Positions 1 to 64,000 are shown, counted from the stretch's first letter. The stretch: DNA of 64,000 nucleotides from Dehalococcoidia bacterium (GCA_965249505.1 OZ252238.1:2011273-2075272); one strand, 5' to 3'. Notes: generated from the sequence alone by a model not told the origin. Program-made: numbers and translations.

Positions 1-802
1 GGCCGAAGGCACACGCGTGATGGTCAATAACGTCCGCATGTGCGGCACATGTTTCTGGTGTCTTCGAGGTGAGCAACCGAGTTGCACAAACGGCTCAAAC
101 GCCGGCTTCTCCAGGGATGGCGGGCTGGCTGAGTACATGGTTTGGCCGACCAGCCATCTGATTCCTTTGCCGGACTCGATATCGAGCGTAGAGGCTCCCC
201 TAATTGAACCCACGACTGTAGCAATTCACGCAGTTCGACGCTCGGGCGTGAAGGTCGGCGACAACGTCGCAATTATCGGCTGCGGTGCAGTTGGATTGCT
301 CACAATGCAAACCTACAAGGCCGCCGGCGCTCGAGTCGTCGCCATAGACGTTCGGTCGCAGAGCCTAGAGATGGCCAAGCGCCTAGGTGCTGACGATGCC
401 TTAGATTCGACCCAGGACAACGTCGCCGAAGCGTTGCTAGATCTGACTAACGGAGTAGGTCCCGACATCGTGACCGAAGCCGCAGGCGCCGCGGAGACTC
501 CGAAATTGGCGATCCAATGGACGCGATCGGGCGGTAAAACCGTGTTGGTCGGGCTCTGTTCGGCGACTTCTGAATTCAACTTCAACGACATCGTCGGCCC
601 TGAGAAGACGGTGATCGGTTCAGTCTCCGCAGCCCCAGGCGATATGGAGGCCGCCGTGAGACTCGTTGCCAACGGGAAGATCCAACTCAAAGAGCTGGTC
701 ACCGACGTGATCCCGCTCAAGAACGTCATCAAAGACGGCTTCGAACGAATGATCCGGCCCGAAAAGGACGTCTTCAGAATCGTCGTTCAACCTCAAGGGT
801 GA
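1..802 (+). CDS. Zn-dependent alcohol/polyol dehydrogenase (MDR superfamily), 5'-truncated by the window edge
   Basis: The frame is open from nt 2 (AEGTRVMVNNVRMCGTCFWCLRGEQ...). It aligns residue for residue with the internal part of the full-length paralog at 946..1986. It has a structural-Zn Cys cluster and a Rossmann GCGAVG motif. Stop at 800-802. Confidence 0.85.
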   Translation, partial: AEGTRVMVNNVRMCGTCFWCLRGEQPSCTNGSNAGFSRDGGLAEYMVWPTSHLIPLPDSISSVEAPLIEPTTVAIHAVRRSGVKVGDNVAIIGCGAVGLLTMQTYKAAGARVVAIDVRSQSLEMAKRLGADDALDSTQDNVAEALLDLTNGVGPDIVTEAAGAAETPKLAIQWTRSGGKTVLVGLCSATSEFNFNDIVGPEKTVIGSVSAAPGDMEAAVRLVANGKIQLKELVTDVIPLKNVIKDGFERMIRPEKDVFRIVVQPQG

Positions 803-945
803 ATGGGATTCAACCACCGCATGTAAGGGTAACCCTTGTGGTTGCCCTGGGGAGCGGGGCGGGCGCCCAATAGAGACGCCCGTACACCGGGATTTGGCAA
901 TGCCCCGGAGCGCACCCGCGCCACCTATGCGAAAATCTGCGCATC

Positions 946-1986
946 ATGCAGGCTTTGCTCTACTACGGAAAGCGGGACATCCGTCTCGAGGATATTCCCG
1001 TACCTGAGCCCGCTCCTGGCGAAGTGTTGCTAAGGGTCGACGCTGCCAGCATCTGTGCCACAGACATCGAAAGATGGCAGCACGGCTCCACGCTGGCGAG
1101 GCACCGAGATTCAGACTTTGGTCAGGAACCCCGCGTGCCTGGGCATGAGGTCTCGGGAACTGTGGAGTTTTCGCACGGAGACTTGGCTGAAGGCACACGT
1201 GTGATGGTCAATAACGTGCGCACATGTGGTTCGTGTTTCTGGTGTCTTCGAGGTGAGCAGTCGGGTTGCACAGAAGGGCGCAACGCTGGCATCGCAGCAG
1301 ATGGAGGGCTAGCCGAGTACATGGTGTGGCCCACGAGTCATCTCATTCTGCTCCCAGAATCGATTCCGAGCGTCGAGGCGCCTCTTCTCGAACCTGCGGC
1401 CGTGGCAGTTCACGCCGTTCGGCGTTCCGGCGTGAAGGTTGGTGACAACGTGGCCGTGATTGGGTGTGGGGGTGTTGGCATTCTCACAGCCCAGACCTTC
1501 AAGGCGGCGGGCGCGCGGGTCATCGCTATAGATATCAGAGACCAAAGCCTCGAAATGGCGAGGCGATTCGGGATCGACGATGTAGTAGATTCTGGCCGAG
1601 ACGATGCTTATGAGGCGTTGTTGGAGTTAACAGATGGGGTAGGGCCTGACATAGTGACCGAGACCGCGGGTGCAGGCGTGACTGCCAAACTGGCGATTCA
1701 GTGGACGCGACCTGGAGGAAAAACAGTACTGGTCGGCATATGCACTTCTGCAACTGAAATGAACTTCAACGACGTCGTCGGCCCAGAGAAAATCGTCATC
1801 GGGTCGGTGTCCAGGGCTCCGGGCGACATGGAGGTGGCAGTGCGCCTAGTGGCCGACGGCAAGGTGCGATTGAAGGAGTTGGTCTCGTCCGTGATCCCGT
1901 TGAGCGATGTCATCGAAAAGGGATTCGAACGAATGATCCAGCCCGAAAAGGATGTGTTCCGAATCGTGGTTACGCCAAGCGGCTAG
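946..1986 (+). CDS. Zn-dependent alcohol/polyol dehydrogenase (MDR superfamily, sorbitol/threonine-dehydrogenase-like)
   Basis: 346-aa ORF with GHEVSG catalytic-Zn region, CGSCFWCLRGEQSGC structural-Zn cluster and Rossmann GCGGVG. Roughly three quarters identical by eye to the upstream copy. Confidence 0.9.
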   Translation: MQALLYYGKRDIRLEDIPVPEPAPGEVLLRVDAASICATDIERWQHGSTLARHRDSDFGQEPRVPGHEVSGTVEFSHGDLAEGTRVMVNNVRTCGSCFWCLRGEQSGCTEGRNAGIAADGGLAEYMVWPTSHLILLPESIPSVEAPLLEPAAVAVHAVRRSGVKVGDNVAVIGCGGVGILTAQTFKAAGARVIAIDIRDQSLEMARRFGIDDVVDSGRDDAYEALLELTDGVGPDIVTETAGAGVTAKLAIQWTRPGGKTVLVGICTSATEMNFNDVVGPEKIVIGSVSRAPGDMEVAVRLVADGKVRLKELVSSVIPLSDVIEKGFERMIQPEKDVFRIVVTPSG

Positions 1987-4625
1987 CCGTGGCCGTGGCC
2001 GTGGTCATGTAGCCGTTTTCGGACGGCGTCTTGAGCCTCGGTGAAGGGACGTTTGAGGTAGCCGGTGTGGTCGTCCTCGCCGTGATGATGAGTTACGTAG
2101 CCGTGCGGGTGCTGGCGTGAACCATGGTCGATGTAGGTCATGGCGCCGTGGATCAAAGTGAGCATGTAGTTGGCAGTCGCTACGTCGAACATGCTCCACC
2201 GACCGCCTGTGGAGACGTACACCGGCGAAGTGTGGGAAAAGATGCCTCGCTCCCAAACATCGTAGTACCTGTAACCCTCGTAGTAGTCTGGCCCGCCGGC
2301 TCGCGCGGCTAACCATGAGTCGCCATCGATACTGATTCTGTCGCGGATGCTGAGCCTGCGGGTAGGCGACTCGGATTCGGCGGACGCTACGACTCTTCCC
2401 TCTTGGACGATCTCCAAGCGGGACATCGGCACGACGCTCTCGGCCCATGCGGAGACCTCGACCGTGCCGGGGCCCGACAGTTGGACGGTGTCGCCGACCT
2501 CGTATCCGTCAACGGTGAAGTGGATGATCGGACCGCCGCTTAAGACGGTTCGGCCTTTCGCCACGTTTCGACACCAGCTCTCGTAGCTGAACTCCTCGTC
2601 GTCTGGAATGCGCACGTAGGTCCGATACATGCCCACGGGAACATCGCTGGACATCTTGTCGGTGCCGCCGACGAGGGGGAGGCGATACCCGCAGTTCAGA
2701 TACCGGTACCACTCTTTGTGCATGAACTCGCGCTGCTGGATCATCTCTATGGCGTCTATGCGCCCCGTGGCGACCAAGGCGGCAGGTTCTCCGTTAGGGA
2801 AGGGGAAGTGGGGGTTGATGACGTAGCCGCCCTGAGCGTGCGCCTCGTCAGCCCAGTGGCTGAGCGTTGTCTGCATGGCACCGCCGATCTCGGCTTCCGA
2901 CGGCCCGTCGGAGCAGAAGGGCATCACTGGCTGCTTCAAGCCCCACAGGATCATGTGCCCCATGAAGTGCTGCCGGTTTTCTTGAGACGTATAGACGACG
3001 TTGTTGCCCTGGCGAGTGACACTGGGATGCCCAGTGAAGTCCTCGACGTTTGTGAAGAGGCTGCCCCACTGCGACTGGAGCAGGTTGACGACGTTCAGGT
3101 CCTCGGCCTGCGATTCGAAGTGGCTGCCCTGCGTGGAGAGGAAGTGGACGTGGGAGTCGCCGGAGTACCATCCGCGATCGTTCATGTTGATCCACCGCTT
3201 GAGACGCAGTTCCAGTTCCTGTTGTCCCGAAGCGATGTTAATTTTGGCTCGGAGCGGCTCGTATTCGTAGCCACGAGCGACGTCGACGATCACATTGCCC
3301 CTTGGTAGCCAGCCCTGCGTCGAGCCGTCGATGTAGGCGTAGGTGATCTGGCCGAGGCGCAGGTCGCCGCCGACATCTATGTGCCAAGTGTCCAGGTTGG
3401 AGTTGACTTGATTGTGGTGGCCGTGCGGTTGGTACGGCACGCCGTCGAGCGATCTGAAATGGATGCGGCACGGAACGAGTTGGCCGGTCTCATCGTCCAC
3501 CACTCGCACGCGTACCCAGTTCTTTCCGGGTTCGACGATTGAGATACGGACCTTTTCGGTCTCGACATGACCCTTTTTCTCAACCTCCCCCCACTTCACA
3601 CTGTCGATCTTCTGGCCTTCTTGGGACACTTCAACAATTGCCGATGGCGTCCCGGACAACTCGACGTAGGCGGGGCTCGACTTGGGATTCTGGGCTTCGC
3701 CGAAACCTCTTTGAGGGTCGGCCAGAAATTCGTCTGACGATTGCTCGGGGAGCGGGTGTGTGTAGGTGCGTTCGCCTCGGTCGATCGTTACATCCAAGTC
3801 GAAGGGCTTTTCGGCTTTCCCATCCTCTTGGAGGTCTACTCGCACAGGCCGGCGTGCGTTGCGCGAGAAGGGGTGCTCGTCGACGTGTCCGAGAGTTACG
3901 CCGGCGACGATGAAGCGCGGGCCTCGGGGCACAAGTTCGACCGACTCGATGATGCGATCGGGTGTCGGGTTGCGCCATGCCCACAGCCAGTACCATGCAG
4001 GTTGCGCCTGGACTGTTTCAGTTTGGCGTCTCCCGGTCTCGTCGAAACGCCCCTCGTAGCGGGGCATGATGGTGTCCCCTTGATCGGTAACGGCTAGATA
4101 CGGGTAACCCACGCCGTACCGCGATATTCCCTGCCTGTCACCCACGGCACTGATCTCGTAGCGCTCCCGAATCGGAACCGCGACGCTCTCGGAGTCTTCG
4201 AACCGGATCACGTAGTCAGCGACGTGCACTCCGATCGGGCCGTTGGCGTCCTGCTCGGTCTCTATCTGCCGGTGGGCTAAGACCAGGTTGTGCGCGGTCT
4301 TCCCGATCGGCAGAGTCACCGGTGCTTCGCCATCCGCCAGCGAGACGAAGCAGTTCCCGGACGGCTCGTCTGGTGTCGAGCCGACAATGAATGGGAGGCC
4401 CCGCATGATCTGCTCGCCCAGTGCCGGGTCCTCGCTGGGAAGTTGCTCCGGACCGGTGTTGCACCAAGCGGATATATCGATGGCTTCATAGTCCATGGTT
4501 CGAGGAACCTCCATTTGTCGGCCTAGGTACGTCTGCATGGTAACCAATTCCGAAAAAGCCTGCGCAGGGCGCAGGATCGGATGGAATACCATCGCTGCCG
4601 CGAGTCGTGGAGCTGGTCGAGGCAC
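1983..4625 (-). CDS. Large hypothetical protein with a PHP/CehA-McbA-type metallohydrolase-like C-terminal half and a His-rich tail
   Basis: 880-aa ORF. It has a GDSHVHF metal-binding-type motif followed by further His-rich segments (ENRQHFMGH, NPHFPFP) and ends in HDHGHGHG. The N-terminal ~450 aa is not recognisable to me. The true start is probably internal (M30, M38 or M44). A GGAGG lies about 11 nt before the ATG at 4496. Confidence 0.6.
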   Translation of the reverse strand: MPRPAPRLAAAMVFHPILRPAQAFSELVTMQTYLGRQMEVPRTMDYEAIDISAWCNTGPEQLPSEDPALGEQIMRGLPFIVGSTPDEPSGNCFVSLADGEAPVTLPIGKTAHNLVLAHRQIETEQDANGPIGVHVADYVIRFEDSESVAVPIRERYEISAVGDRQGISRYGVGYPYLAVTDQGDTIMPRYEGRFDETGRRQTETVQAQPAWYWLWAWRNPTPDRIIESVELVPRGPRFIVAGVTLGHVDEHPFSRNARRPVRVDLQEDGKAEKPFDLDVTIDRGERTYTHPLPEQSSDEFLADPQRGFGEAQNPKSSPAYVELSGTPSAIVEVSQEGQKIDSVKWGEVEKKGHVETEKVRISIVEPGKNWVRVRVVDDETGQLVPCRIHFRSLDGVPYQPHGHHNQVNSNLDTWHIDVGGDLRLGQITYAYIDGSTQGWLPRGNVIVDVARGYEYEPLRAKINIASGQQELELRLKRWINMNDRGWYSGDSHVHFLSTQGSHFESQAEDLNVVNLLQSQWGSLFTNVEDFTGHPSVTRQGNNVVYTSQENRQHFMGHMILWGLKQPVMPFCSDGPSEAEIGGAMQTTLSHWADEAHAQGGYVINPHFPFPNGEPAALVATGRIDAIEMIQQREFMHKEWYRYLNCGYRLPLVGGTDKMSSDVPVGMYRTYVRIPDDEEFSYESWCRNVAKGRTVLSGGPIIHFTVDGYEVGDTVQLSGPGTVEVSAWAESVVPMSRLEIVQEGRVVASAESESPTRRLSIRDRISIDGDSWLAARAGGPDYYEGYRYYDVWERGIFSHTSPVYVSTGGRWSMFDVATANYMLTLIHGAMTYIDHGSRQHPHGYVTHHHGEDDHTGYLKRPFTEAQDAVRKRLHDHGHGHG

Positions 4626-4699
4626 GAACTCAGAATACCAACCAGTGGTTCAGTCCCGATGACTGAATGGCATCGTGAGGCAGCATGTGTCCGAGACGG

Positions 4700-5090
4700 C
4701 AAGCGATCGCAGCAGCCCAGCGGCGTTGCTGGAGCAGACCAAAGGCATATGCCCCGACATCGTTGCAGAGGCTACAGGCGCGGCCGAGACGCCAAATTCT
4801 GGATCCAGTGGATCCGCCCCAGCGGCAAGGCTGCATCAATAGGCATCTGCTCCGAGGCGCCACGCTTCAACTTCAACGATATCGTCGGTCCCGAGAAGAG
4901 AGTCATCGGATCAGTCTCTGCGGCTCCGAGCGTTATCGAGGCTGCTGTGCAGTTGGCGGTCAGACGGAAACTTCAGCTGAAACAGTAGGTCCCATCCGTG
5001 GTACTTCTCCAAGACGGCGTTGAAGAGGGGTGAGATAGGATGATCCAGCCGGAGAACGACGTATTCTGGATCGTCGTTCAGCGCAACGGT
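4700..5090 (+). pseudogene. Decayed C-terminal fragment of a third Zn-ADH paralog
   Basis: Translation pieces AALLEQTKGICPDIVAEATGAAETP / IQWIRPSGKAASIGICSEAPRFNFNDIVGPEKRVIGSVSAAP / KLQLKQ*VPSVVLLQDGVEEG*DRMIQPENDVFWIVVQRNG match the last ~130 aa of the ADHs at 1..802 and 946..1986. There is at least one frameshift near 4790-4797 and in-frame stops at 4986-4988 and 5031-5033. The N-terminal two thirds is absent. Confidence 0.8.
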
Positions 5091-5118
5091 TATTATTGCC
5101 GAAAAGAAACTAGATCGC

Positions 5119-6201
5119 ATGCACTACCAAGACGAAAGAACCGATCGCTGCCGCGTCTCCGATGCTTGGACCTACCGCGGCGTCAAGAGCGTGGTGATGG
5201 AGAACGCCCAAATGCGCGTCATCATCCTCGCAGACAAAGGCGCCGACATCTACTCGTTCGTCCACAAAGCCAGCGACACCGAATTCATGTGGCGATCTCC
5301 TTGGGGCGTGCGCGACCCCAAGCTCTTCGTCTCTTCCACAGGCTCAGACCAAGGCATGTGGCTCGACTACTACGAAGGCGGTTGGCAGACCGTCGTTCCG
5401 CACGGCGGCTATCCCGACACCGTTTACGGTGCCGAGATGGGCTTGCACGGCGATATGAACAACATGCCCTGGGACGCAACGATCAGCGAAGATTCGCCCG
5501 AACGTGTAGCAGTCGACTTCAGTGCTAGGGGAGTGCGCATGCCCGCTGCTGTCGAGATGACGCTTAGCCTCGAAGAAGATTCATCGAGCCTGAAACTGTC
5601 CAAAACAGTCATCAACGAAGGCGAGGAGCCGATCGACATCGTCTGGCTCGAACACCTCGCAATAGGACCTCCCTTCCTCTCCGACAAGTGCAGACTCTAC
5701 GTCCCTCCTTGCAAGATACTCACTCACCCCGAGACCTTCATCGACACGCAGAAACTCGCGCTCGGCGCTGAAACCGATTGGCCAATGTCGGAAGCTGCTG
5801 ACGGCTCCGAGATCGATTTCCGCTCGATACCTCCGAAGGAAGACCGATCGCTCGACATGGCGTACATGACCGGCATGGATGATCCCTGGTACGCCGTCCA
5901 CAACAAAGAAAGCTCCATCGGATTCGCCCTGTCGTTCCCCTCAGACGTCTTCCAATACCTCTGGTACTGGCGCAACCTCGGCGGAGGTTGGGGCTACCCA
6001 TGGTACGGGCGCTGCTACAACGTAGGCCTCGAACCCTGCACAAGCTGGGACAACCGAGGCCTGAAGCACTCGATGGAAAACGGCAGCGCCAAACGCTTGC
6101 AGGCCGGAGAACGCCTAACCGCCGATATAACCGCCACAGCGTTCAGCGGAACCGGCGACGTCTCAAACGTCACACCCGAAGGCGCAGTCACGATTTCCTG
6201 A
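5119..6201 (+). CDS. Aldose-1-epimerase-fold protein (DUF4432-like)
   Basis: 360-aa ORF. The N-terminal WTYRGVKSVVMENAQMRVIILADKGADI pattern and internal GLHGD / WLEH segments resemble the DUF4432/galactose-mutarotase-like family. Recognised by pattern only. Confidence 0.55.
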   Translation: MHYQDERTDRCRVSDAWTYRGVKSVVMENAQMRVIILADKGADIYSFVHKASDTEFMWRSPWGVRDPKLFVSSTGSDQGMWLDYYEGGWQTVVPHGGYPDTVYGAEMGLHGDMNNMPWDATISEDSPERVAVDFSARGVRMPAAVEMTLSLEEDSSSLKLSKTVINEGEEPIDIVWLEHLAIGPPFLSDKCRLYVPPCKILTHPETFIDTQKLALGAETDWPMSEAADGSEIDFRSIPPKEDRSLDMAYMTGMDDPWYAVHNKESSIGFALSFPSDVFQYLWYWRNLGGGWGYPWYGRCYNVGLEPCTSWDNRGLKHSMENGSAKRLQAGERLTADITATAFSGTGDVSNVTPEGAVTIS

Positions 6202-6860
6202 GCGCCTCTGCTCGAAAATGCCACCCTCTCGGTTTTGCGCGGATGGATCAGACCTTCGCAAACAGCCCGTCATTCCCGCGAACGCGGGAACCCAGAGGAA
6301 ATACAAAGTAACCGGTTTCCCTCTCCCCTCCGGGGGAGAGGACCTTCGCGCTCCAGCGCAAAGAGGTGAGGGGGACCCGGTGGCCTCTGGGGACGGGAGG
6401 CTCTGAATCCTCTGGCCCTCGGGAGCCAACTGCATAATCCCTAACCCGCTCAACGAGCAGGTACCTCACCTCACCATGGAACCCTTGCAACCAGCCCGTC
6501 ATTGCAGCCCCGATAGACATCGGAGTGAACTCCGACTGAAGCGATCCAAACGGTTGGGGCAAAAACCAGTCCGTTCCGCCAGTTTGGAATCGGATTCTTT
6601 GTAGTCCCCCCTCACCTTCCCGACAAGTCGGGAGTCCTCTCCCTCGGAGGAGACCTTTGCTAAACGCGCCGTCATTCCCGCGAACGCGGGAACCCAGAGG
6701 AAAGATAGTGCAACCGATTTGGCGACGCTTCTCGGACAGAGGTTTGTCCGGTTTGGAATCTGATGCGTCTGTCGATCCCCCTCACCTGAATCCTCTACCC
6801 GACGGAGAGAGGGGACACGTCCTCTGGACGTGTTTGGGTTTAGCAAAGGCCTCTTGATGG
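6202..6860. repeat. Mosaic array of hairpin-forming intergenic repeat modules (REP/BIME-like)
   Basis: About 830 nt between genes has no credible ORF. It contains two copies of gacctt(c/t)gc-aaac-N-ccgtcattcccgcgaacgcgggaacccagaggaaa (hairpin cores 6268..6300 and 6670..6702). It also holds ccctctcccctccgggggagagg (6319..6341), gaccttcgcgctccagcgcaaagaggtgaggggg (6341..6375), aacccgctcaacgagcaggtacc (~6436..6458) and cccctcaccttcccgacaagtcgggagtcctctccctcggaggag (6606..6652). All of these recur elsewhere in the window. Confidence 0.85.
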
Positions 6861-7037
6861 GAGAGTGCGGAGCCGCAGTTCAGACGGGTTTGAGGATTTT
6901 GCAGCAATCCCATCGTGCGGGGAATACTTATATGCCAAGCCTGAGACGTGTGCGCGCTTGTAAGGCGCAAAGAAAACTCGCCTGCAAACCATACAGCGAC
7001 GACAGATACTAGTAGACGTGAATGAAACCTCCCACAT

Positions 7038-8057
7038 GTGACCCGGAGTAGAAAAATGCGAAAACGAACATTCGGCGATTCAGGTCTCGTCTCATCCGTC
7101 ATCGGATTCGGCGGATGGCCCATGGGTAGAGGCCAGTACGGCGACTTCGACGACGATGCCGCAATCGCCGCCGCACGTAAGTCCTACGACTCCGGCATCA
7201 CCCTCTACGACACCGCCGCAGTCTATGGCTGGGGTTACGGCGAGGAGTTGATGGGCAAGGCTATTGAGCCGTTTCGAAACGACATCGTGCTCGTAACTAA
7301 AGGCGGGCGTGAATGGGTTCGTGACAACCCTGATCGACGAGCCGCAACCGTCTCCATTAGTGATCGCGACACGCTCCTCCGCAGCATCGATGAAAGCCTA
7401 AGCCGACTCGACACCGACTACATCGACCTCTTCCTGATCCATTGGCCCGACCACACTCGCAGCTTCGAAGAGCCCATGCGAGCACTTGAGGATGCGAAGG
7501 CGGCAGGCAAGATCCGCCACACCGGTGTCTCGAACTTCAACCCCGAGATGATGGCGCAGTGCCGAGAGCACAGCCCGATCGTCACCAACCAGATCGGCTA
7601 CCACATCTTCGACCGCCGACCAGAAGCCGAGGTGATGCCGTTCATTGAGGCCAACAACATGGGTGTGATGGCGTACGGCACGCTCGCCCACGGACTCCTC
7701 ACCGGGGCATGGAGCTCCGATCATTCCTTTGGCGAAGACGATTGGCGAGCCAACGGCGCCAACTTCGGACTCGCCTCATTCGGACCCGAAAACCTAGCTC
7801 GCAACGTCGGAGTAGTCGAGAAGCTCAAGTCCATCGCCGCCGACCACGGCAAAACCGTCGCCCAACTCGCAATCGCCTGGGTTCTCGCCAACAGCAACGT
7901 GACCGTCGCATTGTGCGGGATGGTTGAAGAATCAGAAGTCGATGACAACGTCGGAGGAGATTGGGAGATGTCATCCGAAGTCAAGCAACAGATCGATGAT
8001 CTCGTATTCGCCGAGGGATCCGGAGTCGGCACCGCGGGGATGGAAATAGCCACCTAA
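7038..8057 (+). CDS. Aldo/keto reductase family oxidoreductase
   Basis: 339-aa ORF with GFGGWPMG, ITLYDTAAVYG and LFLIHWPD motifs typical of AKRs. The start may be the ATG at 7053 (MRKRTFGDSG). Confidence 0.85.
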   Translation: MTRSRKMRKRTFGDSGLVSSVIGFGGWPMGRGQYGDFDDDAAIAAARKSYDSGITLYDTAAVYGWGYGEELMGKAIEPFRNDIVLVTKGGREWVRDNPDRRAATVSISDRDTLLRSIDESLSRLDTDYIDLFLIHWPDHTRSFEEPMRALEDAKAAGKIRHTGVSNFNPEMMAQCREHSPIVTNQIGYHIFDRRPEAEVMPFIEANNMGVMAYGTLAHGLLTGAWSSDHSFGEDDWRANGANFGLASFGPENLARNVGVVEKLKSIAADHGKTVAQLAIAWVLANSNVTVALCGMVEESEVDDNVGGDWEMSSEVKQQIDDLVFAEGSGVGTAGMEIAT

Positions 8058-8072
8058 GCGAAGGAAAAAACC

Positions 8073-8852
8073 ATGCTAATCATCGATACGCACTGCCACG
8101 CCGGTGGCAACTGGTTCGAGCCGATCGAAGTCCTCGAGTTCCAGATGGACCGAAACGGCGTCGACAAAGCCGTACTTATCCAGCATGGGGGCACCTACAA
8201 CAACGACTACCTATTCGAAGAAGCCGCCAAACGGCCAAGCCGATTCAAGATCGCAGTCCTTGTCGACCCAGAGTCAGACGATCCGCAGGGTGAACTCACT
8301 AAACTGGCGGAGCAGGGCGCAATTGGGATTCGAATCGCGCCGGACGGCGCATTCGCAAATGCGGGTCCCTTCGACATGTGGCGCAAAGCCGGCGAACTCG
8401 GACTGGTAGTCTCTAGCCTCGGCCAAGCGCCTGGTTTCGCATCCGACCACTTCTCACGAGTCCTCGATGCGTGCCCGGACACTCACGTCATCATCGAGCA
8501 CCTAGCCGGAGTCGGCCAAGCGGAACCTCCTTACGGAGACTTCGAAAAAGCTCTGGAACACGGCCAACGCGACAACACCAGCATCAAAGTGCCCGGACTG
8601 GGCGAGATCTGCAAGCGTCCGCCGCGTCTCCTCCCTGAACTGGAGTGGGACCACGAGCCTCCGCTTTTCGAGATGGCCAAAGAGGCCTTCGGAGCGCATC
8701 GCATGATGTGGGGCAGCGACTTCCCACCCAGCGCCGGTCGAGAAGGCTACGCCAACGCCCTCAACGGCGTCATGAACCATCCCGCCTTCAGCGAAGGCGA
8801 CGACATCGAGTGGGTAATGGGGAAGACGGCCGCAAGGGTTTGGGGGTTTTGA
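8073..8852 (+). CDS. Amidohydrolase-2 family metal-dependent hydrolase (TIM barrel; lactonase/decarboxylase-like)
   Basis: 259-aa ORF with an N-terminal IIDTHCH (HxH) motif, an internal IIEHLAG and a C-terminal MWGSDFP, typical of PF04909-type hydrolases. Confidence 0.75.
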   Translation: MLIIDTHCHAGGNWFEPIEVLEFQMDRNGVDKAVLIQHGGTYNNDYLFEEAAKRPSRFKIAVLVDPESDDPQGELTKLAEQGAIGIRIAPDGAFANAGPFDMWRKAGELGLVVSSLGQAPGFASDHFSRVLDACPDTHVIIEHLAGVGQAEPPYGDFEKALEHGQRDNTSIKVPGLGEICKRPPRLLPELEWDHEPPLFEMAKEAFGAHRMMWGSDFPPSAGREGYANALNGVMNHPAFSEGDDIEWVMGKTAARVWGF

Positions 8853-8884
8853 TTTCTACTCTCCCCAATGAAAGACGCTTGCAA

Positions 8885-9110
8885 GAGTCGATGTCATCCT
8901 GAGCGTGCCGAAGGATCTGGGGCGGGGTGGCGCGTCAAGCGCATCCCACAAAACTGAATTTGCTGCCTTCCGTTCCCTCCTGGCCGTCTGGATTGCGGGC
9001 TTCGCCGCGACGACGGTTCTTTTTGCAAGAGCCTCCTCTGAGGGAGAGGGTTTTTGCCTCCCGACTTGTCGGGAGGGTGAGGGGGAGACGACGACTCATC
9101 AGATCAATGT
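8885..9110. repeat. Intergenic repeat modules, inverted relative to the 6606..6702 composite
   Basis: 9033..9086 (ctcctctgagggagaggg..cctcccgacttgtcgggagggtgaggggg) is the reverse complement of 6606..6652 apart from a small indel. The flanking ~8975..9030 is a diverged reverse complement of the adjacent cgtcattcccgcg hairpin unit. An additional gtcatcctgagcgtgccgaaggatc unit lies at 8893..8917. Confidence 0.8.
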
Positions 9111-9133
9111 TTCGTAGATTAGTCATTGATGAT

Positions 9134-9161
9134 TTGTGATCGCAATTTAAACGAATATAGT
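9134..9161 (+). promoter_or_regulatory. Candidate sigma70-type promoter with flanking direct repeats (possible antitoxin operator)
   Basis: TTGTGA (9134..9139), a 16-nt spacer, then TATAGT (9156..9161), followed by AGGA and the ATG at 9179. The decamer tagtcattga occurs on both sides (about 9119..9129 and 9158..9168). Confidence 0.4.
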
Positions 9162-9178
9162 CATTGACAGGATCCACG

Positions 9179-9406
9179 ATGCAGATCACGGCGACAATCA
9201 CCCAACGCGGTCAAGTGACAATTCCGGTCAAGGTTCGGCACGCTTTGGGCGTCAAACCTCGAGACAAGGTCGCCTTCGTGATCGAAGACGGACAGGTGCG
9301 AGTGACCGCGCTTCCATTCACACTGGAGTCGGCTTACGGCTCTGTAAAACCCTCAGCTACACCCGAAGACTTCGACGAGATTTCACGAATCGCCAAAGAC
9401 GAATAA
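9179..9406 (+). CDS. AbrB/MazE/SpoVT-family antitoxin (VapB-like)
   Basis: MQITATITQRGQVTIPVKVRHALGVKPRDKVAFVIEDGQVRV is a classical SpoVT-AbrB swapped-hairpin motif. The longest ORF starts at TTG 9164, but ATG 9179 has an AGGA about 6 nt upstream. Confidence 0.8.
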   Translation: MQITATITQRGQVTIPVKVRHALGVKPRDKVAFVIEDGQVRVTALPFTLESAYGSVKPSATPEDFDEISRIAKDE

Positions 9407-9444
9407 GCCGAGGCAACGATTCGCGAGATGCGCAACGCCTGAGA

Positions 9445-9844
9445 TTCCTCTACACAACCATAGGTTTGCGGTAACTGACGAGGGACGACGAGAGCAAAGC
9501 CGAGGCATGCTACCGGCTGTTCCAGAAAGTTCAAGACGGAGAAGAAGAGCTCTTCACATGCGAAGCAATTGTGACGGAGGTCGTTTACGTTTTAACGTCA
9601 AATCGGGCACCCTACGGACTCAGCCATGAGGAAGTAAGAGCCCGGGTGCTACCGATCCTCATGCTACGCGGCCTCAGACTGCCACAGAAACGCGCGTACA
9701 TCCGTGCTCTTGACATCTACGCCGTTTCTCGATTTTGAGGATGCACTGGCGGTTGCCCACATGGAGACACAGGGCATCGAAGAAATCGTGAGCTACGACA
9801 GAGACTTCGACCGCGTCGCGGGCATCCAGCGGTCCGACCCGTAA
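9445..9844 (+). pseudogene. Decayed PIN-domain toxin (VapC-like)
   Basis: Conceptual translation: FLYTTIGLR*LTRDDESKAEACYRLFQKVQDGEEELFTCEAIVTEVVYVLTSNRAPYGLSHEEVRARVLPILMLRGLRLPQKRAYIRALDIYAVSRF* then, in another frame, DFEDALAVAHMETQGIEEIVSYDRDFDRVAGIQRSDP*. There is an in-frame TAA at 9472-9474 and a frameshift near 9725-9735. The first PIN acidic residue (LDTN) reads LYTT. The only upstream ATG (9428) is out of frame. Confidence 0.75.
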
Positions 9845-9953
9845 GGCGAGTTCGAACCCCAGGCTGGATTAGAGACCCGTTCGTTGCAATGGGTCCGTGG
9901 CAGTCGTCTCGTTGTATTCGATTAAGTTGCCGGCAACACGTTAACCTACTGAA

Positions 9954-12419
9954 TTGATGTTTCGACAATCCATCGCGTCAGGTACAGCCTCCAAATCTGT
10001 CGCTGTCATATTGGTTTCCGCAGCGTTGAGCGGATGGCTCCTCATTTCGTCATGTGATCTCACCAGCACGGAGTACGTGGAGGTGGAGGTCGAAGTCACT
10101 CGCGAAGTTTTCGTTGAGTCCCGACGGACCGTCGAAGTGGAAGTGACCCGTGTGGTTCCTGTTGAAGTGACTCGGATAAAGGAGGTCGTGCTGCCTTTCG
10201 GCTTCGAATCACCCACGCCGGCGCCTACCTACACGCCCACACCGACCCCGTCAGCGACTCATACGGCTACCCCGACCGTCACGCCGACACCGACACCAGA
10301 ACCGATAACGGAGATTAGCTTCGTTCCGATCGCAACAACGAAAGACTCTCCCAGTAAAGTGCAAGTCGTTTTCTCGCTGCGAAATCAGGGTGATCACGCG
10401 ATCGTGCGCGACGCTGAGGAGATTCAACGCGTCACGAAAGTATACGAGGAGGGACCGGGAACAGATGGTTTTGAAGAGATTGACTACTCCGAGACCAGTT
10501 TCTTCGTGCACACCGCGGAAAACTTCGAGTTAGAGGTCGTTTTCGTTTTGGACTTCACAAACAGCATGGCTGAAGCTACTCTGCCTGACGGTAGGAGCGG
10601 AATTGACGCCATGATCGAGGCGTTCAAGTCGTCACTGGACGTCTTGGCGAGTTCACATCGGGTAGGAGTAGTGGAGTTTCATGACAGAAACGTCGATCCC
10701 CGGGTTCTGTCACCGTTAACTACGAATCGTCCATTCGTCCAAACGCGGGTCGCCGCGTTCAATCAAAGCGACTTCGATCCAGGCTCGTCTCGCGTGTGGG
10801 ATGGTTTGACAACTGCTATTGGGTTGTTTTCGACAAGGGAGACCAATCCTCGGGGCGTCAGAGCGTTGGTATTCCTGTCGGACGGGCGGGACACGAGCAG
10901 TGTCAATAGCCGCGAGTTTGTGCTGAACCTTGCGCAACATGGCGGTGTCCAACTATATGTAATGGGTGTCGGTGAGGTTTTCCAAGAAGCCCGTCTTCGA
11001 GATATGAGTCGCCTTACGAACGGTAACTACTACCCAGCGAGAGAACCTGCCCTAGTCCAGAAGCAGCTGGAAATCATCGTCAATGACCTTAGAGGCCAGT
11101 ATCAAGTTAGCTACATCACGCTCAGAAGGGAGGGCATCTACAGAACGAAAATCAGCGCGGAACTAGACGGGATTTTGGGCGAAACCACAATTGGCAGCTT
11201 TGATGTCGGCTCGTTCTTCGGTCCTGACAACATAGGAAATTTTCAGTTCGATCCGCCATCCATCGATACCGTCAACAACCGAACTACGACTTTCTTGCGT
11301 GCGCTCCACGTACCTCGAAACATCGACCACATTCGGTTCAAGATTGGTTCTGACCTACAGGCCAATTTCGAGTTGGTCGGGCGAGAAGACGGAGGCCTAT
11401 TAGAAGATTGGGATCTCTCTGGACCAGGTGAAGACGGATTCTACGACCTCAGGGGACATGAGCCGATCGAATTTGGCAACTTCGGTTTGCTTTTTAGATT
11501 GACGATTTCAAATGTCGACGCGGCACAATCGGAGATTCCATTCGAATTCGATAACTCGATCTATTCGAGTGGAAAAAAACTTCAGATCCTTTCGAGTGAG
11601 GGTGTAGTCGGTCAACCTGCACACTCGGGCCGAATTCTCTTCACTTCTGATCGCGGCGGAGACAGAGATCTTTACATCATGGACCTCGACGGAAGTGATG
11701 TGCTGCAGCTTACCGATGATGGGAGCGATGATGTCACTCCACACTGGTCGCCCGATAGGCAGCAAGTCCTTTTCGCTTCGGATCGAGACGGTGACTACGA
11801 CCTCTACGTAATGAATCTTGACGGAACGGGGCTAGTCCAAATCACCGCCACCCAAGAAAATGAGTTTTATCCGCGATGGTCGCCCAACGGGGAACAGATC
11901 GTGTTCGTGTCTGACCTAGACGGTAATCAGGAAATTCAAGTCATAGATTCCGACGGATCAAACGGCATGTTCTTGACCGATCACCCGGATGGGGACACGT
12001 TTCCGCAATGGTCACCAGACGGGCTCCAAGTATTGTTCGCTTCGGATCGAGGCGGAGATCTCGATCTATACGTCATAAATTCCGACGGATCGGGATTGAC
12101 TCAACTGACTAATCATCCGGATCGGGATTCCTTTCCCCAATGGTCACCCGACGCGAGCCAGATAGCATTCGCTTCCAATCGTGACGGGAATCTGGAGATA
12201 TACACCATGAGTTCAGATGGGACCGCGATTGCGCGTCTCACCGAACACGAAAACTCAGACTTTTTGCCATATTGGTCTCCTGATGGCCAACAACTCGCTT
12301 TTTCGTCCAACAGAGACGGACACCACGACATCTATATGATCGATTCGAACGGCGATAACCTACGTCGCATCACTGATTATCCGGGAGATGAGATCGCTTA
12401 CGACTGGACTGGACAATAA
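9954..12419 (+). CDS. Exported multidomain protein: signal/lipobox, VEV-repeat stalk, Pro/Thr linker, vWA domain, unknown middle region, 6-bladed PD40 (TolB-type) beta-propeller
   Basis: 821-aa ORF. It has an N-terminal hydrophobic segment ending LLISSC, a stalk EYVEVEVEVTREVFVESRRTVEVEVTRVVPVEVTRIKEVV (10071..10190) and the linker PTPAPTYTPTPTPSATHTATPTVTPTPTPEP. A MIDAS-like VVFVLDFTNSM motif and VFLSDGRDT are present. Six ~44-aa repeats follow, of the form WSPDGxxIxFxSxRDGxxxIY. Confidence 0.85.
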   Translation: MMFRQSIASGTASKSVAVILVSAALSGWLLISSCDLTSTEYVEVEVEVTREVFVESRRTVEVEVTRVVPVEVTRIKEVVLPFGFESPTPAPTYTPTPTPSATHTATPTVTPTPTPEPITEISFVPIATTKDSPSKVQVVFSLRNQGDHAIVRDAEEIQRVTKVYEEGPGTDGFEEIDYSETSFFVHTAENFELEVVFVLDFTNSMAEATLPDGRSGIDAMIEAFKSSLDVLASSHRVGVVEFHDRNVDPRVLSPLTTNRPFVQTRVAAFNQSDFDPGSSRVWDGLTTAIGLFSTRETNPRGVRALVFLSDGRDTSSVNSREFVLNLAQHGGVQLYVMGVGEVFQEARLRDMSRLTNGNYYPAREPALVQKQLEIIVNDLRGQYQVSYITLRREGIYRTKISAELDGILGETTIGSFDVGSFFGPDNIGNFQFDPPSIDTVNNRTTTFLRALHVPRNIDHIRFKIGSDLQANFELVGREDGGLLEDWDLSGPGEDGFYDLRGHEPIEFGNFGLLFRLTISNVDAAQSEIPFEFDNSIYSSGKKLQILSSEGVVGQPAHSGRILFTSDRGGDRDLYIMDLDGSDVLQLTDDGSDDVTPHWSPDRQQVLFASDRDGDYDLYVMNLDGTGLVQITATQENEFYPRWSPNGEQIVFVSDLDGNQEIQVIDSDGSNGMFLTDHPDGDTFPQWSPDGLQVLFASDRGGDLDLYVINSDGSGLTQLTNHPDRDSFPQWSPDASQIAFASNRDGNLEIYTMSSDGTAIARLTEHENSDFLPYWSPDGQQLAFSSNRDGHHDIYMIDSNGDNLRRITDYPGDEIAYDWTGQ

Positions 12420-12505
12420 TCACGGCGAATCACGAACTTAATGGTTGTCATTTCGTCGAACGCCACCGGGATCATTGACTGCAATCAATGCGCACCATCT
12501 GACTT

Positions 12506-13837
12506 ATGAAAGTATTCGTTGTTATCGCAGTTGCTGTCGCGATTGGCGCGGTCGGCTACTTCGTCGCGAGGGATCTTCCAACAGTAGAGACGGTCGAAGT
12601 TACGAGGGAGATTGTCCGCGACGTTACCGTTCATATCGAAACAACGGTAGAGGTGGAAGTCACTCGTGAGGTTAAGTTGGAGTTCACTCGAGTGGTGGAA
12701 GTGTTCGTCACGGCCACCGCTGGACCCGCGACTTCCATTCCTGACACCCCGACGCCGGAACCAACCGAAACATCCACCTCGACTCCAACGATCATCCCGA
12801 CGCCCGAACCTACGTCAACACCGACTCCTCCGCCGCCACCAACGCCAACGGCAGCTACTCCTCCATCGCCGACGCCCGAGCCCGAACCCACACCTACGCC
12901 CGAGCCTCACGGACAGATCGTGTACATGTCCAAGTTGGATGATAGGTGGGGGATCCATGTAATGGATCTCCAACGATCGACTACGTACGGATTGACTGAC
13001 CGTGAATCCGTCGACGCATACCCCAAATGGTCTCCTGATGGGAGACGCGTGGCTTTTCACTCGAACCGGGACGGTGATTGGGAGATATACGTGATGAACG
13101 CCGACGGTTCGGGGCAGACTCGCCTTACCGATCGTACTGGCTTCGATGGCTTTCCACTCTGGTCGCCTGATGGGGAGAAGATCGTTTTTCAATCGCTATT
13201 CGAAGACAAAAACTGGGAAGCCCAAGTGGTGAATTCGGATGGCTCTGGATTGAATCTGTTGACGCAAAACGCAGACTCTGACGTGGGTTTCGTGTGGTCG
13301 CCGTCAGGAGATCGAATTGTGTTCAACTCGAACCGCAACGGTGATTTTGACGTGTATGTCGTGAATCTCGACGGCTCGGGCGAGACTCGCCTGACTGACA
13401 GTCCTGGAGACGACATCACTTATGGATGGTCGCCGAATGGAACTTGGATCGCGTTTCACTCAGAACGCGACGGCAACAACGACATATACGTCATGAATGC
13501 GAATGGTTCAGATGTTACTCGCCTGACGGACCACCCTGAAGCGGATATGGTCGCCAAGTGGTCCCCAGATGGGGAAAAGATCGCGTTCATCTCAAACAGG
13601 GATGGCGAAAGCGGTCTGTACGTCATGAATACCGACGGCACAGCAGTGACACGACTTGCCGATATTTCAGCTGACGATTCGACGTTTGTTTGGTCGCCTG
13701 ACGGTCAGTATCTGCTGTTTGGTTGGGACGGTGACGGTAACGATGATCTATACATCGTCGATGTACGTGGCTCCGAGTTGACGAAATTGACCGACAACAA
13801 CGAGGACGATGGCGCACCGGACTGGGTAGGTCGGTAG
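12506..13837 (+). CDS. Membrane-anchored PD40 (TolB-type) beta-propeller protein with VEV-repeat stalk and Pro/Thr linker
   Basis: 443-aa ORF. It has an N-terminal TM helix (VFVVIAVAVAIGAVGYFVA), a stalk TVETVEVTREIVRDVTVHIETTVEVEVTREVKLEFTRVVEVFVT (12581..12712) and a ~60-aa P/T/E-rich linker. About seven WSPDG...NRDG...IYVMN blades follow. Confidence 0.85.
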   Translation: MKVFVVIAVAVAIGAVGYFVARDLPTVETVEVTREIVRDVTVHIETTVEVEVTREVKLEFTRVVEVFVTATAGPATSIPDTPTPEPTETSTSTPTIIPTPEPTSTPTPPPPPTPTAATPPSPTPEPEPTPTPEPHGQIVYMSKLDDRWGIHVMDLQRSTTYGLTDRESVDAYPKWSPDGRRVAFHSNRDGDWEIYVMNADGSGQTRLTDRTGFDGFPLWSPDGEKIVFQSLFEDKNWEAQVVNSDGSGLNLLTQNADSDVGFVWSPSGDRIVFNSNRNGDFDVYVVNLDGSGETRLTDSPGDDITYGWSPNGTWIAFHSERDGNNDIYVMNANGSDVTRLTDHPEADMVAKWSPDGEKIAFISNRDGESGLYVMNTDGTAVTRLADISADDSTFVWSPDGQYLLFGWDGDGNDDLYIVDVRGSELTKLTDNNEDDGAPDWVGR

Positions 13838-13928
13838 AGGTGCGTCGACCAAGCATCGTTAGGTCGCAACAACTACTGGCTAGTCGGCACCCCGACAGCT
13901 AGCTGATGTTTCAGTGCCCCTCACATGA

Positions 13929-13949
13929 GTCCCCTCCCGCGGAGGGGAC
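13929..13949. terminator. Perfect 9-bp stem / 3-nt loop hairpin between convergent genes
   Basis: gtcccctcc-cgc-ggaggggac lies between the stop of 12506..13837 (+) and the stop of 13964..14950 (-). It is flanked by cccctca / cagggg, motifs related to the window-wide repeat family. No T-tract is present. Confidence 0.45.
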
Positions 13950-13963
13950 AGGGGATTGCCGCA

Positions 13964-14950
13964 CTAAATCCCCACCCGGCTCTTGCCAAGTACGTCGGGG
14001 TTGATCAGATTCTCCGGCATCTCCCCGTTCAGCACCCGCACCGCCTCTTCGGCCGTGCGTCGCTCCAGCTCCAAGGTCGATGCCTGTGAGAAGAACGCCG
14101 TGTGAGGCGTGATGATGACGTTTTCGAGCCCCAGCAAGGGATGATTGTCTGCCGGCGGTGCAGGCTCCAGAACATCCAGACCCGCCCCTGCGAGATGGCC
14201 GCTGGCCAGTGCCTCCGCCAGTGCCTCTTCCTCGATTATCCCGCCACGAGCGCAGTTAACGATGATCGAACCCGGCATCATCGTCGCTAATTCGTCAGCG
14301 CCGATCATGCCCTCCGTCTCGGGCGTTAGGGGAGTGTGAACCGTGATGAAGTGCGACCTGCGAAGAACGTCTTCGAACGTCGCGATCTCGACCCCTTCGA
14401 TCGTCTGGCCCGCTTCGATCAGCGGATCGTAAGCCACCATCTGCATCCCGAAACCGGCTGCTTTTGCTGCAATCGACCGACCTATCCGTCCGAAGCCCAA
14501 AATCCCTAATGTGGCACCTCGAGTGCGATGCATCGGCTGGTTCAACACGACTGATGACCAGCCGCCCGCCGTCACTTCACTGTTATGCGGAACCAACCGC
14601 CGGTTCAAAGCCAAGATCATGCCGATGGCGTGGTCGGTAACCTCATCCATGCAGTAGTCGGGAACATTGGTTACAACTATGCCGAGGTCAGTGGCAGTAG
14701 GGATGTCGATGTTGTCGACCCCGATGCCGTATCGACAAGCCACGACGCACTTCTCAGCGGCGCGGAGCACATTGCCTGTCACTTGAGCGAAACAAAAAAG
14801 GATGATGTCCGCATCAACAGCTAAACCAGCCAAGGTGGCCTCAGACGTATCAGGAGCAACTACTGGTTCTACACCCGCGGCTCGCAGCACCGCGCTCTCG
14901 GTCTCGATATCGGGCCACACGTAGTCTGTTATCAGAGCTGTCTTCGTCAT
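13964..14950 (-). CDS. D-isomer-specific 2-hydroxyacid dehydrogenase family (PGDH/CtBP-like)
   Basis: 328-aa ORF with the NAD motif GILGFGRIGRSIA, plus NCARGGIIEEEAL, LDVLEPAP and ITPHTAF, which hold the catalytic R/E/H positions. Confidence 0.85.
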   Translation of the reverse strand: MTKTALITDYVWPDIETESAVLRAAGVEPVVAPDTSEATLAGLAVDADIILFCFAQVTGNVLRAAEKCVVACRYGIGVDNIDIPTATDLGIVVTNVPDYCMDEVTDHAIGMILALNRRLVPHNSEVTAGGWSSVVLNQPMHRTRGATLGILGFGRIGRSIAAKAAGFGMQMVAYDPLIEAGQTIEGVEIATFEDVLRRSHFITVHTPLTPETEGMIGADELATMMPGSIIVNCARGGIIEEEALAEALASGHLAGAGLDVLEPAPPADNHPLLGLENVIITPHTAFFSQASTLELERRTAEEAVRVLNGEMPENLINPDVLGKSRVGI

Positions 14951-14997
14951 CGAAAAATCCTCGAGTTTGAACCACCATCGGCGTTTGCCAATGATGA

Positions 14998-16644
14998 CTA
15001 TACGCTAACCGTCGGCGAGCCCATCGGCTTGAATTGGCAGCCCTCTACGAAGAAATCGAAGAAATCCGGACTCGTCTCCAACTCGACGTGCTCGATCATC
15101 TTCACCAACTCCTCGATCGCCGAGCGTTTTCGACCAGATAACAGCATGATCGTCGCGCCGAGCAACGATGCGTTCCCTATCTTCACGATCTTCTCTAAAG
15201 GTAGATCCGGGATGAATCCGATCGAGATGGCGTTAACAGGATTGATGTAGTTGGCAAACCCACCCGCCAGATACAGCCGAGCATAGTCGCTGACCGATCG
15301 CTCCAGCGACTGAAGGACGATCTGTTGACCGCAGAAGTTCGCCGCCTTCGCCTGCGCTAACGCAGATATGTCGGCCCGCGAAAGCGTCAGCCCGTTTTCT
15401 GGATAAAACGAGAAGTGGTTCGAGCCGTCGCCGAACGCGCCCAGTTCATTCATCAGTTCTCGACGCCGAAGCTCTGCCAACAGGTCAATCAGGCCAGATC
15501 CGCAGATCCCCATCGGCTCGGCATCCCCTATCACCTTGACTTCGGGACAGTCGTCATCGTCCCGAAGGGTTAAACCTTCGATAGCGCCGTCGTAACCAGG
15601 CATGGCGTAGGCGACCGCGCCTCCCTCGAATGCAGGACCAGCAGGGCAGGAGGCAGCCATCAACCCATTTCGATTGCCGGCAACGATCTCGGTGTTGGTT
15701 CCTACATCGAGCAGGATCACGTTCTCTTCCTCTTCCTCTATTCCTACGGCGAGCAGGTCAGCAGCTACATCAGCGCCCACGTGAGATGCCACCAACGGTC
15801 CACCATAGACATTCGCTTCTGGATGTATGCGTATCCCTAACTCGTGCGCCCGAGCATTCACCGACGTAGATTCCCGTCTGCCGTCCAGATACTCGAACTC
15901 GACTGTCGACTTATATGGCTTCGTGCCGATCGACTCCACATCGAAGCCGAACAAGATGTCCCTCATCGTGGCGTTGCCGACGGCGACGAACTCGACGATC
16001 TGGCGCCGTCTGATCTTCAACGTCTTCACCATCTCGCCGATCTCGAAGTTGATGCTCGAAACTAACACTGCTTGCAGCTCGCCCGCGTACTCGCCCATGT
16101 CGTAGCTGATGCGGTGCATGATGTCGGAGCCGCCGAATCGCTGAGGATTCTCAAACGAGGCGACGTAGATAACTTCCCCGCTCTCGAGATCGACAAGATT
16201 CATGGCGACGGTAGTGGTACCGATGTCCGCCGCGATCCCCAGCATTCGGCCTCGATATCGGTCGATGACGCGGCCGTCGTTGTTGCCCTTGAATACGACC
16301 TCGTCACCTTCTCGGACGGTGACAGGGTCAAACTCGAACTCGTGCTCGATCGTCTCGGTAAGTATGCGAGGTTGCCGCCTCAAGACATTGAACTCGACCT
16401 CGGCGTCCGGATCGGTGATCGCCGCTTGGCAAGCTAGGCGGTACTCGCCTCGTAAGAACCGTTCAGAGTCAGTGAGGGGACTCAGAGTCGATAGTCCTCT
16501 GCGCACCTCGACGATGCATTCGTGACATTCACCCGTACGTCCGCAGGATGTGGGCACGCGCAGAGCAAGATCGTCTGCGTAGTCGAAGAGGGATTTGCCG
16601 GTTTCTAGCGGGAGACTCTGCCCGCCGTGGATCAGTGGGCTCAT
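14998..16644 (-). CDS. RACo/RamA-type reductive activase of corrinoid enzymes ([2Fe-2S] ferredoxin domain + ASKHA ATPase, DUF4445)
   Basis: 548-aa ORF with N-terminal SCGRTGECHEC...LACQA (Cx5Cx2C...C). The ASKHA phosphate-1 motif is GIAADIGTTTVAMNLVDL, with a later LLDVGTNTEIV. Size and order match ATP-dependent corrinoid activases. Confidence 0.8.
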   Translation of the reverse strand: MSPLIHGGQSLPLETGKSLFDYADDLALRVPTSCGRTGECHECIVEVRRGLSTLSPLTDSERFLRGEYRLACQAAITDPDAEVEFNVLRRQPRILTETIEHEFEFDPVTVREGDEVVFKGNNDGRVIDRYRGRMLGIAADIGTTTVAMNLVDLESGEVIYVASFENPQRFGGSDIMHRISYDMGEYAGELQAVLVSSINFEIGEMVKTLKIRRRQIVEFVAVGNATMRDILFGFDVESIGTKPYKSTVEFEYLDGRRESTSVNARAHELGIRIHPEANVYGGPLVASHVGADVAADLLAVGIEEEEENVILLDVGTNTEIVAGNRNGLMAASCPAGPAFEGGAVAYAMPGYDGAIEGLTLRDDDDCPEVKVIGDAEPMGICGSGLIDLLAELRRRELMNELGAFGDGSNHFSFYPENGLTLSRADISALAQAKAANFCGQQIVLQSLERSVSDYARLYLAGGFANYINPVNAISIGFIPDLPLEKIVKIGNASLLGATIMLLSGRKRSAIEELVKMIEHVELETSPDFFDFFVEGCQFKPMGSPTVSV

Positions 16645-16699
16645 GGCAAGCCGGCGAACAACGTTGCGGTTTGAAATCTAGCCCAACCGGCTGACGAAT

Positions 16700-16975
16700 T
16701 CAATTCAGCGGGTCGACTTCCCACGCCGATCTGTAGTCGAGACCATCGGCCGCGGTGCAGATGGGCTTTTCGGCTGGATTCTCGGTGAAGTGTTGGTTGC
16801 GACATCCGAACTTCGCGGTGCATCGCGTCTTTGCATCTTTATACGGACACCGGTTGAGCATCGACTTCTCGGCATTTTCCGCGATGTCCTTATAGATGCC
16901 TTGAAGCCGCACAATGCTTCTGCGCGCGGCACCGACGTCTAGCTGATGCGATCGCTCTTGTCCATTGTGGTTCAC
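16700..16975 (-). CDS. Small Cys-containing hypothetical protein (91 aa) between the corrinoid protein and the activase
   Basis: This is the only one of four overlapping ORFs here with protein-like composition. It carries four Cys (NRCPYKDAKTRCTAKFGCRNQHF...PICTA). It begins 15 nt after the upstream gene and ends 56 nt before the downstream gene. I recognise no family. Confidence 0.4.
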   Translation of the reverse strand: MNHNGQERSHQLDVGAARRSIVRLQGIYKDIAENAEKSMLNRCPYKDAKTRCTAKFGCRNQHFTENPAEKPICTAADGLDYRSAWEVDPLN

Positions 16976-16989
16976 AGAACCAGAGGCCC

Positions 16990-17733
16990 CTAGCCCAGCT
17001 GCTTCCTAAGTTCAAGCATCCCATGGGCGGTCTCGACGCAATCGACGGCATTCTCGCCGTAGCCATCGGCACCCATCTCGTCTGCGAACTCTCGGGTAAC
17101 TGGCGCTCCTCCAACCATAATCCTCACTTCGTCTCGCAATCCAACATCCTCAAAATATGTGATGGTCCTACCCATGTTGGGCATCGTAGTCGTCAGCAGA
17201 GCGGACATGCCCATCACTTGAGCGCCATGTTCAACCACGGCGTCTGCGAACTCTTCGGGAGACGTATCGACACCGAGGTCATGGACCACGAAACCGGCGC
17301 CGCGCAGCATCATGATGCACAGGTTTTTGCCGATGTCGTGAAGGTCGCCCTTCACTGTGCCCATAATCACAATGCCTACCGGCTCGATTCCAGATGCTGA
17401 GAGGATCGGCTCGATGTGCGCCATTCCAGCCTTCATCGCCCGCGCGGCCACCAGTACCTCAGGCACGAATATGACGTTATCGCGGAACTTCACCCCAACT
17501 ATCGCCATTCCGTTCAACAAACCGTTGTCGAGGATGTGATTCGCCGTGTAGCCGTTGCCGAGAGCCTCTTTGGTGAGGCGGTCGACTTCGAGGTTGTTGC
17601 CGACGATCAATTGGTACGCCATCTCTTGCATCAGGGCGTCGGCTACGTCCAGCGCTTCGCCGATGTGCTTCTGCTCACCAGGTCGAGTGACCCACTCGAA
17701 CTCCTTGGCTAACCCTTCATTGACTATCGGCAT
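16990..17733 (-). CDS. Methyltransferase cognate corrinoid protein (B12-binding cap + Rossmann B12-binding domain)
   Basis: 247-aa ORF carrying the full cobalamin signature: DxHxxG (GDLHDIGKN), SxL (MSALLTTT) and GG (MVGGAP). The N-terminal helical cap domain is typical of MtaC/MtbC/MetH-type modules. Confidence 0.9.
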   Translation of the reverse strand: MPIVNEGLAKEFEWVTRPGEQKHIGEALDVADALMQEMAYQLIVGNNLEVDRLTKEALGNGYTANHILDNGLLNGMAIVGVKFRDNVIFVPEVLVAARAMKAGMAHIEPILSASGIEPVGIVIMGTVKGDLHDIGKNLCIMMLRGAGFVVHDLGVDTSPEEFADAVVEHGAQVMGMSALLTTTMPNMGRTITYFEDVGLRDEVRIMVGGAPVTREFADEMGADGYGENAVDCVETAHGMLELRKQLG

Positions 17734-17855
17734 TTGATCGTGTTTTCCGGGTGTTCGAAGAGAGTTTTATTGATTGAAAAGCGACTAATTTAAGCAAACG
17801 AGCGCAAATCTCAATTTTACAACTCGATACTCACGTCGTTCTGTGTTGAACCCGG

Positions 17856-18932
17856 TCAATTGACACCGTTAATTCGGTTGGGCGTGTAGTCCCAGTGCTC
17901 GGCAGCCCAGTCTTCAGCAGCTTTCGGCATCTCAAGCAGGTTTTCCAATTTCGTCTTGAGCGGGATGGCGCACTCAGGCGCTATCAACTGAACACCTGCA
18001 TCCAATGCACGCGTCACCTCGGCACGGACATCTTCTGGACCCTTCGAGTAGAGCGTTACCGGGTTGTTGATGTTGCCGACCAGCCTGATGCCATCGCCTA
18101 CAGCCTCCATCGACTCGGCCGGATCGTTCTTCGAATCGAAGTGGAAAGCCGATAGACCGGTCTGAGCTATGTAGGGCATTCGGTCGACCGTGGCCCCGCA
18201 TATATGAAGAATCAACGGAACCGGGAGCTCATCGATGAGCCCTTCGTGCAGCTCCATCAGGAAGCGCTTGTAGTATTCGCCACTCACCAAGTCGCCAGTC
18301 GCGTGGTCCGGCAGCGTCAACGCATCGGCACCGGCCTCTATCTGAGCCTGGCCGAACGCGATCGTGAACACCTTCAGCTTCTCAAGCATCTTCATCACAG
18401 CGCCAGGATCGTCGATCGTCTCCAACAGGAACGGCTCGACACCAAAGACGTGGTACGCGAGTGTCCACGGGCCCATCGTCTTACCGATGATCGCTACCTC
18501 GTCACCGAACTCCTGCTTGAGAATCCGAATCGACTCGATAATCGTCCAATTGTCCGGATGAGTAAGGAAGTTTTCCGGCATCTTCACGTCGTCCGCTGAC
18601 TTCCAGATCGGTTTCAACATCCTGACAGTAGGCCAGTTGTCTTTGCCCTCCCATTGCATCTCACAACCCAGCGCCGAAGACTCTTGGATGATTGTGAAGT
18701 AGGGCATTATGGCATCGAAGCCCAGCTGCGTGTACCCGGTGGCCGCAAGGCGAGCGTTCATCTCAGGGTCACGGTTGGCGTCCGGAAACGGTGCTTCAAC
18801 GAGGTCCATCAACTCCACCGTCGCCACATTGGTCGGGTTCGCAACCGGTGGACGATCCACCGGCTCGCCGGCCAACGCCCGCATCACCCGTTCTTTGGAT
18901 GTAAGTGTGCCGTTGTATTTATTGGAAGGCAT
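17856..18932 (-). CDS. URO-D-fold, MtaA/MtbA/CmuA-type Zn methyltransferase
   Basis: 358-aa ORF. The N-terminus is RVMRALAGEPVDRPPV, the MtaA type, not the HemE PxWxMRQAGR motif. Putative Zn ligands HxC (LILHICGAT) and a downstream Cys (IAPECAIP) are present. Confidence 0.75.
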   Translation of the reverse strand: MPSNKYNGTLTSKERVMRALAGEPVDRPPVANPTNVATVELMDLVEAPFPDANRDPEMNARLAATGYTQLGFDAIMPYFTIIQESSALGCEMQWEGKDNWPTVRMLKPIWKSADDVKMPENFLTHPDNWTIIESIRILKQEFGDEVAIIGKTMGPWTLAYHVFGVEPFLLETIDDPGAVMKMLEKLKVFTIAFGQAQIEAGADALTLPDHATGDLVSGEYYKRFLMELHEGLIDELPVPLILHICGATVDRMPYIAQTGLSAFHFDSKNDPAESMEAVGDGIRLVGNINNPVTLYSKGPEDVRAEVTRALDAGVQLIAPECAIPLKTKLENLLEMPKAAEDWAAEHWDYTPNRINGVN

Positions 18933-18983
18933 CTCTCCCTCCCTCTCGCCCTTGTTTGGACGCTTTGCCGATCATCGATCGGA

Positions 18984-19595
18984 TTACACGGATTGTGAAA
19001 AACCTAAGGTCTGCGTAGTCATCTGGCCCGCCAGTTCACTCGCCGCCAGCATGTCGTCGACTGCGCTCACGTTGCGGGCGTAGGACAGAAGTAGACGTGC
19101 GAAGCGGTCCAACCGTTCTCCACCCTTGAATCGGAAACGATCCCACTCAAGTCGCTCACAATCGCCATAGCGCATGTAGCCACCAACCACCGCTCGGATG
19201 CGCATCTCAGGCCGATCGAACTCGCCTTCAGCCGAAACCACGTAGATCCATCCTTCGTCGCCAGTATCCTCAGGTGTGACCGTGAACGTCAGTCGCGACT
19301 TTGTATCTCGGATCGAGATGGGGCCTTCGGGAATTGGATTGTTTCTTTCCACGGCCTCGGTAAAAGCGAACTTAAGGGCACGGTCATAGAGTTCGGATGA
19401 CATCACCTCCGCCTGGTTGTACGTACCTTCAACCGCATCAACGTCCGCCAGTCTGCACAACCGTTCTCTGATCGTCTCGATCCGTTCTTCACGACCCTCT
19501 GCTAGAGAAAACGTCCAGATCGTCAAAATGCGCTCTTTCAGGAAGAGCCCAACCGTGATGTCTTTGAAGTGTGGGTCGGCAGCAACCAACTCCAC
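18984..19595 (-). CDS. Hypothetical protein (203 aa), no family recognised
   Basis: Clean ORF on the operon strand between the two methyltransferase genes. Composition is protein-like, with no TM segment or signal peptide. Confidence 0.6.
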   Translation of the reverse strand: MELVAADPHFKDITVGLFLKERILTIWTFSLAEGREERIETIRERLCRLADVDAVEGTYNQAEVMSSELYDRALKFAFTEAVERNNPIPEGPISIRDTKSRLTFTVTPEDTGDEGWIYVVSAEGEFDRPEMRIRAVVGGYMRYGDCERLEWDRFRFKGGERLDRFARLLLSYARNVSAVDDMLAASELAGQMTTQTLGFSQSV

Positions 19596-19707
19596 GCAGC
19601 GACCCAGCGAGTGCAGAGGGCTTGCAATGACGTTATCGCGAACTATTCCGCTTGAGTAAGAAACTGTTACTGCCTCTGCAATTCAGATGATCTGTGCTCG
19701 TGAAGGT

Positions 19708-20604
19708 TCACTTAACCGCTTCTGCCAACTGCCGTATGTGTTCCGGTGTCGTGCCGCAGCACCCGCCCAAGATGTTGACCGGAATCTCAGCCAAAAGCTT
19801 ATAGCGCTCAACCATATACTCAGGCGTCTCCGGATAAATGATCTCACCGGCTTTATAAACGGGTATGCCCGCATTCGATTGGATGACCAGATACTTGTCG
19901 GTCACATCCCGCATCGCGGTCGCGATCTCGACCATCTTGTCGATGCCATTTCCACAGTTGGAGCCGACTACATCAGCACCCGCAGCCTCGAGGCCTTCAA
20001 CGGCTTGCTCGGGAGATGTGCCCCACATGGTAAAGAACCCTCTTGGCCCTTTGTCAAACACCATAGTCGACATCACAACCAGGTCGGTATTATCGCGAGC
20101 CGCCTTGATAGCGATCTGCGCCTCATCCAACACCATCTGAGTCTCGATCATCACAGCATCCGCTCCGCCGGCCTCCAAAGCAGTTATCTGCTCGGCAAAG
20201 CTGTCGTACATCGCGCTCTCGCTCAGCAACCCAAGTGGTTCAATGAACTCACCGGTCGGCCCCACCGATCCTGCGACGAATTGACCAGGTCCAGCCTGTG
20301 ACTTTGCGTGCTCAGCTGCCAACTCGTTGAGTTCGGTAACCCGATCGGCCGCGTCGTAGTGCTGCAACCTGTGCTTCGTGCCGCCGAACGAATTCGTCAG
20401 CACAATGTCCGATCCGGCATCGAAATATGCCTTCGCCTTGCCCCGGATCACTTCAGGCGCATCAGCATTCATCAGCTCAGGGCACCCCCCAGGCTCCAAA
20501 CCGTGCTGCTGCAGATATGTGCCCGTCGCACCGTCGAAAATCAGCTGCTCAGTCTCGAGGCGCCGAAGTATCTCATGCTTAGTTACGGTTGTGCTCTCTG
20601 TCAT
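19708..20604 (-). CDS. Homocysteine S-methyltransferase domain protein (stand-alone MetH/BHMT-type Hcy-binding module)
   Basis: 298-aa ORF with LIFDGATGTYLQ and TNSFGG. The Zn-thiolate triad positions are VGSNCGNG and ILGGCCGTTPEHI. Its length covers only the Hcy barrel. Confidence 0.85.
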   Translation of the reverse strand: MTESTTVTKHEILRRLETEQLIFDGATGTYLQQHGLEPGGCPELMNADAPEVIRGKAKAYFDAGSDIVLTNSFGGTKHRLQHYDAADRVTELNELAAEHAKSQAGPGQFVAGSVGPTGEFIEPLGLLSESAMYDSFAEQITALEAGGADAVMIETQMVLDEAQIAIKAARDNTDLVVMSTMVFDKGPRGFFTMWGTSPEQAVEGLEAAGADVVGSNCGNGIDKMVEIATAMRDVTDKYLVIQSNAGIPVYKAGEIIYPETPEYMVERYKLLAEIPVNILGGCCGTTPEHIRQLAEAVK

Positions 20605-20608
20605 GTGC

Positions 20609-20950
20609 TTATTTTATCCACCCATCGATCGCGCCTGGACTCTCGTCACGGTCACCCGCATTGTGCAAATCTCGTATTCGAGCCACAAAATCGCCAGGCA
20701 TTCCCTGGTTTATCCGGTCCGCACTTGCCTGAGCAGCTCCATCGGCGTCGAATTCGCTATCGATGTGATCACCCCACTGCCAAGCGTCGAGATACGCATC
20801 GGACCCGTACGATCCGTCGAACATAGCGATTGCATCCGCAGCCTCTTGGAAGCGGTGATCCAGCGGAACCGACATCTTGCCGTTCCCGTCTTCTGCTTCA
20901 ACCTGAACGGGTATCTCTTTCCAGTAAAGAATTCGGAATACGGAAGGCAT
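20609..20950 (-). CDS. Small conserved-looking hypothetical protein (113 aa), first gene of the operon
   Basis: It starts FRILYWKEIPVQVEAEDGNG..VPLDHRFQEAADAIAM...SDAYLDAWQWG. I believe this resembles the short 'virulence factor' Pfam family that co-occurs with B12-binding and S-methyltransferase modules, but I cannot verify that here. Its stop lies 4 nt before the Hcy-methyltransferase start. Confidence 0.5.
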   Translation of the reverse strand: MPSVFRILYWKEIPVQVEAEDGNGKMSVPLDHRFQEAADAIAMFDGSYGSDAYLDAWQWGDHIDSEFDADGAAQASADRINQGMPGDFVARIRDLHNAGDRDESPGAIDGWIK

Positions 20951-21139
20951 GAATCCTGCTCTCTGTTTGGCTTGTCTAAACCTTATTGGAACGCACGGAT
21001 TGAAGCAATTCTAAGAGGCATCAAAGCATTCATCCAACAGGAACATCTCCCAGATCGTCTTGTCGGTTTCAGCCTACCTGTTGGTTCGCAAAAGCAGTTT
21101 GACACTATGTGCTAACGCGTCTAGACTTATGCGAGTTTC

Positions 21140-23446
21140 GTGCTCGAACGAGCATGTAGGGGCGTGTACGCGGTTTTACGTTTGCCTGCCCCGAATTCGG
21201 AGAAGTATGGCCATGAGCAATACGCTCCGAAAACGAAGAATGTCAAGTACGCATGGAGGTGTGTGTTGATATCACTAACTAGCAGGAAATGGCTCCTCGC
21301 CGGTGCCATGGCCGTAGCCGCAGCGGCGGTTTGGGCGTGTGGTGGCGAGACGGTTATCCAAACCGTCGAAGTCGTCAGAGAAGTCCAAGTCCAGGGCGAG
21401 ACGGTTATCCAAACCGTCGAGGTCGAGAAGGTGGTTGAGGTGGAGAAGCAGGTGGTTTCGACCGTCGTGGTTGAGAGGGAAGTCCAAGTCGCAGGCGAAA
21501 CCGTCGTTCAGACCGTCGTCGTCGAGAAGGAAGTCCAAATAGCAGGCGAGACTGTCGTCCAGACTGTCGTCGTCGAGAGGGAAGTCGAAGTCGCAGGCGA
21601 GACCGTCGTTCAGACTGTCGTCGTCGAGAAGATCGTTGAAGTCGCTCCCGCGACCGCAACTGCCGCTCCGATCCTTACCGGCACGATCGGCGCTCCGGAT
21701 CCCAAGACAGAAGCCGGCGTTGCCGTCCTCGGATTTGCAGAGATCGGCCGCGAAAACGGCAGAAACGCCAACCAGGCGAGCGATGCGCTCAAGAACTACG
21801 GTGTAGCCGAAACGTTGTTCCGACGTGGACCGTCAGATGAGACTGTTCCGTGGGTAGCCACCTCGTGGACGATATCCGACGACCTCACCACTGGCAGCGT
21901 AACCATTCAAGACGGCATCGAATTCCGCACCAAGGACAAGTCTTACGGCCCACTGACGGCCGAAGACGTTGCTTGGAGCATGAACGACTCCAACAACGCC
22001 GTCAACCCGACATCGATCCATGGCCAAGCAGGTGACTTTGCTGGTCTGTGGGGCGAGTGGATCGCCGTTGACGAGTCGACTGTCGAGTGGCAATTCGCCA
22101 TCAAGGCAGACGGCACTCCAGCGTTCGATGGAACCTGGAAAGACGACTACGTCAACCAGTCCGGCCAGGCATTCGGGGTCCTCTCAAAGGCCGCTTTCGA
22201 GCAAGAGGGTGCTGACTTTGTTTCTGCGACCATCGTCGCAAGCGGTGTGTATCTCGTCGACGAATGGATAAGCGATGACCGAATTGTCCTGATCGAAGAC
22301 CCAAACCACTGGAACTTCGACGCAAAGACGTCAACCGTCATGTTGGTGCAAGCAGGCGACCCGACTAACCGAGCGACATTGCTTCGCACAGGTCAGATCG
22401 ATACCGCTCAATTGGAGCCGAAAGACGCTGCTGAGTTGATCGTTGACTCGAGCAACTGGGGCCAGTCTGGCACCGGCGGCGCAGTCCAACTCGGAGTGTT
22501 CTTCTCTGGCAACCTCTGGGAAACAACGGACGCCAAGACAGGCGATCCCTTGCCACCCAAAGGCCCGTTTGTCCACGACCACGCATGGATCGGCAACTCT
22601 GACAGTGCAAGTCACGGCGCAGACGACATGGAGCAGGCCCGAAACGTTCGCTATGCAATGGCTATCGCGATAGACCGAGCTGCTGTCAACGAAGCACTCC
22701 TCGCAGGACTCGGCAACGTGGTCCAAATCGAGTACTTTGCAGCGGGGCACCCCAACTACGGTCAAGTCCAGTGCACTCAGGAGGGCGGCGCAGCATTCAC
22801 CGATGAAGCGCCTTCTGGAACCGGACCATGCACTTACGCTTATGACCCAGTTCAAGCCGTTCAAATATTGAAGGCCCAAGATCCTGACTGGCGAAAAACT
22901 AACGTCCAGTCGGACATCCTGGGCGACCACAGATTCGAAGTCTCGGTCTATGCCGGACCAGAACTCGGCGGCGGCGCATCTGTTACTGGACAGGTGGCAG
23001 ACGCAGTTGCCGGTTACTGGGCAGACATCGGACTCTCGACCTTCTCACTCAAGTTCACATACGTGACGTTCCGACCCACAGTTGTGAACCGAGCAAACGT
23101 GCACCCGTGGATCACCTCGTGTGACAAGGGTCGAGAATCGAACCCGTGGCACTTCCCCAAGGGTCTTGTACAGACGTCCCTGACCCGCGGTGGTTTCGCA
23201 TGCGGATTTGAATCGCCGAAGATTCTGGAGCTTTACCAGGGTATGGCGACCGCAGCTGACACCGCAGAGGCAACTGACTTCGCGAACCGTTACCTGCAAT
23301 ACGTCTACTACTGGAACTTGCAGCCAGGTGTCGTAGCAGTCCCGCAGGACTGGTTCTGGAACCGCAACAAGATCGCCGCCTGGCCTCAGGACCGAGCGGC
23401 TGCCAGCGGCATCAACAACCTCTGGGACATCGAACTCTCCCAGTAA
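21140..23446 (+). CDS. ABC transporter substrate-binding protein, family 5 (peptide/nickel/opine type), with an N-terminal repeat stalk
   Basis: 768-aa maximal ORF. The likely start is GTG/TTG at 21263-21266, just after GGAGG (21256..21260), giving a signal peptide that ends AAVWAC. About 100 aa of GETVxQTVxVEKEV repeats follow, then an SBP_bac_5-like body (WVATSWTISDD, IVLIEDPNHW). Confidence 0.8.
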   Translation: MLERACRGVYAVLRLPAPNSEKYGHEQYAPKTKNVKYAWRCVLISLTSRKWLLAGAMAVAAAAVWACGGETVIQTVEVVREVQVQGETVIQTVEVEKVVEVEKQVVSTVVVEREVQVAGETVVQTVVVEKEVQIAGETVVQTVVVEREVEVAGETVVQTVVVEKIVEVAPATATAAPILTGTIGAPDPKTEAGVAVLGFAEIGRENGRNANQASDALKNYGVAETLFRRGPSDETVPWVATSWTISDDLTTGSVTIQDGIEFRTKDKSYGPLTAEDVAWSMNDSNNAVNPTSIHGQAGDFAGLWGEWIAVDESTVEWQFAIKADGTPAFDGTWKDDYVNQSGQAFGVLSKAAFEQEGADFVSATIVASGVYLVDEWISDDRIVLIEDPNHWNFDAKTSTVMLVQAGDPTNRATLLRTGQIDTAQLEPKDAAELIVDSSNWGQSGTGGAVQLGVFFSGNLWETTDAKTGDPLPPKGPFVHDHAWIGNSDSASHGADDMEQARNVRYAMAIAIDRAAVNEALLAGLGNVVQIEYFAAGHPNYGQVQCTQEGGAAFTDEAPSGTGPCTYAYDPVQAVQILKAQDPDWRKTNVQSDILGDHRFEVSVYAGPELGGGASVTGQVADAVAGYWADIGLSTFSLKFTYVTFRPTVVNRANVHPWITSCDKGRESNPWHFPKGLVQTSLTRGGFACGFESPKILELYQGMATAADTAEATDFANRYLQYVYYWNLQPGVVAVPQDWFWNRNKIAAWPQDRAAASGINNLWDIELSQ
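21344..21646 (+). repeat. In-frame 51-bp (17-codon) tandem repeat encoding the SBP stalk
   Basis: Units begin with ggcga(g/a)ac at 21344, 21395, 21494, 21545 and 21596. The last three are contiguous exact-length 51-nt units. The second unit is expanded to ~99 nt. Confidence 0.9.
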
Positions 23447-23464
23447 CAAGGCACTGAGTTTGAA

Positions 23465-23500
23465 CCCGCCGACGCGCCGTTTCCGCGGCGCGTCGGCGGG
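23465..23500 (+). terminator. Strong GC-rich hairpin between the SBP gene and the permease genes (intra-operon attenuator or terminator)
   Basis: cccgccgacgcgccg-tttccg-cggcgcgtcggcggg forms a 15-bp perfect stem 19 nt after the SBP stop. It is flanked on both sides by gagtttga. There is only a weak T-tract. Confidence 0.6.
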
Positions 23501-23652
23501 AGTTTGATCGTCAGGTGTTAGCTCTGGACATCGGTTATCCGATGTCACTTGCTCAACGACGTGCTCTCAAGGGGCGTGCCATTGGACAGCGCGTCTCCGG
23601 CATCGCAAGGATGCCGCTATAATTCCCTTCGTCATCAATTGACGGTTCTGTC

Positions 23653-24588
23653 ATGAGACGATTCCTCATACGAAGATTCTTCTTCGCCATTATCAGCACC
23701 CTCGCCGCCACGGCCATGGTTTTCGCTCTTTCGCGAGCCGGTGGCGATCCGCTGCTTTTGTTCGCCACATCGGGTTACGGATTGACTGAAGAAGCTGTCG
23801 AAGCAGTCCGAAAAGAGCTCGGGTTGGATAAGTCTTACCCGGTGCAGTACATCAGCTGGATAAGTCGGATTGTGAGAGGGGATTTCGGCAAAACCCTCAT
23901 CTTCAGAGATTCGGTTGCTAAGGTGATCGTGGACAAAATCCCGGAGAGCCTACAACTCGGTGCGCTCGCTTGGTTCTTCACGACATTCATAGGTGTGCCA
24001 CTAGGAGTTCTATCGGCCGTTAAGCGTGGAACAATGCAGGACTACTTCGGGCGATTCGTGGCACTAATCGGACAGTCCGTGCCAGTGTTTTGGTTCGGGA
24101 TTGTTCTAATCATGGTGTTCGCCGTTTATCTTGACTGGTTGCCGGCCGGCCGAATCGGCAAATCATTGTGGGACATGAAATATCTCGTCCTGCCCGTGAT
24201 CGCCATGACCGCTGGAGGATTGGCGGGATACCTGCGCCTTACGCGGTCGGCAATGCTAGAAGTGCTCGATTCGGAGTACGTCAAACTTGCTCGAGCGAAG
24301 GGTGTTTCATCGGCGGAGCTCATATGGAAACACGCATTCCGAAATGCTCTTATTCAACCATTGACTGCCTCGACGTTGGTCTTCGCCGGATTCATCGAAG
24401 GCGCACTCGTCGTCGAAACCGTCTTCTCACGACCCGGTATCGGCTCTGAGGCAATCCAAGCCGTCAACAATAAAGACTTTCCTCTGTTACAAGGCTTGGT
24501 ATTGATGTTCATACTCGTATATGTCATCGCAACATTCATCACCGATGTTCTTTACGCAGTGATCGACCCTCGTATTCGTTACGACTGA
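23653..24588 (+). CDS. ABC transporter permease (DppB/OppB-like)
   Basis: 311-aa ORF. The N-terminal RRFFFAIISTL... and the EAA-type loop region YVKLARAKGVS..IWKHAFRNA are typical of the BPD_transp_1 family. Confidence 0.9.
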   Translation: MRRFLIRRFFFAIISTLAATAMVFALSRAGGDPLLLFATSGYGLTEEAVEAVRKELGLDKSYPVQYISWISRIVRGDFGKTLIFRDSVAKVIVDKIPESLQLGALAWFFTTFIGVPLGVLSAVKRGTMQDYFGRFVALIGQSVPVFWFGIVLIMVFAVYLDWLPAGRIGKSLWDMKYLVLPVIAMTAGGLAGYLRLTRSAMLEVLDSEYVKLARAKGVSSAELIWKHAFRNALIQPLTASTLVFAGFIEGALVVETVFSRPGIGSEAIQAVNNKDFPLLQGLVLMFILVYVIATFITDVLYAVIDPRIRYD

Positions 24589-24622
24589 TCATTTTTCGAG
24601 CAGTGCAGCACAGATAACACTG

Positions 24623-25678
24623 ATGGCAAGCGAACCAACACTACAACGCGTGGGCGCCACTGGGGACGTACAAACGTCTGCTAGGAGCGCGCCCTCGGCA
24701 GGTCTCCGTGCGGTGCGTCGTCCGATATGGTCGCAGGCCTGGTACCTGCTTCGTCGGTGGCCGATCATCCCGTTGATCATCTTGGCAACTATTACGTTCG
24801 TTGCGTTATTTGCCAACTGGGTGGCACCGGTCGACCCGAATTTCCAAAAGACAGACTTCGTTAAATTCCCACCCACGTGGGGACAATATCGCCCTGAAAA
24901 CGACGTGATGGCCGAACTTCAGCGAACCGTCGATCTCAGCACTCCCGAAGGTAAAGTCGCGTACAACATCGTCTCTAAGTCAGCCTTCAAGCAGAGCGAA
25001 TACATCCTCGGCAGCGACGGCCTAGGCAGAGACATACTTTCCCGCCTGATCCACGGCGCCCGCGTATCGCTCAAGGTAACCGGCTACGCTCTTCTAACCG
25101 GCGTAATCGTCGGCACTGCCATGGGCGTCCTAGGCGGCTACTACGGAGGTTGGATCGACGAAGTACTCATGCGCACCGTCGACGTCTGGAACGCGCTCCC
25201 ATTCCTCTTAGTCGCTCTAATAGTCGCTCTGACCCTGGGTGCCACCGAAACCACCGTCATCATCTTGATAGCAATGATCGCCTGGCCACCATTCGTGCGT
25301 CAAATTCGAGCCGATGTGCTCCGAATCAGGGGCATGGACTACGTCAACGCCGCGCGAATCATGGGCGCCAGCAACCTCCGTCTCATGCTGAGGCACATTG
25401 TGCCCGGCACCATAAGCACCATCTTGGTTGTCGCCACGTTGAGAGTCGGGGGCCTGATACTCGCAGAATCCACCCTCTCGTTCCTCGGAGTCGGCATCCC
25501 TGACCCCATCCCCACGTGGGGCAAGATGGTTGACGAAGGCTACGACTTCCTCATCAACGGTGTATGGTGGTCTTCATTCTTCCCCGGACTCGCTATCTTC
25601 CTCCTAGTCATGTCACTCAACTTCTTCGGTGACTGGCTCCGCGACCGTTTCGATCCGAGACTGAGCCAACTCGACTAA
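24623..25678 (+). CDS. ABC transporter permease (DppC/OppC-like) with an N-terminal extension
   Basis: 351-aa ORF with GSDGLGRDILSRLIHGAR and the EAA loop YVNAARIMGASNLRLMLRHIVP. Confidence 0.9.
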   Translation: MASEPTLQRVGATGDVQTSARSAPSAGLRAVRRPIWSQAWYLLRRWPIIPLIILATITFVALFANWVAPVDPNFQKTDFVKFPPTWGQYRPENDVMAELQRTVDLSTPEGKVAYNIVSKSAFKQSEYILGSDGLGRDILSRLIHGARVSLKVTGYALLTGVIVGTAMGVLGGYYGGWIDEVLMRTVDVWNALPFLLVALIVALTLGATETTVIILIAMIAWPPFVRQIRADVLRIRGMDYVNAARIMGASNLRLMLRHIVPGTISTILVVATLRVGGLILAESTLSFLGVGIPDPIPTWGKMVDEGYDFLINGVWWSSFFPGLAIFLLVMSLNFFGDWLRDRFDPRLSQLD

Positions 25679-25826
25679 AGCGACCCTCGAAGTCGCATCC
25701 CCGAGTCCGATACGCGCCGAGCTTTTTCGACGCGCTGATATACTTTTGCCGTTCATATTCAACTGCATTTTGGCTGCGAAACACCAGCCATTCACAAGCC
25801 AATCGAAACGGAATAGGTGACCGGCA

Positions 25827-26693
25827 ATGACTGTAGGATTCATCGGACTCGGGAACATGGGGCAGGGCATGGCAGACAACCTGCTCGCCAAAGGCGCAGA
25901 GCCCGTCGTCTTCACACGCACCGCCTCAAAAATCGAGGCCATGGCGGATCGCGGGGCAATTCCAGCGAGCTCCTCCGCCGATCTGACCTCACGAGTGGAT
26001 GTTGTCCTAGCTTGCCTGCCAAGCGTCCAGCACTCTCTCGATATCATCACCGGTGAAATCATTCCGGCAGCAAAACCCGGCCAAGTCATCGTCGATCACA
26101 GCACAGTCGACATCGGCACGTCAAGGAAGTGCGCCGAAGCGGCAGAGTCCGTCGGCGCGATTTTCATCGATGCGCCCATCAGCGGAGGCCCTGGCGGCGC
26201 TGCAGACGGCACTCTGTCGATCATGTGCGGAGGATCCGCCGAAGCCTTCGAAAAAGCTCTGCCGTACTTCGACCTGATGGGCGCGAACGTAGTGCACATG
26301 GGTCCCAACGGCGCTGGAACCGCCATGAAGCTAATCAACCAGCTCCTAGTTGGCGTCCACACCGCAGCCGCTGCCGAGGCATTTGCATTGGCCAACTCCG
26401 CCGGAGTCGACATCCTAGCCGCTGCCGGTCTGCTTGGGGTCTCCTGGGGCGGAAGCACAATGGTCGGACGCAGCGCACCCATCACTGCCGATCGAGATTT
26501 CGAAAACTCGGCCGCGCCTGTTCGCAACCTCGACAAAGACTTGGGCATCATTCGCGATCTGGCCCAAGCTGAGGGCCTCTCGCTGGAACTGGCCCTGAAG
26601 TCGCAGGAGCTCTTCCACCAGATGATGGATGACGATCAGGGCGAAAACGACATCGCCGGAGTGCTCGAAATAATCGAATCGCGCTCCTCTTAA
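25827..26693 (+). CDS. NAD(P)-dependent 3-hydroxyisobutyrate / beta-hydroxyacid dehydrogenase family oxidoreductase
   Basis: 288-aa ORF with VGFIGLGNMGQGMA, DAPISGG and GAGTAMKLINQ motifs. Confidence 0.85.
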   Translation: MTVGFIGLGNMGQGMADNLLAKGAEPVVFTRTASKIEAMADRGAIPASSSADLTSRVDVVLACLPSVQHSLDIITGEIIPAAKPGQVIVDHSTVDIGTSRKCAEAAESVGAIFIDAPISGGPGGAADGTLSIMCGGSAEAFEKALPYFDLMGANVVHMGPNGAGTAMKLINQLLVGVHTAAAAEAFALANSAGVDILAAAGLLGVSWGGSTMVGRSAPITADRDFENSAAPVRNLDKDLGIIRDLAQAEGLSLELALKSQELFHQMMDDDQGENDIAGVLEIIESRSS

Positions 26694-26730
26694 ACTCTCA
26701 GCCAACCCAACAGCGATTCTTTGCCATGAG

Positions 26731-27807
26731 GTGCAACAAGACTTGAGCAGTTACGACATCGCGGTCATCAAAGGCGACGGTATCGGAGTCGACGTCGTCA
26801 ATGAAGCACTCAAAGTGCTTGGCTCCATCGGTGGCAGTCGCGGCATCGAGTGGAACTTCACTGAGCTGCCGTGGAGCTCCGAGTACTACTTTGAGCACGG
26901 CGAAATGATGCCGAGCGACGGGGTCGATCAACTACGTTCGTTCGACTCGATCTTTCTCGGCGCCGTGGGACACCCAGAAGTCCAAGACCACATCACGCTC
27001 AACGGTCTGCTCCTGCCCATACGCCGCGCATTCGACCAATACGCCTGCGTCCGGCCTTCTGTGCTGCTACCCGGAGTTGAATCACCCCTCGCTGGAAAGA
27101 AGCCCTACGACATCGATCTCATAGTCGTGAGAGAAAACACCGAGGGCGAGTACGCCAACGTAGGTGGATTCCAGTACCACAGCTTCCCTGACGAAGTAGC
27201 AGTTCAATCCGCCGTCTTCACACGACGCGGCTGCGAACGCGTCATCCGATATGCATTCGAATTGACGCGCCAACGAGACCATCGCCGGCACCTCACTTCC
27301 ATCACCAAGTCAAACGCCCAAGGCTACGGGATGGTCTTGTGGGACCGTACATTCGCCGAAGTTGCTGAAGAATATCCAGACATCAAAACGGATTCACTAC
27401 TAATCGACGCGGCGTGCATGGACTTTATTCGCCGACCCGAGAAGTTCGACGTGGTCGTGGCTTCGAACCTGTTCGGCGATATCCTCACAGACATCGGAGC
27501 AATCATAACTGGATCCATGGGCCTGGCATCCAGCGCAAACCTCGACCCGTCGAGAAAGAACCCTTCGATGTTCGAGCCCACTCACGGCAGCGCACCCGAC
27601 ATCGCAGGGCAGGGGATAGCCAATCCAATGGCTCAGATCCTCACGAGCGCCATGATGCTGGATCACCTCGGCGAGGATGAAGCCGCCAAGTGCGTAAGAT
27701 CGGCAGTGGCGAATGTGTTAGACCAAGGAGAAATCCTTACACCTGACCTCGGCGGCGCATCCACAACCATGGCGGTTGGAGACGCGATCGCCGAGCTTGT
27801 TTCGTAA
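26731..27807 (+). CDS. Tartrate / D-malate / 3-isopropylmalate dehydrogenase family (TtuC-like)
   Basis: 358-aa ORF with IAVIKGDGIGVDV, VRENTEGEY, NLFGDILTD and EPTHGSAPDIAGQGIANP signatures of the isocitrate/IPM dehydrogenase fold. Confidence 0.85.
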   Translation: MQQDLSSYDIAVIKGDGIGVDVVNEALKVLGSIGGSRGIEWNFTELPWSSEYYFEHGEMMPSDGVDQLRSFDSIFLGAVGHPEVQDHITLNGLLLPIRRAFDQYACVRPSVLLPGVESPLAGKKPYDIDLIVVRENTEGEYANVGGFQYHSFPDEVAVQSAVFTRRGCERVIRYAFELTRQRDHRRHLTSITKSNAQGYGMVLWDRTFAEVAEEYPDIKTDSLLIDAACMDFIRRPEKFDVVVASNLFGDILTDIGAIITGSMGLASSANLDPSRKNPSMFEPTHGSAPDIAGQGIANPMAQILTSAMMLDHLGEDEAAKCVRSAVANVLDQGEILTPDLGGASTTMAVGDAIAELVS

Positions 27808-27839
27808 CCTCGTTTTCAACTACACAAAGGCACACAGTC

Positions 27840-28856
27840 ATGGACCCATTCGCAAAATCCAAAATCGGCGCAGCTGAAGTCGAAGTGACGCAGCTGGGTC
27901 TAGGCGGTGCCCCGTTGAGTGGCATGACGCTCGGCGACGGCCTTTACGGCGGAACAGCCCGTGATCAGGCGATATCAATCATCAGGCGTTCTCACGAACT
28001 CGGCATCAACTACTTCGACACCGCACCTCTATACGGCAGTGGTCGCAGCGAATGGCGCTACGGTGCCGCCTTAGAAGGCATTGACAGAGATTCCTTCGTC
28101 ATTTCGACCAAAGTCGGAAGATTGCTTGAACCCTACCCTGGAGGCATGACCGCCGAGGAATCGCCAGACGGTTTTCCAGAAATGATGTCGGTCAATACCT
28201 GGACCCGCGACGATGTCCTTCGATCCATCGAGGAAAGCCTCGAGCGACTCAAGCTCGACCACGTCGAGATCGTCCTCGTCCACGACCCCGACTACGAGGA
28301 TTTCGGCGAAGTACAAGCCGTCGCAGAAGCGTTTCCCACGCTCCTCGAACTCCGCGAACAGGGCACTATCAAAGCCATCGGTTGCGGAATGAACACCTGG
28401 GAGATGCCAGCCAGATTCATCAAACAGTTCGACATCGATGCCGTCCTTCTGGCGGGCCGATACACGCTGCTAGACCACGACGCCTACCCAGAGTTCCTGC
28501 CCCTCTGCGTCGAGCACGACGTCAAGATCATCGTCGGCGGCCCCTACAACAGCGGAATTCTCGCCCGCGATCTTTCCGGCGAAGTCACTTTCAACTACGA
28601 GCGCGCCGCAGAACACCTAGTCGAACACGCTCGGAAGCTCAACGCGGTCTGCGTCAGACACGGCGTCGATCTAAAGGCTGCGGCGCTCCAGTTCGTGCTC
28701 GCCCACCCGGCAGTCGCCACCGCAGTCCCCGGCGCCCAAAGCGTGGAAGAGTTGGAGCAGAACATCGAGATGGTCCGCCAGCAAATCTCCAGCGACGTCT
28801 GGTCCGAAATGAAATCCGAGGGCCTAATTCCATCCGATGCACCAACGCCCAGTTGA
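27840..28856 (+). CDS. Aldo/keto reductase (aldose 1-dehydrogenase-like)
   Basis: 338-aa ORF with LGLGGAPL, INYFDTAPLYG and IVLVHDPD motifs. Confidence 0.8.
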   Translation: MDPFAKSKIGAAEVEVTQLGLGGAPLSGMTLGDGLYGGTARDQAISIIRRSHELGINYFDTAPLYGSGRSEWRYGAALEGIDRDSFVISTKVGRLLEPYPGGMTAEESPDGFPEMMSVNTWTRDDVLRSIEESLERLKLDHVEIVLVHDPDYEDFGEVQAVAEAFPTLLELREQGTIKAIGCGMNTWEMPARFIKQFDIDAVLLAGRYTLLDHDAYPEFLPLCVEHDVKIIVGGPYNSGILARDLSGEVTFNYERAAEHLVEHARKLNAVCVRHGVDLKAAALQFVLAHPAVATAVPGAQSVEELEQNIEMVRQQISSDVWSEMKSEGLIPSDAPTPS

Positions 28857-28889
28857 CGCACCCTGGATCGAATAACTCGTAATCCCCGC

Positions 28890-30060
28890 ACTGCGAGACC
28901 CCTTAAAACCCCAACCCGTTCAACGAGCGGGTACCTTCTCCCCCTAAGAACCCCACGAAAACACGCCAGCAGGCCGTGTACCCTCTCCCCACCGTGGGAG
29001 AGGATTCAGGAGAGGGGGATCTTAAGAGCATCCGTTTCCCCTGGCCAGGCGTACCCCCAATCTTCATCCCCGCCTTCACCCTTCACGCCCCCTCTCGCAG
29101 CGGGGCGCGACGAGGTGAACGCATGTTATGCGCTCACCCCGCAGCCTGTCGAATGGTGCACCGTCATCCCCGTGTGAGCGGAAACCCAGAGCAAAACCTA
29201 AGCAACCACACCCCCTCAACGATCGGCCACCCTCTCCCCTCTGTGGGACGAATCGGAAAGAGAATCGTGACGCGGACGATGCATCCGCATCATCAGGACC
29301 TTTGCGCACATGACCAACGCCATGCAGAGTAACTACTGGCTCCGACATGGCGCAAAGCGAAGAGGTGAGGGGGGAAAATAAGAGCATCCGTTTCCATCGG
29401 ACAGGTGTACCACCCTCGTCATCCACGCGAAGCGCCGTGCGACGAGGTATTCGCCTCTGCCGTTCATCCTCCCCGCGCAGCGGGGTGCTGGGGAGGTGAA
29501 CGCATGTTATGCGCTCACACCTCAGCCAGTCGAAGGACGCACCGTCATCCCCACGAAAGTGGGACCCAGAGGAAAGACAGAGCAACCGAATCCCCCAACC
29601 CGCTCAATGAGCGGGTACCCTCTCCCCGCCGTGGGAGAGGATTCAGGAGAGGGGGATCTTAAGAGCATCCGCTTCCACCAGCCAGGCGTACCACCCCCGT
29701 CCTCCCCGCGCAGCGGGGTGCTGGGGAGGTGAACGCATGTTGTGCGCTCACCCCGCAGCCTTTCGAAGGGCCGCACCGTCATTCCCGCGTAAGCGGACAC
29801 CCAGAGCAAAGCTTTAGCAACCACGCCCCAAACACATCCGGAGAACGTGTACCCTCTCCCCACCGTGGGAGAGGACCTTTGCGCACCAGCGCAAAGAGGT
29901 GAGGGGGAACATCAAGAGCATCCGTTTCCATCGGACAGGCGCACCACTCCCGTCATCCCCGCTCAAGCGTCAAGGGCAACTCCTGCGGCGATGGCAGGGC
30001 AGACCTCACCCTACCGATTCCCTTCACCCCTTAAATACCGTGCCACCAATTCCAATCCAA
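28890..30060. repeat. ~1.2-kb non-coding array of about 3.5 composite super-units built from 5-6 hairpin modules
   Basis: Module order is A-B-C-D-E / B'-H3'-C'-D-E / A-B-C-D-E / B-H3-C'.
- A: aacccg(c/t)tcaa(t/c)gagcgggtacc, at about 28913 and 29597.
- B: ccctctcccc-N4-gggagagg, at 28981, 29231 (degenerate), 29618 and 29852.
- H3: gacctttgcgc..gcgcaaagaggtgaggggg, at 29874; a copy near 29297..29370 is interrupted by an insertion.
- C: gaggggg-N-aagagcatccgtttcc, at about 29010, 29365, 29648 and 29897.
- D: ccccgcgcagcgggg..ggaggtgaacgcatgtt(a/g)tgcgctcac, at about 29088, 29468 and 29700.
- E: ccgtcat(c/t)ccc-hairpin-cccaga(g)gaaa, at 29161, 29542 and 29776. Confidence 0.85.
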
Positions 30061-30113
30061 ATCACATCCCACCATTAATATAGAACATATGTTTCTTTAC
30101 AAGGGCGCCTGAG

Positions 30114-31577
30114 ATGTTGATCCACCGCAAACCCGATCGCTGGGAAAAGCTCGAGAAACTCGGCCAGATGGCGAGCGATGACATAATCCTGCCTCGTGCA
30201 AATCCCGCGGAGCCCAAAACCCCATACTCGAATCCGCGCAACAACCCCGGGCCAGCCATCTACAGGTCGAAACTGCCAAACGGCAAATTCACAAACCTCA
30301 TGCAGGTAATGTTCACCGACTTCTGCAAGATGGACTGTCACTTCTGCCCAAACAGCCATTGGGTACCCCGTCGCAGATTCGCCTTCAAGGTCGACGAACT
30401 GGCTCGAACCTTCATCGAACTCGCAGAACGACAGACTGTCGACGGACTCTTCCTGAGCTCAGGCGTCGCCGGAACCGGAACCAAAACTACCGAGCGAATG
30501 GTGAAAGTCGTCGACCTCATTCGCAACAAATACAACTACAAGGGCTATGTCCACCTCAAAGTCATGCCGGAATCAGATAACGACGTCGTCGAAGCCGCCC
30601 ACGCTCTGGGTTCCCGACTATCAGTCAACCTAGAAACCGTCTCGGCGGACCGAATGTCGGCACTCAGCAAGATGAAAGAGTTCGAGCGAGACATCATCGC
30701 CCCCATGGCAAAGATCGACCAGCTTAACCGTTCCCTCATGAAAGGCAGAGTAGGCCAGGCCACCCAGTTCGTCGTCGGGGCGGCCGACGAAACGGATCTC
30801 GAGATCCTCCAGCGAGTAACCCAGCTCTACGGCGAATGGGACCTCCGCCGCGTCTACTACGCACCATTCAGACCCGTGCGCCACACACCGCTCGAGGAAC
30901 GCCCGGCCACACCGATGGCCCGGTCCAACAGGCTCTATCAAGTCGATTGGCTGAAGCGCATCTACAAATACGGCAACGATGAAATCAACTCTGCATTCGA
31001 CAAAGGAGGCTTCCTGCCGCTCGACATGGATCCCAAAATCTCGATCGCGCTCGAGCAGGTCGATGCATTTCCTGTCGATATCAACGTGGCAACCAAAGAC
31101 CAGCTGCTCAGAACCCCCGGACTCGGCCCGATAAGCGCAGACCGCATCCTCAAAAACCGACATCGATTCAAGATCGATCGATGGAGCGACCTCCAACACA
31201 TGGGTGTAGTCCGTAAACGTGCCGCGCCATTCATCACGTTCCCTGGACACAAACCGCAACCCGCCAAGCAACTCCGACTCGACAGCCTGTTCCACAAAGA
31301 ACGCATGGACCGCGAAGACGGAGGATTCTCCGAATCACTCGAGCAAACCTACCCAACCAAACAACGAAAACCGGCGACGATCCTCGCCGATAACGTAACC
31401 ACATGGGGCGGAGAGCACGAGTCGCGCACCCACACCTCCCGACAACCAACGCCATGCGGAATAAGCTCAAACTGCACGGGATGCTCCCTCTACGGCGCAC
31501 CCGGCCACCCAGGATCCTCTTCAGCAGCAATCAGATTCACCCCATCCACCAACGTAATCTCCAAACCGACCACATAG
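30114..31577 (+). CDS. Putative DNA modification/repair radical SAM protein with a C-terminal helix-hairpin-helix
   Basis: 487-aa ORF. The radical SAM cluster motif is CKMDCHFC (Cx3Cx2C) and the HhH is ATKDQLLRTPGLGPISADRILKNR. The overall layout is as in the TIGR03916-type family. The last ~90 aa are low-complexity and Cys-containing (PCGISSNCTGCSLYG). Confidence 0.75.
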   Translation: MLIHRKPDRWEKLEKLGQMASDDIILPRANPAEPKTPYSNPRNNPGPAIYRSKLPNGKFTNLMQVMFTDFCKMDCHFCPNSHWVPRRRFAFKVDELARTFIELAERQTVDGLFLSSGVAGTGTKTTERMVKVVDLIRNKYNYKGYVHLKVMPESDNDVVEAAHALGSRLSVNLETVSADRMSALSKMKEFERDIIAPMAKIDQLNRSLMKGRVGQATQFVVGAADETDLEILQRVTQLYGEWDLRRVYYAPFRPVRHTPLEERPATPMARSNRLYQVDWLKRIYKYGNDEINSAFDKGGFLPLDMDPKISIALEQVDAFPVDINVATKDQLLRTPGLGPISADRILKNRHRFKIDRWSDLQHMGVVRKRAAPFITFPGHKPQPAKQLRLDSLFHKERMDREDGGFSESLEQTYPTKQRKPATILADNVTTWGGEHESRTHTSRQPTPCGISSNCTGCSLYGAPGHPGSSSAAIRFTPSTNVISKPTT

Positions 31578-31589
31578 CAATCCCATCCA

Positions 31590-31680
31590 TAAATCAGACA
31601 CACTCACCCGCGTCATTCCCGCGAAAGCGGGAACCCAGTGGAAAGAAAGAGCATCCAATTCACCCAGCCAAGCACGGCGG
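31590..31680. repeat. Single copy of the cgtcattcccgcg hairpin repeat
   Basis: cgtcattcccgcgaaagcgggaacccagtggaaag (31611..31645) followed by agagcatcc, between convergent genes. Confidence 0.8.
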
Positions 31681-31723
31681 CATGGACTCGCGCGCCCTCC
31701 ACCACGGCCCGGCAGAAGAAAGA

Positions 31724-32221
31724 TCACATGATGGTGCGTCGCACAGCCCTGGCGATATCCCGCTCTTCCTCACGCTTGCGAATCGCGGCGCGCTGATCAC
31801 GTTCCCGCTTGCCGCGAGCCAACGCAATAGCCGCTTTCGCAACACCCCGGGCGATGTAGACCCGTAGAACCACTATCGTCAGCCGTTCCTGTTCTGTTTT
31901 CGACTTCAGGACATCGATCTCGCGCCTATTCAGCAGCAGCTTTCTGTCTCTTGCAGGGTCATGCTGACCCCATGCGCCCGCCGAAAGATACGGCGCTATG
32001 TGCGCGCCGACAAGCCACGCCTCGCCCTCTCGCACCCGCACGTAAGCCGATGAGATGTCGATTTTTCCCTCACGAATCGACTTGATCTCGGAACCCTGAA
32101 GGATCAATCCCGCCTCGAAATCGTCGAGAATCTCATACTCGAATCGAGCACGACGATTCGTCGCCACAGTGCCAGGCACGACCGATGGCCGATTCCTCTT
32201 CTTTCTCTTGCCGCTGGGCAT
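31724..32221 (-). CDS. smpB: SsrA-binding protein
   Basis: 165-aa ORF with ATNRRARFEYEI...EAGLILQGSEIKSIREGK...AYV...EAWLVGAHIAPY, canonical for SmpB. Confidence 0.95.
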   Translation of the reverse strand: MPSGKRKKRNRPSVVPGTVATNRRARFEYEILDDFEAGLILQGSEIKSIREGKIDISSAYVRVREGEAWLVGAHIAPYLSAGAWGQHDPARDRKLLLNRREIDVLKSKTEQERLTIVVLRVYIARGVAKAAIALARGKRERDQRAAIRKREEERDIARAVRRTIM

Positions 32222-32270
32222 AACCCATCAATTGGATTTCGGCGTGATCGTCACACTACGCCGAGTCGAA

Positions 32271-33728
32271 CTACCTCGAAGTCGTAACCCGAGTCTGGAA
32301 GTCCAACTGCTTAATGGCGGCGTCTAGCTGTGGGTCCACGAAGTCCACATCTCGCTCATCGACCACCGCCGGGTACTCGACCTCAACATCCGGATCGAGA
32401 CCAACGCCCTCAATCACATTGCCATCTGGCGTGTACCAACGTCGGATCGTGATGTTCAACCCAGCGCCGTTAGAAAGCCTTCGAGTGATGTTCACACTGC
32501 CTTTGCCAAACGTCGTCACACCGATGAGCACTGCACGTCCGTGGTCCTGCATCGCTCCGGCGAACAGCTCAGCGCCACTCCCGGACCATTTATTGACCAA
32601 TACGACGATCGGAATAGTAGTGAAGTTACCGTCACCGTGCGCGTAGAAATCTCGTCGAGCCCCTTCGCGGTCCTGTTCGTAAGCCAACCGACCTTCTGCG
32701 ATGAATTCACTCGCTGCATCGAGAGTCGCATTGAGCAAGCCGCCAGGATTGTTGCGCAAGTCGATCACAACCCCCTTCGCTCCTTCAGCGATCAACTCCT
32801 CCATGTGTTTCCGGATCTCAGCAGGAGTCTCATCAGTGAACTGATCGATATTCAATTCGCCGTAGTCAGTCTCTGGAATCATGCGCGAATCGATAGAAGG
32901 TAGCGGCACCTTGTCTCTGATGATCGTGATATCCACCGGATCTTCCTCACCCACATGCAAAACCGTAAGAACAACTGGTTCGCCTTTTGTGCCGCGGATC
33001 TTTAGCACAGCCTCCGTAACCGTCCAAGTCGTCGCATCTACTCCGTCGACCTTCAATATCTTGTCGCCCGCCCTGATTCCAGCCTTGATCGCAGGAGAGC
33101 CGGGTATAGGCGCCTGGATCACAACGCCTTGACCATCTGGCGAAGGCTGCACCGTGGCCCCGATACCCTCAAAAGATCCCGCAAGATCTGCCCGGCTCAG
33201 CGCCATCTGCTCCGGAGTTATATAAGTCATATGCGGATCGCCAAGCGACTCGATAAATGCCCGGATCGCCCCCTCCGACATCGCATCCGGATCAACCTTG
33301 CTGTAGTCGACATACTCGTCGTTGATGAATTGGAACGCTTCCCAGATGATCCCCACATCGTCGGGAATCGCATCCGGGTAATCCACGGAAGGCAAGGGCG
33401 GAACATCGACAACTTGCTGCGTCTCCGGCTCATCCGACTTAACCACCGGCCCCTCGACCTCTTCCGACGACTCAGCAACTTCTGCGACCGGCTCAACTTC
33501 TTGCACCACCACCGACACGGCGCCATTAGTCTCGCGTTCGCTCGGAGCCGCCGACTCCGCAACCTCGGTCGGAGCCACGCTGACCGCCGTCGGCGTAGGT
33601 TCCGAGCCAAAACTGCAAGCGCTCGTGACCAAGGCCACCAATGCAATCGCGCCGATACTCAAGTTGAAAAGGGCGTTGCGATAATCATTCATTTTCATAG
33701 TCAATGCTTTACGTGTCACTTGAATCAA
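32271..33728 (-). CDS. S41-family C-terminal processing peptidase with a PDZ domain
   Basis: 485-aa ORF with an N-terminal TM/signal segment and a PDZ domain (GSPAIKAGIRAGDKILKVDG). The catalytic region is LVNKWSGSGAELFAGAMQDHGRAVLIGVTTFGKGSV. Confidence 0.9.
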   Translation of the reverse strand: MIQVTRKALTMKMNDYRNALFNLSIGAIALVALVTSACSFGSEPTPTAVSVAPTEVAESAAPSERETNGAVSVVVQEVEPVAEVAESSEEVEGPVVKSDEPETQQVVDVPPLPSVDYPDAIPDDVGIIWEAFQFINDEYVDYSKVDPDAMSEGAIRAFIESLGDPHMTYITPEQMALSRADLAGSFEGIGATVQPSPDGQGVVIQAPIPGSPAIKAGIRAGDKILKVDGVDATTWTVTEAVLKIRGTKGEPVVLTVLHVGEEDPVDITIIRDKVPLPSIDSRMIPETDYGELNIDQFTDETPAEIRKHMEELIAEGAKGVVIDLRNNPGGLLNATLDAASEFIAEGRLAYEQDREGARRDFYAHGDGNFTTIPIVVLVNKWSGSGAELFAGAMQDHGRAVLIGVTTFGKGSVNITRRLSNGAGLNITIRRWYTPDGNVIEGVGLDPDVEVEYPAVVDERDVDFVDPQLDAAIKQLDFQTRVTTSR

Positions 33729-33897
33729 ACTAGGAACAGGCAGGTTGTTTGAGTATACGAATCGAAGCCCATTTCCGTTTCAGATGCAGACTCCACCCCT
33801 CTTTACTTGACATAACGGGGCTAGTGCGAAGTTGCTTATAGGAGACGGAACCATCCCCCTACCTCCGCCAAGACCCCCTCCGATGCCGGTAAACGAC

Positions 33898-35079
33898 TTA
33901 GACCACGCTTGACGGCTCTAGAGCCCCGTTTTCATGCACTGATGCCTCTGCATCCGACCCCTCCGACTCCACGAGTCCCGCCAAAGCCTCATCCAACGAT
34001 GCGCGTAGATCATCGATCCCCCAACGCATCGTCGCCGACGTCACAACGCCACCATCCATTGCGCCTGCCTCCGGCTTCTCGTCGGAAATGAGATCGAACT
34101 TATTGAAGACCGTCACTCGCGGCGTCTCGCCGAGGCCCAATAGCTCCAACACGCCATCAACTACCTCGGCCTGTTCAGCCGCGTGTTCGTTGCTGATGTC
34201 GATCACATGAATCAGAAGGTCTGCCCAGATCGCCTCCTCCAGCGTCGCATGGAACGCATCAATCAATATCGTTGGCAGCTTGTTGATGAAACCCACCGTG
34301 TCGCTAACCGTCGCCGCCTGGCCTGATGGCAGAAACACTCGGCGGGTTGTCGTGTCGAGTGTCTCGAACAATCGATCCCGTGACCGGATTTCCGACCCAG
34401 TGAGAACATTGAACAACGCAGTCTTGCCCGCGTTGGTGTATCCCACCATCGCGATCGTCTTTACATCTCCTCGAACTCGGCGCCGACGCTGCGAGCCTCG
34501 TTGGTCACGAACCTTCGATATTGACAACTTGAGATCCCGCATCCGCCTACGCATCAATCTGCGGTCCGTCTCAATCTGAGACTCACCAGGACCTCTGGTG
34601 CCGATTCCGCCGCCCAATCTCTCCAAGTGCGACCACTGGCCTGCCAGTCGTGGCATCAGATACTCGACCTGTGCCAGCTCCACCTGCAGCTTGCCTTCGC
34701 GGGTGCGAGCGCGATCAGCGAATATGTCCAAGATCAATGCAGTCCTGTCGATCACCTTGGCCCCCAGCGCGTCCTCAAGAGCACGTTGTTGGTTCGGCGC
34801 CAACTCATCGTCGCAGATCACCGTTTCGATGTGCTGCGACTTGACCAGCGACTTCAGATCTTCCAGTTTGCCGGCTCCGACATACGAAGACGACGGTGTG
34901 CGAAGCATCTGCGTCAGCGACGCGACCGGGTTCGCACCGGCAGTTCGAGCAAGTGCGTCCAACTCCGACATCGATTCGCGCAGTTCCCAGCCGTTGTTGC
35001 GTCCCCTAACCTGAGCGCCGACAAGGCATGCCCGTTCCCGATATGGTCCGGTGCTATGGGTTTTGTTTCTTCTGGGCAT
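33898..35079 (-). CDS. hflX: GTPase HflX
   Basis: 393-aa ORF with an HflX N-domain (LIIDIF-type ILDIFADRA) and the G1 motif GYTNAGKTALFN, followed by G3/G4 regions. Confidence 0.9.
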   Translation of the reverse strand: MPRRNKTHSTGPYRERACLVGAQVRGRNNGWELRESMSELDALARTAGANPVASLTQMLRTPSSSYVGAGKLEDLKSLVKSQHIETVICDDELAPNQQRALEDALGAKVIDRTALILDIFADRARTREGKLQVELAQVEYLMPRLAGQWSHLERLGGGIGTRGPGESQIETDRRLMRRRMRDLKLSISKVRDQRGSQRRRRVRGDVKTIAMVGYTNAGKTALFNVLTGSEIRSRDRLFETLDTTTRRVFLPSGQAATVSDTVGFINKLPTILIDAFHATLEEAIWADLLIHVIDISNEHAAEQAEVVDGVLELLGLGETPRVTVFNKFDLISDEKPEAGAMDGGVVTSATMRWGIDDLRASLDEALAGLVESEGSDAEASVHENGALEPSSVV

Positions 35080-35099
35080 AAAAAGTCACCTGGCAGGCT

Positions 35100-36263
35100 T
35101 CAAACCCGCCATCCTGAGATCCGACGGATCCCCTCGTCTATCTGATCATCCGGGATAGTAAGCGAAAGTCTGATGTAGCCCTCACCGGATGGCCCGTAAG
35201 AGGACCCCGGAGTCACGACCACATCCCTCTCCTCGAGCATCTTCTGTGCAAACTCGCTTGATGTGTGGCCTTCGGGAATGCGAGTCCAGATGTAGAGGGT
35301 CGCCAACGGAGTGGTGGCCTCCAATCCTATCTCATTCAAAGCCGCAACCACGCGATCGCGACGACTTCGATAGACGTCGTTGTTCCCCTGCAACCACTCG
35401 TCGGGCAGCTCCAAAGCCTCTATCCCCATCTCCTGAATCGCCTGCGACAATCCGGAATCAATGTTCGACTTCACTCGCATGAGGGCATCCACCATCTCCG
35501 AGTTGCCGACCGCGGCGCCGACACGCCAACCTGTCATATTTGCAGTCTTGGAAAGCGAATGGAACTCCATCGCAACGTCTTTCGCGCCTCGGACCTGCAG
35601 CACGCTCGGCGCCACGTATCCGTCGAACGTCACCTCCGTGTAGCATGCATCGTGCAAAAGGTAGAGATCGAACTCCTTCGCAAACGCGACCGCCTCTTCG
35701 AAGTAAGCCAGATCAGCCACCGCGCCCGTCGGATTGTTCGGGTAGTTCAACCAAAGCGTCTTCGCCTTCCGAGCCACATCGGTCGGGATTTCGCTGAAAT
35801 CAAGCAAGTATCCCTTCTCCTCCATGAGCGGAACAAGGTGAGTCTCGCCACCCGCGAACATCGTTCCAATCTCATAAACCGGATACCCCGGATCGGGTGA
35901 TATCGACACGTCGCCGGGATCGATGAAACACAGCGCCGCGTGGGCGATCCCCTCCTTGGCTCCGATCAAGTTGATCGCCTCGCTCCCAGGATCAATCTCC
36001 ACGCCGAAACGTCGGGCGTAGAACCTCGAAACCGCCTCGCGAAACTCAGGCAAACCCTCACTCTCCGGATAACGGTGGTTTGCCGGTTTACGAGCGCCGC
36101 GGTCCAAAGCGTCTAAGACCCGATCAGGAGTCGGAATGTCTGGGTCGCCGATGCCGAATGAGACGACGTCGATCCCTTGCGCCTTCTTCGCCGCAATCGC
36201 ACGCGAGATGTTCACAAAGAGATAAGGCGGCAGCTGCTGCACACGTTTCGCTAACTCAGGCAT
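35100..36263 (-). CDS. dapL: LL-diaminopimelate aminotransferase (class I/II PLP aminotransferase)
   Basis: 387-aa ORF with LPPYLF, FGIGDPD and SLSKTANMTGWRVG (PLP lysine). It lies immediately upstream of dapF on the same strand. Confidence 0.7.
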   Translation of the reverse strand: MPELAKRVQQLPPYLFVNISRAIAAKKAQGIDVVSFGIGDPDIPTPDRVLDALDRGARKPANHRYPESEGLPEFREAVSRFYARRFGVEIDPGSEAINLIGAKEGIAHAALCFIDPGDVSISPDPGYPVYEIGTMFAGGETHLVPLMEEKGYLLDFSEIPTDVARKAKTLWLNYPNNPTGAVADLAYFEEAVAFAKEFDLYLLHDACYTEVTFDGYVAPSVLQVRGAKDVAMEFHSLSKTANMTGWRVGAAVGNSEMVDALMRVKSNIDSGLSQAIQEMGIEALELPDEWLQGNNDVYRSRRDRVVAALNEIGLEATTPLATLYIWTRIPEGHTSSEFAQKMLEERDVVVTPGSSYGPSGEGYIRLSLTIPDDQIDEGIRRISGWRV

Positions 36264-36342
36264 CTTCTCTCATTTCTACGTCAATGTGTGACATTTACGT
36301 AACTCCTAAACCGGAACAAGCCGTATTATCGGTTGCTTCGCC

Positions 36343-36396
36343 TCAAGTCTTGGTTCCCGCGCTCGCTGGAACAACGGACCGTTTTGCTAGGGTCTT
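36343..36396 (-). repeat. Diverged inverted copy of the gacct-tgc-aaac..cgtcattcccgcg hairpin unit
   Basis: The reverse complement reads gaccctagcaaaacggtccgttgttccagcgagcgcgggaaccaaga. This aligns by eye with 6651..6700. It sits in the dapL-dapF gap. Confidence 0.55.
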
Positions 36397-36421
36397 CATG
36401 CGAGTCAAACACGGAGCAATC

Positions 36422-37276
36422 TCACTCGTTCCAAACTCCAGAGAAAACCTCCACCGCCGGACCTTCCAAAAAGGCTTCGTCGTGTTCATCCCACGATATC
36501 CGCAGGACACCTCCATCCACGATTACATCCACGGCGTCATCCACCAATCCCAGCTTCCGTGCTGCGGATGCTGACGCGGTGCTCCCCGTCCCCGACGACA
36601 ACGTCTCGCCTGCTCCCCGTTCGAATATCCGAGCCCGAATCCTATCTCTAGCCACCACGTTCACAACTTCGAAGTTGATGCGTTGAGGGAACATGACGTG
36701 ATTCTCTACCAGCGGACCAACTTTTAGAAGCGGAAATTCTTCCACCGGATCATCCATGATCGCCACCGCGTGCGGATTGCCAACCCCAAGACACGTCAGC
36801 TCAAGTTTCTGGCCTCCAATCTCAATCGGTTCGGCGATTAGTTCATGCTTATCAGTCAAGCCCGACGTGTCCGCTGGCACCTCCGAGGCCACAAACGTCG
36901 CCTGGCCCATCGCAACCCGTGCCGAAGCGACTCGCCCATTCTCCATCGTGGGCCAAACCGTGCGAACGCCGCCCAACGTCTCCACGCTGAGCTGGCCATC
37001 TTCGACATCCGCGTAACCACGATCGATCACGAACTTGGCGAAAAGCCGAATGCCGTTCCCACTCATCTCAGCTTCGGAGCCATCCGGATTGAACACACGC
37101 ATCCTGACTTGGGCGATATATGAATCCTGAAGCAACACGATGCCATCAGAGCCGACTCCAAACGCTGGCCTACTCATCTCGACCGTAAGCGCCGCCCAAT
37201 CTCTTTTGAGCGCTCTACCGTCTACAGCTATGTAGTCGTTTCCGCAACCGTGCAGTTTTGCGAATTCAATCGCCAT
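36422..37276 (-). CDS. dapF: Diaminopimelate epimerase
   Basis: 284-aa ORF with FAKLHGCGNDY at the N-terminus, a second active-site Cys region (ERGAGETLSSGTG) and a two-domain size. Confidence 0.9.
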   Translation of the reverse strand: MAIEFAKLHGCGNDYIAVDGRALKRDWAALTVEMSRPAFGVGSDGIVLLQDSYIAQVRMRVFNPDGSEAEMSGNGIRLFAKFVIDRGYADVEDGQLSVETLGGVRTVWPTMENGRVASARVAMGQATFVASEVPADTSGLTDKHELIAEPIEIGGQKLELTCLGVGNPHAVAIMDDPVEEFPLLKVGPLVENHVMFPQRINFEVVNVVARDRIRARIFERGAGETLSSGTGSTASASAARKLGLVDDAVDVIVDGGVLRISWDEHDEAFLEGPAVEVFSGVWNE

Positions 37277-37319
37277 TCACAATCTCTCCGATCGAAACAC
37301 TGGTGGATGAACCCCGATT

Positions 37320-38291
37320 TTATCCCTCGCCGATGTCTAAATCGTTTCCACTCAACCAGTCAGACACCATCCGTTTGGCGACCTCAAACGAGTCGACGCT
37401 GGTCACATCGATCCATTTGATTCGGTCATCACTCGGTTTAAACCAATTGTGCTGGGCTCCGATGAGCCGGTTGGTCGCAATAATGATCTCCTCTCGCATC
37501 TCGTCGAAACCCAACTCGCCACGCAGATGCCTGGCCACTTGCCGGTACCCAATCGCAGACATCGAAGGCTCGTCGAAATCGGTTCCTCGGTTGATCAAAC
37601 CATCAACCTCTGTCAACCACCCGCACTCGATCATCTGGTCCAAACGTTCAGCCACTCGCGCATGCAGCACGTCCCTTGGGGCCGTCAGGCCGAGCACCAA
37701 AGCGTCGTACGGCGGATGGTCTGCTTTGCCTGCTCCGCCAGTTGCATCACCCGTTGCGTGCGCCCGTTCGATCGCCCTGATAACCCTCCTGGGATTCAGC
37801 ATCTCAACCCGCTGCGCCCCATCGGGGTCCAAGGTTCGGAGTCTTCGCTGAAGGGTTTCGAGTCCCTCTGCCTCCAACACTTGTTCCAGCTCGCTCCTCA
37901 ACGTCTCATCCGGTGGTATCTCCGGCACCCGCCATCCCTCTAGCAAACCCCAAACATACTGACCCGATCCACCCGCCAATATAGGCAATGCTCCCCTTTC
38001 AGGTATTCCCTGCATCAACGCCCTCGCAAGATCGAGATACCGGCTCAGACTAAACCTTTCGTCGGGGTCGATTATGTCGACGATGTGATGCTGAACCAAT
38101 GCCTGCTCCTGCGGGCTCGGCTTCGCTGTGCCGATGTCCATTCCTCGGTATACGAGCCTCGAGTCGGCATTCACTATCTCGCCGCCGAACAGCTGCGCGA
38201 GCCGAATCGAAAGTGAAGTCTTGCCCACCGCGGTCGGGCCGACGAGCGACAAAACCTTGGGTTGAGATGCGTGAGCCGAATGAGTGGCCAC
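37320..38291 (-). CDS. miaA: tRNA dimethylallyltransferase
   Basis: It has the P-loop GPTAVGKTSLSI and ADSRLVYRGMDIGTAKP. The longest ORF (to 38360) would overlap the tpiA 3' end by 59 nt. GTG at 38291 gives a normal-length N-terminus with no overlap. Confidence 0.85.
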   Translation of the reverse strand: MATHSAHASQPKVLSLVGPTAVGKTSLSIRLAQLFGGEIVNADSRLVYRGMDIGTAKPSPQEQALVQHHIVDIIDPDERFSLSRYLDLARALMQGIPERGALPILAGGSGQYVWGLLEGWRVPEIPPDETLRSELEQVLEAEGLETLQRRLRTLDPDGAQRVEMLNPRRVIRAIERAHATGDATGGAGKADHPPYDALVLGLTAPRDVLHARVAERLDQMIECGWLTEVDGLINRGTDFDEPSMSAIGYRQVARHLRGELGFDEMREEIIIATNRLIGAQHNWFKPSDDRIKWIDVTSVDSFEVAKRMVSDWLSGNDLDIGEG

Positions 38292-38301
38292 GTGTAGAGG
38301 C

Positions 38302-39066
38302 TTAGTGAGAAACGGGAGTCCGTGCCAAGGATTGGACCATCGCCACGAAGTCATCAACAACCAGACTGGCCCCTCCTACCAACGCCCCGTCGATCGACTT
38401 GCTATTTGTGATCTCGCCAATGTTGTCCGGATTCGTGCTGCCGCCATAGATGATCCGAGTCTGCGACGCAGTTTCTTCGTCGCAGATCTCACCTAGTTCT
38501 TCTCTTATGGAAGCGACCATGTACTCGATCTGCCCAATCGTTGCTGGCGTACCGGTACCGATCGCCCAAACCGGTTCATAAGCGATGATTGATTTTGCAA
38601 CGTGACTAGGATCGCCGACGCTGTTCCGCAGTTGGCGCCTAACGAAACGCTCCGCCCTGCCCCGGTTTCGCTCCTCGGAGTCTTCTCCCACACACAAAAT
38701 CGGCGTCAAACCCGCCTCGCATAAAGCAGAGACCTTCGCCGCAACTTGGGCATCGGTCTCAGCAAAGTTCGCACGTCTCTCGGAGTGACCCACGATCACA
38801 TGAGTCACGATACCTTGCAACATGGAGGCCGAAATCTCGCCAGTTAAGGCGCCGCTCGGCTTCTCATTCACATTCTGCGCGCCCAATGAGACGTTGGTGT
38901 TGTGGACCACACCTGAGATGGGCCATAACGACACGAACGGAGGGCAAAGGATGGTTTCAACCGAGTCGAGCGCCCCGATGGCCCGACATATCCCCTGTGC
39001 AAGGGCCACCCCCGCTTCGGAGGTGGTGTTCATCTTCCAGTTGCCTGCGATTATCGGTTTACGCAG
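38302..39066 (-). CDS. tpiA: Triosephosphate isomerase, apparently initiating at a non-canonical CTG
   Basis: It has VGHSERR (catalytic His) and AYEPVWAIGTG (catalytic Glu). Upstream of the first ATG (39033) the frame reads TAA-ACG-CTG-CGT-AAA-CCG-ATA-ATC-GCA-GGC-AAC-TGG-AAG-ATG, i.e. stop-T-L-R-K-P-I-I-A-G-N-W-K-M. The conserved RKPIIAGNWK, which holds the catalytic Lys, is therefore encoded but has no ATG, GTG or TTG before it. GAAGGGG lies ~9 nt upstream of the CTG at 39066. Confidence 0.8.
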   Translation of the reverse strand: MRKPIIAGNWKMNTTSEAGVALAQGICRAIGALDSVETILCPPFVSLWPISGVVHNTNVSLGAQNVNEKPSGALTGEISASMLQGIVTHVIVGHSERRANFAETDAQVAAKVSALCEAGLTPILCVGEDSEERNRGRAERFVRRQLRNSVGDPSHVAKSIIAYEPVWAIGTGTPATIGQIEYMVASIREELGEICDEETASQTRIIYGGSTNPDNIGEITNSKSIDGALVGGASLVVDDFVAMVQSLARTPVSH

Positions 39067-39166
39067 CGTTTATCGCCCCTTCTGGATCTTCGCAGCGACG
39101 AAAAATTGCGTCCTTGATCGAAATTCGTCGCGATCCATTAAACCTTAACGGCGCGACGCTGCTTCG

Positions 39167-40357
39167 TCAACAGGTCTTAGCCAAAACCGCAATACCCGGT
39201 AGCAATTTCCCTTCGAGATACTCCAAGGACGCTCCGCCGCCCGTCGAAATATGCGTAAAAGCCTCTTCAAGCCCTAACGAAGCAATCGCTTCCACAGTGG
39301 AGCCGCCACCCGCGAGGGAGAATGAAGCTGAGTTCCTCGCAATGGAACGTGCAACAGCGGCCGTGCCCCTGCTGAACGACGGCCACTCGAACAATCCCAT
39401 CGGACCGTTCCAAATGATCTTGCGCGCGCCAGCCAATCTGCCGGTGAATTCGGCGATCGTCTCATCTCCTATGTCGAGAATGTACGAATCCTCGGGCACC
39501 GCATCCCTAGTCACGACTCGATGCGCTGAATCTTCGGAAAACTCGTCAGCCGCAACCAAGTCGGCGGGTAGCAACAACTTTTGAGCCACATCGGGATCGC
39601 CCAGTATCGAATCCGCCGCATCTGCTTCTTCTTTTGAAACTTCCGCTGCGCCAGATGGGAGTCCAATCACACATTGAAAGGCAGCGACCATTCCACCGCC
39701 GATCAATATCGATTCCACCTGTCGCGAGAGGTTCTTCACAACCACCAGCTTGTCAGCCACCTTGGCGCCACCCAAAACGGCGACAGTCGGATGTTCGTCA
39801 GACTCCAGCGCCCTGCTCAGCATCTCGATCTCAGATCGCATCAACAAGCCCGCGTACGGCTCCTTGTACCTTGCAATCCCGGCTATCGAGGCGTGCGATC
39901 GGTGCGAAGCGCCAAACGCGTCGTTGACGTAAATGTCGGCGAGACCTGCCAGCCGCGCTGCGAACTCAGAGTCGTTCGATTCCTCGCCCGGGTCAAAACG
40001 CAGGTTCTCAAGCATCGCCACATCGCCATCTCGCATCTCGCCTGACACGCTCTCCGGCACATCGCCGACCGGTCCGCCGGCAAACGTGACTGAGTCGCCC
40101 AGCAACTGCGCCATTCTCCGTCGGACGGGTTCAATGTTCAATCCTTCCACCACTCGACCATTCGGCCTCCCCAGGTGCGAACTCACCAGCACCTTCGCAC
40201 CCTGCGACCTTAGAAACTCGATCGTCGGCAACGAAGCCCGGATTCGACTGTCATCCGCGATCGCGGCGCTTCCTGGTCGAAACGTCACGTTCAGATCGGC
40301 GCGGACCAATACTCGCTTGCCAGAAAGGGCCAGATCTTCAATCCGCTTCAACCCCAC
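39167..40357 (-). CDS. pgk: Phosphoglycerate kinase
   Basis: 396-aa ORF with VLVRADLNV, SHLGRP and GGGASLEYLEGKxLPG signatures. Confidence 0.95.
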   Translation of the reverse strand: MGLKRIEDLALSGKRVLVRADLNVTFRPGSAAIADDSRIRASLPTIEFLRSQGAKVLVSSHLGRPNGRVVEGLNIEPVRRRMAQLLGDSVTFAGGPVGDVPESVSGEMRDGDVAMLENLRFDPGEESNDSEFAARLAGLADIYVNDAFGASHRSHASIAGIARYKEPYAGLLMRSEIEMLSRALESDEHPTVAVLGGAKVADKLVVVKNLSRQVESILIGGGMVAAFQCVIGLPSGAAEVSKEEADAADSILGDPDVAQKLLLPADLVAADEFSEDSAHRVVTRDAVPEDSYILDIGDETIAEFTGRLAGARKIIWNGPMGLFEWPSFSRGTAAVARSIARNSASFSLAGGGSTVEAIASLGLEEAFTHISTGGGASLEYLEGKLLPGIAVLAKTC

Positions 40358-40358
40358 G

Positions 40359-41417
40359 TCACGCCTCGGGCAGTAACTTCACGTCCGACAATTCATTCGC
40401 AAGATCCACCAGTTGTTGCGAAATTTCATCAGAGAAGCCCGCCTGACCTAGCAACTCTTCCCTTTCTCCGATTAACTCCTTCGTCTTCGTCAGAGTGAAT
40501 TCCCGACTTCCCAACTCCGTGGCCATCTCCACCAGCTGGTCGATGCTTGAAGGATCGATCACCCTCTGCATGTAGAGTTCGCCCGCGCGTCGGCGCGTGG
40601 TCGGATTCGACACAGAGTCGAAGAAGTGCGCTAATGGAAGCGTCTTCTTTTTGCCGATGATCCGTCCTTGCTGCACCGGGTCGCGCCCGCCCTCGCCAAA
40701 CAATCCCAAGAAGTCGGCAACAATCTGTTTCACAACGCCAATGTTCGTCCCAAATCGGCGTAGAGCCTCACCTCGCTTGTGATTCGAGTCGGCATCCGAA
40801 CCGAAAATCGAACCCAGCTCCGCCGCCGCGCCAAATAACGCCCCGTTTCTCCGCTCGGACATATCCATGAAGTCATCCACTGTGATTGCCGGGCGTTCTT
40901 GATACGAGACGTCCAGATACTCGCCCTCACACATTCGCAACGTCGCCGAATCGACGATCTCCAGCGCTCTCGACACTCGTTCGACCGGTTCTCCTTCGCC
41001 GTGCAGCCTGAACAACGATAAACGGGCCAAAGCATGCATCCCGTCCCCGGTGTTGATCGCCTGCGAGGGTCCCCACTTCCACCAAACCGAGCCACGACCA
41101 AATCGATCCGTGTTGCCATCTTGCACATCACCGTGGATCATCGCGAAGTTGTGTATCAGCTCCACCGAAACCGCGTACTTCAATGCTGGAGCGTAATCGC
41201 CTTGACACGCCATCGTCGTCGCTAACAGCAACTCACCGTGGAATCGCCTAGCCCGAGAAGTGTCGTCGGGAGCGCCAAGATCATCCGTCCAGCCCATCTG
41301 ATACTCCATCATCTTGTAGAGTTCCAGATCCCTGCCGCCGATAAACGACTTAATCTCGTCTTCGAGACGTTCCTCGGCGTCAGAGGGCAAAATCGCCGAG
41401 AGGTTCCCGGCTCTCAT
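40359..41417 (-). CDS. Polyprenyl synthase-fold protein with degenerate Asp-rich motifs
   Basis: 352-aa ORF that aligns by eye to trans-isoprenyl diphosphate synthases (VELIHNFAMIHGDVQDGNTDRFGRGSVWWKWG...AINTGD). The first motif reads GDVQD instead of DDxxD. The second reads QIVADFLG instead of QxxDDxxD. Confidence 0.65.
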   Translation of the reverse strand: MRAGNLSAILPSDAEERLEDEIKSFIGGRDLELYKMMEYQMGWTDDLGAPDDTSRARRFHGELLLATTMACQGDYAPALKYAVSVELIHNFAMIHGDVQDGNTDRFGRGSVWWKWGPSQAINTGDGMHALARLSLFRLHGEGEPVERVSRALEIVDSATLRMCEGEYLDVSYQERPAITVDDFMDMSERRNGALFGAAAELGSIFGSDADSNHKRGEALRRFGTNIGVVKQIVADFLGLFGEGGRDPVQQGRIIGKKKTLPLAHFFDSVSNPTTRRRAGELYMQRVIDPSSIDQLVEMATELGSREFTLTKTKELIGEREELLGQAGFSDEISQQLVDLANELSDVKLLPEA

Positions 41418-42106
41418 GCCGATCCCGCCCCAGATTCCGACTCGATTCCGAGTTCTTCAATCGAGATTGCACCCTCACGAACCACCGTCGGCCTGCCGCG
41501 AGTCATATCCACAACGGTCGACGGCTCGGATTCGTTTCCGCACTCACCATCAACCACCACATCGATTTCATCGCCGAAAGCAGCTATCAGTTCATCTGCG
41601 TCTTTGGTAGGTGGATCTCCGGACATATTGGCGCTCGTGCCAGTCACGCCTCCGCCAAACGCAGAGATCAGCCGCAGAGCGACCTCGTTATCCGGAATCC
41701 TGATTCCGACCGTACCAACGCCACCGTTGAGTTCGGCGGGGACGCGATCGCTGGCGGGCAGCACAATAGTCAATGCTCCCGGCCAAAACCTCTCTGCCAA
41801 CAACTGCGCATCCAATGGGAAATCGCCCACCAAGTCGGCGGCCTGGGAAATATTTGAAATCAAAACCGGCATCGGAACGCCGTCGGGACGTCGCTTTATC
41901 TTGAAAGCCCTTGTGATTGCGTTGCGGTTGCAAGCGTCGACTCCCAATGCGAAGAAGGTATCGGTGGGAAACGCCACCACTCCCCCGGATTTGAGGGCCC
42001 GAACCGCTGAATCGAATCTTTTTTCTGACAATTTAGCCTTTTTGACGTCATTTCCAACTAACGGGCAAATCCAACACAATGGTATATCGCCATCATTGGC
42101 CGACAT
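41414..42106 (-). CDS. tsaC: L-threonylcarbamoyladenylate synthase (YrdC/TsaC family)
   Basis: 230-aa ORF with GGVVAFPTDTFFALG, FKIKRRP, PGALT and SANMSG motifs. It has the YrdC domain only, with no Sua5 C-domain. Confidence 0.85.
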   Translation of the reverse strand: MSANDGDIPLCWICPLVGNDVKKAKLSEKRFDSAVRALKSGGVVAFPTDTFFALGVDACNRNAITRAFKIKRRPDGVPMPVLISNISQAADLVGDFPLDAQLLAERFWPGALTIVLPASDRVPAELNGGVGTVGIRIPDNEVALRLISAFGGGVTGTSANMSGDPPTKDADELIAAFGDEIDVVVDGECGNESEPSTVVDMTRGRPTVVREGAISIEELGIESESGAGSA

Positions 42107-42204
42107 CCTTCACCGTTCTCCGCATCAACCCGCGAGTTAGCGACTTCACCTGCTGAAACGGTTCAGCATCGGCGATAATTGGTTATGCGGAAACCCTCCT
42201 CCAG

Positions 42205-43872
42205 ATGAGCCCTGAAGAACAGCAAGTCGAAACCCGTCGAGTCGCCACGTCCGACGACATCGAGCTCAACACCTACCTGGAAATCGCCGAGGGCGACAGA
42301 CTGAGCGGCGATTCTCCTCAAGTTCCCTTCCGAACAGAGTCGATCGTCATTCTCGACTTCGGATCACAGTACAGCAGACTGATCGCCAGACGAGTGCGAG
42401 AATCCAATGTCTACTGCGAGATAATCCCTTTCGATGCACCCGCCGATGTGCTGCATGAACAGGATGTGAAGGGCATCATCCTAAGCGGAGGCCCCAACAG
42501 CGTCTACGACCACGGCGCTCCGATGGCGCCGGCTTGGGTATTTGACGCAGGCGTTCCAATCCTTGGCATCTGCTACGGCATGCAGCTGCTGGCGCACCAA
42601 CTCGGAGGGACAGTCGAAGCTGGCGCCGAGCGGGAGTACGGGCACGCCGTTCTGCGTCTCAACGGCACCGGTCACGATCTCTTCGCCGGACTGGACACCA
42701 CCACACCCGTATGGATGAGCCATGGCGACCGTATTGTCGATATGCCTCAGGGCTTCCAGTCGATGGCTTTTTCCGAAAACTCTCCATGTGCTGTGATGGG
42801 TAACAGCGAATTGAACGCTTACGGCATTCAGTTCCACCCCGAGGTGACCCACACCCGAGATGGTGGACAGATCATCCGGAACTTCATTCTCGGCATATGC
42901 GGAGCGGCAGGAACGTGGACGCCACAAAATTTCGTGCGCGACTCGGTGATCCGCATCAAACAGCAAGTGGGCGACGGAAAGGTCGTCTGCGCGCTCTCCG
43001 GCGGGGTCGACTCAGCTGTGGCAGCAGTCCTAATCCATCGAGCCATTGGCGATCGTCTCACCTGCATATTCGTAGATAACGGGCTCATGCGTCGTGGCGA
43101 AGCAGAGCGAGTACAAACGGTGTTCGCGAATCAACTTGGGGTGAACCTGCGTTTTGTCGACGGTTCGGAGTTGTTCCTCTCCGCCCTCAAAGGAGTGACG
43201 GACCCCGAGGAAAAGCGCCGAAGAATCGGCGAGGCTTTCATACGTATATTCGAAAAAGAGGCCAACGATATCGGAGAAGTCGACTTCTTGGCGCAAGGCA
43301 CCCTCTATCCCGATGTGATCGAGAGCGTCTCTCCAGAGAGCACGGCCGCACACAAGATCAAGACCCACCATAACGTCGGCGGTTTGCCCGAACAGATGGA
43401 TCTGAAACTCGTCGAGCCGCTCCGCCACTTGTTCAAAGACGAAGTCAGGAATGCCGGACGCGAGTTAGGGCTCGCCGAGCAATCGGTCAACCGTCAACCG
43501 TTCCCAGGTCCGGGTTTGGCCATTCGAATAATCGGTGAAGTGACGTTTGAAAAACTTGAGATACTTCGCGCCGCCGATTGGATTGTCGTCAACGAAATCA
43601 AGAAGGCCAATCTGTACGACCAGCTATGGCAGAGCTTCGCTGTATTGACCAACACCCAAAGCGTGGGAGTCATGGGCGATGCACGCACATATCAATACGT
43701 GGTCGCGGTTCGTGCCGTTGTCAGCAGCGACGCAATGACCGCCGATTGGGCTCGTCTGCCGTACGACACCATCGCCCGTATCTCGAATCGCATAGTCAAC
43801 GAAGTGCCGGAGGTCAACAGGGTGGTTCTCGACGTTACGAGCAAGCCTCCGGGCACAATCGAGTGGGAGTAG
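42205..43872 (+). CDS. guaA: GMP synthase (glutamine-hydrolysing)
   Basis: 555-aa ORF with a GATase domain ([14 protein letters not shown]) and an ATP-PPase domain (SGGVDSAV). The C-terminus is KPPGTIEWE. There is a ~45-aa N-terminal extension with no alternative in-frame start. Confidence 0.95.
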
Positions 43873-43917
43873 CCCCGTCAAAGGCGCGTCAATTACTTGG
43901 ATGATGAAAGCCGTCGA

Positions 43918-45204
43918 ATGAAAATCCTAGTAGTCGGCTCAGGAGGCAGGGAACACGCGCTCACCTGGAAGCTCGCACAGAGTCCCTCGGTTGATAGTTT
44001 GATCGCCGCTCCCGGCAATCCCGGCGTCGCAGAATTCGCCGATCTAACTGATGTTGCTGCCGAAGATGTGCCCGTGTTGGTAGAACTTGCCAAAAACAAC
44101 GACATCGATCTCGTTGTCGTAGGGCCCGAAGTACCTCTTGTCGATGGATTAGCTGATCGACTTCAAGAAGAGGAAATCAAGGTTTTCGGACCATCTGCTG
44201 CCGCCGCACGCATCGAAGGCTCGAAGTCATGGGCCAACGATCTCATGTATCGGCATAGAATCCCCTGCCCTGCCAGCGCTTCATTCACCGAATCTGCTCG
44301 CGCCATTGGACACATCGAATCACAACCAGCTGGTTCCATCGTTGTAAAGGCCGACGGTCTTGCTGCGGGTAAAGGCGTAGTGGTGCCTGAAACCCCGTCT
44401 GACGCCATCGCGGCAGTTCATGCGGCGCTTGACGAGGGAGCATTCGGGCGCGCTGGGGCCAAGGTCGTGATCGAGGAGCGACTCACGGGAGAGGAGCTTA
44501 GCGTATTCGCGTTCGTCGATGGCGAACACGTCAGCAACTTGGTCGCTGCCCGCGACTACAAACGCGCATACGACGCTAACCAAGGCGCCAACACTGGCGG
44601 AATGGGTGCGTTCACTACGCCTGATCTTTATAGCGAGGACGAACTCGCAATCGTCAAATCGACGGTGTTGGAGCCGATAGCCCAAGCATTGGTTGAAGTG
44701 GGCTGCTCATATCAAGGCATCCTGTACGCCGGATTGATGCTGACCGACGACGGCCCGCAGGTGATCGAATTCAACTGCAGATTCGGCGATCCTGAGTGCG
44801 AACCCCTGATGATGAGGCTCGAATCCGATCTGGCAGAGATATGTTTAGCCACCGCCGAAGGCAATCTTGACTCGATCCAAGTCGTCTGGAACAACTCCGC
44901 GGCAGTTTCCGTAGTGGTCGTGTCTGAAGGCTATCCGGAGGCGTACGAAACGAGCTTCCCGATTGAAGGCGACCTCTCCACTACCGACGACTCGATCATC
45001 TTCCATGCTGGTACGGCACTGGATGAGCATGAGCGGTTGGTAACGGCCGGCGGAAGGGTCCTAGTCCCCACTGCCGTGTCCACCGACAGTCTCTCTGATG
45101 CACGAGATGCTGCATATCGCCGAGCATCCCTGATCGAATTTGAGGGTGCCAGATACAGGTCAGACATCGCAGCACAAGCCACGGCAGCGGCGGTAATGGG
45201 TTGA
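43918..45204 (+). CDS. purD: Phosphoribosylamine-glycine ligase
   Basis: MKILVVGSGGREHAL at the chosen ATG (the longest ORF starts at TTG 43897). ATP-grasp body. Confidence 0.95.
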   Translation: MKILVVGSGGREHALTWKLAQSPSVDSLIAAPGNPGVAEFADLTDVAAEDVPVLVELAKNNDIDLVVVGPEVPLVDGLADRLQEEEIKVFGPSAAAARIEGSKSWANDLMYRHRIPCPASASFTESARAIGHIESQPAGSIVVKADGLAAGKGVVVPETPSDAIAAVHAALDEGAFGRAGAKVVIEERLTGEELSVFAFVDGEHVSNLVAARDYKRAYDANQGANTGGMGAFTTPDLYSEDELAIVKSTVLEPIAQALVEVGCSYQGILYAGLMLTDDGPQVIEFNCRFGDPECEPLMMRLESDLAEICLATAEGNLDSIQVVWNNSAAVSVVVVSEGYPEAYETSFPIEGDLSTTDDSIIFHAGTALDEHERLVTAGGRVLVPTAVSTDSLSDARDAAYRRASLIEFEGARYRSDIAAQATAAAVMG

Positions 45205-45214
45205 AACGACCACA

Positions 45215-46525
45215 TTGATCCCTAGATACTCAAGACCCGAAATGTCTCGGATATGGTCCGAGGATCATATGTTCGACCTTTGGCTGAAGGTCGAGATCGC
45301 GGCTTGCGAAGCATGGGCCGACCTCGAAGTCATCTCCCCTAATGAACTTGAGAAGATCCGAAAAGCGAGCTTCTCACGTGCCGAGTACGACCGGAATTTC
45401 GAGGAAACCCGGCACGACATAGTCTCGTTTACTCGCTCCGTCACGACAAGCCTCGGCGAGGAAGGGCGATGGGTCCACCACGGCCTCACCTCGAACGACG
45501 TCAAAGACACGGCCCTGAGCATGCAGATGGCCGCGGCCACCGATCTCATCGTCAACGATATCGACGCGCTGACTGCAACTTTGCAAACCAGGGCAATCGA
45601 GTTCAAACACACACTTTGCATGGGCAGATCACACGGCATCCATGCAGAGCCTATGAGCTTCGGACTCAAACTCGCTCTATGGTGGTCCGAGATGCAGCGC
45701 AACCGTGATCGCTTGGCAGCCATGCGCGACAGGGTGTCCGTGGGAATGCTCTCGGGCCCAGTCGGCACCTTCGCCGGAATACCGCCTCAAATCGAAGAGA
45801 CGGTCTGTGCAAAGTTGGGACTTACGCCAGCTGAAGTCTCGAACCAGGTAATCCAGCGCGACCGCCATGCCGAATTCCTCCAGACATTCGCACTCCTAGC
45901 GGCATCGCTCGAAAAAATCGCCACCGAGATCCGCAGTCTTCAACGAACCGAAATCGGCGAAGTCGAAGAGCCCTTCGGAGAGCCTGGCTACGTCAGCAAA
46001 GGCTCATCCTCGATGCCGCACAAGCGCAATCCGGAACTCTCGGAGCGTGTCTGCGGCCTCGCTCGCGTTATAAGAGCCAACGCCATCGTCGGGCTCGAAA
46101 ACGTGGCACTGTGGCACGAGCGCGACATCTCCCACTCGTCTGCAGAGCGGGTCGTGTTGATAGACTCTTCGTTGGCCCTCGACTACACGTTGGATCTAGT
46201 CAACGGTGTCATCGGCGGTATGAAGGTCAAACCAGAGCGCATGATGCGCAACATGGAACTAACCCACGGTTTGGTCTTCTCGCCTCGGGTGATGCTGGCG
46301 CTGGTCGAGGAGGGCGTCGAACGGAACGCAGCGTACGATGCGGTCCAACGGTCCGCCATGCAAGCTCTAGAGACGCAATCCCAGTTCCGCGACATCGTTG
46401 CCGAAGAGCAACTCATTGCTGATCACCTGAGCGACGAACGTCTCGACGAACTCTTCGACTACTCCTTCTTCATCAGCGAAGTCGACTACATCTTCGCTAG
46501 ATCGGGACTCGAATCCGCGGCATGA
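45215..46525 (+). CDS. purB: Adenylosuccinate lyase
   Basis: 436-aa ORF with the fumarate-lyase signature GSSSMPHKRNP. Confidence 0.95.
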   Translation: MIPRYSRPEMSRIWSEDHMFDLWLKVEIAACEAWADLEVISPNELEKIRKASFSRAEYDRNFEETRHDIVSFTRSVTTSLGEEGRWVHHGLTSNDVKDTALSMQMAAATDLIVNDIDALTATLQTRAIEFKHTLCMGRSHGIHAEPMSFGLKLALWWSEMQRNRDRLAAMRDRVSVGMLSGPVGTFAGIPPQIEETVCAKLGLTPAEVSNQVIQRDRHAEFLQTFALLAASLEKIATEIRSLQRTEIGEVEEPFGEPGYVSKGSSSMPHKRNPELSERVCGLARVIRANAIVGLENVALWHERDISHSSAERVVLIDSSLALDYTLDLVNGVIGGMKVKPERMMRNMELTHGLVFSPRVMLALVEEGVERNAAYDAVQRSAMQALETQSQFRDIVAEEQLIADHLSDERLDELFDYSFFISEVDYIFARSGLESAA

Positions 46526-47451
46526 ACCTAGACGCCGTGATGACCACCGACCTTCCTGGGTTGATCCACCGAGCGAAGGTACGAGACACCTACAGGGTTG
46601 CTCCCGGCACGCTGTTGATGGTCGCCACAGACCGTATCTCGGCGTTCGACGTCATCATGAACGACCCGGTCCCGCACAAGGGAGTGCTTCTCGCCCAGAT
46701 GTCGGCGCACTGGTTTAGGAATGTCATCGGCGACGTAGTTCCCAATCACATGATCGCTATGGCCGATGACGTTAGCAGCATGAGTGACGTGCCGATCGAA
46801 GGCGCATTGAAATATCTGCCCGATGCATGGCGCAACAGATCGATGGTCATCAAAGAGGCGCAGCGCATCGACATGGAGTGTGTCGTCCGGGGATACATCG
46901 CCGGATCTGGATGGGCCGAATACGAAACCAACGGCACGCTCAATAACGCTCGATTGCCCTCAGGGTTGCTAAAAGCCGAACGATTCGAGGAACCTGTATT
47001 CACCCCTTCCACTAAACCTTCGGAGGGCCACGACGAACCGCTTTCGGAAGCGGAAGCGATCTCGCTCGTCGGCCGCGATCTCCACTCGCAACTTCGAGAC
47101 GTCTCAATCGAGGTCTACCTGCGTGCCCGCGACTATGCCGCCGCCCGGGGCATGATACTGGTCGACACCAAGTTTGAGTTCGGATTCGTCGATGGCGAAT
47201 TGACCCTGATCGACGAGGTCTTGACTCCCGATTCAAGTCGCTTTTGGGACATTGACGAGTGGACTCCTGGCATCTTTCCCCCGCCGTTCGACAAGCAATA
47301 CTTGCGTGAGTGGCTGCTTCAATCCGACTGGAATAGGGAACCCCCACCCCCTAAAGTGCCGGCCGAAGTGCTGGATATGACCCGAACCCGATACATATCC
47401 GCTTTCGAGCGATTGACCGATCGTAGCTTCCAAGAAGTCTTAACGGCGTGA
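46522..47451 (+). CDS. purC: Phosphoribosylaminoimidazole-succinocarboxamide synthase (long form)
   Basis: 309-aa ORF with GKVRDTY-type KVRDTY, ATDRISAFD and LVDTKFEFG motifs. It overlaps the purB stop by 4 nt. Confidence 0.95.
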   Translation: MNLDAVMTTDLPGLIHRAKVRDTYRVAPGTLLMVATDRISAFDVIMNDPVPHKGVLLAQMSAHWFRNVIGDVVPNHMIAMADDVSSMSDVPIEGALKYLPDAWRNRSMVIKEAQRIDMECVVRGYIAGSGWAEYETNGTLNNARLPSGLLKAERFEEPVFTPSTKPSEGHDEPLSEAEAISLVGRDLHSQLRDVSIEVYLRARDYAAARGMILVDTKFEFGFVDGELTLIDEVLTPDSSRFWDIDEWTPGIFPPPFDKQYLREWLLQSDWNREPPPPKVPAEVLDMTRTRYISAFERLTDRSFQEVLTA

Positions 47452-47484
47452 GCTCATTCAATCCGTTGAATAGAATGATTACCT

Positions 47485-48231
47485 ATGTCGAACAGCGCTT
47501 CGTCCGATAGCAGAGTCGCAACAACCCGCCCCGAACATCGGCGCGGAATGACCCGTTCCCAGATTCGAGAAGAACGGCGAAGACGGAGCCACAGAAGGCA
47601 GCGACGGAAACGTACTGTTTTGATCGCATTCGGCAGCGTTTTCGCAGTCATCATCATCTTTGCGCTCGTATTCCAGCAAGGGTTCGTCTCACAGGAACAG
47701 CCTCTCGGCGGCGAACGTGGCAACTACAACCCAGGTGGTCCTGCCCCCGAAGACCCCGATGATGGCCGCGCCCACATATTTGAGGGCGTGGCGCCCGAGA
47801 CTCCGTACAGCGTTTTTCCGCCTACTTCAGGCCCCCACTGGAATACTCTGGGTAACGCGGTAACGGACTTCGAGGCCGCTCCTACTGGATGGGGGCCTTA
47901 TGATCGGTTCTTGCCCGACCAGGTCTTGATCCACAACTTGGAGCACGGCGGTATCGGTATGCACTTCGATCCCACCAAGTGCGCCCAAGATCAGTGTGCA
48001 GAATTCGTCGACCAACTCTCCGAAATCGCCAGGGACTGGACTGAAGACGACACTTATCGAGGCTTCGTCATCTCTCCGTATCCCAACATGGATACTCCAA
48101 TCACCATCACCGCATGGAGACACCACCTTGCTTTCGATGATGTCGACACGCCACGCATCATCGAATTCATCGACGCATACTACGATCGTGGATTTGAACC
48201 CCAAGTCGCAGGCATGACATCGAATCGGTAG
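47485..48231 (+). CDS. Membrane-anchored DUF3105-like protein
   Basis: 248-aa ORF with an Arg-rich N-terminus and one TM helix (VLIAFGSVFAVIIIFALVF). The extracytoplasmic domain has PPTSGPHW and LIHNLEHGGI motifs, which I associate with DUF3105. Confidence 0.6.
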   Translation: MSNSASSDSRVATTRPEHRRGMTRSQIREERRRRSHRRQRRKRTVLIAFGSVFAVIIIFALVFQQGFVSQEQPLGGERGNYNPGGPAPEDPDDGRAHIFEGVAPETPYSVFPPTSGPHWNTLGNAVTDFEAAPTGWGPYDRFLPDQVLIHNLEHGGIGMHFDPTKCAQDQCAEFVDQLSEIARDWTEDDTYRGFVISPYPNMDTPITITAWRHHLAFDDVDTPRIIEFIDAYYDRGFEPQVAGMTSNR

Positions 48232-48234
48232 GCG

Positions 48235-48495
48235 ATGAGTTCCACCTACCGGGCTGACATACGGGTCACGTTTAAACCTACAGTCAACGACCCTCAATCG
48301 GAGACCATCACTCGCGCTCTCGGACGGCTCGGTTTCGGCGGCATCGAGAATCTCAGCGCCGGCAAGTTCTTCGATGTAACGCTCCAAGCAGATGATCAGG
48401 CTTCAGCCGAGAAACAGATCGATGCGATGTGCGAGAAGCTACTCGCCAACCCGGTGATTGAGCGTTACCTCTACGACATCTCCAAAGTCGAGTAG
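48235..48495 (+). CDS. purS: Phosphoribosylformylglycinamidine synthase subunit PurS
   Basis: 86-aa ORF with V.FKPTVNDPQSETI..AL..LGF......SAGKFFD.......A...I..MCEKLLANPVIE, a canonical PurS pattern. Confidence 0.9.
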   Translation: MSSTYRADIRVTFKPTVNDPQSETITRALGRLGFGGIENLSAGKFFDVTLQADDQASAEKQIDAMCEKLLANPVIERYLYDISKVE

Positions 48496-48525
48496 TCGTT
48501 AGAGAATAGAACGGCGCAGACGCCC

Positions 48526-49119
48526 TTACTCGGTTAACGTGCCTTTGGTGCTTGGCACGGCTGAGGATGCACGCTCGTCGATCGAGGCAGCCTCCCGCAA
48601 AGCGCGGGCAAACGCCTTAAAAGCCGACTCGATTACGTGATGTTCGTTCGAGCCTCGAACGACTTGGAGGTGCAAGTTGAATCGACCCTCTATTGACATC
48701 GACTCAAAGAAGTGCCGTGCCATATCGATCGAAAATTCACCGGAGTTCGAGGTCGATCCCATATCCACAACCGGATAGCCCCGACCGCTCAAATCGAGGG
48801 CCACGGAAGTAAGAGCCTCGTCGAGCGGAACCGACTTGCTCGACATTCGCAATATACCGACTCGGTCTCCGAGAGCCTGAGAAATGCACCGGCCCAACAC
48901 AATGGCGGTGTCCTCAATAGTGTGGTGCGACCCCGTTTCGATATCCCCATCAGCCGTTACCGAGAGATCCATCATCGAGTGCTTCGCTAATGCGTTCAGC
49001 ATGTGGTTCATAAATCCGATGGGAGACTGGATTTCAGAACTGCCTTGCCCGTCCAAATCGAGACGAATCTTTACCTTCGTCTCGCCCGTCTCGCGGTTCA
49101 TTTCAGCTATTCGGTCCAT
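48526..49119 (-). CDS. hisB: Imidazoleglycerol-phosphate dehydratase
   Basis: 197-aa ORF with RETGETKV, GSHHTIEDT and NEHHVIES motifs. Confidence 0.95.
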   Translation of the reverse strand: MDRIAEMNRETGETKVKIRLDLDGQGSSEIQSPIGFMNHMLNALAKHSMMDLSVTADGDIETGSHHTIEDTAIVLGRCISQALGDRVGILRMSSKSVPLDEALTSVALDLSGRGYPVVDMGSTSNSGEFSIDMARHFFESMSIEGRFNLHLQVVRGSNEHHVIESAFKAFARALREAASIDERASSAVPSTKGTLTE

Positions 49120-49227
49120 CTCTTCAATCGCTACCTACTGAGGAATGCCACGACTGAGATTCTAAATTTGAGCGGCGTTGCCCTCATAGCATCGCATCCG
49201 CGATCAGTTGCGAAATGAAAGCGGCGA

Positions 49228-49953
49228 TCAGAGGTTGAACACCTCGAACGCCACTGCGTAATCACATCCGAAATCCATCCCAACAGCGTTGGCACCCATC
49301 GTGAGAAACGTTTCGGGATCGAAGTCTCGTCCCAATCCCTTTATGTATAGATCATGCTTTTGCAGCGACTCGACACCTTTATAAATGTGATCTCCCACAT
49401 CGACCGCGTGAGTCGCTCCGGGAGATGCGCCGACCAGAACCTTCTTGACGCCGTTCCAGGGCTCGAGTCCCTCTTCGCTCAGCTCAGTGAAGATCCAGCG
49501 ATTCCCTGCGTCTCGGCTGGCGTCAAGAGCAGCCAACCCGACGGCCCGATGGTCGGATTGATTTGTGCCTCCGCCTCGAAAGCGCATCTCGAAGTTCATC
49601 GTGATGACGACATCGGGCTTGTTCCTCCGTATCGATCGGCAAATGTCACGCCGCAACGCCAACCCGTACTCGACCATTCCGTCGGCGCAATCGAGGAATT
49701 CGACCGTATCCACACCAACCACCTTTGCGCTGTCGATCTCTTCCTGAGTGCGGACCCTACGAGTTTCGTCAGGGTGCATCGAATCGATGCCTGCCTCACC
49801 ACGAGTAGCCAGAAGATAGACGAACTCCTTACCCTCCGAAGTCCACTTCGAGATCGCGCTCGCTACTCCGTACTCCAGGTCGTCTGGATGAGCCACCACC
49901 GCCAAGCCCTTCTCCCAATTTTCATCCAGTGGTTCGTACTTCAATTCAGTCAT
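49228..49953 (-). CDS. PIG-L/LmbE-family N-acetylglucosaminyl deacetylase
   Basis: 241-aa ORF with VVAHPDDLEYG (Zn-binding AHPDD) and a downstream HRAV region. Confidence 0.8.
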   Translation of the reverse strand: MTELKYEPLDENWEKGLAVVAHPDDLEYGVASAISKWTSEGKEFVYLLATRGEAGIDSMHPDETRRVRTQEEIDSAKVVGVDTVEFLDCADGMVEYGLALRRDICRSIRRNKPDVVITMNFEMRFRGGGTNQSDHRAVGLAALDASRDAGNRWIFTELSEEGLEPWNGVKKVLVGASPGATHAVDVGDHIYKGVESLQKHDLYIKGLGRDFDPETFLTMGANAVGMDFGCDYAVAFEVFNL

Positions 49954-50019
49954 TCTGAACAGCCTTTCAAGGGTTAAGTTTCGATACTATTCGACATCCC
50001 ATATTCACGGCAGGTGTCT

Positions 50020-51108
50020 TTACGAAACGAGTTCGCGCAGCGCGGCCAACACAATTTCGTTTTGCGCCGGCGTCCCCACGCTGAGTCTTATGCTCCGTTC
50101 AAGCCTTGGCGAACTGAACTGGCGTGCGAAGATCCCTCGTTGCGCCAAGAAACCGTAAGCCTCGTCGCCCGAAAAACCGTCGAATTTAAGCAGAAGGAAA
50201 TTGGCATCTGAAGGTGAGTAGGTTATGCCATCAATCTCGTCGATCGCTTGCTCCAACTTCTTGCGTTCTGACAACAGGATTCGAATCCGATCGCCCAATG
50301 GATCCAGGTTGTCCAGCGCGGCCAGGGCGGCCGCCTCAGCTGCAATATTCACGTTGTAGGGCTGCTTGATCGTCATCAGGTGGCTGATGATCAGTTCTGA
50401 CCCGATCGCGTATCCAATTCGCAGTCCCGCGATGCCTGCCCACTTACTGAACGAACGGAGAATCACCAGATTTTCGTACTCGTCCAATAAGTCCGCAAGG
50501 GTCTCGCCGCAGAACTCGTAATACGTTTCATCTACCACCAAGACCACACCAGTCGCCAAGATCGCCCGCGCTTGATCCTCAGGCATCGAGTTACCAGTCG
50601 GGTTGTTCGGAGAAGCGACGAACAGGATCTTCGCCGAATTCGCCTCGATGGCGGTTATGGTGGCCTCCGTGTCGATCTCCCAATCGTCTGCGCGGTCCAC
50701 TGCAACCAATTGTGCTTCGGCGATGCGCGCGCAGAACTCGTACATCCCGAACGTCGGAGGACAGTCGATGATCGTCTCGCCCGGTTCGATGAAGAGCGTC
50801 GTGAGCAGTTCGATGATCTCGTCACTGCCCGATCCGGCGATGATCTGCTCAGGCGGGCGACCCGTGTACTCGCTCAAAGCTTGGCGGATTCGAACCAAGT
50901 CTTGATCCGGATACTCATGAATCGGCAGGTCGCTCAGGGCGGCGGTTAACTCAGGCAGAGGTTCGTAGGGGTTCTCATTCGCATTGAGCCTAATCACCTG
51001 GTCAGGTGAGATACCTGCCGACGAAGCGAGATGATCCGAGTGAGCTGCGCCGACGTAACCCTCGGGCTGGACCAAATGCGCCCGCATCATTTCTCTGAGA
51101 TCACGCAT
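50020..51108 (-). CDS. hisC: Histidinol-phosphate aminotransferase
   Basis: 362-aa ORF with LNANENPY, SPNNPTG and RSFSKWAGIAGLRIGY (PLP lysine). Confidence 0.9.
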   Translation of the reverse strand: MRDLREMMRAHLVQPEGYVGAAHSDHLASSAGISPDQVIRLNANENPYEPLPELTAALSDLPIHEYPDQDLVRIRQALSEYTGRPPEQIIAGSGSDEIIELLTTLFIEPGETIIDCPPTFGMYEFCARIAEAQLVAVDRADDWEIDTEATITAIEANSAKILFVASPNNPTGNSMPEDQARAILATGVVLVVDETYYEFCGETLADLLDEYENLVILRSFSKWAGIAGLRIGYAIGSELIISHLMTIKQPYNVNIAAEAAALAALDNLDPLGDRIRILLSERKKLEQAIDEIDGITYSPSDANFLLLKFDGFSGDEAYGFLAQRGIFARQFSSPRLERSIRLSVGTPAQNEIVLAALRELVS

Positions 51109-51137
51109 GCCTTCATTTCACTTCCGTAATAAAGATG

Positions 51138-52463
51138 TCATTCGCCAAGTATCGCCCGACGCCGAATGGATGCTGCATTCGCATGGCCATCTAACTCTTC
51201 CAAAGTAGCAAGATTGGCGGCGTGTACGGACAACTCTAGGAACGTCTCTTCATCCATATCAAGAAATGGCGTAACCCTCACGAAGTCTCTCACCGAGAGG
51301 GCCGAAGCCCACCTTGCCGAGCCGCCCGTAGGCATCACGTGGCTGGGACCCGCTACGTAGTCCGCCATCACTTCTCCTGATCGCTCGCCGACAAAGATGC
51401 CTCCGGCATTGCGGACTTCGCCAATGACATCTTCTGCTCCCTCGAATGCCAAACAAAGGTGCTCGGGAGCGAATGCCTCCGCAACCTTCAGCGCTTCTTT
51501 AACACTGCTGACGATGATAGCCATGCCCCGCCCTCTCAATGCTGCTCCGGCCACCGTTGACCTTGGCAGGTCTCTCAGCTGGTCTTCGAGTGCAACCTCA
51601 ACCGCATTTGCTGCATGTGTCGACATCGAGACGAGCACAGGTGCTGCCAACGGGTCGTGTTCAGCCTGCGCCAACAAGTCGGCCGCCGCGAACTCCGGGT
51701 CCGATGTGTCGTCGACGATAACCATCGTCTCCGTCGGGCCGTATATTCCGTCTATGCCCACCTTGCCGTAAACCCGCTGCTTGGCGCGTGTAACCCAGAT
51801 GCTTCCCGGGCCGCAAATCATATAAACTTTGGGTATCGTTTCCGTGCCGACTGCCATTGCGGCCACGGCTTGCGCGCCGCCCACTCTGAAGACCCGATCC
51901 ACGCCCGAAATATCGCACGCCGCGAGTACAGCCGGGTGAGGCAGACCATTCGACTCGGGCGGAGTAGCCACATAAACCTTGGGAACGCCAGCAACTTTGG
52001 CCGGTACCGCGGTCATAATCACCGTCGATGCCAGAGGCGCCGTCCCTCCGGGCACGCAACAACCCACTGAGTTAACCGGGTGCACCACTTCGCCGTATCC
52101 CTTGCCGTCGTCACGCCAAGACATCGGCAATCCGCGCTTCTGAAACTCCCAAACTCTCTCAGCCGCCTTCTCCAAAGCCGTTACAGACGAGGGATCAAGT
52201 TGCCGCTTGGCAGCCTTCACTACATCGACGGACACCTCGAGATCGTCGATCGCAACGCCATCCAACGCCTCGGTCATTCTCCGTACGAACCCGTCACCCC
52301 CGCTTTCGACGTCTGCGATGACTTTGTCTGCAAACCTCTCGGCCGTCATCAACTCGCTGTAGATACCGCCGCCGTCCGTTAACGGAGTCTCATCCCCAAA
52401 TCCTGTATCTCGAGATTCAAACGCCGCCAGCGCTTCATCAACCCCGTAGACGCGTCTCAACAC
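51138..52463 (-). CDS. hisD: Histidinol dehydrogenase
   Basis: 441-aa ORF with AQAEHD and GPSHVMPTGG signatures. Confidence 0.95.
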   Translation of the reverse strand: MLRRVYGVDEALAAFESRDTGFGDETPLTDGGGIYSELMTAERFADKVIADVESGGDGFVRRMTEALDGVAIDDLEVSVDVVKAAKRQLDPSSVTALEKAAERVWEFQKRGLPMSWRDDGKGYGEVVHPVNSVGCCVPGGTAPLASTVIMTAVPAKVAGVPKVYVATPPESNGLPHPAVLAACDISGVDRVFRVGGAQAVAAMAVGTETIPKVYMICGPGSIWVTRAKQRVYGKVGIDGIYGPTETMVIVDDTSDPEFAAADLLAQAEHDPLAAPVLVSMSTHAANAVEVALEDQLRDLPRSTVAGAALRGRGMAIIVSSVKEALKVAEAFAPEHLCLAFEGAEDVIGEVRNAGGIFVGERSGEVMADYVAGPSHVMPTGGSARWASALSVRDFVRVTPFLDMDEETFLELSVHAANLATLEELDGHANAASIRRRAILGE

Positions 52464-53485
52464 GTCGGGTCGCCTCGACGATACTGCCCTAGGTTTTCAA
52501 CCAGGCGGGAGTGCAATTCGCACTCTTCCCGATAGAGAAACTCCAAGTCCGTAACCGCTGTACCCGCACCGCCCAACGACCTCAAGCGATCTACCACGCG
52601 GGAGACGTCAGACCGTTTTGCAACGATCTGCACTGAAAACCAGCTGTGACCGTCCTCCGTGAAGACCCGTGAAACGGTCGGTCCTGCCATTCCCGCAAGA
52701 TCAGGCGCCGCGAGTACCATCTCGGCGATTTCACCCTCCGACTCGCCCGCCACGTTCGCCGTGACCCGGCTGTAAGTCCTCGACCGGAGCCTGGCCTCGA
52801 TCCGTTCCAGAAGTTGGCGCGTCAATGCAAGTTTCGATTCTGATTCCGCAAGTAGCCGGGCGTTGCCGATCATGATGGACTGCGACTCGATGATGTTGCC
52901 GTCTAACAATGGCCGGAGATTGTTTTCTGTGAGCGTATTGCCGGTGTCGGAGATGTCGGCGATTATGTCGGCGTAACCGATCCAGGGGACTGCTTCGAGG
53001 GCTCCGTTTATGTCTACAACCGAGAAAAACGTTACTCCGTTGCGATTTAGGTAACGCCGCAGCAAACGAGGATATTTCGTGGCGATTCGCAGGTCTTGAC
53101 CTCTCTCGTGGAACTCAATCGCTATGTCCGCCAAGTCGTAGACCGTCGTCACATCCACCCATGCCTCCGGCACCGCGATCACCAACCTAGCCCTGCCGAA
53201 CTTCAAGTCCGGAGCAACCACGAGCGTGTCGCCATCCTCAAGGCGAGACTCCAAATATCGGTCAAGCCCGACGATCCCTAGCTCGGCGTTGCCGCTGTCG
53301 ATAATCCTAGTGATATCCGACTGACGCTGAAATATCACGTCCACGCCGGGTATCGACGGAATTGTCGCTGTGTACCGGCGACTATTCACTCTGCTGACAG
53401 CAGCGTCCGACTCGGCGAGAAGTCTTCCGGTGCCCTCATACAGAGCGCCGGTAGATGGGATAGCGATTCTGAGCCGATCCGTCAC
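52457..53485 (-). CDS. hisG: ATP phosphoribosyltransferase, long form (catalytic domains plus a HisG_C regulatory domain)
   Basis: 342-aa ORF with LRIAIPSTGAL and DISDTGNTL. The ~100-aa C-terminal domain (GPTVSRVF...WFSVQIVAKRSDVSRVVDRLRSLGGAGTAVTDLEFLY) is typical of the HisG C-terminal domain. The GTG start overlaps the hisZ stop (GTGA). Confidence 0.85.
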   Translation of the reverse strand: MTDRLRIAIPSTGALYEGTGRLLAESDAAVSRVNSRRYTATIPSIPGVDVIFQRQSDITRIIDSGNAELGIVGLDRYLESRLEDGDTLVVAPDLKFGRARLVIAVPEAWVDVTTVYDLADIAIEFHERGQDLRIATKYPRLLRRYLNRNGVTFFSVVDINGALEAVPWIGYADIIADISDTGNTLTENNLRPLLDGNIIESQSIMIGNARLLAESESKLALTRQLLERIEARLRSRTYSRVTANVAGESEGEIAEMVLAAPDLAGMAGPTVSRVFTEDGHSWFSVQIVAKRSDVSRVVDRLRSLGGAGTAVTDLEFLYREECELHSRLVENLGQYRRGDPTC

Positions 53486-54915
53486 AGGTCCACGCTCTCC
53501 GTCTGCCTTGCGTCACCAACGTAAACAATCTTGGATGCGCCCAGCGCATCTGCCGTGGCCCTGGCCTCGGTCGTTGCCTCGAACAACGTGAATGCGTTGA
53601 AGCCTCTTTCGCGGAAATCTGCAGCCACCTCGGCAACGCTTTGAGCACCTGCACCGGGTTTAGGTGCAACGAGGACGAGACGGTCGTTATCCGCGTGGGC
53701 GCGAGCCGAATCAATTGGCGGGAGCATTGCATCGAGGTTCAAAGCAAAACCCAACGCAGGGATCTCTTCCATGGAGCCCAACGCGGTCGCCAATCGGTCG
53801 TACCTCCCGCCGCCTCCCCATCGCTCGGAACTCGAATCCGTTATTGACGAAACTTCGAAGATCATACCGGTGTAGTACGCAAAACCAGTGGCCAAGCCAA
53901 CATTGACCGTCAAGCTGTCCCCCTCAACGCCTTCGTCCAACGCGGCAGCCACAACGTCCCCCAAGTTATCGAGCTCTGCCAAATGTCCGATCCCAAACTC
54001 GCCCGTCGCCGACGCGATTCGCTTTAAGACATCATCAGGTTCGCCGGAGATCCTTGCCAAGGTCGAAACAAGCCTAAACGCGTCTGTAAACGCACTGGCA
54101 TCGTGCGGCTCGTCTAGCTTTTTCTTGAGTCGATCAACAATCTCAGCGGCCGACCGTGATGTTTGATCGCTTTGATAGGGAAGATCTACGCCGCCAGAAA
54201 CTAATCGGCGCAAGAACTCCCCTTCTGGGCCTGCATCACCAGAATCCGGCTCGTCCGTCAAGAGCCCAAGGGTTTTCGCCTCCGCTTCGATAGCGGATTG
54301 TTCCGACTTCCCGTTACTCAATTCCCCAACCCTATTGGCGAGAAACAGCTGCGCCCTGCCCGACAGTCCGAGTCGACCGAGTATCGACCAAATCAGTCCG
54401 ACGTGACCGATCCGAACTGAAACGGAGTTCTTGACGAATCTTTTCGCCCCTCCGTACGCCATCGCCACGACTTCGCCATCTGCCGCTGGGTGCGACGACC
54501 CGATAAGCTCCGCGCCCACCTGCGTAAATTGGCGGCGGCTCGGAACCAGCTTCGGAGGCGCATCGTACGGTCGTTCGGAATATCTGACGATCGGGGCAGC
54601 GTATTGATACCGTTGCGGCCAGACCGAGATCTGGTTCTCCAGCGCGTATCGGATGACCGGCGAGGTCATCTCTGGGCGCACGCTGATACTGCTGCCATCC
54701 GGCGAAGTAAAGTCGAACAGTTGGCTTGAGAGCAATCCCCCCGACATCCGCAGAAACAGCTCAGTCTGTTCGATCAACGGCGTCTCGATGGGCACATATC
54801 CACGACTACCGAATTCGGATCGCAAAGTTTGAGTCGCCGACTCGATCCGCATCAACTCTGCTCCCGCTCGATCTTCAAACCCAGGGGCGCGCCCGATTTT
54901 GCCGCTATTCTTCAT
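53482..54915 (-). CDS. hisZ: HisRS-like ATP phosphoribosyltransferase regulatory subunit (HisZ-like) retaining an anticodon-binding-like C-terminal domain
   Basis: 477-aa ORF with a class-II aaRS core. Motif 2 is degenerate (VRYSERPYDAPPKLVPSRRQFTQVGAELIG). GFAYYTGMIFE and GGGGRYDRL are present. The motif 3 Arg is lost (ALGFALNLD). The C-terminal alpha/beta domain (RLVLVAPKP...GFNAFTL) resembles an anticodon-binding domain. Confidence 0.7.
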   Translation of the reverse strand: MKNSGKIGRAPGFEDRAGAELMRIESATQTLRSEFGSRGYVPIETPLIEQTELFLRMSGGLLSSQLFDFTSPDGSSISVRPEMTSPVIRYALENQISVWPQRYQYAAPIVRYSERPYDAPPKLVPSRRQFTQVGAELIGSSHPAADGEVVAMAYGGAKRFVKNSVSVRIGHVGLIWSILGRLGLSGRAQLFLANRVGELSNGKSEQSAIEAEAKTLGLLTDEPDSGDAGPEGEFLRRLVSGGVDLPYQSDQTSRSAAEIVDRLKKKLDEPHDASAFTDAFRLVSTLARISGEPDDVLKRIASATGEFGIGHLAELDNLGDVVAAALDEGVEGDSLTVNVGLATGFAYYTGMIFEVSSITDSSSERWGGGGRYDRLATALGSMEEIPALGFALNLDAMLPPIDSARAHADNDRLVLVAPKPGAGAQSVAEVAADFRERGFNAFTLFEATTEARATADALGASKIVYVGDARQTESVDL

Positions 54916-55134
54916 GGAACGAGTTTGGTGGTCGGTACAAAAAACTATTCAGAGCGATTAGGTTCTGAAAGTGAACCATTTGCGTTAAACGCTCGGATTA
55001 CGATTCTAATAGGCCGTCATCTATATCGATCTCCAACCACAACAAGGTTCCTTGTCAATTCCTGAAGAATCATGACGTAATAATTGGGGAACACGATGCG
55101 TGTCGCGATATTGTTCAATTGACCGGAAAATGAG

Positions 55135-55851
55135 ATGGCAGTAGCAGCAGACCCAGCTGAAACAACCGTTCTGCTGATCGAAGACGATCCCAACGTCTCT
55201 CAATTGGTGCGTCTCTATCTGTCCCACGACGGGTATTCGGTGCTCGACGCGGCAGATGGTCATACTGGCCTCGAGCTCGCAAAAGCAGCCAATCCGGCGC
55301 TCATTCTGCTCGATCTGAACCTGCCTGGCATCGACGGCGTAACTGTCTGCAACGAAATCAGGAAATATTCGGATGTCCCCATCATCATGGTCACTGCGCG
55401 GGTCGATGAGGAGGAGAGACTCGAAGGGTTGGACGTGGGAGCAGACGACTACGTAACGAAGCCTTTCAGTCCGCGTGAATTGATGGCACGCATCCGTGCC
55501 GTGTTGAGGCGAACCAAGCGGGAGACGGTTCTTCGAGAAGAATCCGGTGGGGAAATCGCCGTCGGTCGTTACACAGTCGATCTTGAAGCCCGCACTGCGA
55601 CCGTCGCCGGCGCCGAATTGAGACTCACGCCGACAGAATACCGTCTTCTCATCTACTTCCTGAATTCTCACCGGCGGACGGTTAGCCGAGACCAAATCAT
55701 CAACGGAGCCATCGGATACTCGTTCGAGGGATTCGATCGCACCGTCGACACTCACATCTCGAACCTCCGCCGCAAGCTCGAAAAAGCAAACGGTGGCGAA
55801 CGTCATCTAAAAACCGTTTACGGGGTTGGATACCGATTTGAATCTACCTGA
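55135..55851 (+). CDS. OmpR-family response regulator
   Basis: 238-aa ORF with a receiver domain (LLIEDD, LILLDLNLPGIDG, KP). The winged-helix domain has LTPTEYRLL, VDTHISNLRRKL and YGVGYRF. Confidence 0.95.
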   Translation: MAVAADPAETTVLLIEDDPNVSQLVRLYLSHDGYSVLDAADGHTGLELAKAANPALILLDLNLPGIDGVTVCNEIRKYSDVPIIMVTARVDEEERLEGLDVGADDYVTKPFSPRELMARIRAVLRRTKRETVLREESGGEIAVGRYTVDLEARTATVAGAELRLTPTEYRLLIYFLNSHRRTVSRDQIINGAIGYSFEGFDRTVDTHISNLRRKLEKANGGERHLKTVYGVGYRFEST

Positions 55852-57397
55852 GTGGACACAAGGCTTGCAGTTCCGGCTAACGGTCGGTGTTGCGACGTTG
55901 CTAACACTGATGCTGTTGGTCGTCAGCGCGTCAGCGGCATACTCCACGCGGGCCGCCATCGACGCCCACGAGGAAGAGTTGGAGTTATTCACCGAGGAAC
56001 GTACCCGCAGGCTCATTCAAGACGTCTACAGCACCGACAACGACATGATGCACGTGCAGTACTCGCTCCAGCAGGTGGGCAGAATGTTCCAAATGCGGTT
56101 GGCAATCGTCAACGAGGACGGTTTCGTCGTCGCGGATTCCCATCAGGCGCCGATCACAGCTGAAGGCAAGTACGACAAAGAAGGGAAACGATTCAGCGAC
56201 TTTTCTTCGTTCCGCATTTCACCTCTGCTGTTAGATGAAGCAACGGTCGGAAAGCTCTTGATTTCGCCCAAAGGCATTGAAGACATTCCGGCGTGGATTT
56301 TGAACAAAGACATGCATGGCACCGAGATACGGCCATCTCGTCCGTTCCGGCTGTCAATCGACGCCACACCCTCAGCAGAGCAGATAGCGGGTCTCAATTC
56401 ATTCCGAGACTCCCCGGTCTTTGAGATCCTCGACGAGGCGTTGGGAGACCTTGCGGTCGAACCTCAATTGAGCGCGTTAGAAGAGTCGTTCCAGAGGTCG
56501 CTTTTGATCGCCGGGATCGCAGGTGGGATCGCCGGCATACTGATCGTGGCCCTATTCACTCGAAGCATGCTTTCGCCTATCCACAAACTCTCTGCAGCCG
56601 CGACCGAGCTTGGCAAGGGCGAATTCGACCACCGCGTCGATGAAGACCGGAAAGACGAATTAGGACAGCTAGCTAGCACATTCAACGCGATGGCTACTCA
56701 GCTGCAAGACGCCGAGACGAACCGAAGACGCTTAACCGCGGACATTGCTCACGAGCTCCGAACGCCACTGACCAACATTCGTGGCTACCTCGAAGCCATC
56801 AAGGATGGAATCGTCGATCCAGACGATGAGGCAATAAAAACGCTGCACAAAGAGACGATCCATCTAACTGCCTTGGTCGACGATCTGCGGCTGTTGGCGA
56901 TCGCCGATGCTGGTGCGCTGCACTTGGACCTGGAGACCGACCGCCTCGACACCTATGTCGAAGCGGCGGTCGATCCGTTCCGACCTAGAGCACTCGAACA
57001 AGGGGTCTCTCTCGAATATGAAGACGACGATTCCGACCCGCTTGTGGACTTCGATCACACGAGAATGTCGCAAATCATAGGCAACCTTATCGAAAACGCT
57101 CTAACGCATACAGACGCCGGCGGCACGGTGAGCGTACGTATTGAGTCTTCCCCCGACCACCGCACTGTGCAACTAGTAGTCTCCGACGACGGATGCGGAA
57201 TAGCCGAGGAAGACGCACAGAAGATCTTCGACCAATTCTTCAAGGCCGATGTTTCAAGAGCGCGATCAGCGGGCGGGGGGCTTGGCCTAACGATCGTCAA
57301 GCGTCTCGTCGAGGCGCATAATGGTGAAATAAGCGTCGAGAGCGTTCTGGGCGAAGGGTCGACATTTACGGTGGTTCTGCCCGCCACAGATCGTTAA
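55826..57397 (+). CDS. Sensor histidine kinase (TM, periplasmic domain, TM, HAMP, HisKA, HATPase_c)
   Basis: 523-aa ORF with the H-box IAHELRTPLTNIRGYLE, the N-box LIENALTH, and the G-boxes DDGCGI and GLGLTIVKRLVEAHNG. Confidence 0.95.
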   Translation: MDTDLNLPEWTQGLQFRLTVGVATLLTLMLLVVSASAAYSTRAAIDAHEEELELFTEERTRRLIQDVYSTDNDMMHVQYSLQQVGRMFQMRLAIVNEDGFVVADSHQAPITAEGKYDKEGKRFSDFSSFRISPLLLDEATVGKLLISPKGIEDIPAWILNKDMHGTEIRPSRPFRLSIDATPSAEQIAGLNSFRDSPVFEILDEALGDLAVEPQLSALEESFQRSLLIAGIAGGIAGILIVALFTRSMLSPIHKLSAAATELGKGEFDHRVDEDRKDELGQLASTFNAMATQLQDAETNRRRLTADIAHELRTPLTNIRGYLEAIKDGIVDPDDEAIKTLHKETIHLTALVDDLRLLAIADAGALHLDLETDRLDTYVEAAVDPFRPRALEQGVSLEYEDDDSDPLVDFDHTRMSQIIGNLIENALTHTDAGGTVSVRIESSPDHRTVQLVVSDDGCGIAEEDAQKIFDQFFKADVSRARSAGGGLGLTIVKRLVEAHNGEISVESVLGEGSTFTVVLPATDR

Positions 57398-57493
57398 TCA
57401 CATTTCGGTGCACAAGATAGCCGAAACTTCACGCCAAACGTGAATCCCATCTATGTGGGCGACGGCGACGACGCATTGCCAAATTGATCTAAG

Positions 57494-58609
57494 ATGCGAT
57501 CTTCAGACACATTCGATGCGATCGTTATTGGTGGTGGTGCGATTGGGTGTGCGGTTTCATTGGAACTCAGCCGACGCGGACTGTCAGTGGCGGTGGTCGA
57601 ACGCGATTCTGTTGCAGGCAACGCATCAGGATTCGCGTGGGGAGGCTTGTCCGCGAATTTCGGAGCCGGCGTACCGGGCCCGATGCTCAAGCACTACAAG
57701 CGGGCCATCGAGATGCATCTAAGCATCAACGACGAACTCAATGACACCACGACTCACGATTGGGAACTGAAGCCTGTCCAATCTATGTCACTTGCCTACG
57801 ATGAACCGGACCTGGAGGCGATCCGAAACGATGTCAAATGGATGCAGTCGGAGGGTTTCAATGCTGAAGTGATATCCGGCGAAGAGGCTGTGCGATTGGA
57901 GCCAGCGATCGCCGATGGCGTTCTCGGGGCATCGCTTCTGGACTGCCAATGGGAACTCGATTCTCTTAGCTACTCTTTGGCTCTCGCCGAGGAGTCTCGT
58001 AGACGCGGAACCGTCTTCACGGATGGGGTGGTCGGAGAGGTTTGTTTCGCTGGTTCGAAGGCGACCGGCGTCCGATTACGGAGCGATGCTGAATTAGCCG
58101 CTCCCATCGTTGTCGCCGCAACAGGACCGTGGGCGTCTGAGATCGGAGGGGTGCCCGACTTGCCGATCCGCCCAATAAAAGGTGAAATCCTTCGATTGGA
58201 GCGTGAAGGAAACGATCTCAAATACAGAGTCGGTTGCTATGGACGCAATGTAGGGCGCAAACCGGACGGGTCCGTGTGGGCCGGGACTTATGAGTGGGAG
58301 CGGGGGTTCGACAGAGGTACGACGAAGGAGGGTATGAACCACATCATGGATGGTGTGAACAAATATCTGCCTTCTCTCGCAACGGCTCCGTTGCAAAGGG
58401 CGACGGCGTGTTTGAGACCCGTTTCGAGCGATGGCATGCCTATAGTGGGTGCCGTTGGCGGTGCGGACGGCCTGTTCGTCGCAAACGGAGCTGGCAAGAA
58501 AGGGATACTTTTGTCGCCTCTAATGGCGGAGATAATCGCCGATGTCGCAATTGATTCCACCGACCCTCCAATCGCGATGGACCCCGCTCGATTTCACATA
58601 GGCATATGA
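57494..58609 (+). CDS. FAD-dependent oxidoreductase (DAO family; glycine/D-amino-acid/sarcosine oxidase-like)
   Basis: 371-aa ORF with the N-terminal dinucleotide fold FDAIVIGGGAIGCAVSLELSRRGLSVAVVER and a C-terminal GAGKKGILLSP. Confidence 0.85.
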   Translation: MRSSDTFDAIVIGGGAIGCAVSLELSRRGLSVAVVERDSVAGNASGFAWGGLSANFGAGVPGPMLKHYKRAIEMHLSINDELNDTTTHDWELKPVQSMSLAYDEPDLEAIRNDVKWMQSEGFNAEVISGEEAVRLEPAIADGVLGASLLDCQWELDSLSYSLALAEESRRRGTVFTDGVVGEVCFAGSKATGVRLRSDAELAAPIVVAATGPWASEIGGVPDLPIRPIKGEILRLEREGNDLKYRVGCYGRNVGRKPDGSVWAGTYEWERGFDRGTTKEGMNHIMDGVNKYLPSLATAPLQRATACLRPVSSDGMPIVGAVGGADGLFVANGAGKKGILLSPLMAEIIADVAIDSTDPPIAMDPARFHIGI

Positions 58610-58683
58610 GTTCGGATTTTGGTTGGAATTCGTAACTTAAAGTTGATCGCTGGTATATTTGTTGCGCAAGAGGACTCATTTAA

Positions 58684-59721
58684 GTGGTGAATAGCAACAT
58701 GTCGGACACAGACGTAAGTACAGGCAAAATGGGCACATCCGAACGCATGAGTGGATACTACTCGTACCGTTACGGGGATTCCTTCGAAGACAAGAAGAAC
58801 CGAAAAAAGATCGTCAACTCCAGGGTTCCCGAAGATCCCCAGAATCTCGACTCTGAGGAGCGTAAGGAGAGCTTTCGGAATGGTTTGTACCCGTACAGAC
58901 GAAAGATCGCTCTCTCTTCGTACTATGACAACAAATTCCCGCTTCAGATCGAACTGGTGAAGATGCAGAACTGGGTTCGCGCGACCGGCCAAAAGGTAGT
59001 GATCGTCTGCGAAGGGCGTGACGCGGCAGGAAAGGGCGGCACCATCAGGCGCTTCATGGAGCACCTAAACCCAAGAGGTGCAAGCGTCGTTGCGCTTGAA
59101 AAACCGACGGAAGAGGAGCAGGGGCAGTGGTACTTCCAACGCTACGTGCGTCACATGCCTACCGCCGGCGAAATCGCTCTGTTCGACAGGTCTTGGTACA
59201 ACCGCGCCGGCGTGGAGCGGGTGATGGGCTTTTGCACCAACGAAGAGTATGAGCATTTCCTGCGCGAGACTCCGCTCTTGGAGAGGATGTGGGTCGAAAG
59301 CGGAATCCGATTGATAAAGCTCTACTTCTCCGTTAGCCAGAGAGAACAGGCACGCCGATTCAAACGCCGACAGAAAGATCCTTTAAAGCAGTGGAAGATG
59401 AGCCCGATCGACTTGGCTTCAAGAGATCGATGGGATGACTACACGGTAGCTAAAGAGACCATGTTTTACCACACCCACACCGAAGGGGCGCCATGGTACC
59501 TGGTCAAGTCAGACGACAAAATGCGCGCACGGATAAACACTATGCGTCATGTGCTCAACCTGCTTCCCTACGACGACAAAGATGACACGGTCGTCTACCC
59601 GGCGGACCCTTGGCTTATCGCAAGTGCTTCTGAAGTCTGGAAGATCAAGCCCCAAGACGAAAAGTTGGCGCTTCTCAACGGCACCTCAGTCAGTCCTGAA
59701 ACCGCTCCCGTCGGAGCATAA
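58684..59721 (+). CDS. ppk2: Polyphosphate kinase 2 family protein
   Basis: It has the Walker A-like CEGRDAAGKGGTI, plus QWYFQRY, FDRSWYNR and lid-region motifs. The start is uncertain (GTG 58684 or ATG 58699). Confidence 0.9.
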   Translation: MVNSNMSDTDVSTGKMGTSERMSGYYSYRYGDSFEDKKNRKKIVNSRVPEDPQNLDSEERKESFRNGLYPYRRKIALSSYYDNKFPLQIELVKMQNWVRATGQKVVIVCEGRDAAGKGGTIRRFMEHLNPRGASVVALEKPTEEEQGQWYFQRYVRHMPTAGEIALFDRSWYNRAGVERVMGFCTNEEYEHFLRETPLLERMWVESGIRLIKLYFSVSQREQARRFKRRQKDPLKQWKMSPIDLASRDRWDDYTVAKETMFYHTHTEGAPWYLVKSDDKMRARINTMRHVLNLLPYDDKDDTVVYPADPWLIASASEVWKIKPQDEKLALLNGTSVSPETAPVGA

Positions 59722-59757
59722 AGACTCGACAGCCCAATCAGGTGAATCGTCGCGGCT

Positions 59758-60531
59758 TCATTGAGCGGTGAACCCGCCGTCGATGACCAAACAAGCTCCG
59801 GTCACGAATGACGCTTCGTCGGATGCCAAAAATAGTGCCGCTCTGGCGATCTCTATGGGCTCCGCAAATCTACCCATCGGGTGCAAGCCGACAATTCGTT
59901 CGTACATCTCCGGGTTTTCGCTCGTTCCCCGCGTCATGTCGGTGTGAGTGAAGCCTGGGCACACTGCGTTGACTCGAATGTTCGATTTCGCCAGACCCAA
60001 CGCCATGTCCCGCGTCATGTTCACGACTCCGCCCTTTGAGTGAGGGTAGGGATGGAATCCGTCTGTTACGAAGTCTGGATAACCTATCAATCCGCGTATC
60101 GAAGCCAAGTGCACGATCGCGCCACTGCCCTGCTCTTTCATGTGCCCGGCAGCTTGGCGGGCCATCAACATAGAGCCTTTCAAGTTAACGTCGATCACAA
60201 AATCCCAGATCTCTTCGAAAGTTGCATCATCTGGGGCAGATCGGGGTGACACTCCAGCGCTGTTAACCAATATGTCCACCGAACCCAGCTTCTCGACGGT
60301 CTCATTCACGACACTCCCGCATTGGTCGTTGTCTGTTACATCCAATTGCATCGCGATGCTCGTGCCACCTTTGCTCTCTATTCGAGAAGCGACTTCTCGA
60401 GCCGCTTCTAGATTGAGGTCGCCAATCGAAACGCCGGCGCCCTCATCCGAAAACAGCTCGGCGCAGGCAGCCCCGATTCCAGAGCCACCGCCGGTTATCA
60501 GCGCGGACTTGCCTTGGAGTCGACCTGTCAT
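59758..60531 (-). CDS. SDR-family oxidoreductase
   Basis: 257-aa ORF with TGGGSGIG, NSAG and YPHSKGG (YxxxK) motifs. Confidence 0.9.
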   Translation of the reverse strand: MTGRLQGKSALITGGGSGIGAACAELFSDEGAGVSIGDLNLEAAREVASRIESKGGTSIAMQLDVTDNDQCGSVVNETVEKLGSVDILVNSAGVSPRSAPDDATFEEIWDFVIDVNLKGSMLMARQAAGHMKEQGSGAIVHLASIRGLIGYPDFVTDGFHPYPHSKGGVVNMTRDMALGLAKSNIRVNAVCPGFTHTDMTRGTSENPEMYERIVGLHPMGRFAEPIEIARAALFLASDEASFVTGACLVIDGGFTAQ

Positions 60532-61295
60532 TTCGCGGTGTAGCCCCCATCAACCGGCAAAAGAGAACCTGTTACAAACGAGGATTCGTCGGACGCGAGG
60601 TAGAGCGCGGCGTAAGCGATCTCCATGGGTTCTCCCAACCGACCCATCGGATGCAGCGATTCGAGGTGCAACCTCATATCCGCATCGTCGGTGAGCGACT
60701 TTGTCAGGTTTGTGTATGTAAACCCAGGACACAGTGCATTTACGCGAATTCCAGACTTCGCCAGCGCCACACCCATGTCGCGCGTCATCTGTACCACTCC
60801 ACCTTTCGAGTGAGGATATGGGTTGAATCCGTCGCTAAACCCTTCTGCGTAACCTACAAGTCCAATGATCGAAGCAAGATTGACGATTGAACCATAAGCT
60901 GTCGTCTTCATGTGCTGAACAGCAGCGTGCGACATCATCATGCTGCCTTTGAGATTCACATCGATTACCCAATCCCAGCGCTGCTCCATATCCCACTCCG
61001 CCGGCGCCTTCCGAGGAGTGACTCCCGCGCTATTCACCAAAACATGTAGATCGCCAAAACGCTCCACGGCGTCTCGTACTAAAGCTACGCACTGGTCTCG
61101 CTTCGTCACGTCGACCGACAGCGCCAGGGCCTCACCCCCAGAACCTCTTACCCTCTCGGCCACCTCTTCCGCGTCCTGCGATTCCAGGTCCGCAACCACG
61201 ACTCGTGCGCCTTCTTTGGAGAATAGTTCAGCGCATGCAGAGCCGATGCCTGAACCTCCGCCAGTAATCAGAGCTGTTTTGCCTTCTAGCCTCAA
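60528..61295 (-). CDS. SDR-family oxidoreductase (tandem paralog)
   Basis: 255-aa ORF with TGGGSGIG, NSAG and YPHSKGG motifs. It is colinear with the downstream copy and overlaps its start by 4 nt. Confidence 0.9.
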   Translation of the reverse strand: MRLEGKTALITGGGSGIGSACAELFSKEGARVVVADLESQDAEEVAERVRGSGGEALALSVDVTKRDQCVALVRDAVERFGDLHVLVNSAGVTPRKAPAEWDMEQRWDWVIDVNLKGSMMMSHAAVQHMKTTAYGSIVNLASIIGLVGYAEGFSDGFNPYPHSKGGVVQMTRDMGVALAKSGIRVNALCPGFTYTNLTKSLTDDADMRLHLESLHPMGRLGEPMEIAYAALYLASDESSFVTGSLLPVDGGYTAK

Positions 61296-61403
61296 TTTTT
61301 CGTGACGTATATGTGTGCTCGGAAGTTAAAATCACATCGTCGCGGCAGTGCGCTCCGACTGACGAAGGTAATGTTACGCCAATCGCAATCCCGTTGATTC
61401 CCA

Positions 61404-62045
61404 ATGACCCAGACCGCACGAAGGCAGAGACGCCGAGCAACTGAGACCGTTGACGTTGGTGACGAGGTCGTTTCCGACGCGGAGGGCGGCGTCGATCCAA
61501 CAGTTTCGGCATTAGATTTTGCCCATCCGCTGAGACGGGTTTACGCCTTTCTCATAGATGTCGGCGTCTTGATGATGGTAATCTTTATGGTCGCCCCAGT
61601 GGCCGGCGGCCGCGTGTTCAGCCCCGAAGCGGCCGTAGTTGACGTCTTCGTCTTTCTCGGGTATTTCGTAGTTCCAACCGGCTTATTCGGAAGAACCCCC
61701 GGCAAGTGGGTGGCAGGCATCTCCGTCGTCGATGACGAGGGCGTGAAACCCGGCGTCGCCGTCGCGATCCCCAGAGAGATGGTGGGAAGATTCGTCGCCA
61801 CTATTTCGGTAGGAGTGGGTCTGGCTTGGATCCTGTTCGATCCCCAAAGACAAGGTTGGCACGACAAGATCGCTGGAACCTACGTGATCAATACCCCCAA
61901 CAGCGGCGGCCCTGGCTTCGTCTCACGGTTTTTCTTCCCGGACGAGAAAAGTGGCGACGAAAAATCGAGGACGAACAAGACCCAGCGGCACTCTGGCCGT
62001 CCTGCCGAACGCCAAAAGCGGTGGCGCAGGGGCAAGAGTCGATGA
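61404..62045 (+). CDS. RDD-family membrane protein
   Basis: 213-aa ORF with RRVYAFLIDVGVL, GRTPGKWVAGISVV and QGWHDKIAGTYVI, typical of the RDD domain. It has a basic C-terminal tail. Confidence 0.8.
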   Translation: MTQTARRQRRRATETVDVGDEVVSDAEGGVDPTVSALDFAHPLRRVYAFLIDVGVLMMVIFMVAPVAGGRVFSPEAAVVDVFVFLGYFVVPTGLFGRTPGKWVAGISVVDDEGVKPGVAVAIPREMVGRFVATISVGVGLAWILFDPQRQGWHDKIAGTYVINTPNSGGPGFVSRFFFPDEKSGDEKSRTNKTQRHSGRPAERQKRWRRGKSR

Positions 62046-62098
62046 TGAATACCCCCTAGATTAGAGTGATCGACGAAAATCTCGTTGGAGGCGCACAT

Positions 62099-63280
62099 AT
62101 GGCGATATCGAAGACAGCCAGAATCCAGATGCAGGAGAGTTCTTGGATTCGCCGGATGTTCGAAGAAGGGTTGGAGCTGAGGCGAATTCACGGGGCCGAA
62201 AACGTGTTCGATCTCTCGCTCGGGAATCCCTTGCTAGAGCCCCCTATCGAGTTTAAGCGGGCGCTCCGTGAAATCGCAGAAGAACCCGACGCCGGATGGC
62301 ATCGTTACATGCCCAATGGCGGCTTCCTTGAGACTCGTGCGGCCGTCGCTGAGGCGCTCTCATCCGAGAGTGGAATCAATTTCGAAGCCACCGAAATCCT
62401 GATGACCGTCGGGGCCGCCGGGGCCATCAACGTGGCGTTGCGATCATTGCTCGACCCAGGCGACGAGGTGATCATCATCGCCCCGTACTTCGCCGAGTAC
62501 ATCTTCTACATCCAACACGCAAACGGAGTTGTACGAGAGGCACAATCGAGACCGGACTTCATGCCTGACTTCGATTCCATCGCCGGGCTTCTCAACGAAC
62601 GAACCAAAGCGATCATCATCAATTCACCCAACAACCCATCGGGAGTGATCTACTCAGAGAGCACGATTGCCGAATTAGGTCGAACCCTCAGGCGTGCCGA
62701 GGACAGATACGGTTCAGAGATATACATCATCTCCGACGAGCCTTACCGGAAACTGATCTATACGGACCAGTCGTACCCCTTCGTATTCCACCAGCATCCT
62801 AGGACCATCGTCGCGACGTCGCACTCAAAAGACTTGGGCCTGGCTGGGGAACGAATCGGCTATCTCGCAGTGAATCCGGACGACGCTGGCAAGGCAGACC
62901 TACTCGACGCAGCCAACTTCATGATTCGCACTCTAGGCTTCGTCAACGCGCCGGCGATCATGCAACGCGTAGTTTCGAAGCTCCAAGGTTCGAGCGTGGA
63001 CATCGATGAGTATCGTCGGAAGCGCGACTTCATTCACTCGAATCTGACCCGCATCGGCTACCCATGTCAGCTGCCAGACGGCGGGTTCTATCTCTTCCCC
63101 AAATCTCCGTTGGAAGACGACCAAGCCTTCATCGAACTGCTGAAGAGCAAACTTGTGCTGGTGGTGCCGGGGATCGGCTTCGGAATGGGCGGGTACTTCA
63201 GAATCTCTTACTGTGTTGAGGATGCAGTGCTGGAGGGCGCGTTGACGGGTTTCGAGGATGCGTTTAACGAAGCCGCATGA
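62099..63280 (+). CDS. Class I/II PLP-dependent aminotransferase (AspC/AlaT-like)
   Basis: The ATG at 62099 is preceded by GGAGG (62087..62091). It has SLGNP, NSPNNPSG and TSHSKDLGLAGERIGY (PLP lysine). The longest ORF starts at 62066. Confidence 0.85.
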   Translation: MAISKTARIQMQESSWIRRMFEEGLELRRIHGAENVFDLSLGNPLLEPPIEFKRALREIAEEPDAGWHRYMPNGGFLETRAAVAEALSSESGINFEATEILMTVGAAGAINVALRSLLDPGDEVIIIAPYFAEYIFYIQHANGVVREAQSRPDFMPDFDSIAGLLNERTKAIIINSPNNPSGVIYSESTIAELGRTLRRAEDRYGSEIYIISDEPYRKLIYTDQSYPFVFHQHPRTIVATSHSKDLGLAGERIGYLAVNPDDAGKADLLDAANFMIRTLGFVNAPAIMQRVVSKLQGSSVDIDEYRRKRDFIHSNLTRIGYPCQLPDGGFYLFPKSPLEDDQAFIELLKSKLVLVVPGIGFGMGGYFRISYCVEDAVLEGALTGFEDAFNEAA

Positions 63281-63858
63281 TGGATTTAGAATCTCCCTTT
63301 ATGTCCCATCGTTTTAATGAAACTCCGAAACGAATTCTACTCGCATCGTTGCTGCTAGCCCTCGGCGTTTCGTTGCTGTTGGCGATCAGTTGCGGCGAAG
63401 GCGAGGAGGAAGATGCGCCAATCATTCTCCCGACCGCCACACCCGGAGCGATGCCGGCTACGCCAACTGCGACTGTCCTGCAGTCGGAATCGACCGGGGC
63501 GCTCCAGGTCGGATTCAATTTCGGGACGCAGGGTCAACCTCAACAAGGCGCCGGCGTCTTGACGCAAGTAGGTAGAGGGACCCGCATCGAAATCAACGTT
63601 CGGCCCGGACTCGGAGCTGTCCAACAGGCGAGCATTAGAGAGGGTCAATGCGATTCTGTGGGCAAGTGGATCGATAGCGTCGACCCAGCAATCGGTGGAG
63701 TATCAAATTCCGAACTGAAGGAGCTTCACATTCGGGACATCGTCGACGGCAATCACCTGCTTGCCTTATCTCTCCCAGGCGGCACATTCAGCCAAATTGC
63801 AACCTGCGCGAACCTACCCGATCTCAGCCACCTGGACTTGCCCGACGAAGCGCCTTAG
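63277..63858 (+). CDS. Hypothetical exported protein / putative lipoprotein
   Basis: 193-aa ORF with a signal peptide and a lipobox-like LLAISC, then an acidic and P/T-rich linker and a ~120-aa domain I do not recognise. Its start overlaps the upstream stop (ATGA). Confidence 0.6.
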   Translation: MMDLESPFMSHRFNETPKRILLASLLLALGVSLLLAISCGEGEEEDAPIILPTATPGAMPATPTATVLQSESTGALQVGFNFGTQGQPQQGAGVLTQVGRGTRIEINVRPGLGAVQQASIREGQCDSVGKWIDSVDPAIGGVSNSELKELHIRDIVDGNHLLALSLPGGTFSQIATCANLPDLSHLDLPDEAP

Positions 63859-63882
63859 CCGCTAATCTCTTCGGCCGTTCGG

Positions 63883-64000
63883 TTAAATCCGCAAAGGCTC
63901 TTTGAGCCCAGATCCCGTGACGGGCACGACGACCACGGCGTCGCTTTCTATCGAACCGTTGGAAATCAGCGTTTCGAGGCCCGCAAATGCGGCTGCAGAC
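63883..64000 (-). CDS. 3' end of a threonine-synthase-like PLP enzyme (partial, runs off the window)
   Basis: The reverse-strand translation ...SAAAFAGLETLISNGSIESDAVVVVPVTGSGLKEPLRI* resembles the C-terminal TG.GLKD segment of threonine synthases. Only 39 codons are visible. Confidence 0.4.
   Translation of the reverse strand, partial: SAAAFAGLETLISNGSIESDAVVVVPVTGSGLKEPLRI

Follow-up and report, generated by a model that had tools for sequence, protein, structure and literature searches.

Positions 14998–20950 of the 64-kb stretch of DNA analyzed here (the window) carry what is, judged by its sequence, a real and strongly conserved seven-gene operon for vitamin B12-type methyl transfer; the host is a SAR202-like bacterium of the Chloroflexota. 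Taken as a whole, the locus is best explained, with a confidence only a little above even, as a system that would strip a methyl group from a small molecule and load it onto homocysteine to give methionine. Comparison with related loci further suggests that it is the homocysteine-acceptor variant of a widespread demethylase cassette, with a fixed core and an interchangeable acceptor module. This cassette family, with either homocysteine or folate as final acceptor, is apparently undescribed so far. The working hypothesis of the first-pass annotation, in which the methyl group passes from a donor through a methyl-corrinoid to homocysteine, is therefore kept as the best reading, while its description of the system as a “non-folate” version of methionine synthase (MetH) is revised.

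Seven conserved genes and their predicted functions

By checking the ORFs of the window, we found seven intact and tightly spaced minus-strand ORFs (g1 to g7, the third product being called G3) in the interval and at the coordinates where the first-pass annotation had placed them, and Pfam and NCBIfam profile searches returned the domains that it had named. Across 80 species-level Chloroflexota genomes, practically all loci that are not truncated show the seven-gene order, with G3 identities of 47–85%; neighbourhood conservation was one of the checks proposed in the first-pass annotation. A profile search also revealed, in other phyla including Proteobacteria, Acidobacteria and Poribacteria, a sister family of G3 that comprises at least 1216 clusters, and every untruncated sister locus keeps the order G3–URO-D–corrinoid protein–small Cys protein–RACo. 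Chance adjacency, or a decayed remnant without a functional system, is hardly credible: the order is kept in 80 Chloroflexota species and beyond this phylum, catalytic ligands are invariant, frames are intact and spacing is tight, all of which already contradicts it. Family membership, ligands and comparative context suggest that the locus encodes a complete four-function corrinoid methyl-transfer system with a first methyltransferase (MT1), a carrier, a second methyltransferase (MT2) and an activase.

The product of g4 (17856–18932, minus strand) is a Zn methyltransferase of the MtaA/CmuA family with a URO-D fold (URO-D E = 1.5e-68). It scores 256.8 bits against TIGR01463, which describes the MtaA/CmuA family (cut-off 235.4), and remains below the equivalog cut-offs of MtaA (230 vs 400 bits) and MtbA (219 vs 600 bits). 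Its top PDB match is MtaA (4ay7, 172 bits), and its HxC...C zinc motif (LHICG, PECAIP) is invariant in orthologues. Identity with HemE was ruled out, with 78 bits against the hemE model TIGR01464 (cut-off 303) and at most 62 bits for UroD entries in the PDB, so that the earlier placement of this protein with the MtaA type rather than with HemE holds. Parsimony and context favour g4 as MT1, transferring the methyl group from the donor to Co(I), over a role as MT2. What counts against this choice is that MtaA, the nearest relative with a characterised function, is a thiol-methylating MT2; the TIGR01463 family also includes MT1 enzymes, namely CmuA, and MtsA as MT1/MT2 (PMC8630106).

The signature subunit of this cassette is G3, which we infer to be a partner subunit of MT1. 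All of its homologues, at least 131, come from Chloroflexota, and its gene always lies directly upstream of the URO-D gene. Profile searches gave no Pfam and no NCBIfam match for it, and its AF2 model (pLDDT 89.5) matched no PDB fold at E ≤ 1e-3. Assignment to DUF1638 was rejected (hhalign probability 0.2). The canonical ORF, starting at a GTG, spans 18984–19595 (minus strand), which corresponds to the 203 aa given in the first-pass annotation. However, the conserved N-terminus (GIVRDNVIASPLHSLGRC) is encoded in frame 5' of this GTG, where there is no canonical start, so that the true protein is probably about 232 aa long and begins upstream; an ATT at 19682 is a possible start, giving a span of 18984–19682 on the minus strand. 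In the first step of the proposed pathway, g4, probably together with G3, would move a methyl group from an imported small molecule onto the Co(I) of g5.

The carrier g5 (16990–17733, minus strand) combines a B12-binding_2 cap (PF02607) with a Rossmann B12-binding domain (PF02310), and its DxHxxG (GDLHDIGKN), SxL (SALLTT) and GG (MVGGAP) motifs are invariant in orthologues. The nearest NCBIfam models are MtgC (193 bits) and MtbC (176 bits), both below cut-off. The stand-alone MetH-type homocysteine Zn-methyltransferase g2 (19708–20604, minus strand) matches PF02574 at E = 1e-63, and its zinc ligands C217 (NCG), C282 and C283 (GGCCGT) are invariant among 78 orthologues, in agreement with the stand-alone homocysteine-binding enzyme with Cys ligands recognized in the first pass. 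Among solved structures, g2 is closest to the homocysteine domains of MetH (1q7m, 166 bits, vs 54 bits for BHMT), and its top NCBIfam model is the bacterial “BHMT” PRK07534 (255 bits, below the cut-off of 338). Family membership and ligand conservation thus point to g2 as the MT2 that, in the second step, would turn Zn-activated homocysteine into methionine with the methyl group of methyl-Co(III).

Finally, g7 (14998–16644, minus strand) resembles the ATP-dependent reductive activases of the RACo/RamA type, with Fer2, RACo_middle and RACo_C_ter domains in a [2Fe-2S] plus ASKHA architecture and with a four-Cys motif and ASKHA motifs that are invariant in orthologues. It scores 327 bits against the AcsV model and 104 bits against the RamA model, both under cut-off, and a domain search detected no RACo_linker domain in it. 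Two small genes probably assist this activase. First, g1 (113 aa; 20609–20950, minus strand) belongs to PF13769 (“Virulence_fact”, Pfam E = 3e-13) and is found in 75 of the 80 Chloroflexota loci. In S. meliloti, a PF13769 gene heads an operon for MTHFR, a methyl-THF:cobalamin methyltransferase and an ASKHA protein, and 18 sister loci have PF13769 together with the acceptor methyltransferase. Second, g6 (91 aa with four invariant Cys; 16700–16975, minus strand) matches no Pfam or other family; all the same its sequence conservation marks it as a real gene, since it occurs in 71/80 Chloroflexota loci, with the motif RCPYK..S.CTA.F.C..Q.F...P.C...D...YR.AW, and in every untruncated sister cassette. 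The two proteins are read as activase accessories, with g6 as a putative metal-binding one, because both occur joined to RACo in other loci: Terrarubrum has a PF13769 domain at the N-terminal end of Fer2-RACo, and in locus L061 g6 and RACo share one reading frame with no intervening stop. The presence of both genes had been noted before, but as independent curiosities, which the fusions make them no longer. In the third step, cofactor oxidised to Co(II) would be re-reduced by g7 with ATP, helped by g1 and g6.

Flanking genes and candidate substrates

A gene for a D-2-hydroxyacid dehydrogenase (PF02826 and PF00389; 13964–14950, minus strand) lies 47 nt downstream of the operon, and its family is a recurrent companion, adjoining the cassette in 33 Chloroflexota and 13 sister loci. 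On the other side, divergent genes for an SBP_bac_5 binding protein and two ABC permeases (21140–25678, plus strand, Pfam) occupy the same position in 37–42 of the 80 Chloroflexota loci. NCBIfam gave these transporter genes no specific assignment; they are a candidate system for substrate uptake. They are followed by genes for a HIBADH/tartronate-semialdehyde-reductase-like dehydrogenase and a tartrate dehydrogenase (25827–27807, plus strand; TIGR02089 489.9 bits, cut-off 470.4), families found in 48 and 34 Chloroflexota loci, respectively, and co-conserved with the transporter. Neighbours are heterogeneous across loci, comprising 2-hydroxyacid dehydrogenases, GntR/FCD regulators, sugar-acid dehydrogenases and the SBP5 transporter, none of them decisive for the substrate. 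The same is true of sulfur-flavoured neighbours seen in some loci, that is a D-cysteine-desulfhydrase/CuyA-like PLP lyase and a weakly MtnK-like kinase.

Acceptor modules, folate and the direction of methyl flow

The first-pass annotation had reported that the operon lacks both the pterin module and the AdoMet-activation module of MetH. Indeed, none of the seven proteins matched PF00809 (pterin binding) or PF02965 (AdoMet activation) at E ≤ 0.01, and tblastn of the 64-kb window with the in-operon pterin protein of relatives found no pterin gene (E > 3). Likewise, PF00809 was not found in the ~8-kb flanks of 74/80 Chloroflexota loci. Nevertheless, the absence of folate is no property of the system as such, since six Chloroflexota loci and one SAR202 genome carry a PF00809 gene between g4 and g5, and methyl-THF could therefore be the donor here too. 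The locus might then be an ordinary split methionine synthase made of g2, g5 and g7 and fed from methyl-THF by a pterin methyltransferase whose gene lies in another part of the genome, with g3 and g4 as an add-on giving g5 a second function, as in MtgBCDE. We consider this unlikely, although it deserves to be taken seriously: in both P. inhibens and R. pomeroyi, the gene for the pterin module is not linked to those for the homocysteine and B12 modules (PMC5764234, PMC12478193), a 346-aa stand-alone pterin family is widespread (794 matches, SAR202 included), and two sister loci have both acceptor modules. Against it stand the negative searches of operon, window and flanks, and the observation that g3 and g4 are no less universal than g2 and g5 in the operon, as expected of core components and not of an add-on. 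Also, the best 120 of the 794 pterin-family matches include none from the 2,582,857-bp contig on which the G3 of the window lies, which is weak evidence.

The sister cassettes argue for methyl transfer from a small-molecule donor to an exchangeable acceptor. Of the 31 sister loci that could be evaluated, 13 have Pterin_bind as acceptor module, 15 have PF02574 and 2 have both; in the remaining one no acceptor module was seen. The proteins of the window are 64–68% (g4), 60–65% (g5) and 54–57% (g7) identical to sister proteins, pterin-type and homocysteine-type alike, which argues for one common donor-side function with the acceptor swapped. The earlier picture of a MetH in which a URO-D protein replaces the pterin barrel thus has matters backwards, as the core is invariant in sister loci and the acceptor module is what changes. 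Furthermore, MTHFR (11 loci) and PurU (8 loci; 319 bits, cut-off 286) occur near pterin-type sister loci, a signature of methyl oxidation after demethylation. Since a near-identical URO-D protein feeds tetrahydrofolate in these sister cassettes beside MTHFR/PurU, an activated methyl donor, such as a hydroxy- or sugar-acid methyl ether, an onium compound or a halide, is more plausible on thermodynamic grounds than a simple thioether. For the homocysteine-only variant, a methylthio donor of the methionine-salvage type is possible.

Methyl flow might also run in reverse, with g4 acting like MtaA to methylate a thiol or selenol from methyl-corrinoid and the methyl group coming from methionine (g2 working backwards) or, in pterin-type cassettes, from methyl-THF; the outcome would be a methyl-thioether or the demethylation of methionine. 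The characterised proteins nearest g4 are methylcobamide:CoM methyltransferases, methyl exchange between thioethers and thiols is near equilibrium with MtsA working both ways (PMC8630106), and folate-free clusters with several MtaA-like proteins have been proposed to shuttle methyl groups among sulfur and selenium compounds (PMC10418091); the CuyA-like enzyme and MtnK-like kinase near some loci would fit as well. We nonetheless regard reverse flow as quite improbable. First, MetH-type homocysteine domains are only known to work in the direction of methionine formation. Second, the usual methyl donor of the cell is AdoMet, not methionine. Third, MTHFR and PurU beside pterin-type sister cassettes fit methyl oxidation rather than supply, and reverse flow would leave a homocysteine-only cassette with two acceptors or an unprecedented donor.

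Comparison with known systems

The proposed formation of methionine by way of g4, g5 and g2 has partial parallels in several known systems. As in canonical MetH, a PF02574 barrel with a three-Cys Zn site (here on g2) is found together with a B12 cap and a B12-binding domain with DxHxxG (here on the separate g5); unlike in MetH, the modules are separate genes, and the operon has no PF00809 barrel and no PF02965 domain. Closer are the split systems of Roseobacters. Phaeobacter inhibens makes methionine with separate homocysteine, B12 and RamA-like modules (Price 2018, PMC5764234), and MtgBCDE of Ruegeria pomeroyi, a dual glycine-betaine demethylase/methionine synthase, places an MT1 and a homocysteine methyltransferase on one corrinoid protein (Mausz 2025, PMC12478193). 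Shared features are a separate PF02574 enzyme (the top NCBIfam model of g2 being of the same bacterial “BHMT”/MtgE type), a separate corrinoid protein, a RamA/RACo-type activase instead of an AdoMet activation domain and, as we infer for the window, a corrinoid protein common to a substrate-specific MT1 and a methionine-forming MT2; PF13769 also occurs in the related S. meliloti operon. However, the predicted MT1 here is an MtaA/CmuA protein of the URO-D fold with G3, whereas MtgBCDE uses the MttB-family MtgB, and no operon protein matched PF06253 of that family. No linked pterin methyltransferase (MtgD) exists within the 64-kb window, and a four-Cys 91-aa protein stands where the Roseobacter systems have DUF1638 (PF07796), which no operon protein matched. 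Here, moreover, every part lies in one operon, in a Chloroflexota host.

Type 1 mlp clusters, reported only from obligate anaerobes (PMC10418091), are hypothesised to act in methyl-sulfur/selenium metabolism or methionine salvage (Kountz & Balskus 2023 preprint, PMC10418091). Like the operon, they combine a corrinoid protein with a Ram/RACE activase and have no tetrahydrofolate methyltransferase in the cluster. Unlike it, they lack a PF02574 enzyme and need two or more different MtaA-like proteins (Mlp2, Mlp3); positions 14998–20950 hold a single URO-D gene and a MetH-type homocysteine methyltransferase. The text of PMC10418091 mentions no homocysteine methyltransferase, no Chloroflexota and no type 2 cluster. 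The combination of two thiol-type Zn methyltransferases with a single carrier, called unusual in the first-pass annotation, has a partial precedent in these folate-free clusters.

The methylotrophic MtaABC, MtsA and CmuAB systems (PMC8630106) share the three-component logic and the ATP-dependent activase, as well as a g4-like enzyme (TIGR01463, HxC...C) and a carrier of the kind to which g5 is nearest (MtgC/MtbC-type). They differ in their acceptor, which is coenzyme M or tetrahydrofolate and not the homocysteine predicted here, and in having no counterpart of the extra conserved partner G3; in addition, g4 falls under the equivalog cut-offs of both MtaA and MtbA and, unlike CmuA, carries no fused corrinoid domain. 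Among activases of the RACo/RamA type, g7 has the usual [2Fe-2S] ferredoxin, RACo middle and ASKHA C-terminal domains. Finally, core-MetE of Dehalococcoides and MesA-D (PMC7005905, PMC7857596) offer a conceptual precedent for folate-independent methionine from methyl-corrinoid, including one in the class Dehalococcoidia. These are MetE-related enzymes, whereas g2 is a PF02574 (MetH/BHMT-type) barrel, and the window, unlike those systems, encodes the corrinoid carrier next to g2, together with the proteins predicted to load and reactivate it.

The seven-gene operon and its conservation

By searching the products of the seven minus-strand ORFs at window positions 14998-20950, which are separated by spacers of 4 to 122 nt, with Pfam and NCBIfam models, we found a match for every domain named in the first-pass annotation. 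From the 5' end, g1 (20609-20950, 113 aa) belongs to PF13769, g2 (19708-20604, 298 aa) to the PF02574 homocysteine methyltransferases and g4 (17856-18932, 358 aa) to the URO-D fold, while g5 (16990-17733, 247 aa) combines a B12 cap with a B12-binding domain and g7 (14998-16644, 548 aa) carries Fer2, RACo_middle and RACo_C_ter. Both g3 (18984-19595, 203 aa from its canonical start) and g6 (16700-16975, 91 aa) fall into no family. Among solved structures, g2 is best matched by the homocysteine domains of MetH (1q7m, 166 bits, against 54 bits for BHMT) and g4 by MtaA (4ay7, 172 bits, against at most 62 bits for UroD). The first-pass annotation had also asked whether the URO-D protein could be a true HemE; with 78 bits against a hemE cut-off of 303, and 256.8 bits for the MtaA/CmuA model TIGR01463 (cut-off 235.4), we rejected this identity. 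A CmuA-like enzyme was discarded as well, given that tblastn against plasmids, which could have caught a plasmid-borne cmuA, returned matches of at most 28% identity. In alignments of 49-78 orthologues, the putative ligands and motifs are invariant: C217, C282 and C283 of g2, LHICG and PECAIP of g4, GDLHDIGKN, SALLTT and MVGGAP of g5, and the four ferredoxin cysteines and ASKHA motifs of g7.

Scanning one genome per species, we found a relative of G3 (the g3 protein) in 269 genomes and compared the best 80 of these loci, all from Chloroflexota MAGs, which in many cases are complete chromosomes. With the window proteins as tblastn queries, the order g1-g2-g3-g4-g5-g6-g7 was kept in essentially all of the 80 loci not cut by a contig end, which answers in the affirmative the question of neighbourhood conservation raised by the first-pass annotation. 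Presence among the 80 ranged from 78 for g2, 77 for g4 and 75 for g1 to 72 for g5, 71 for g6 and 62 for g7. Since both its position and its presence (71/80) are conserved, the 91-aa ORF g6 is a real gene; its product is marked by four invariant cysteines in the motif RCPYK..S.CTA.F.C..Q.F...P.C...D...YR.AW.

In relatives, the operon is repeatedly split by unrelated genes (L018, L031, L052, L067-L080 and other loci), inserted in the g3/g4, g4/g5 and g6/g7 gaps and leaving the seven genes themselves intact. These insertions encode Fic/DOC, DUF4268, PIN/DUF3368 and restriction-modification proteins, a 1527-aa reverse-strand ORF, a LuxR-like regulator and surface proteins. Of these, the Fic, DUF4268, PIN and restriction-modification genes are in our judgement either mobile or engaged in defence and lie outside the system, and the intergenic gaps of the operon appear to be insertion hot spots. 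L016 and L024 also carry, between g4 and g5 on the reverse strand, a divergent second PF02574 paralogue (364 aa, 24-28% identity to g2).

The start of g3 deserves a comment. A conserved N-terminus (GIVRDNVIASPLHSLGRC), in agreement with the N-termini of homologues, lies in frame at 19596-19682 on the minus strand, and the first canonical start, a GTG at 19595, is located 3' of these codons. Between the stop at 19683-19685 and 19595 we found no ATG, GTG or TTG. From this reading frame, translation probably begins at a codon outside the canonical set, for example the ATT at 19682, and would yield a product of about 232 aa. A promoter and terminator scan gave a result no better than chance.

G3 and the putative small activase partners

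At least 131 close homologues of G3 exist, none of them named and all from sources labelled Chloroflexota, Dehalococcoidia or SAR202. The AF2 model of G3 (pLDDT 89.5, pTM 0.82) suggests, by the order of its secondary structures, that this protein of about 200 aa is a duplicated beta-beta-beta-alpha-beta-beta-alpha unit; model and alignment together place a long helix and then a disordered invariant tail, GQMTTQTLGF, in the C-terminal part. Foldseek against the PDB yielded no neighbour, as we counted the best hit (Arp2/3 p34, E 9e-3, TM 0.2) as no match. G3 could in principle hide a pterin-binding module, but it has no Pfam match and its predicted fold is not a TIM barrel; DUF1638 was also rejected (hhalign probability 0.2). 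A G3 profile searched against 1.84 billion representative proteins retrieved only 238 clusters, including a second group of 208-225-aa proteins at 60-130 bits. This sister family comprises at least 1216 clusters, all "hypothetical" and free of Pfam domains, with Alphaproteobacteria, Poribacteria and Bryobacteraceae among the names of their sources. It is characterized by two F.CG..H motifs and a distinct conserved tail, RGVL.APSAQ. The CG..H motifs are retained in deep-branching Chloroflexota G3 proteins but lost in the clade of the window.

We place g1 and g6 with the activase because of three observations. First, on S. meliloti pSymB a PF13769 gene is the first of an operon encoding MTHFR, a methyl-THF:cobalamin methyltransferase and an ASKHA (RACo) protein, adjoining an MttB-family gene, a cobalamin-binding protein and DUF1638. 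Second, a Terrarubrum flagellatum plasmid (NZ_CP091854.1; L081:8986-11268) encodes a 760-aa fusion of PF13769 with Fer2, RACo_linker, RACo_middle and RACo_C_ter; a B12-binding protein and DUF1638 are encoded alongside it. Third, in a Dehalococcoidia MAG (CBDBCK010000028.1; from L061:10640 onward) a g6-like four-Cys protein and RACo share a single uninterrupted frame, a natural fusion tying the small protein to the activase. In this setting PF13769 is in no real sense a virulence factor, and its Pfam name "virulence factor" would seem to mislabel an accessory domain of corrinoid activases. As a possible counterpart of g6 we considered a 112-aa hypothetical protein encoded upstream of the activase in S. 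meliloti, which shows no similarity to g6.

An interchangeable acceptor module

The seven operon proteins gave no match to PF00809 (pterin binding) or PF02965 (MetH activation) at E <= 0.01, and about 50 kb of the remaining window contains no MetH, MetE, MTHFR or pterin protein. In 6 of the 80 loci (L067, L069, L076, L077, L079 and L080), a 347-aa PF00809 protein (Pfam E 5e-21; 203 bits with the methyl-THF:corrinoid methyltransferase model PRK07535) is encoded between g4 and g5 on the same strand; used as a tblastn query, it found nothing in the window (E > 3). This pterin family has 794 matches, and none of the best 120 comes from the contig carrying the window's G3, in a database of uneven genome coverage. 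In the SAR202 genome L173 the order is PF13769, PF02574, G3, URO-D, URO-D, Pterin_bind, corrinoid protein, small protein, PF02574-MTHFR fusion and RACo. This locus (GCA_026421125.1; 5716-7910 and 10406-12301) combines two tandem URO-D paralogues with an in-operon pterin methyltransferase, and its 631-aa PF02574-MTHFR fusion exists besides a stand-alone homocysteine methyltransferase. The folate module is therefore missing at the window locus, yet part of the wider system.

The loci of the sister family in other phyla are uniform in order: G3-like gene, URO-D, corrinoid protein, an 80-110-aa g6-like protein, RACo and then the acceptor module, which a PF13769 gene often adjoins. Among 31 evaluable sister loci, the acceptor was Pterin_bind in 13, PF02574 in 15, both in 2 and none seen in 1. 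Identity of the window proteins to sister loci of either acceptor type is 64-68% for g4, 60-65% for g5, 54-57% for g7, 37-40% for g6, 33-40% for g1 and 24-28% for G3. For g2 it is 29-42%, a range suggestive of repeated recruitment of homocysteine methyltransferases. Companions of the sister loci include a divergent GntR/FCD regulator (33 loci), a 2-hydroxyacid dehydrogenase (13), MTHFR (11), PurU (8; 319 bits, cut-off 286) and a weakly MtnK-like APH-family kinase (58 bits; 8 loci and L087-L089). With the acceptor interchangeable and PF00809 present in operons of relatives, the "MetH without folate" framing of the first-pass annotation has to be replaced: from gene content, the window locus is better read as one form, with homocysteine as acceptor, of a G3/URO-D cassette for corrinoid demethylation that is widespread and has apparently not been described. 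This cassette includes two new protein families, G3 and the four-Cys mini-protein, and is hosted by Chloroflexota/SAR202, Proteobacteria, Acidobacteria and Poribacteria, in lineages that are commonly considered aerobic or microaerobic. In the open-access and bioRxiv literature searched, we found no description of G3, the four-Cys protein or the cassette, no papers on PF13769 or on MtaA, homocysteine S-methyltransferase and corrinoid protein combined, and nothing relevant on SAR202 corrinoids.

Candidate methyl donors, proposed mechanism and known systems

The working hypothesis of the first-pass annotation, methyl transfer from a non-folate donor through a methyl-corrinoid to homocysteine, survives with the domain set, the conserved ligands and the operon conservation in its support. 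We infer that g4, with G3, acts as MT1, loading the methyl onto Co(I)-g5; g2 would then be the MT2 yielding methionine, while g7, g1 and g6 would reactivate Co(II). Several arguments favour g4 as MT1. The TIGR01463 family includes MT1 enzymes, namely CmuA and MtsA (PMC8630106). In the genetically proven precedent MtgBCDE, the Roseobacter split-MetH and glycine-betaine demethylase, a single corrinoid protein works with an MT1 as well as with a pterin and a homocysteine methyltransferase (PMC12478193). Moreover, operons of this type usually encode a complete system, and with g4 as MT1 this one would too. Finally, pterin-type sister cassettes with MTHFR and PurU, whose URO-D protein is about 67% identical to g4, make sense only as a route from substrate to corrinoid protein, tetrahydrofolate and oxidation.

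Methyl transfer from methyl-H4MPT to CoM, forming methyl-CoM, proceeds with about -30 kJ/mol, and MetH is analogous; a plain thioether should therefore be a poor methyl donor to tetrahydrofolate. If donor specificity is common across the cassette, the donor is more likely an ether, an onium compound or a halide. In homocysteine-only cassettes a methylthio compound is possible, following the methionine-salvage logic proposed for mlp clusters (PMC10418091).

Gene context gives further hints. A divergent SBP_bac_5 protein and two ABC permeases lie 5' of the operon in 37-42 of the 80 loci, and a 2-hydroxyacid dehydrogenase gene 3' of it in many. A HIBADH-like dehydrogenase (48 Chloroflexota loci) and a tartrate dehydrogenase (34) both co-occur with the SBP_bac_5 transporter. 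In the window, the permease genes are followed at 25827-28856 on the plus strand by those for a tartronate-semialdehyde-reductase/HIBADH-like dehydrogenase, a tartrate dehydrogenase that exceeds the TIGR02089 cut-off, and an aldo/keto reductase; no ABC ATPase gene adjoins them. The APH-family kinase gene is directly upstream of the G3-like gene in L087 (8001-9008), where it overlaps the G3-like start, and in 8 soil-metagenome loci (e.g. L107:5834-6850). It resembles only one specific family, S-methyl-5-thioribose kinase, and that weakly (55-58 bits against a cut-off of 275); this may hint at a sugar or methylthio-sugar as substrate. Other neighbours in relatives are xylose-isomerase-like barrels, GntR/FCD regulators, MIOX with an IolD-like gene (L092), an M19 dipeptidase (L072 and L091) and a CuyA/D-Cys-desulfhydrase-like enzyme (10 loci). 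Because of this transporter, these dehydrogenases and the other neighbours, the context points loosely, and not decisively, to a methyl donor that is transported: a polar hydroxy acid or sugar acid, or else a thio-sugar.

Elsewhere in the window, the roughly 50 kb scanned holds housekeeping genes for glycolysis and for the synthesis of purines and lysine. An 880-aa ORF at 1983-4625 (minus strand) has no Pfam match at E <= 1e-6. Three predicted exported proteins (9954-12419, 12506-13837 and 21140-23446, all on the plus strand) share V/E/T-rich N-terminal repeats (VEVEVTREV..., ETVVQTVVVEKEVQ...), a low-complexity region placed after a signal or anchor segment. The first two have PD40/TolB-like beta-propeller repeats and the third is the SBP5 binding protein; an inserted ORF of L004 has repeats of the same kind. 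This region may be a lineage-specific cell-surface tether.

It is conceivable, if somewhat short of probable, that G3 and the four-Cys mini-protein, both bound to an MtaA-like enzyme, define a large cassette family demethylating an environmental compound outside the known range of corrinoid enzymes; aliphatic O-methyl sugars or hydroxy acids, methylthio-sugars and methyl halides would be examples. The methyl would go to folate or, in the lineage of the window, to homocysteine, amounting to folate-independent, B12-dependent methionine synthesis from scavenged methyl in abundant ocean bacteria; within the same tentative reading, the 2Cys/2His motif of G3 would be ancestral. If the methyl-transfer model proposed above is correct, abundant marine and sponge-associated Chloroflexota (SAR202-type) would put scavenged methyl on homocysteine via a corrinoid protein, bypassing methyl-folate, and these lineages would have one more B12-dependent process. 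G3 with the MtaA-like enzyme would be a new substrate-side module of a widespread demethylation, folate and homocysteine acceptors of corrinoid systems would be exchanged as cassettes, and both the misnamed PF13769 and the new four-Cys protein would gain a likely role as activase accessories. The seven genes would also be a tractable set for reconstitution.

The nearest known systems are split MetH and MtgBCDE, the folate-free mlp clusters of anaerobes, MtaABC, MtsA and CmuAB and, conceptually, the core methionine synthases. Unlike canonical MetH, the locus has neither a pterin nor an activation domain and is not one polypeptide. Compared to MtgBCDE, it lacks an MttB-family MT1, DUF1638 and a linked MtgD, and in contrast to type 1 mlp clusters it has a single Mlp only. 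By all three tests, g4 falls outside the MtaA, MtbA and HemE equivalogs. As a general class, the locus fits the three-component corrinoid methyltransferase systems with an ATP-dependent activase.
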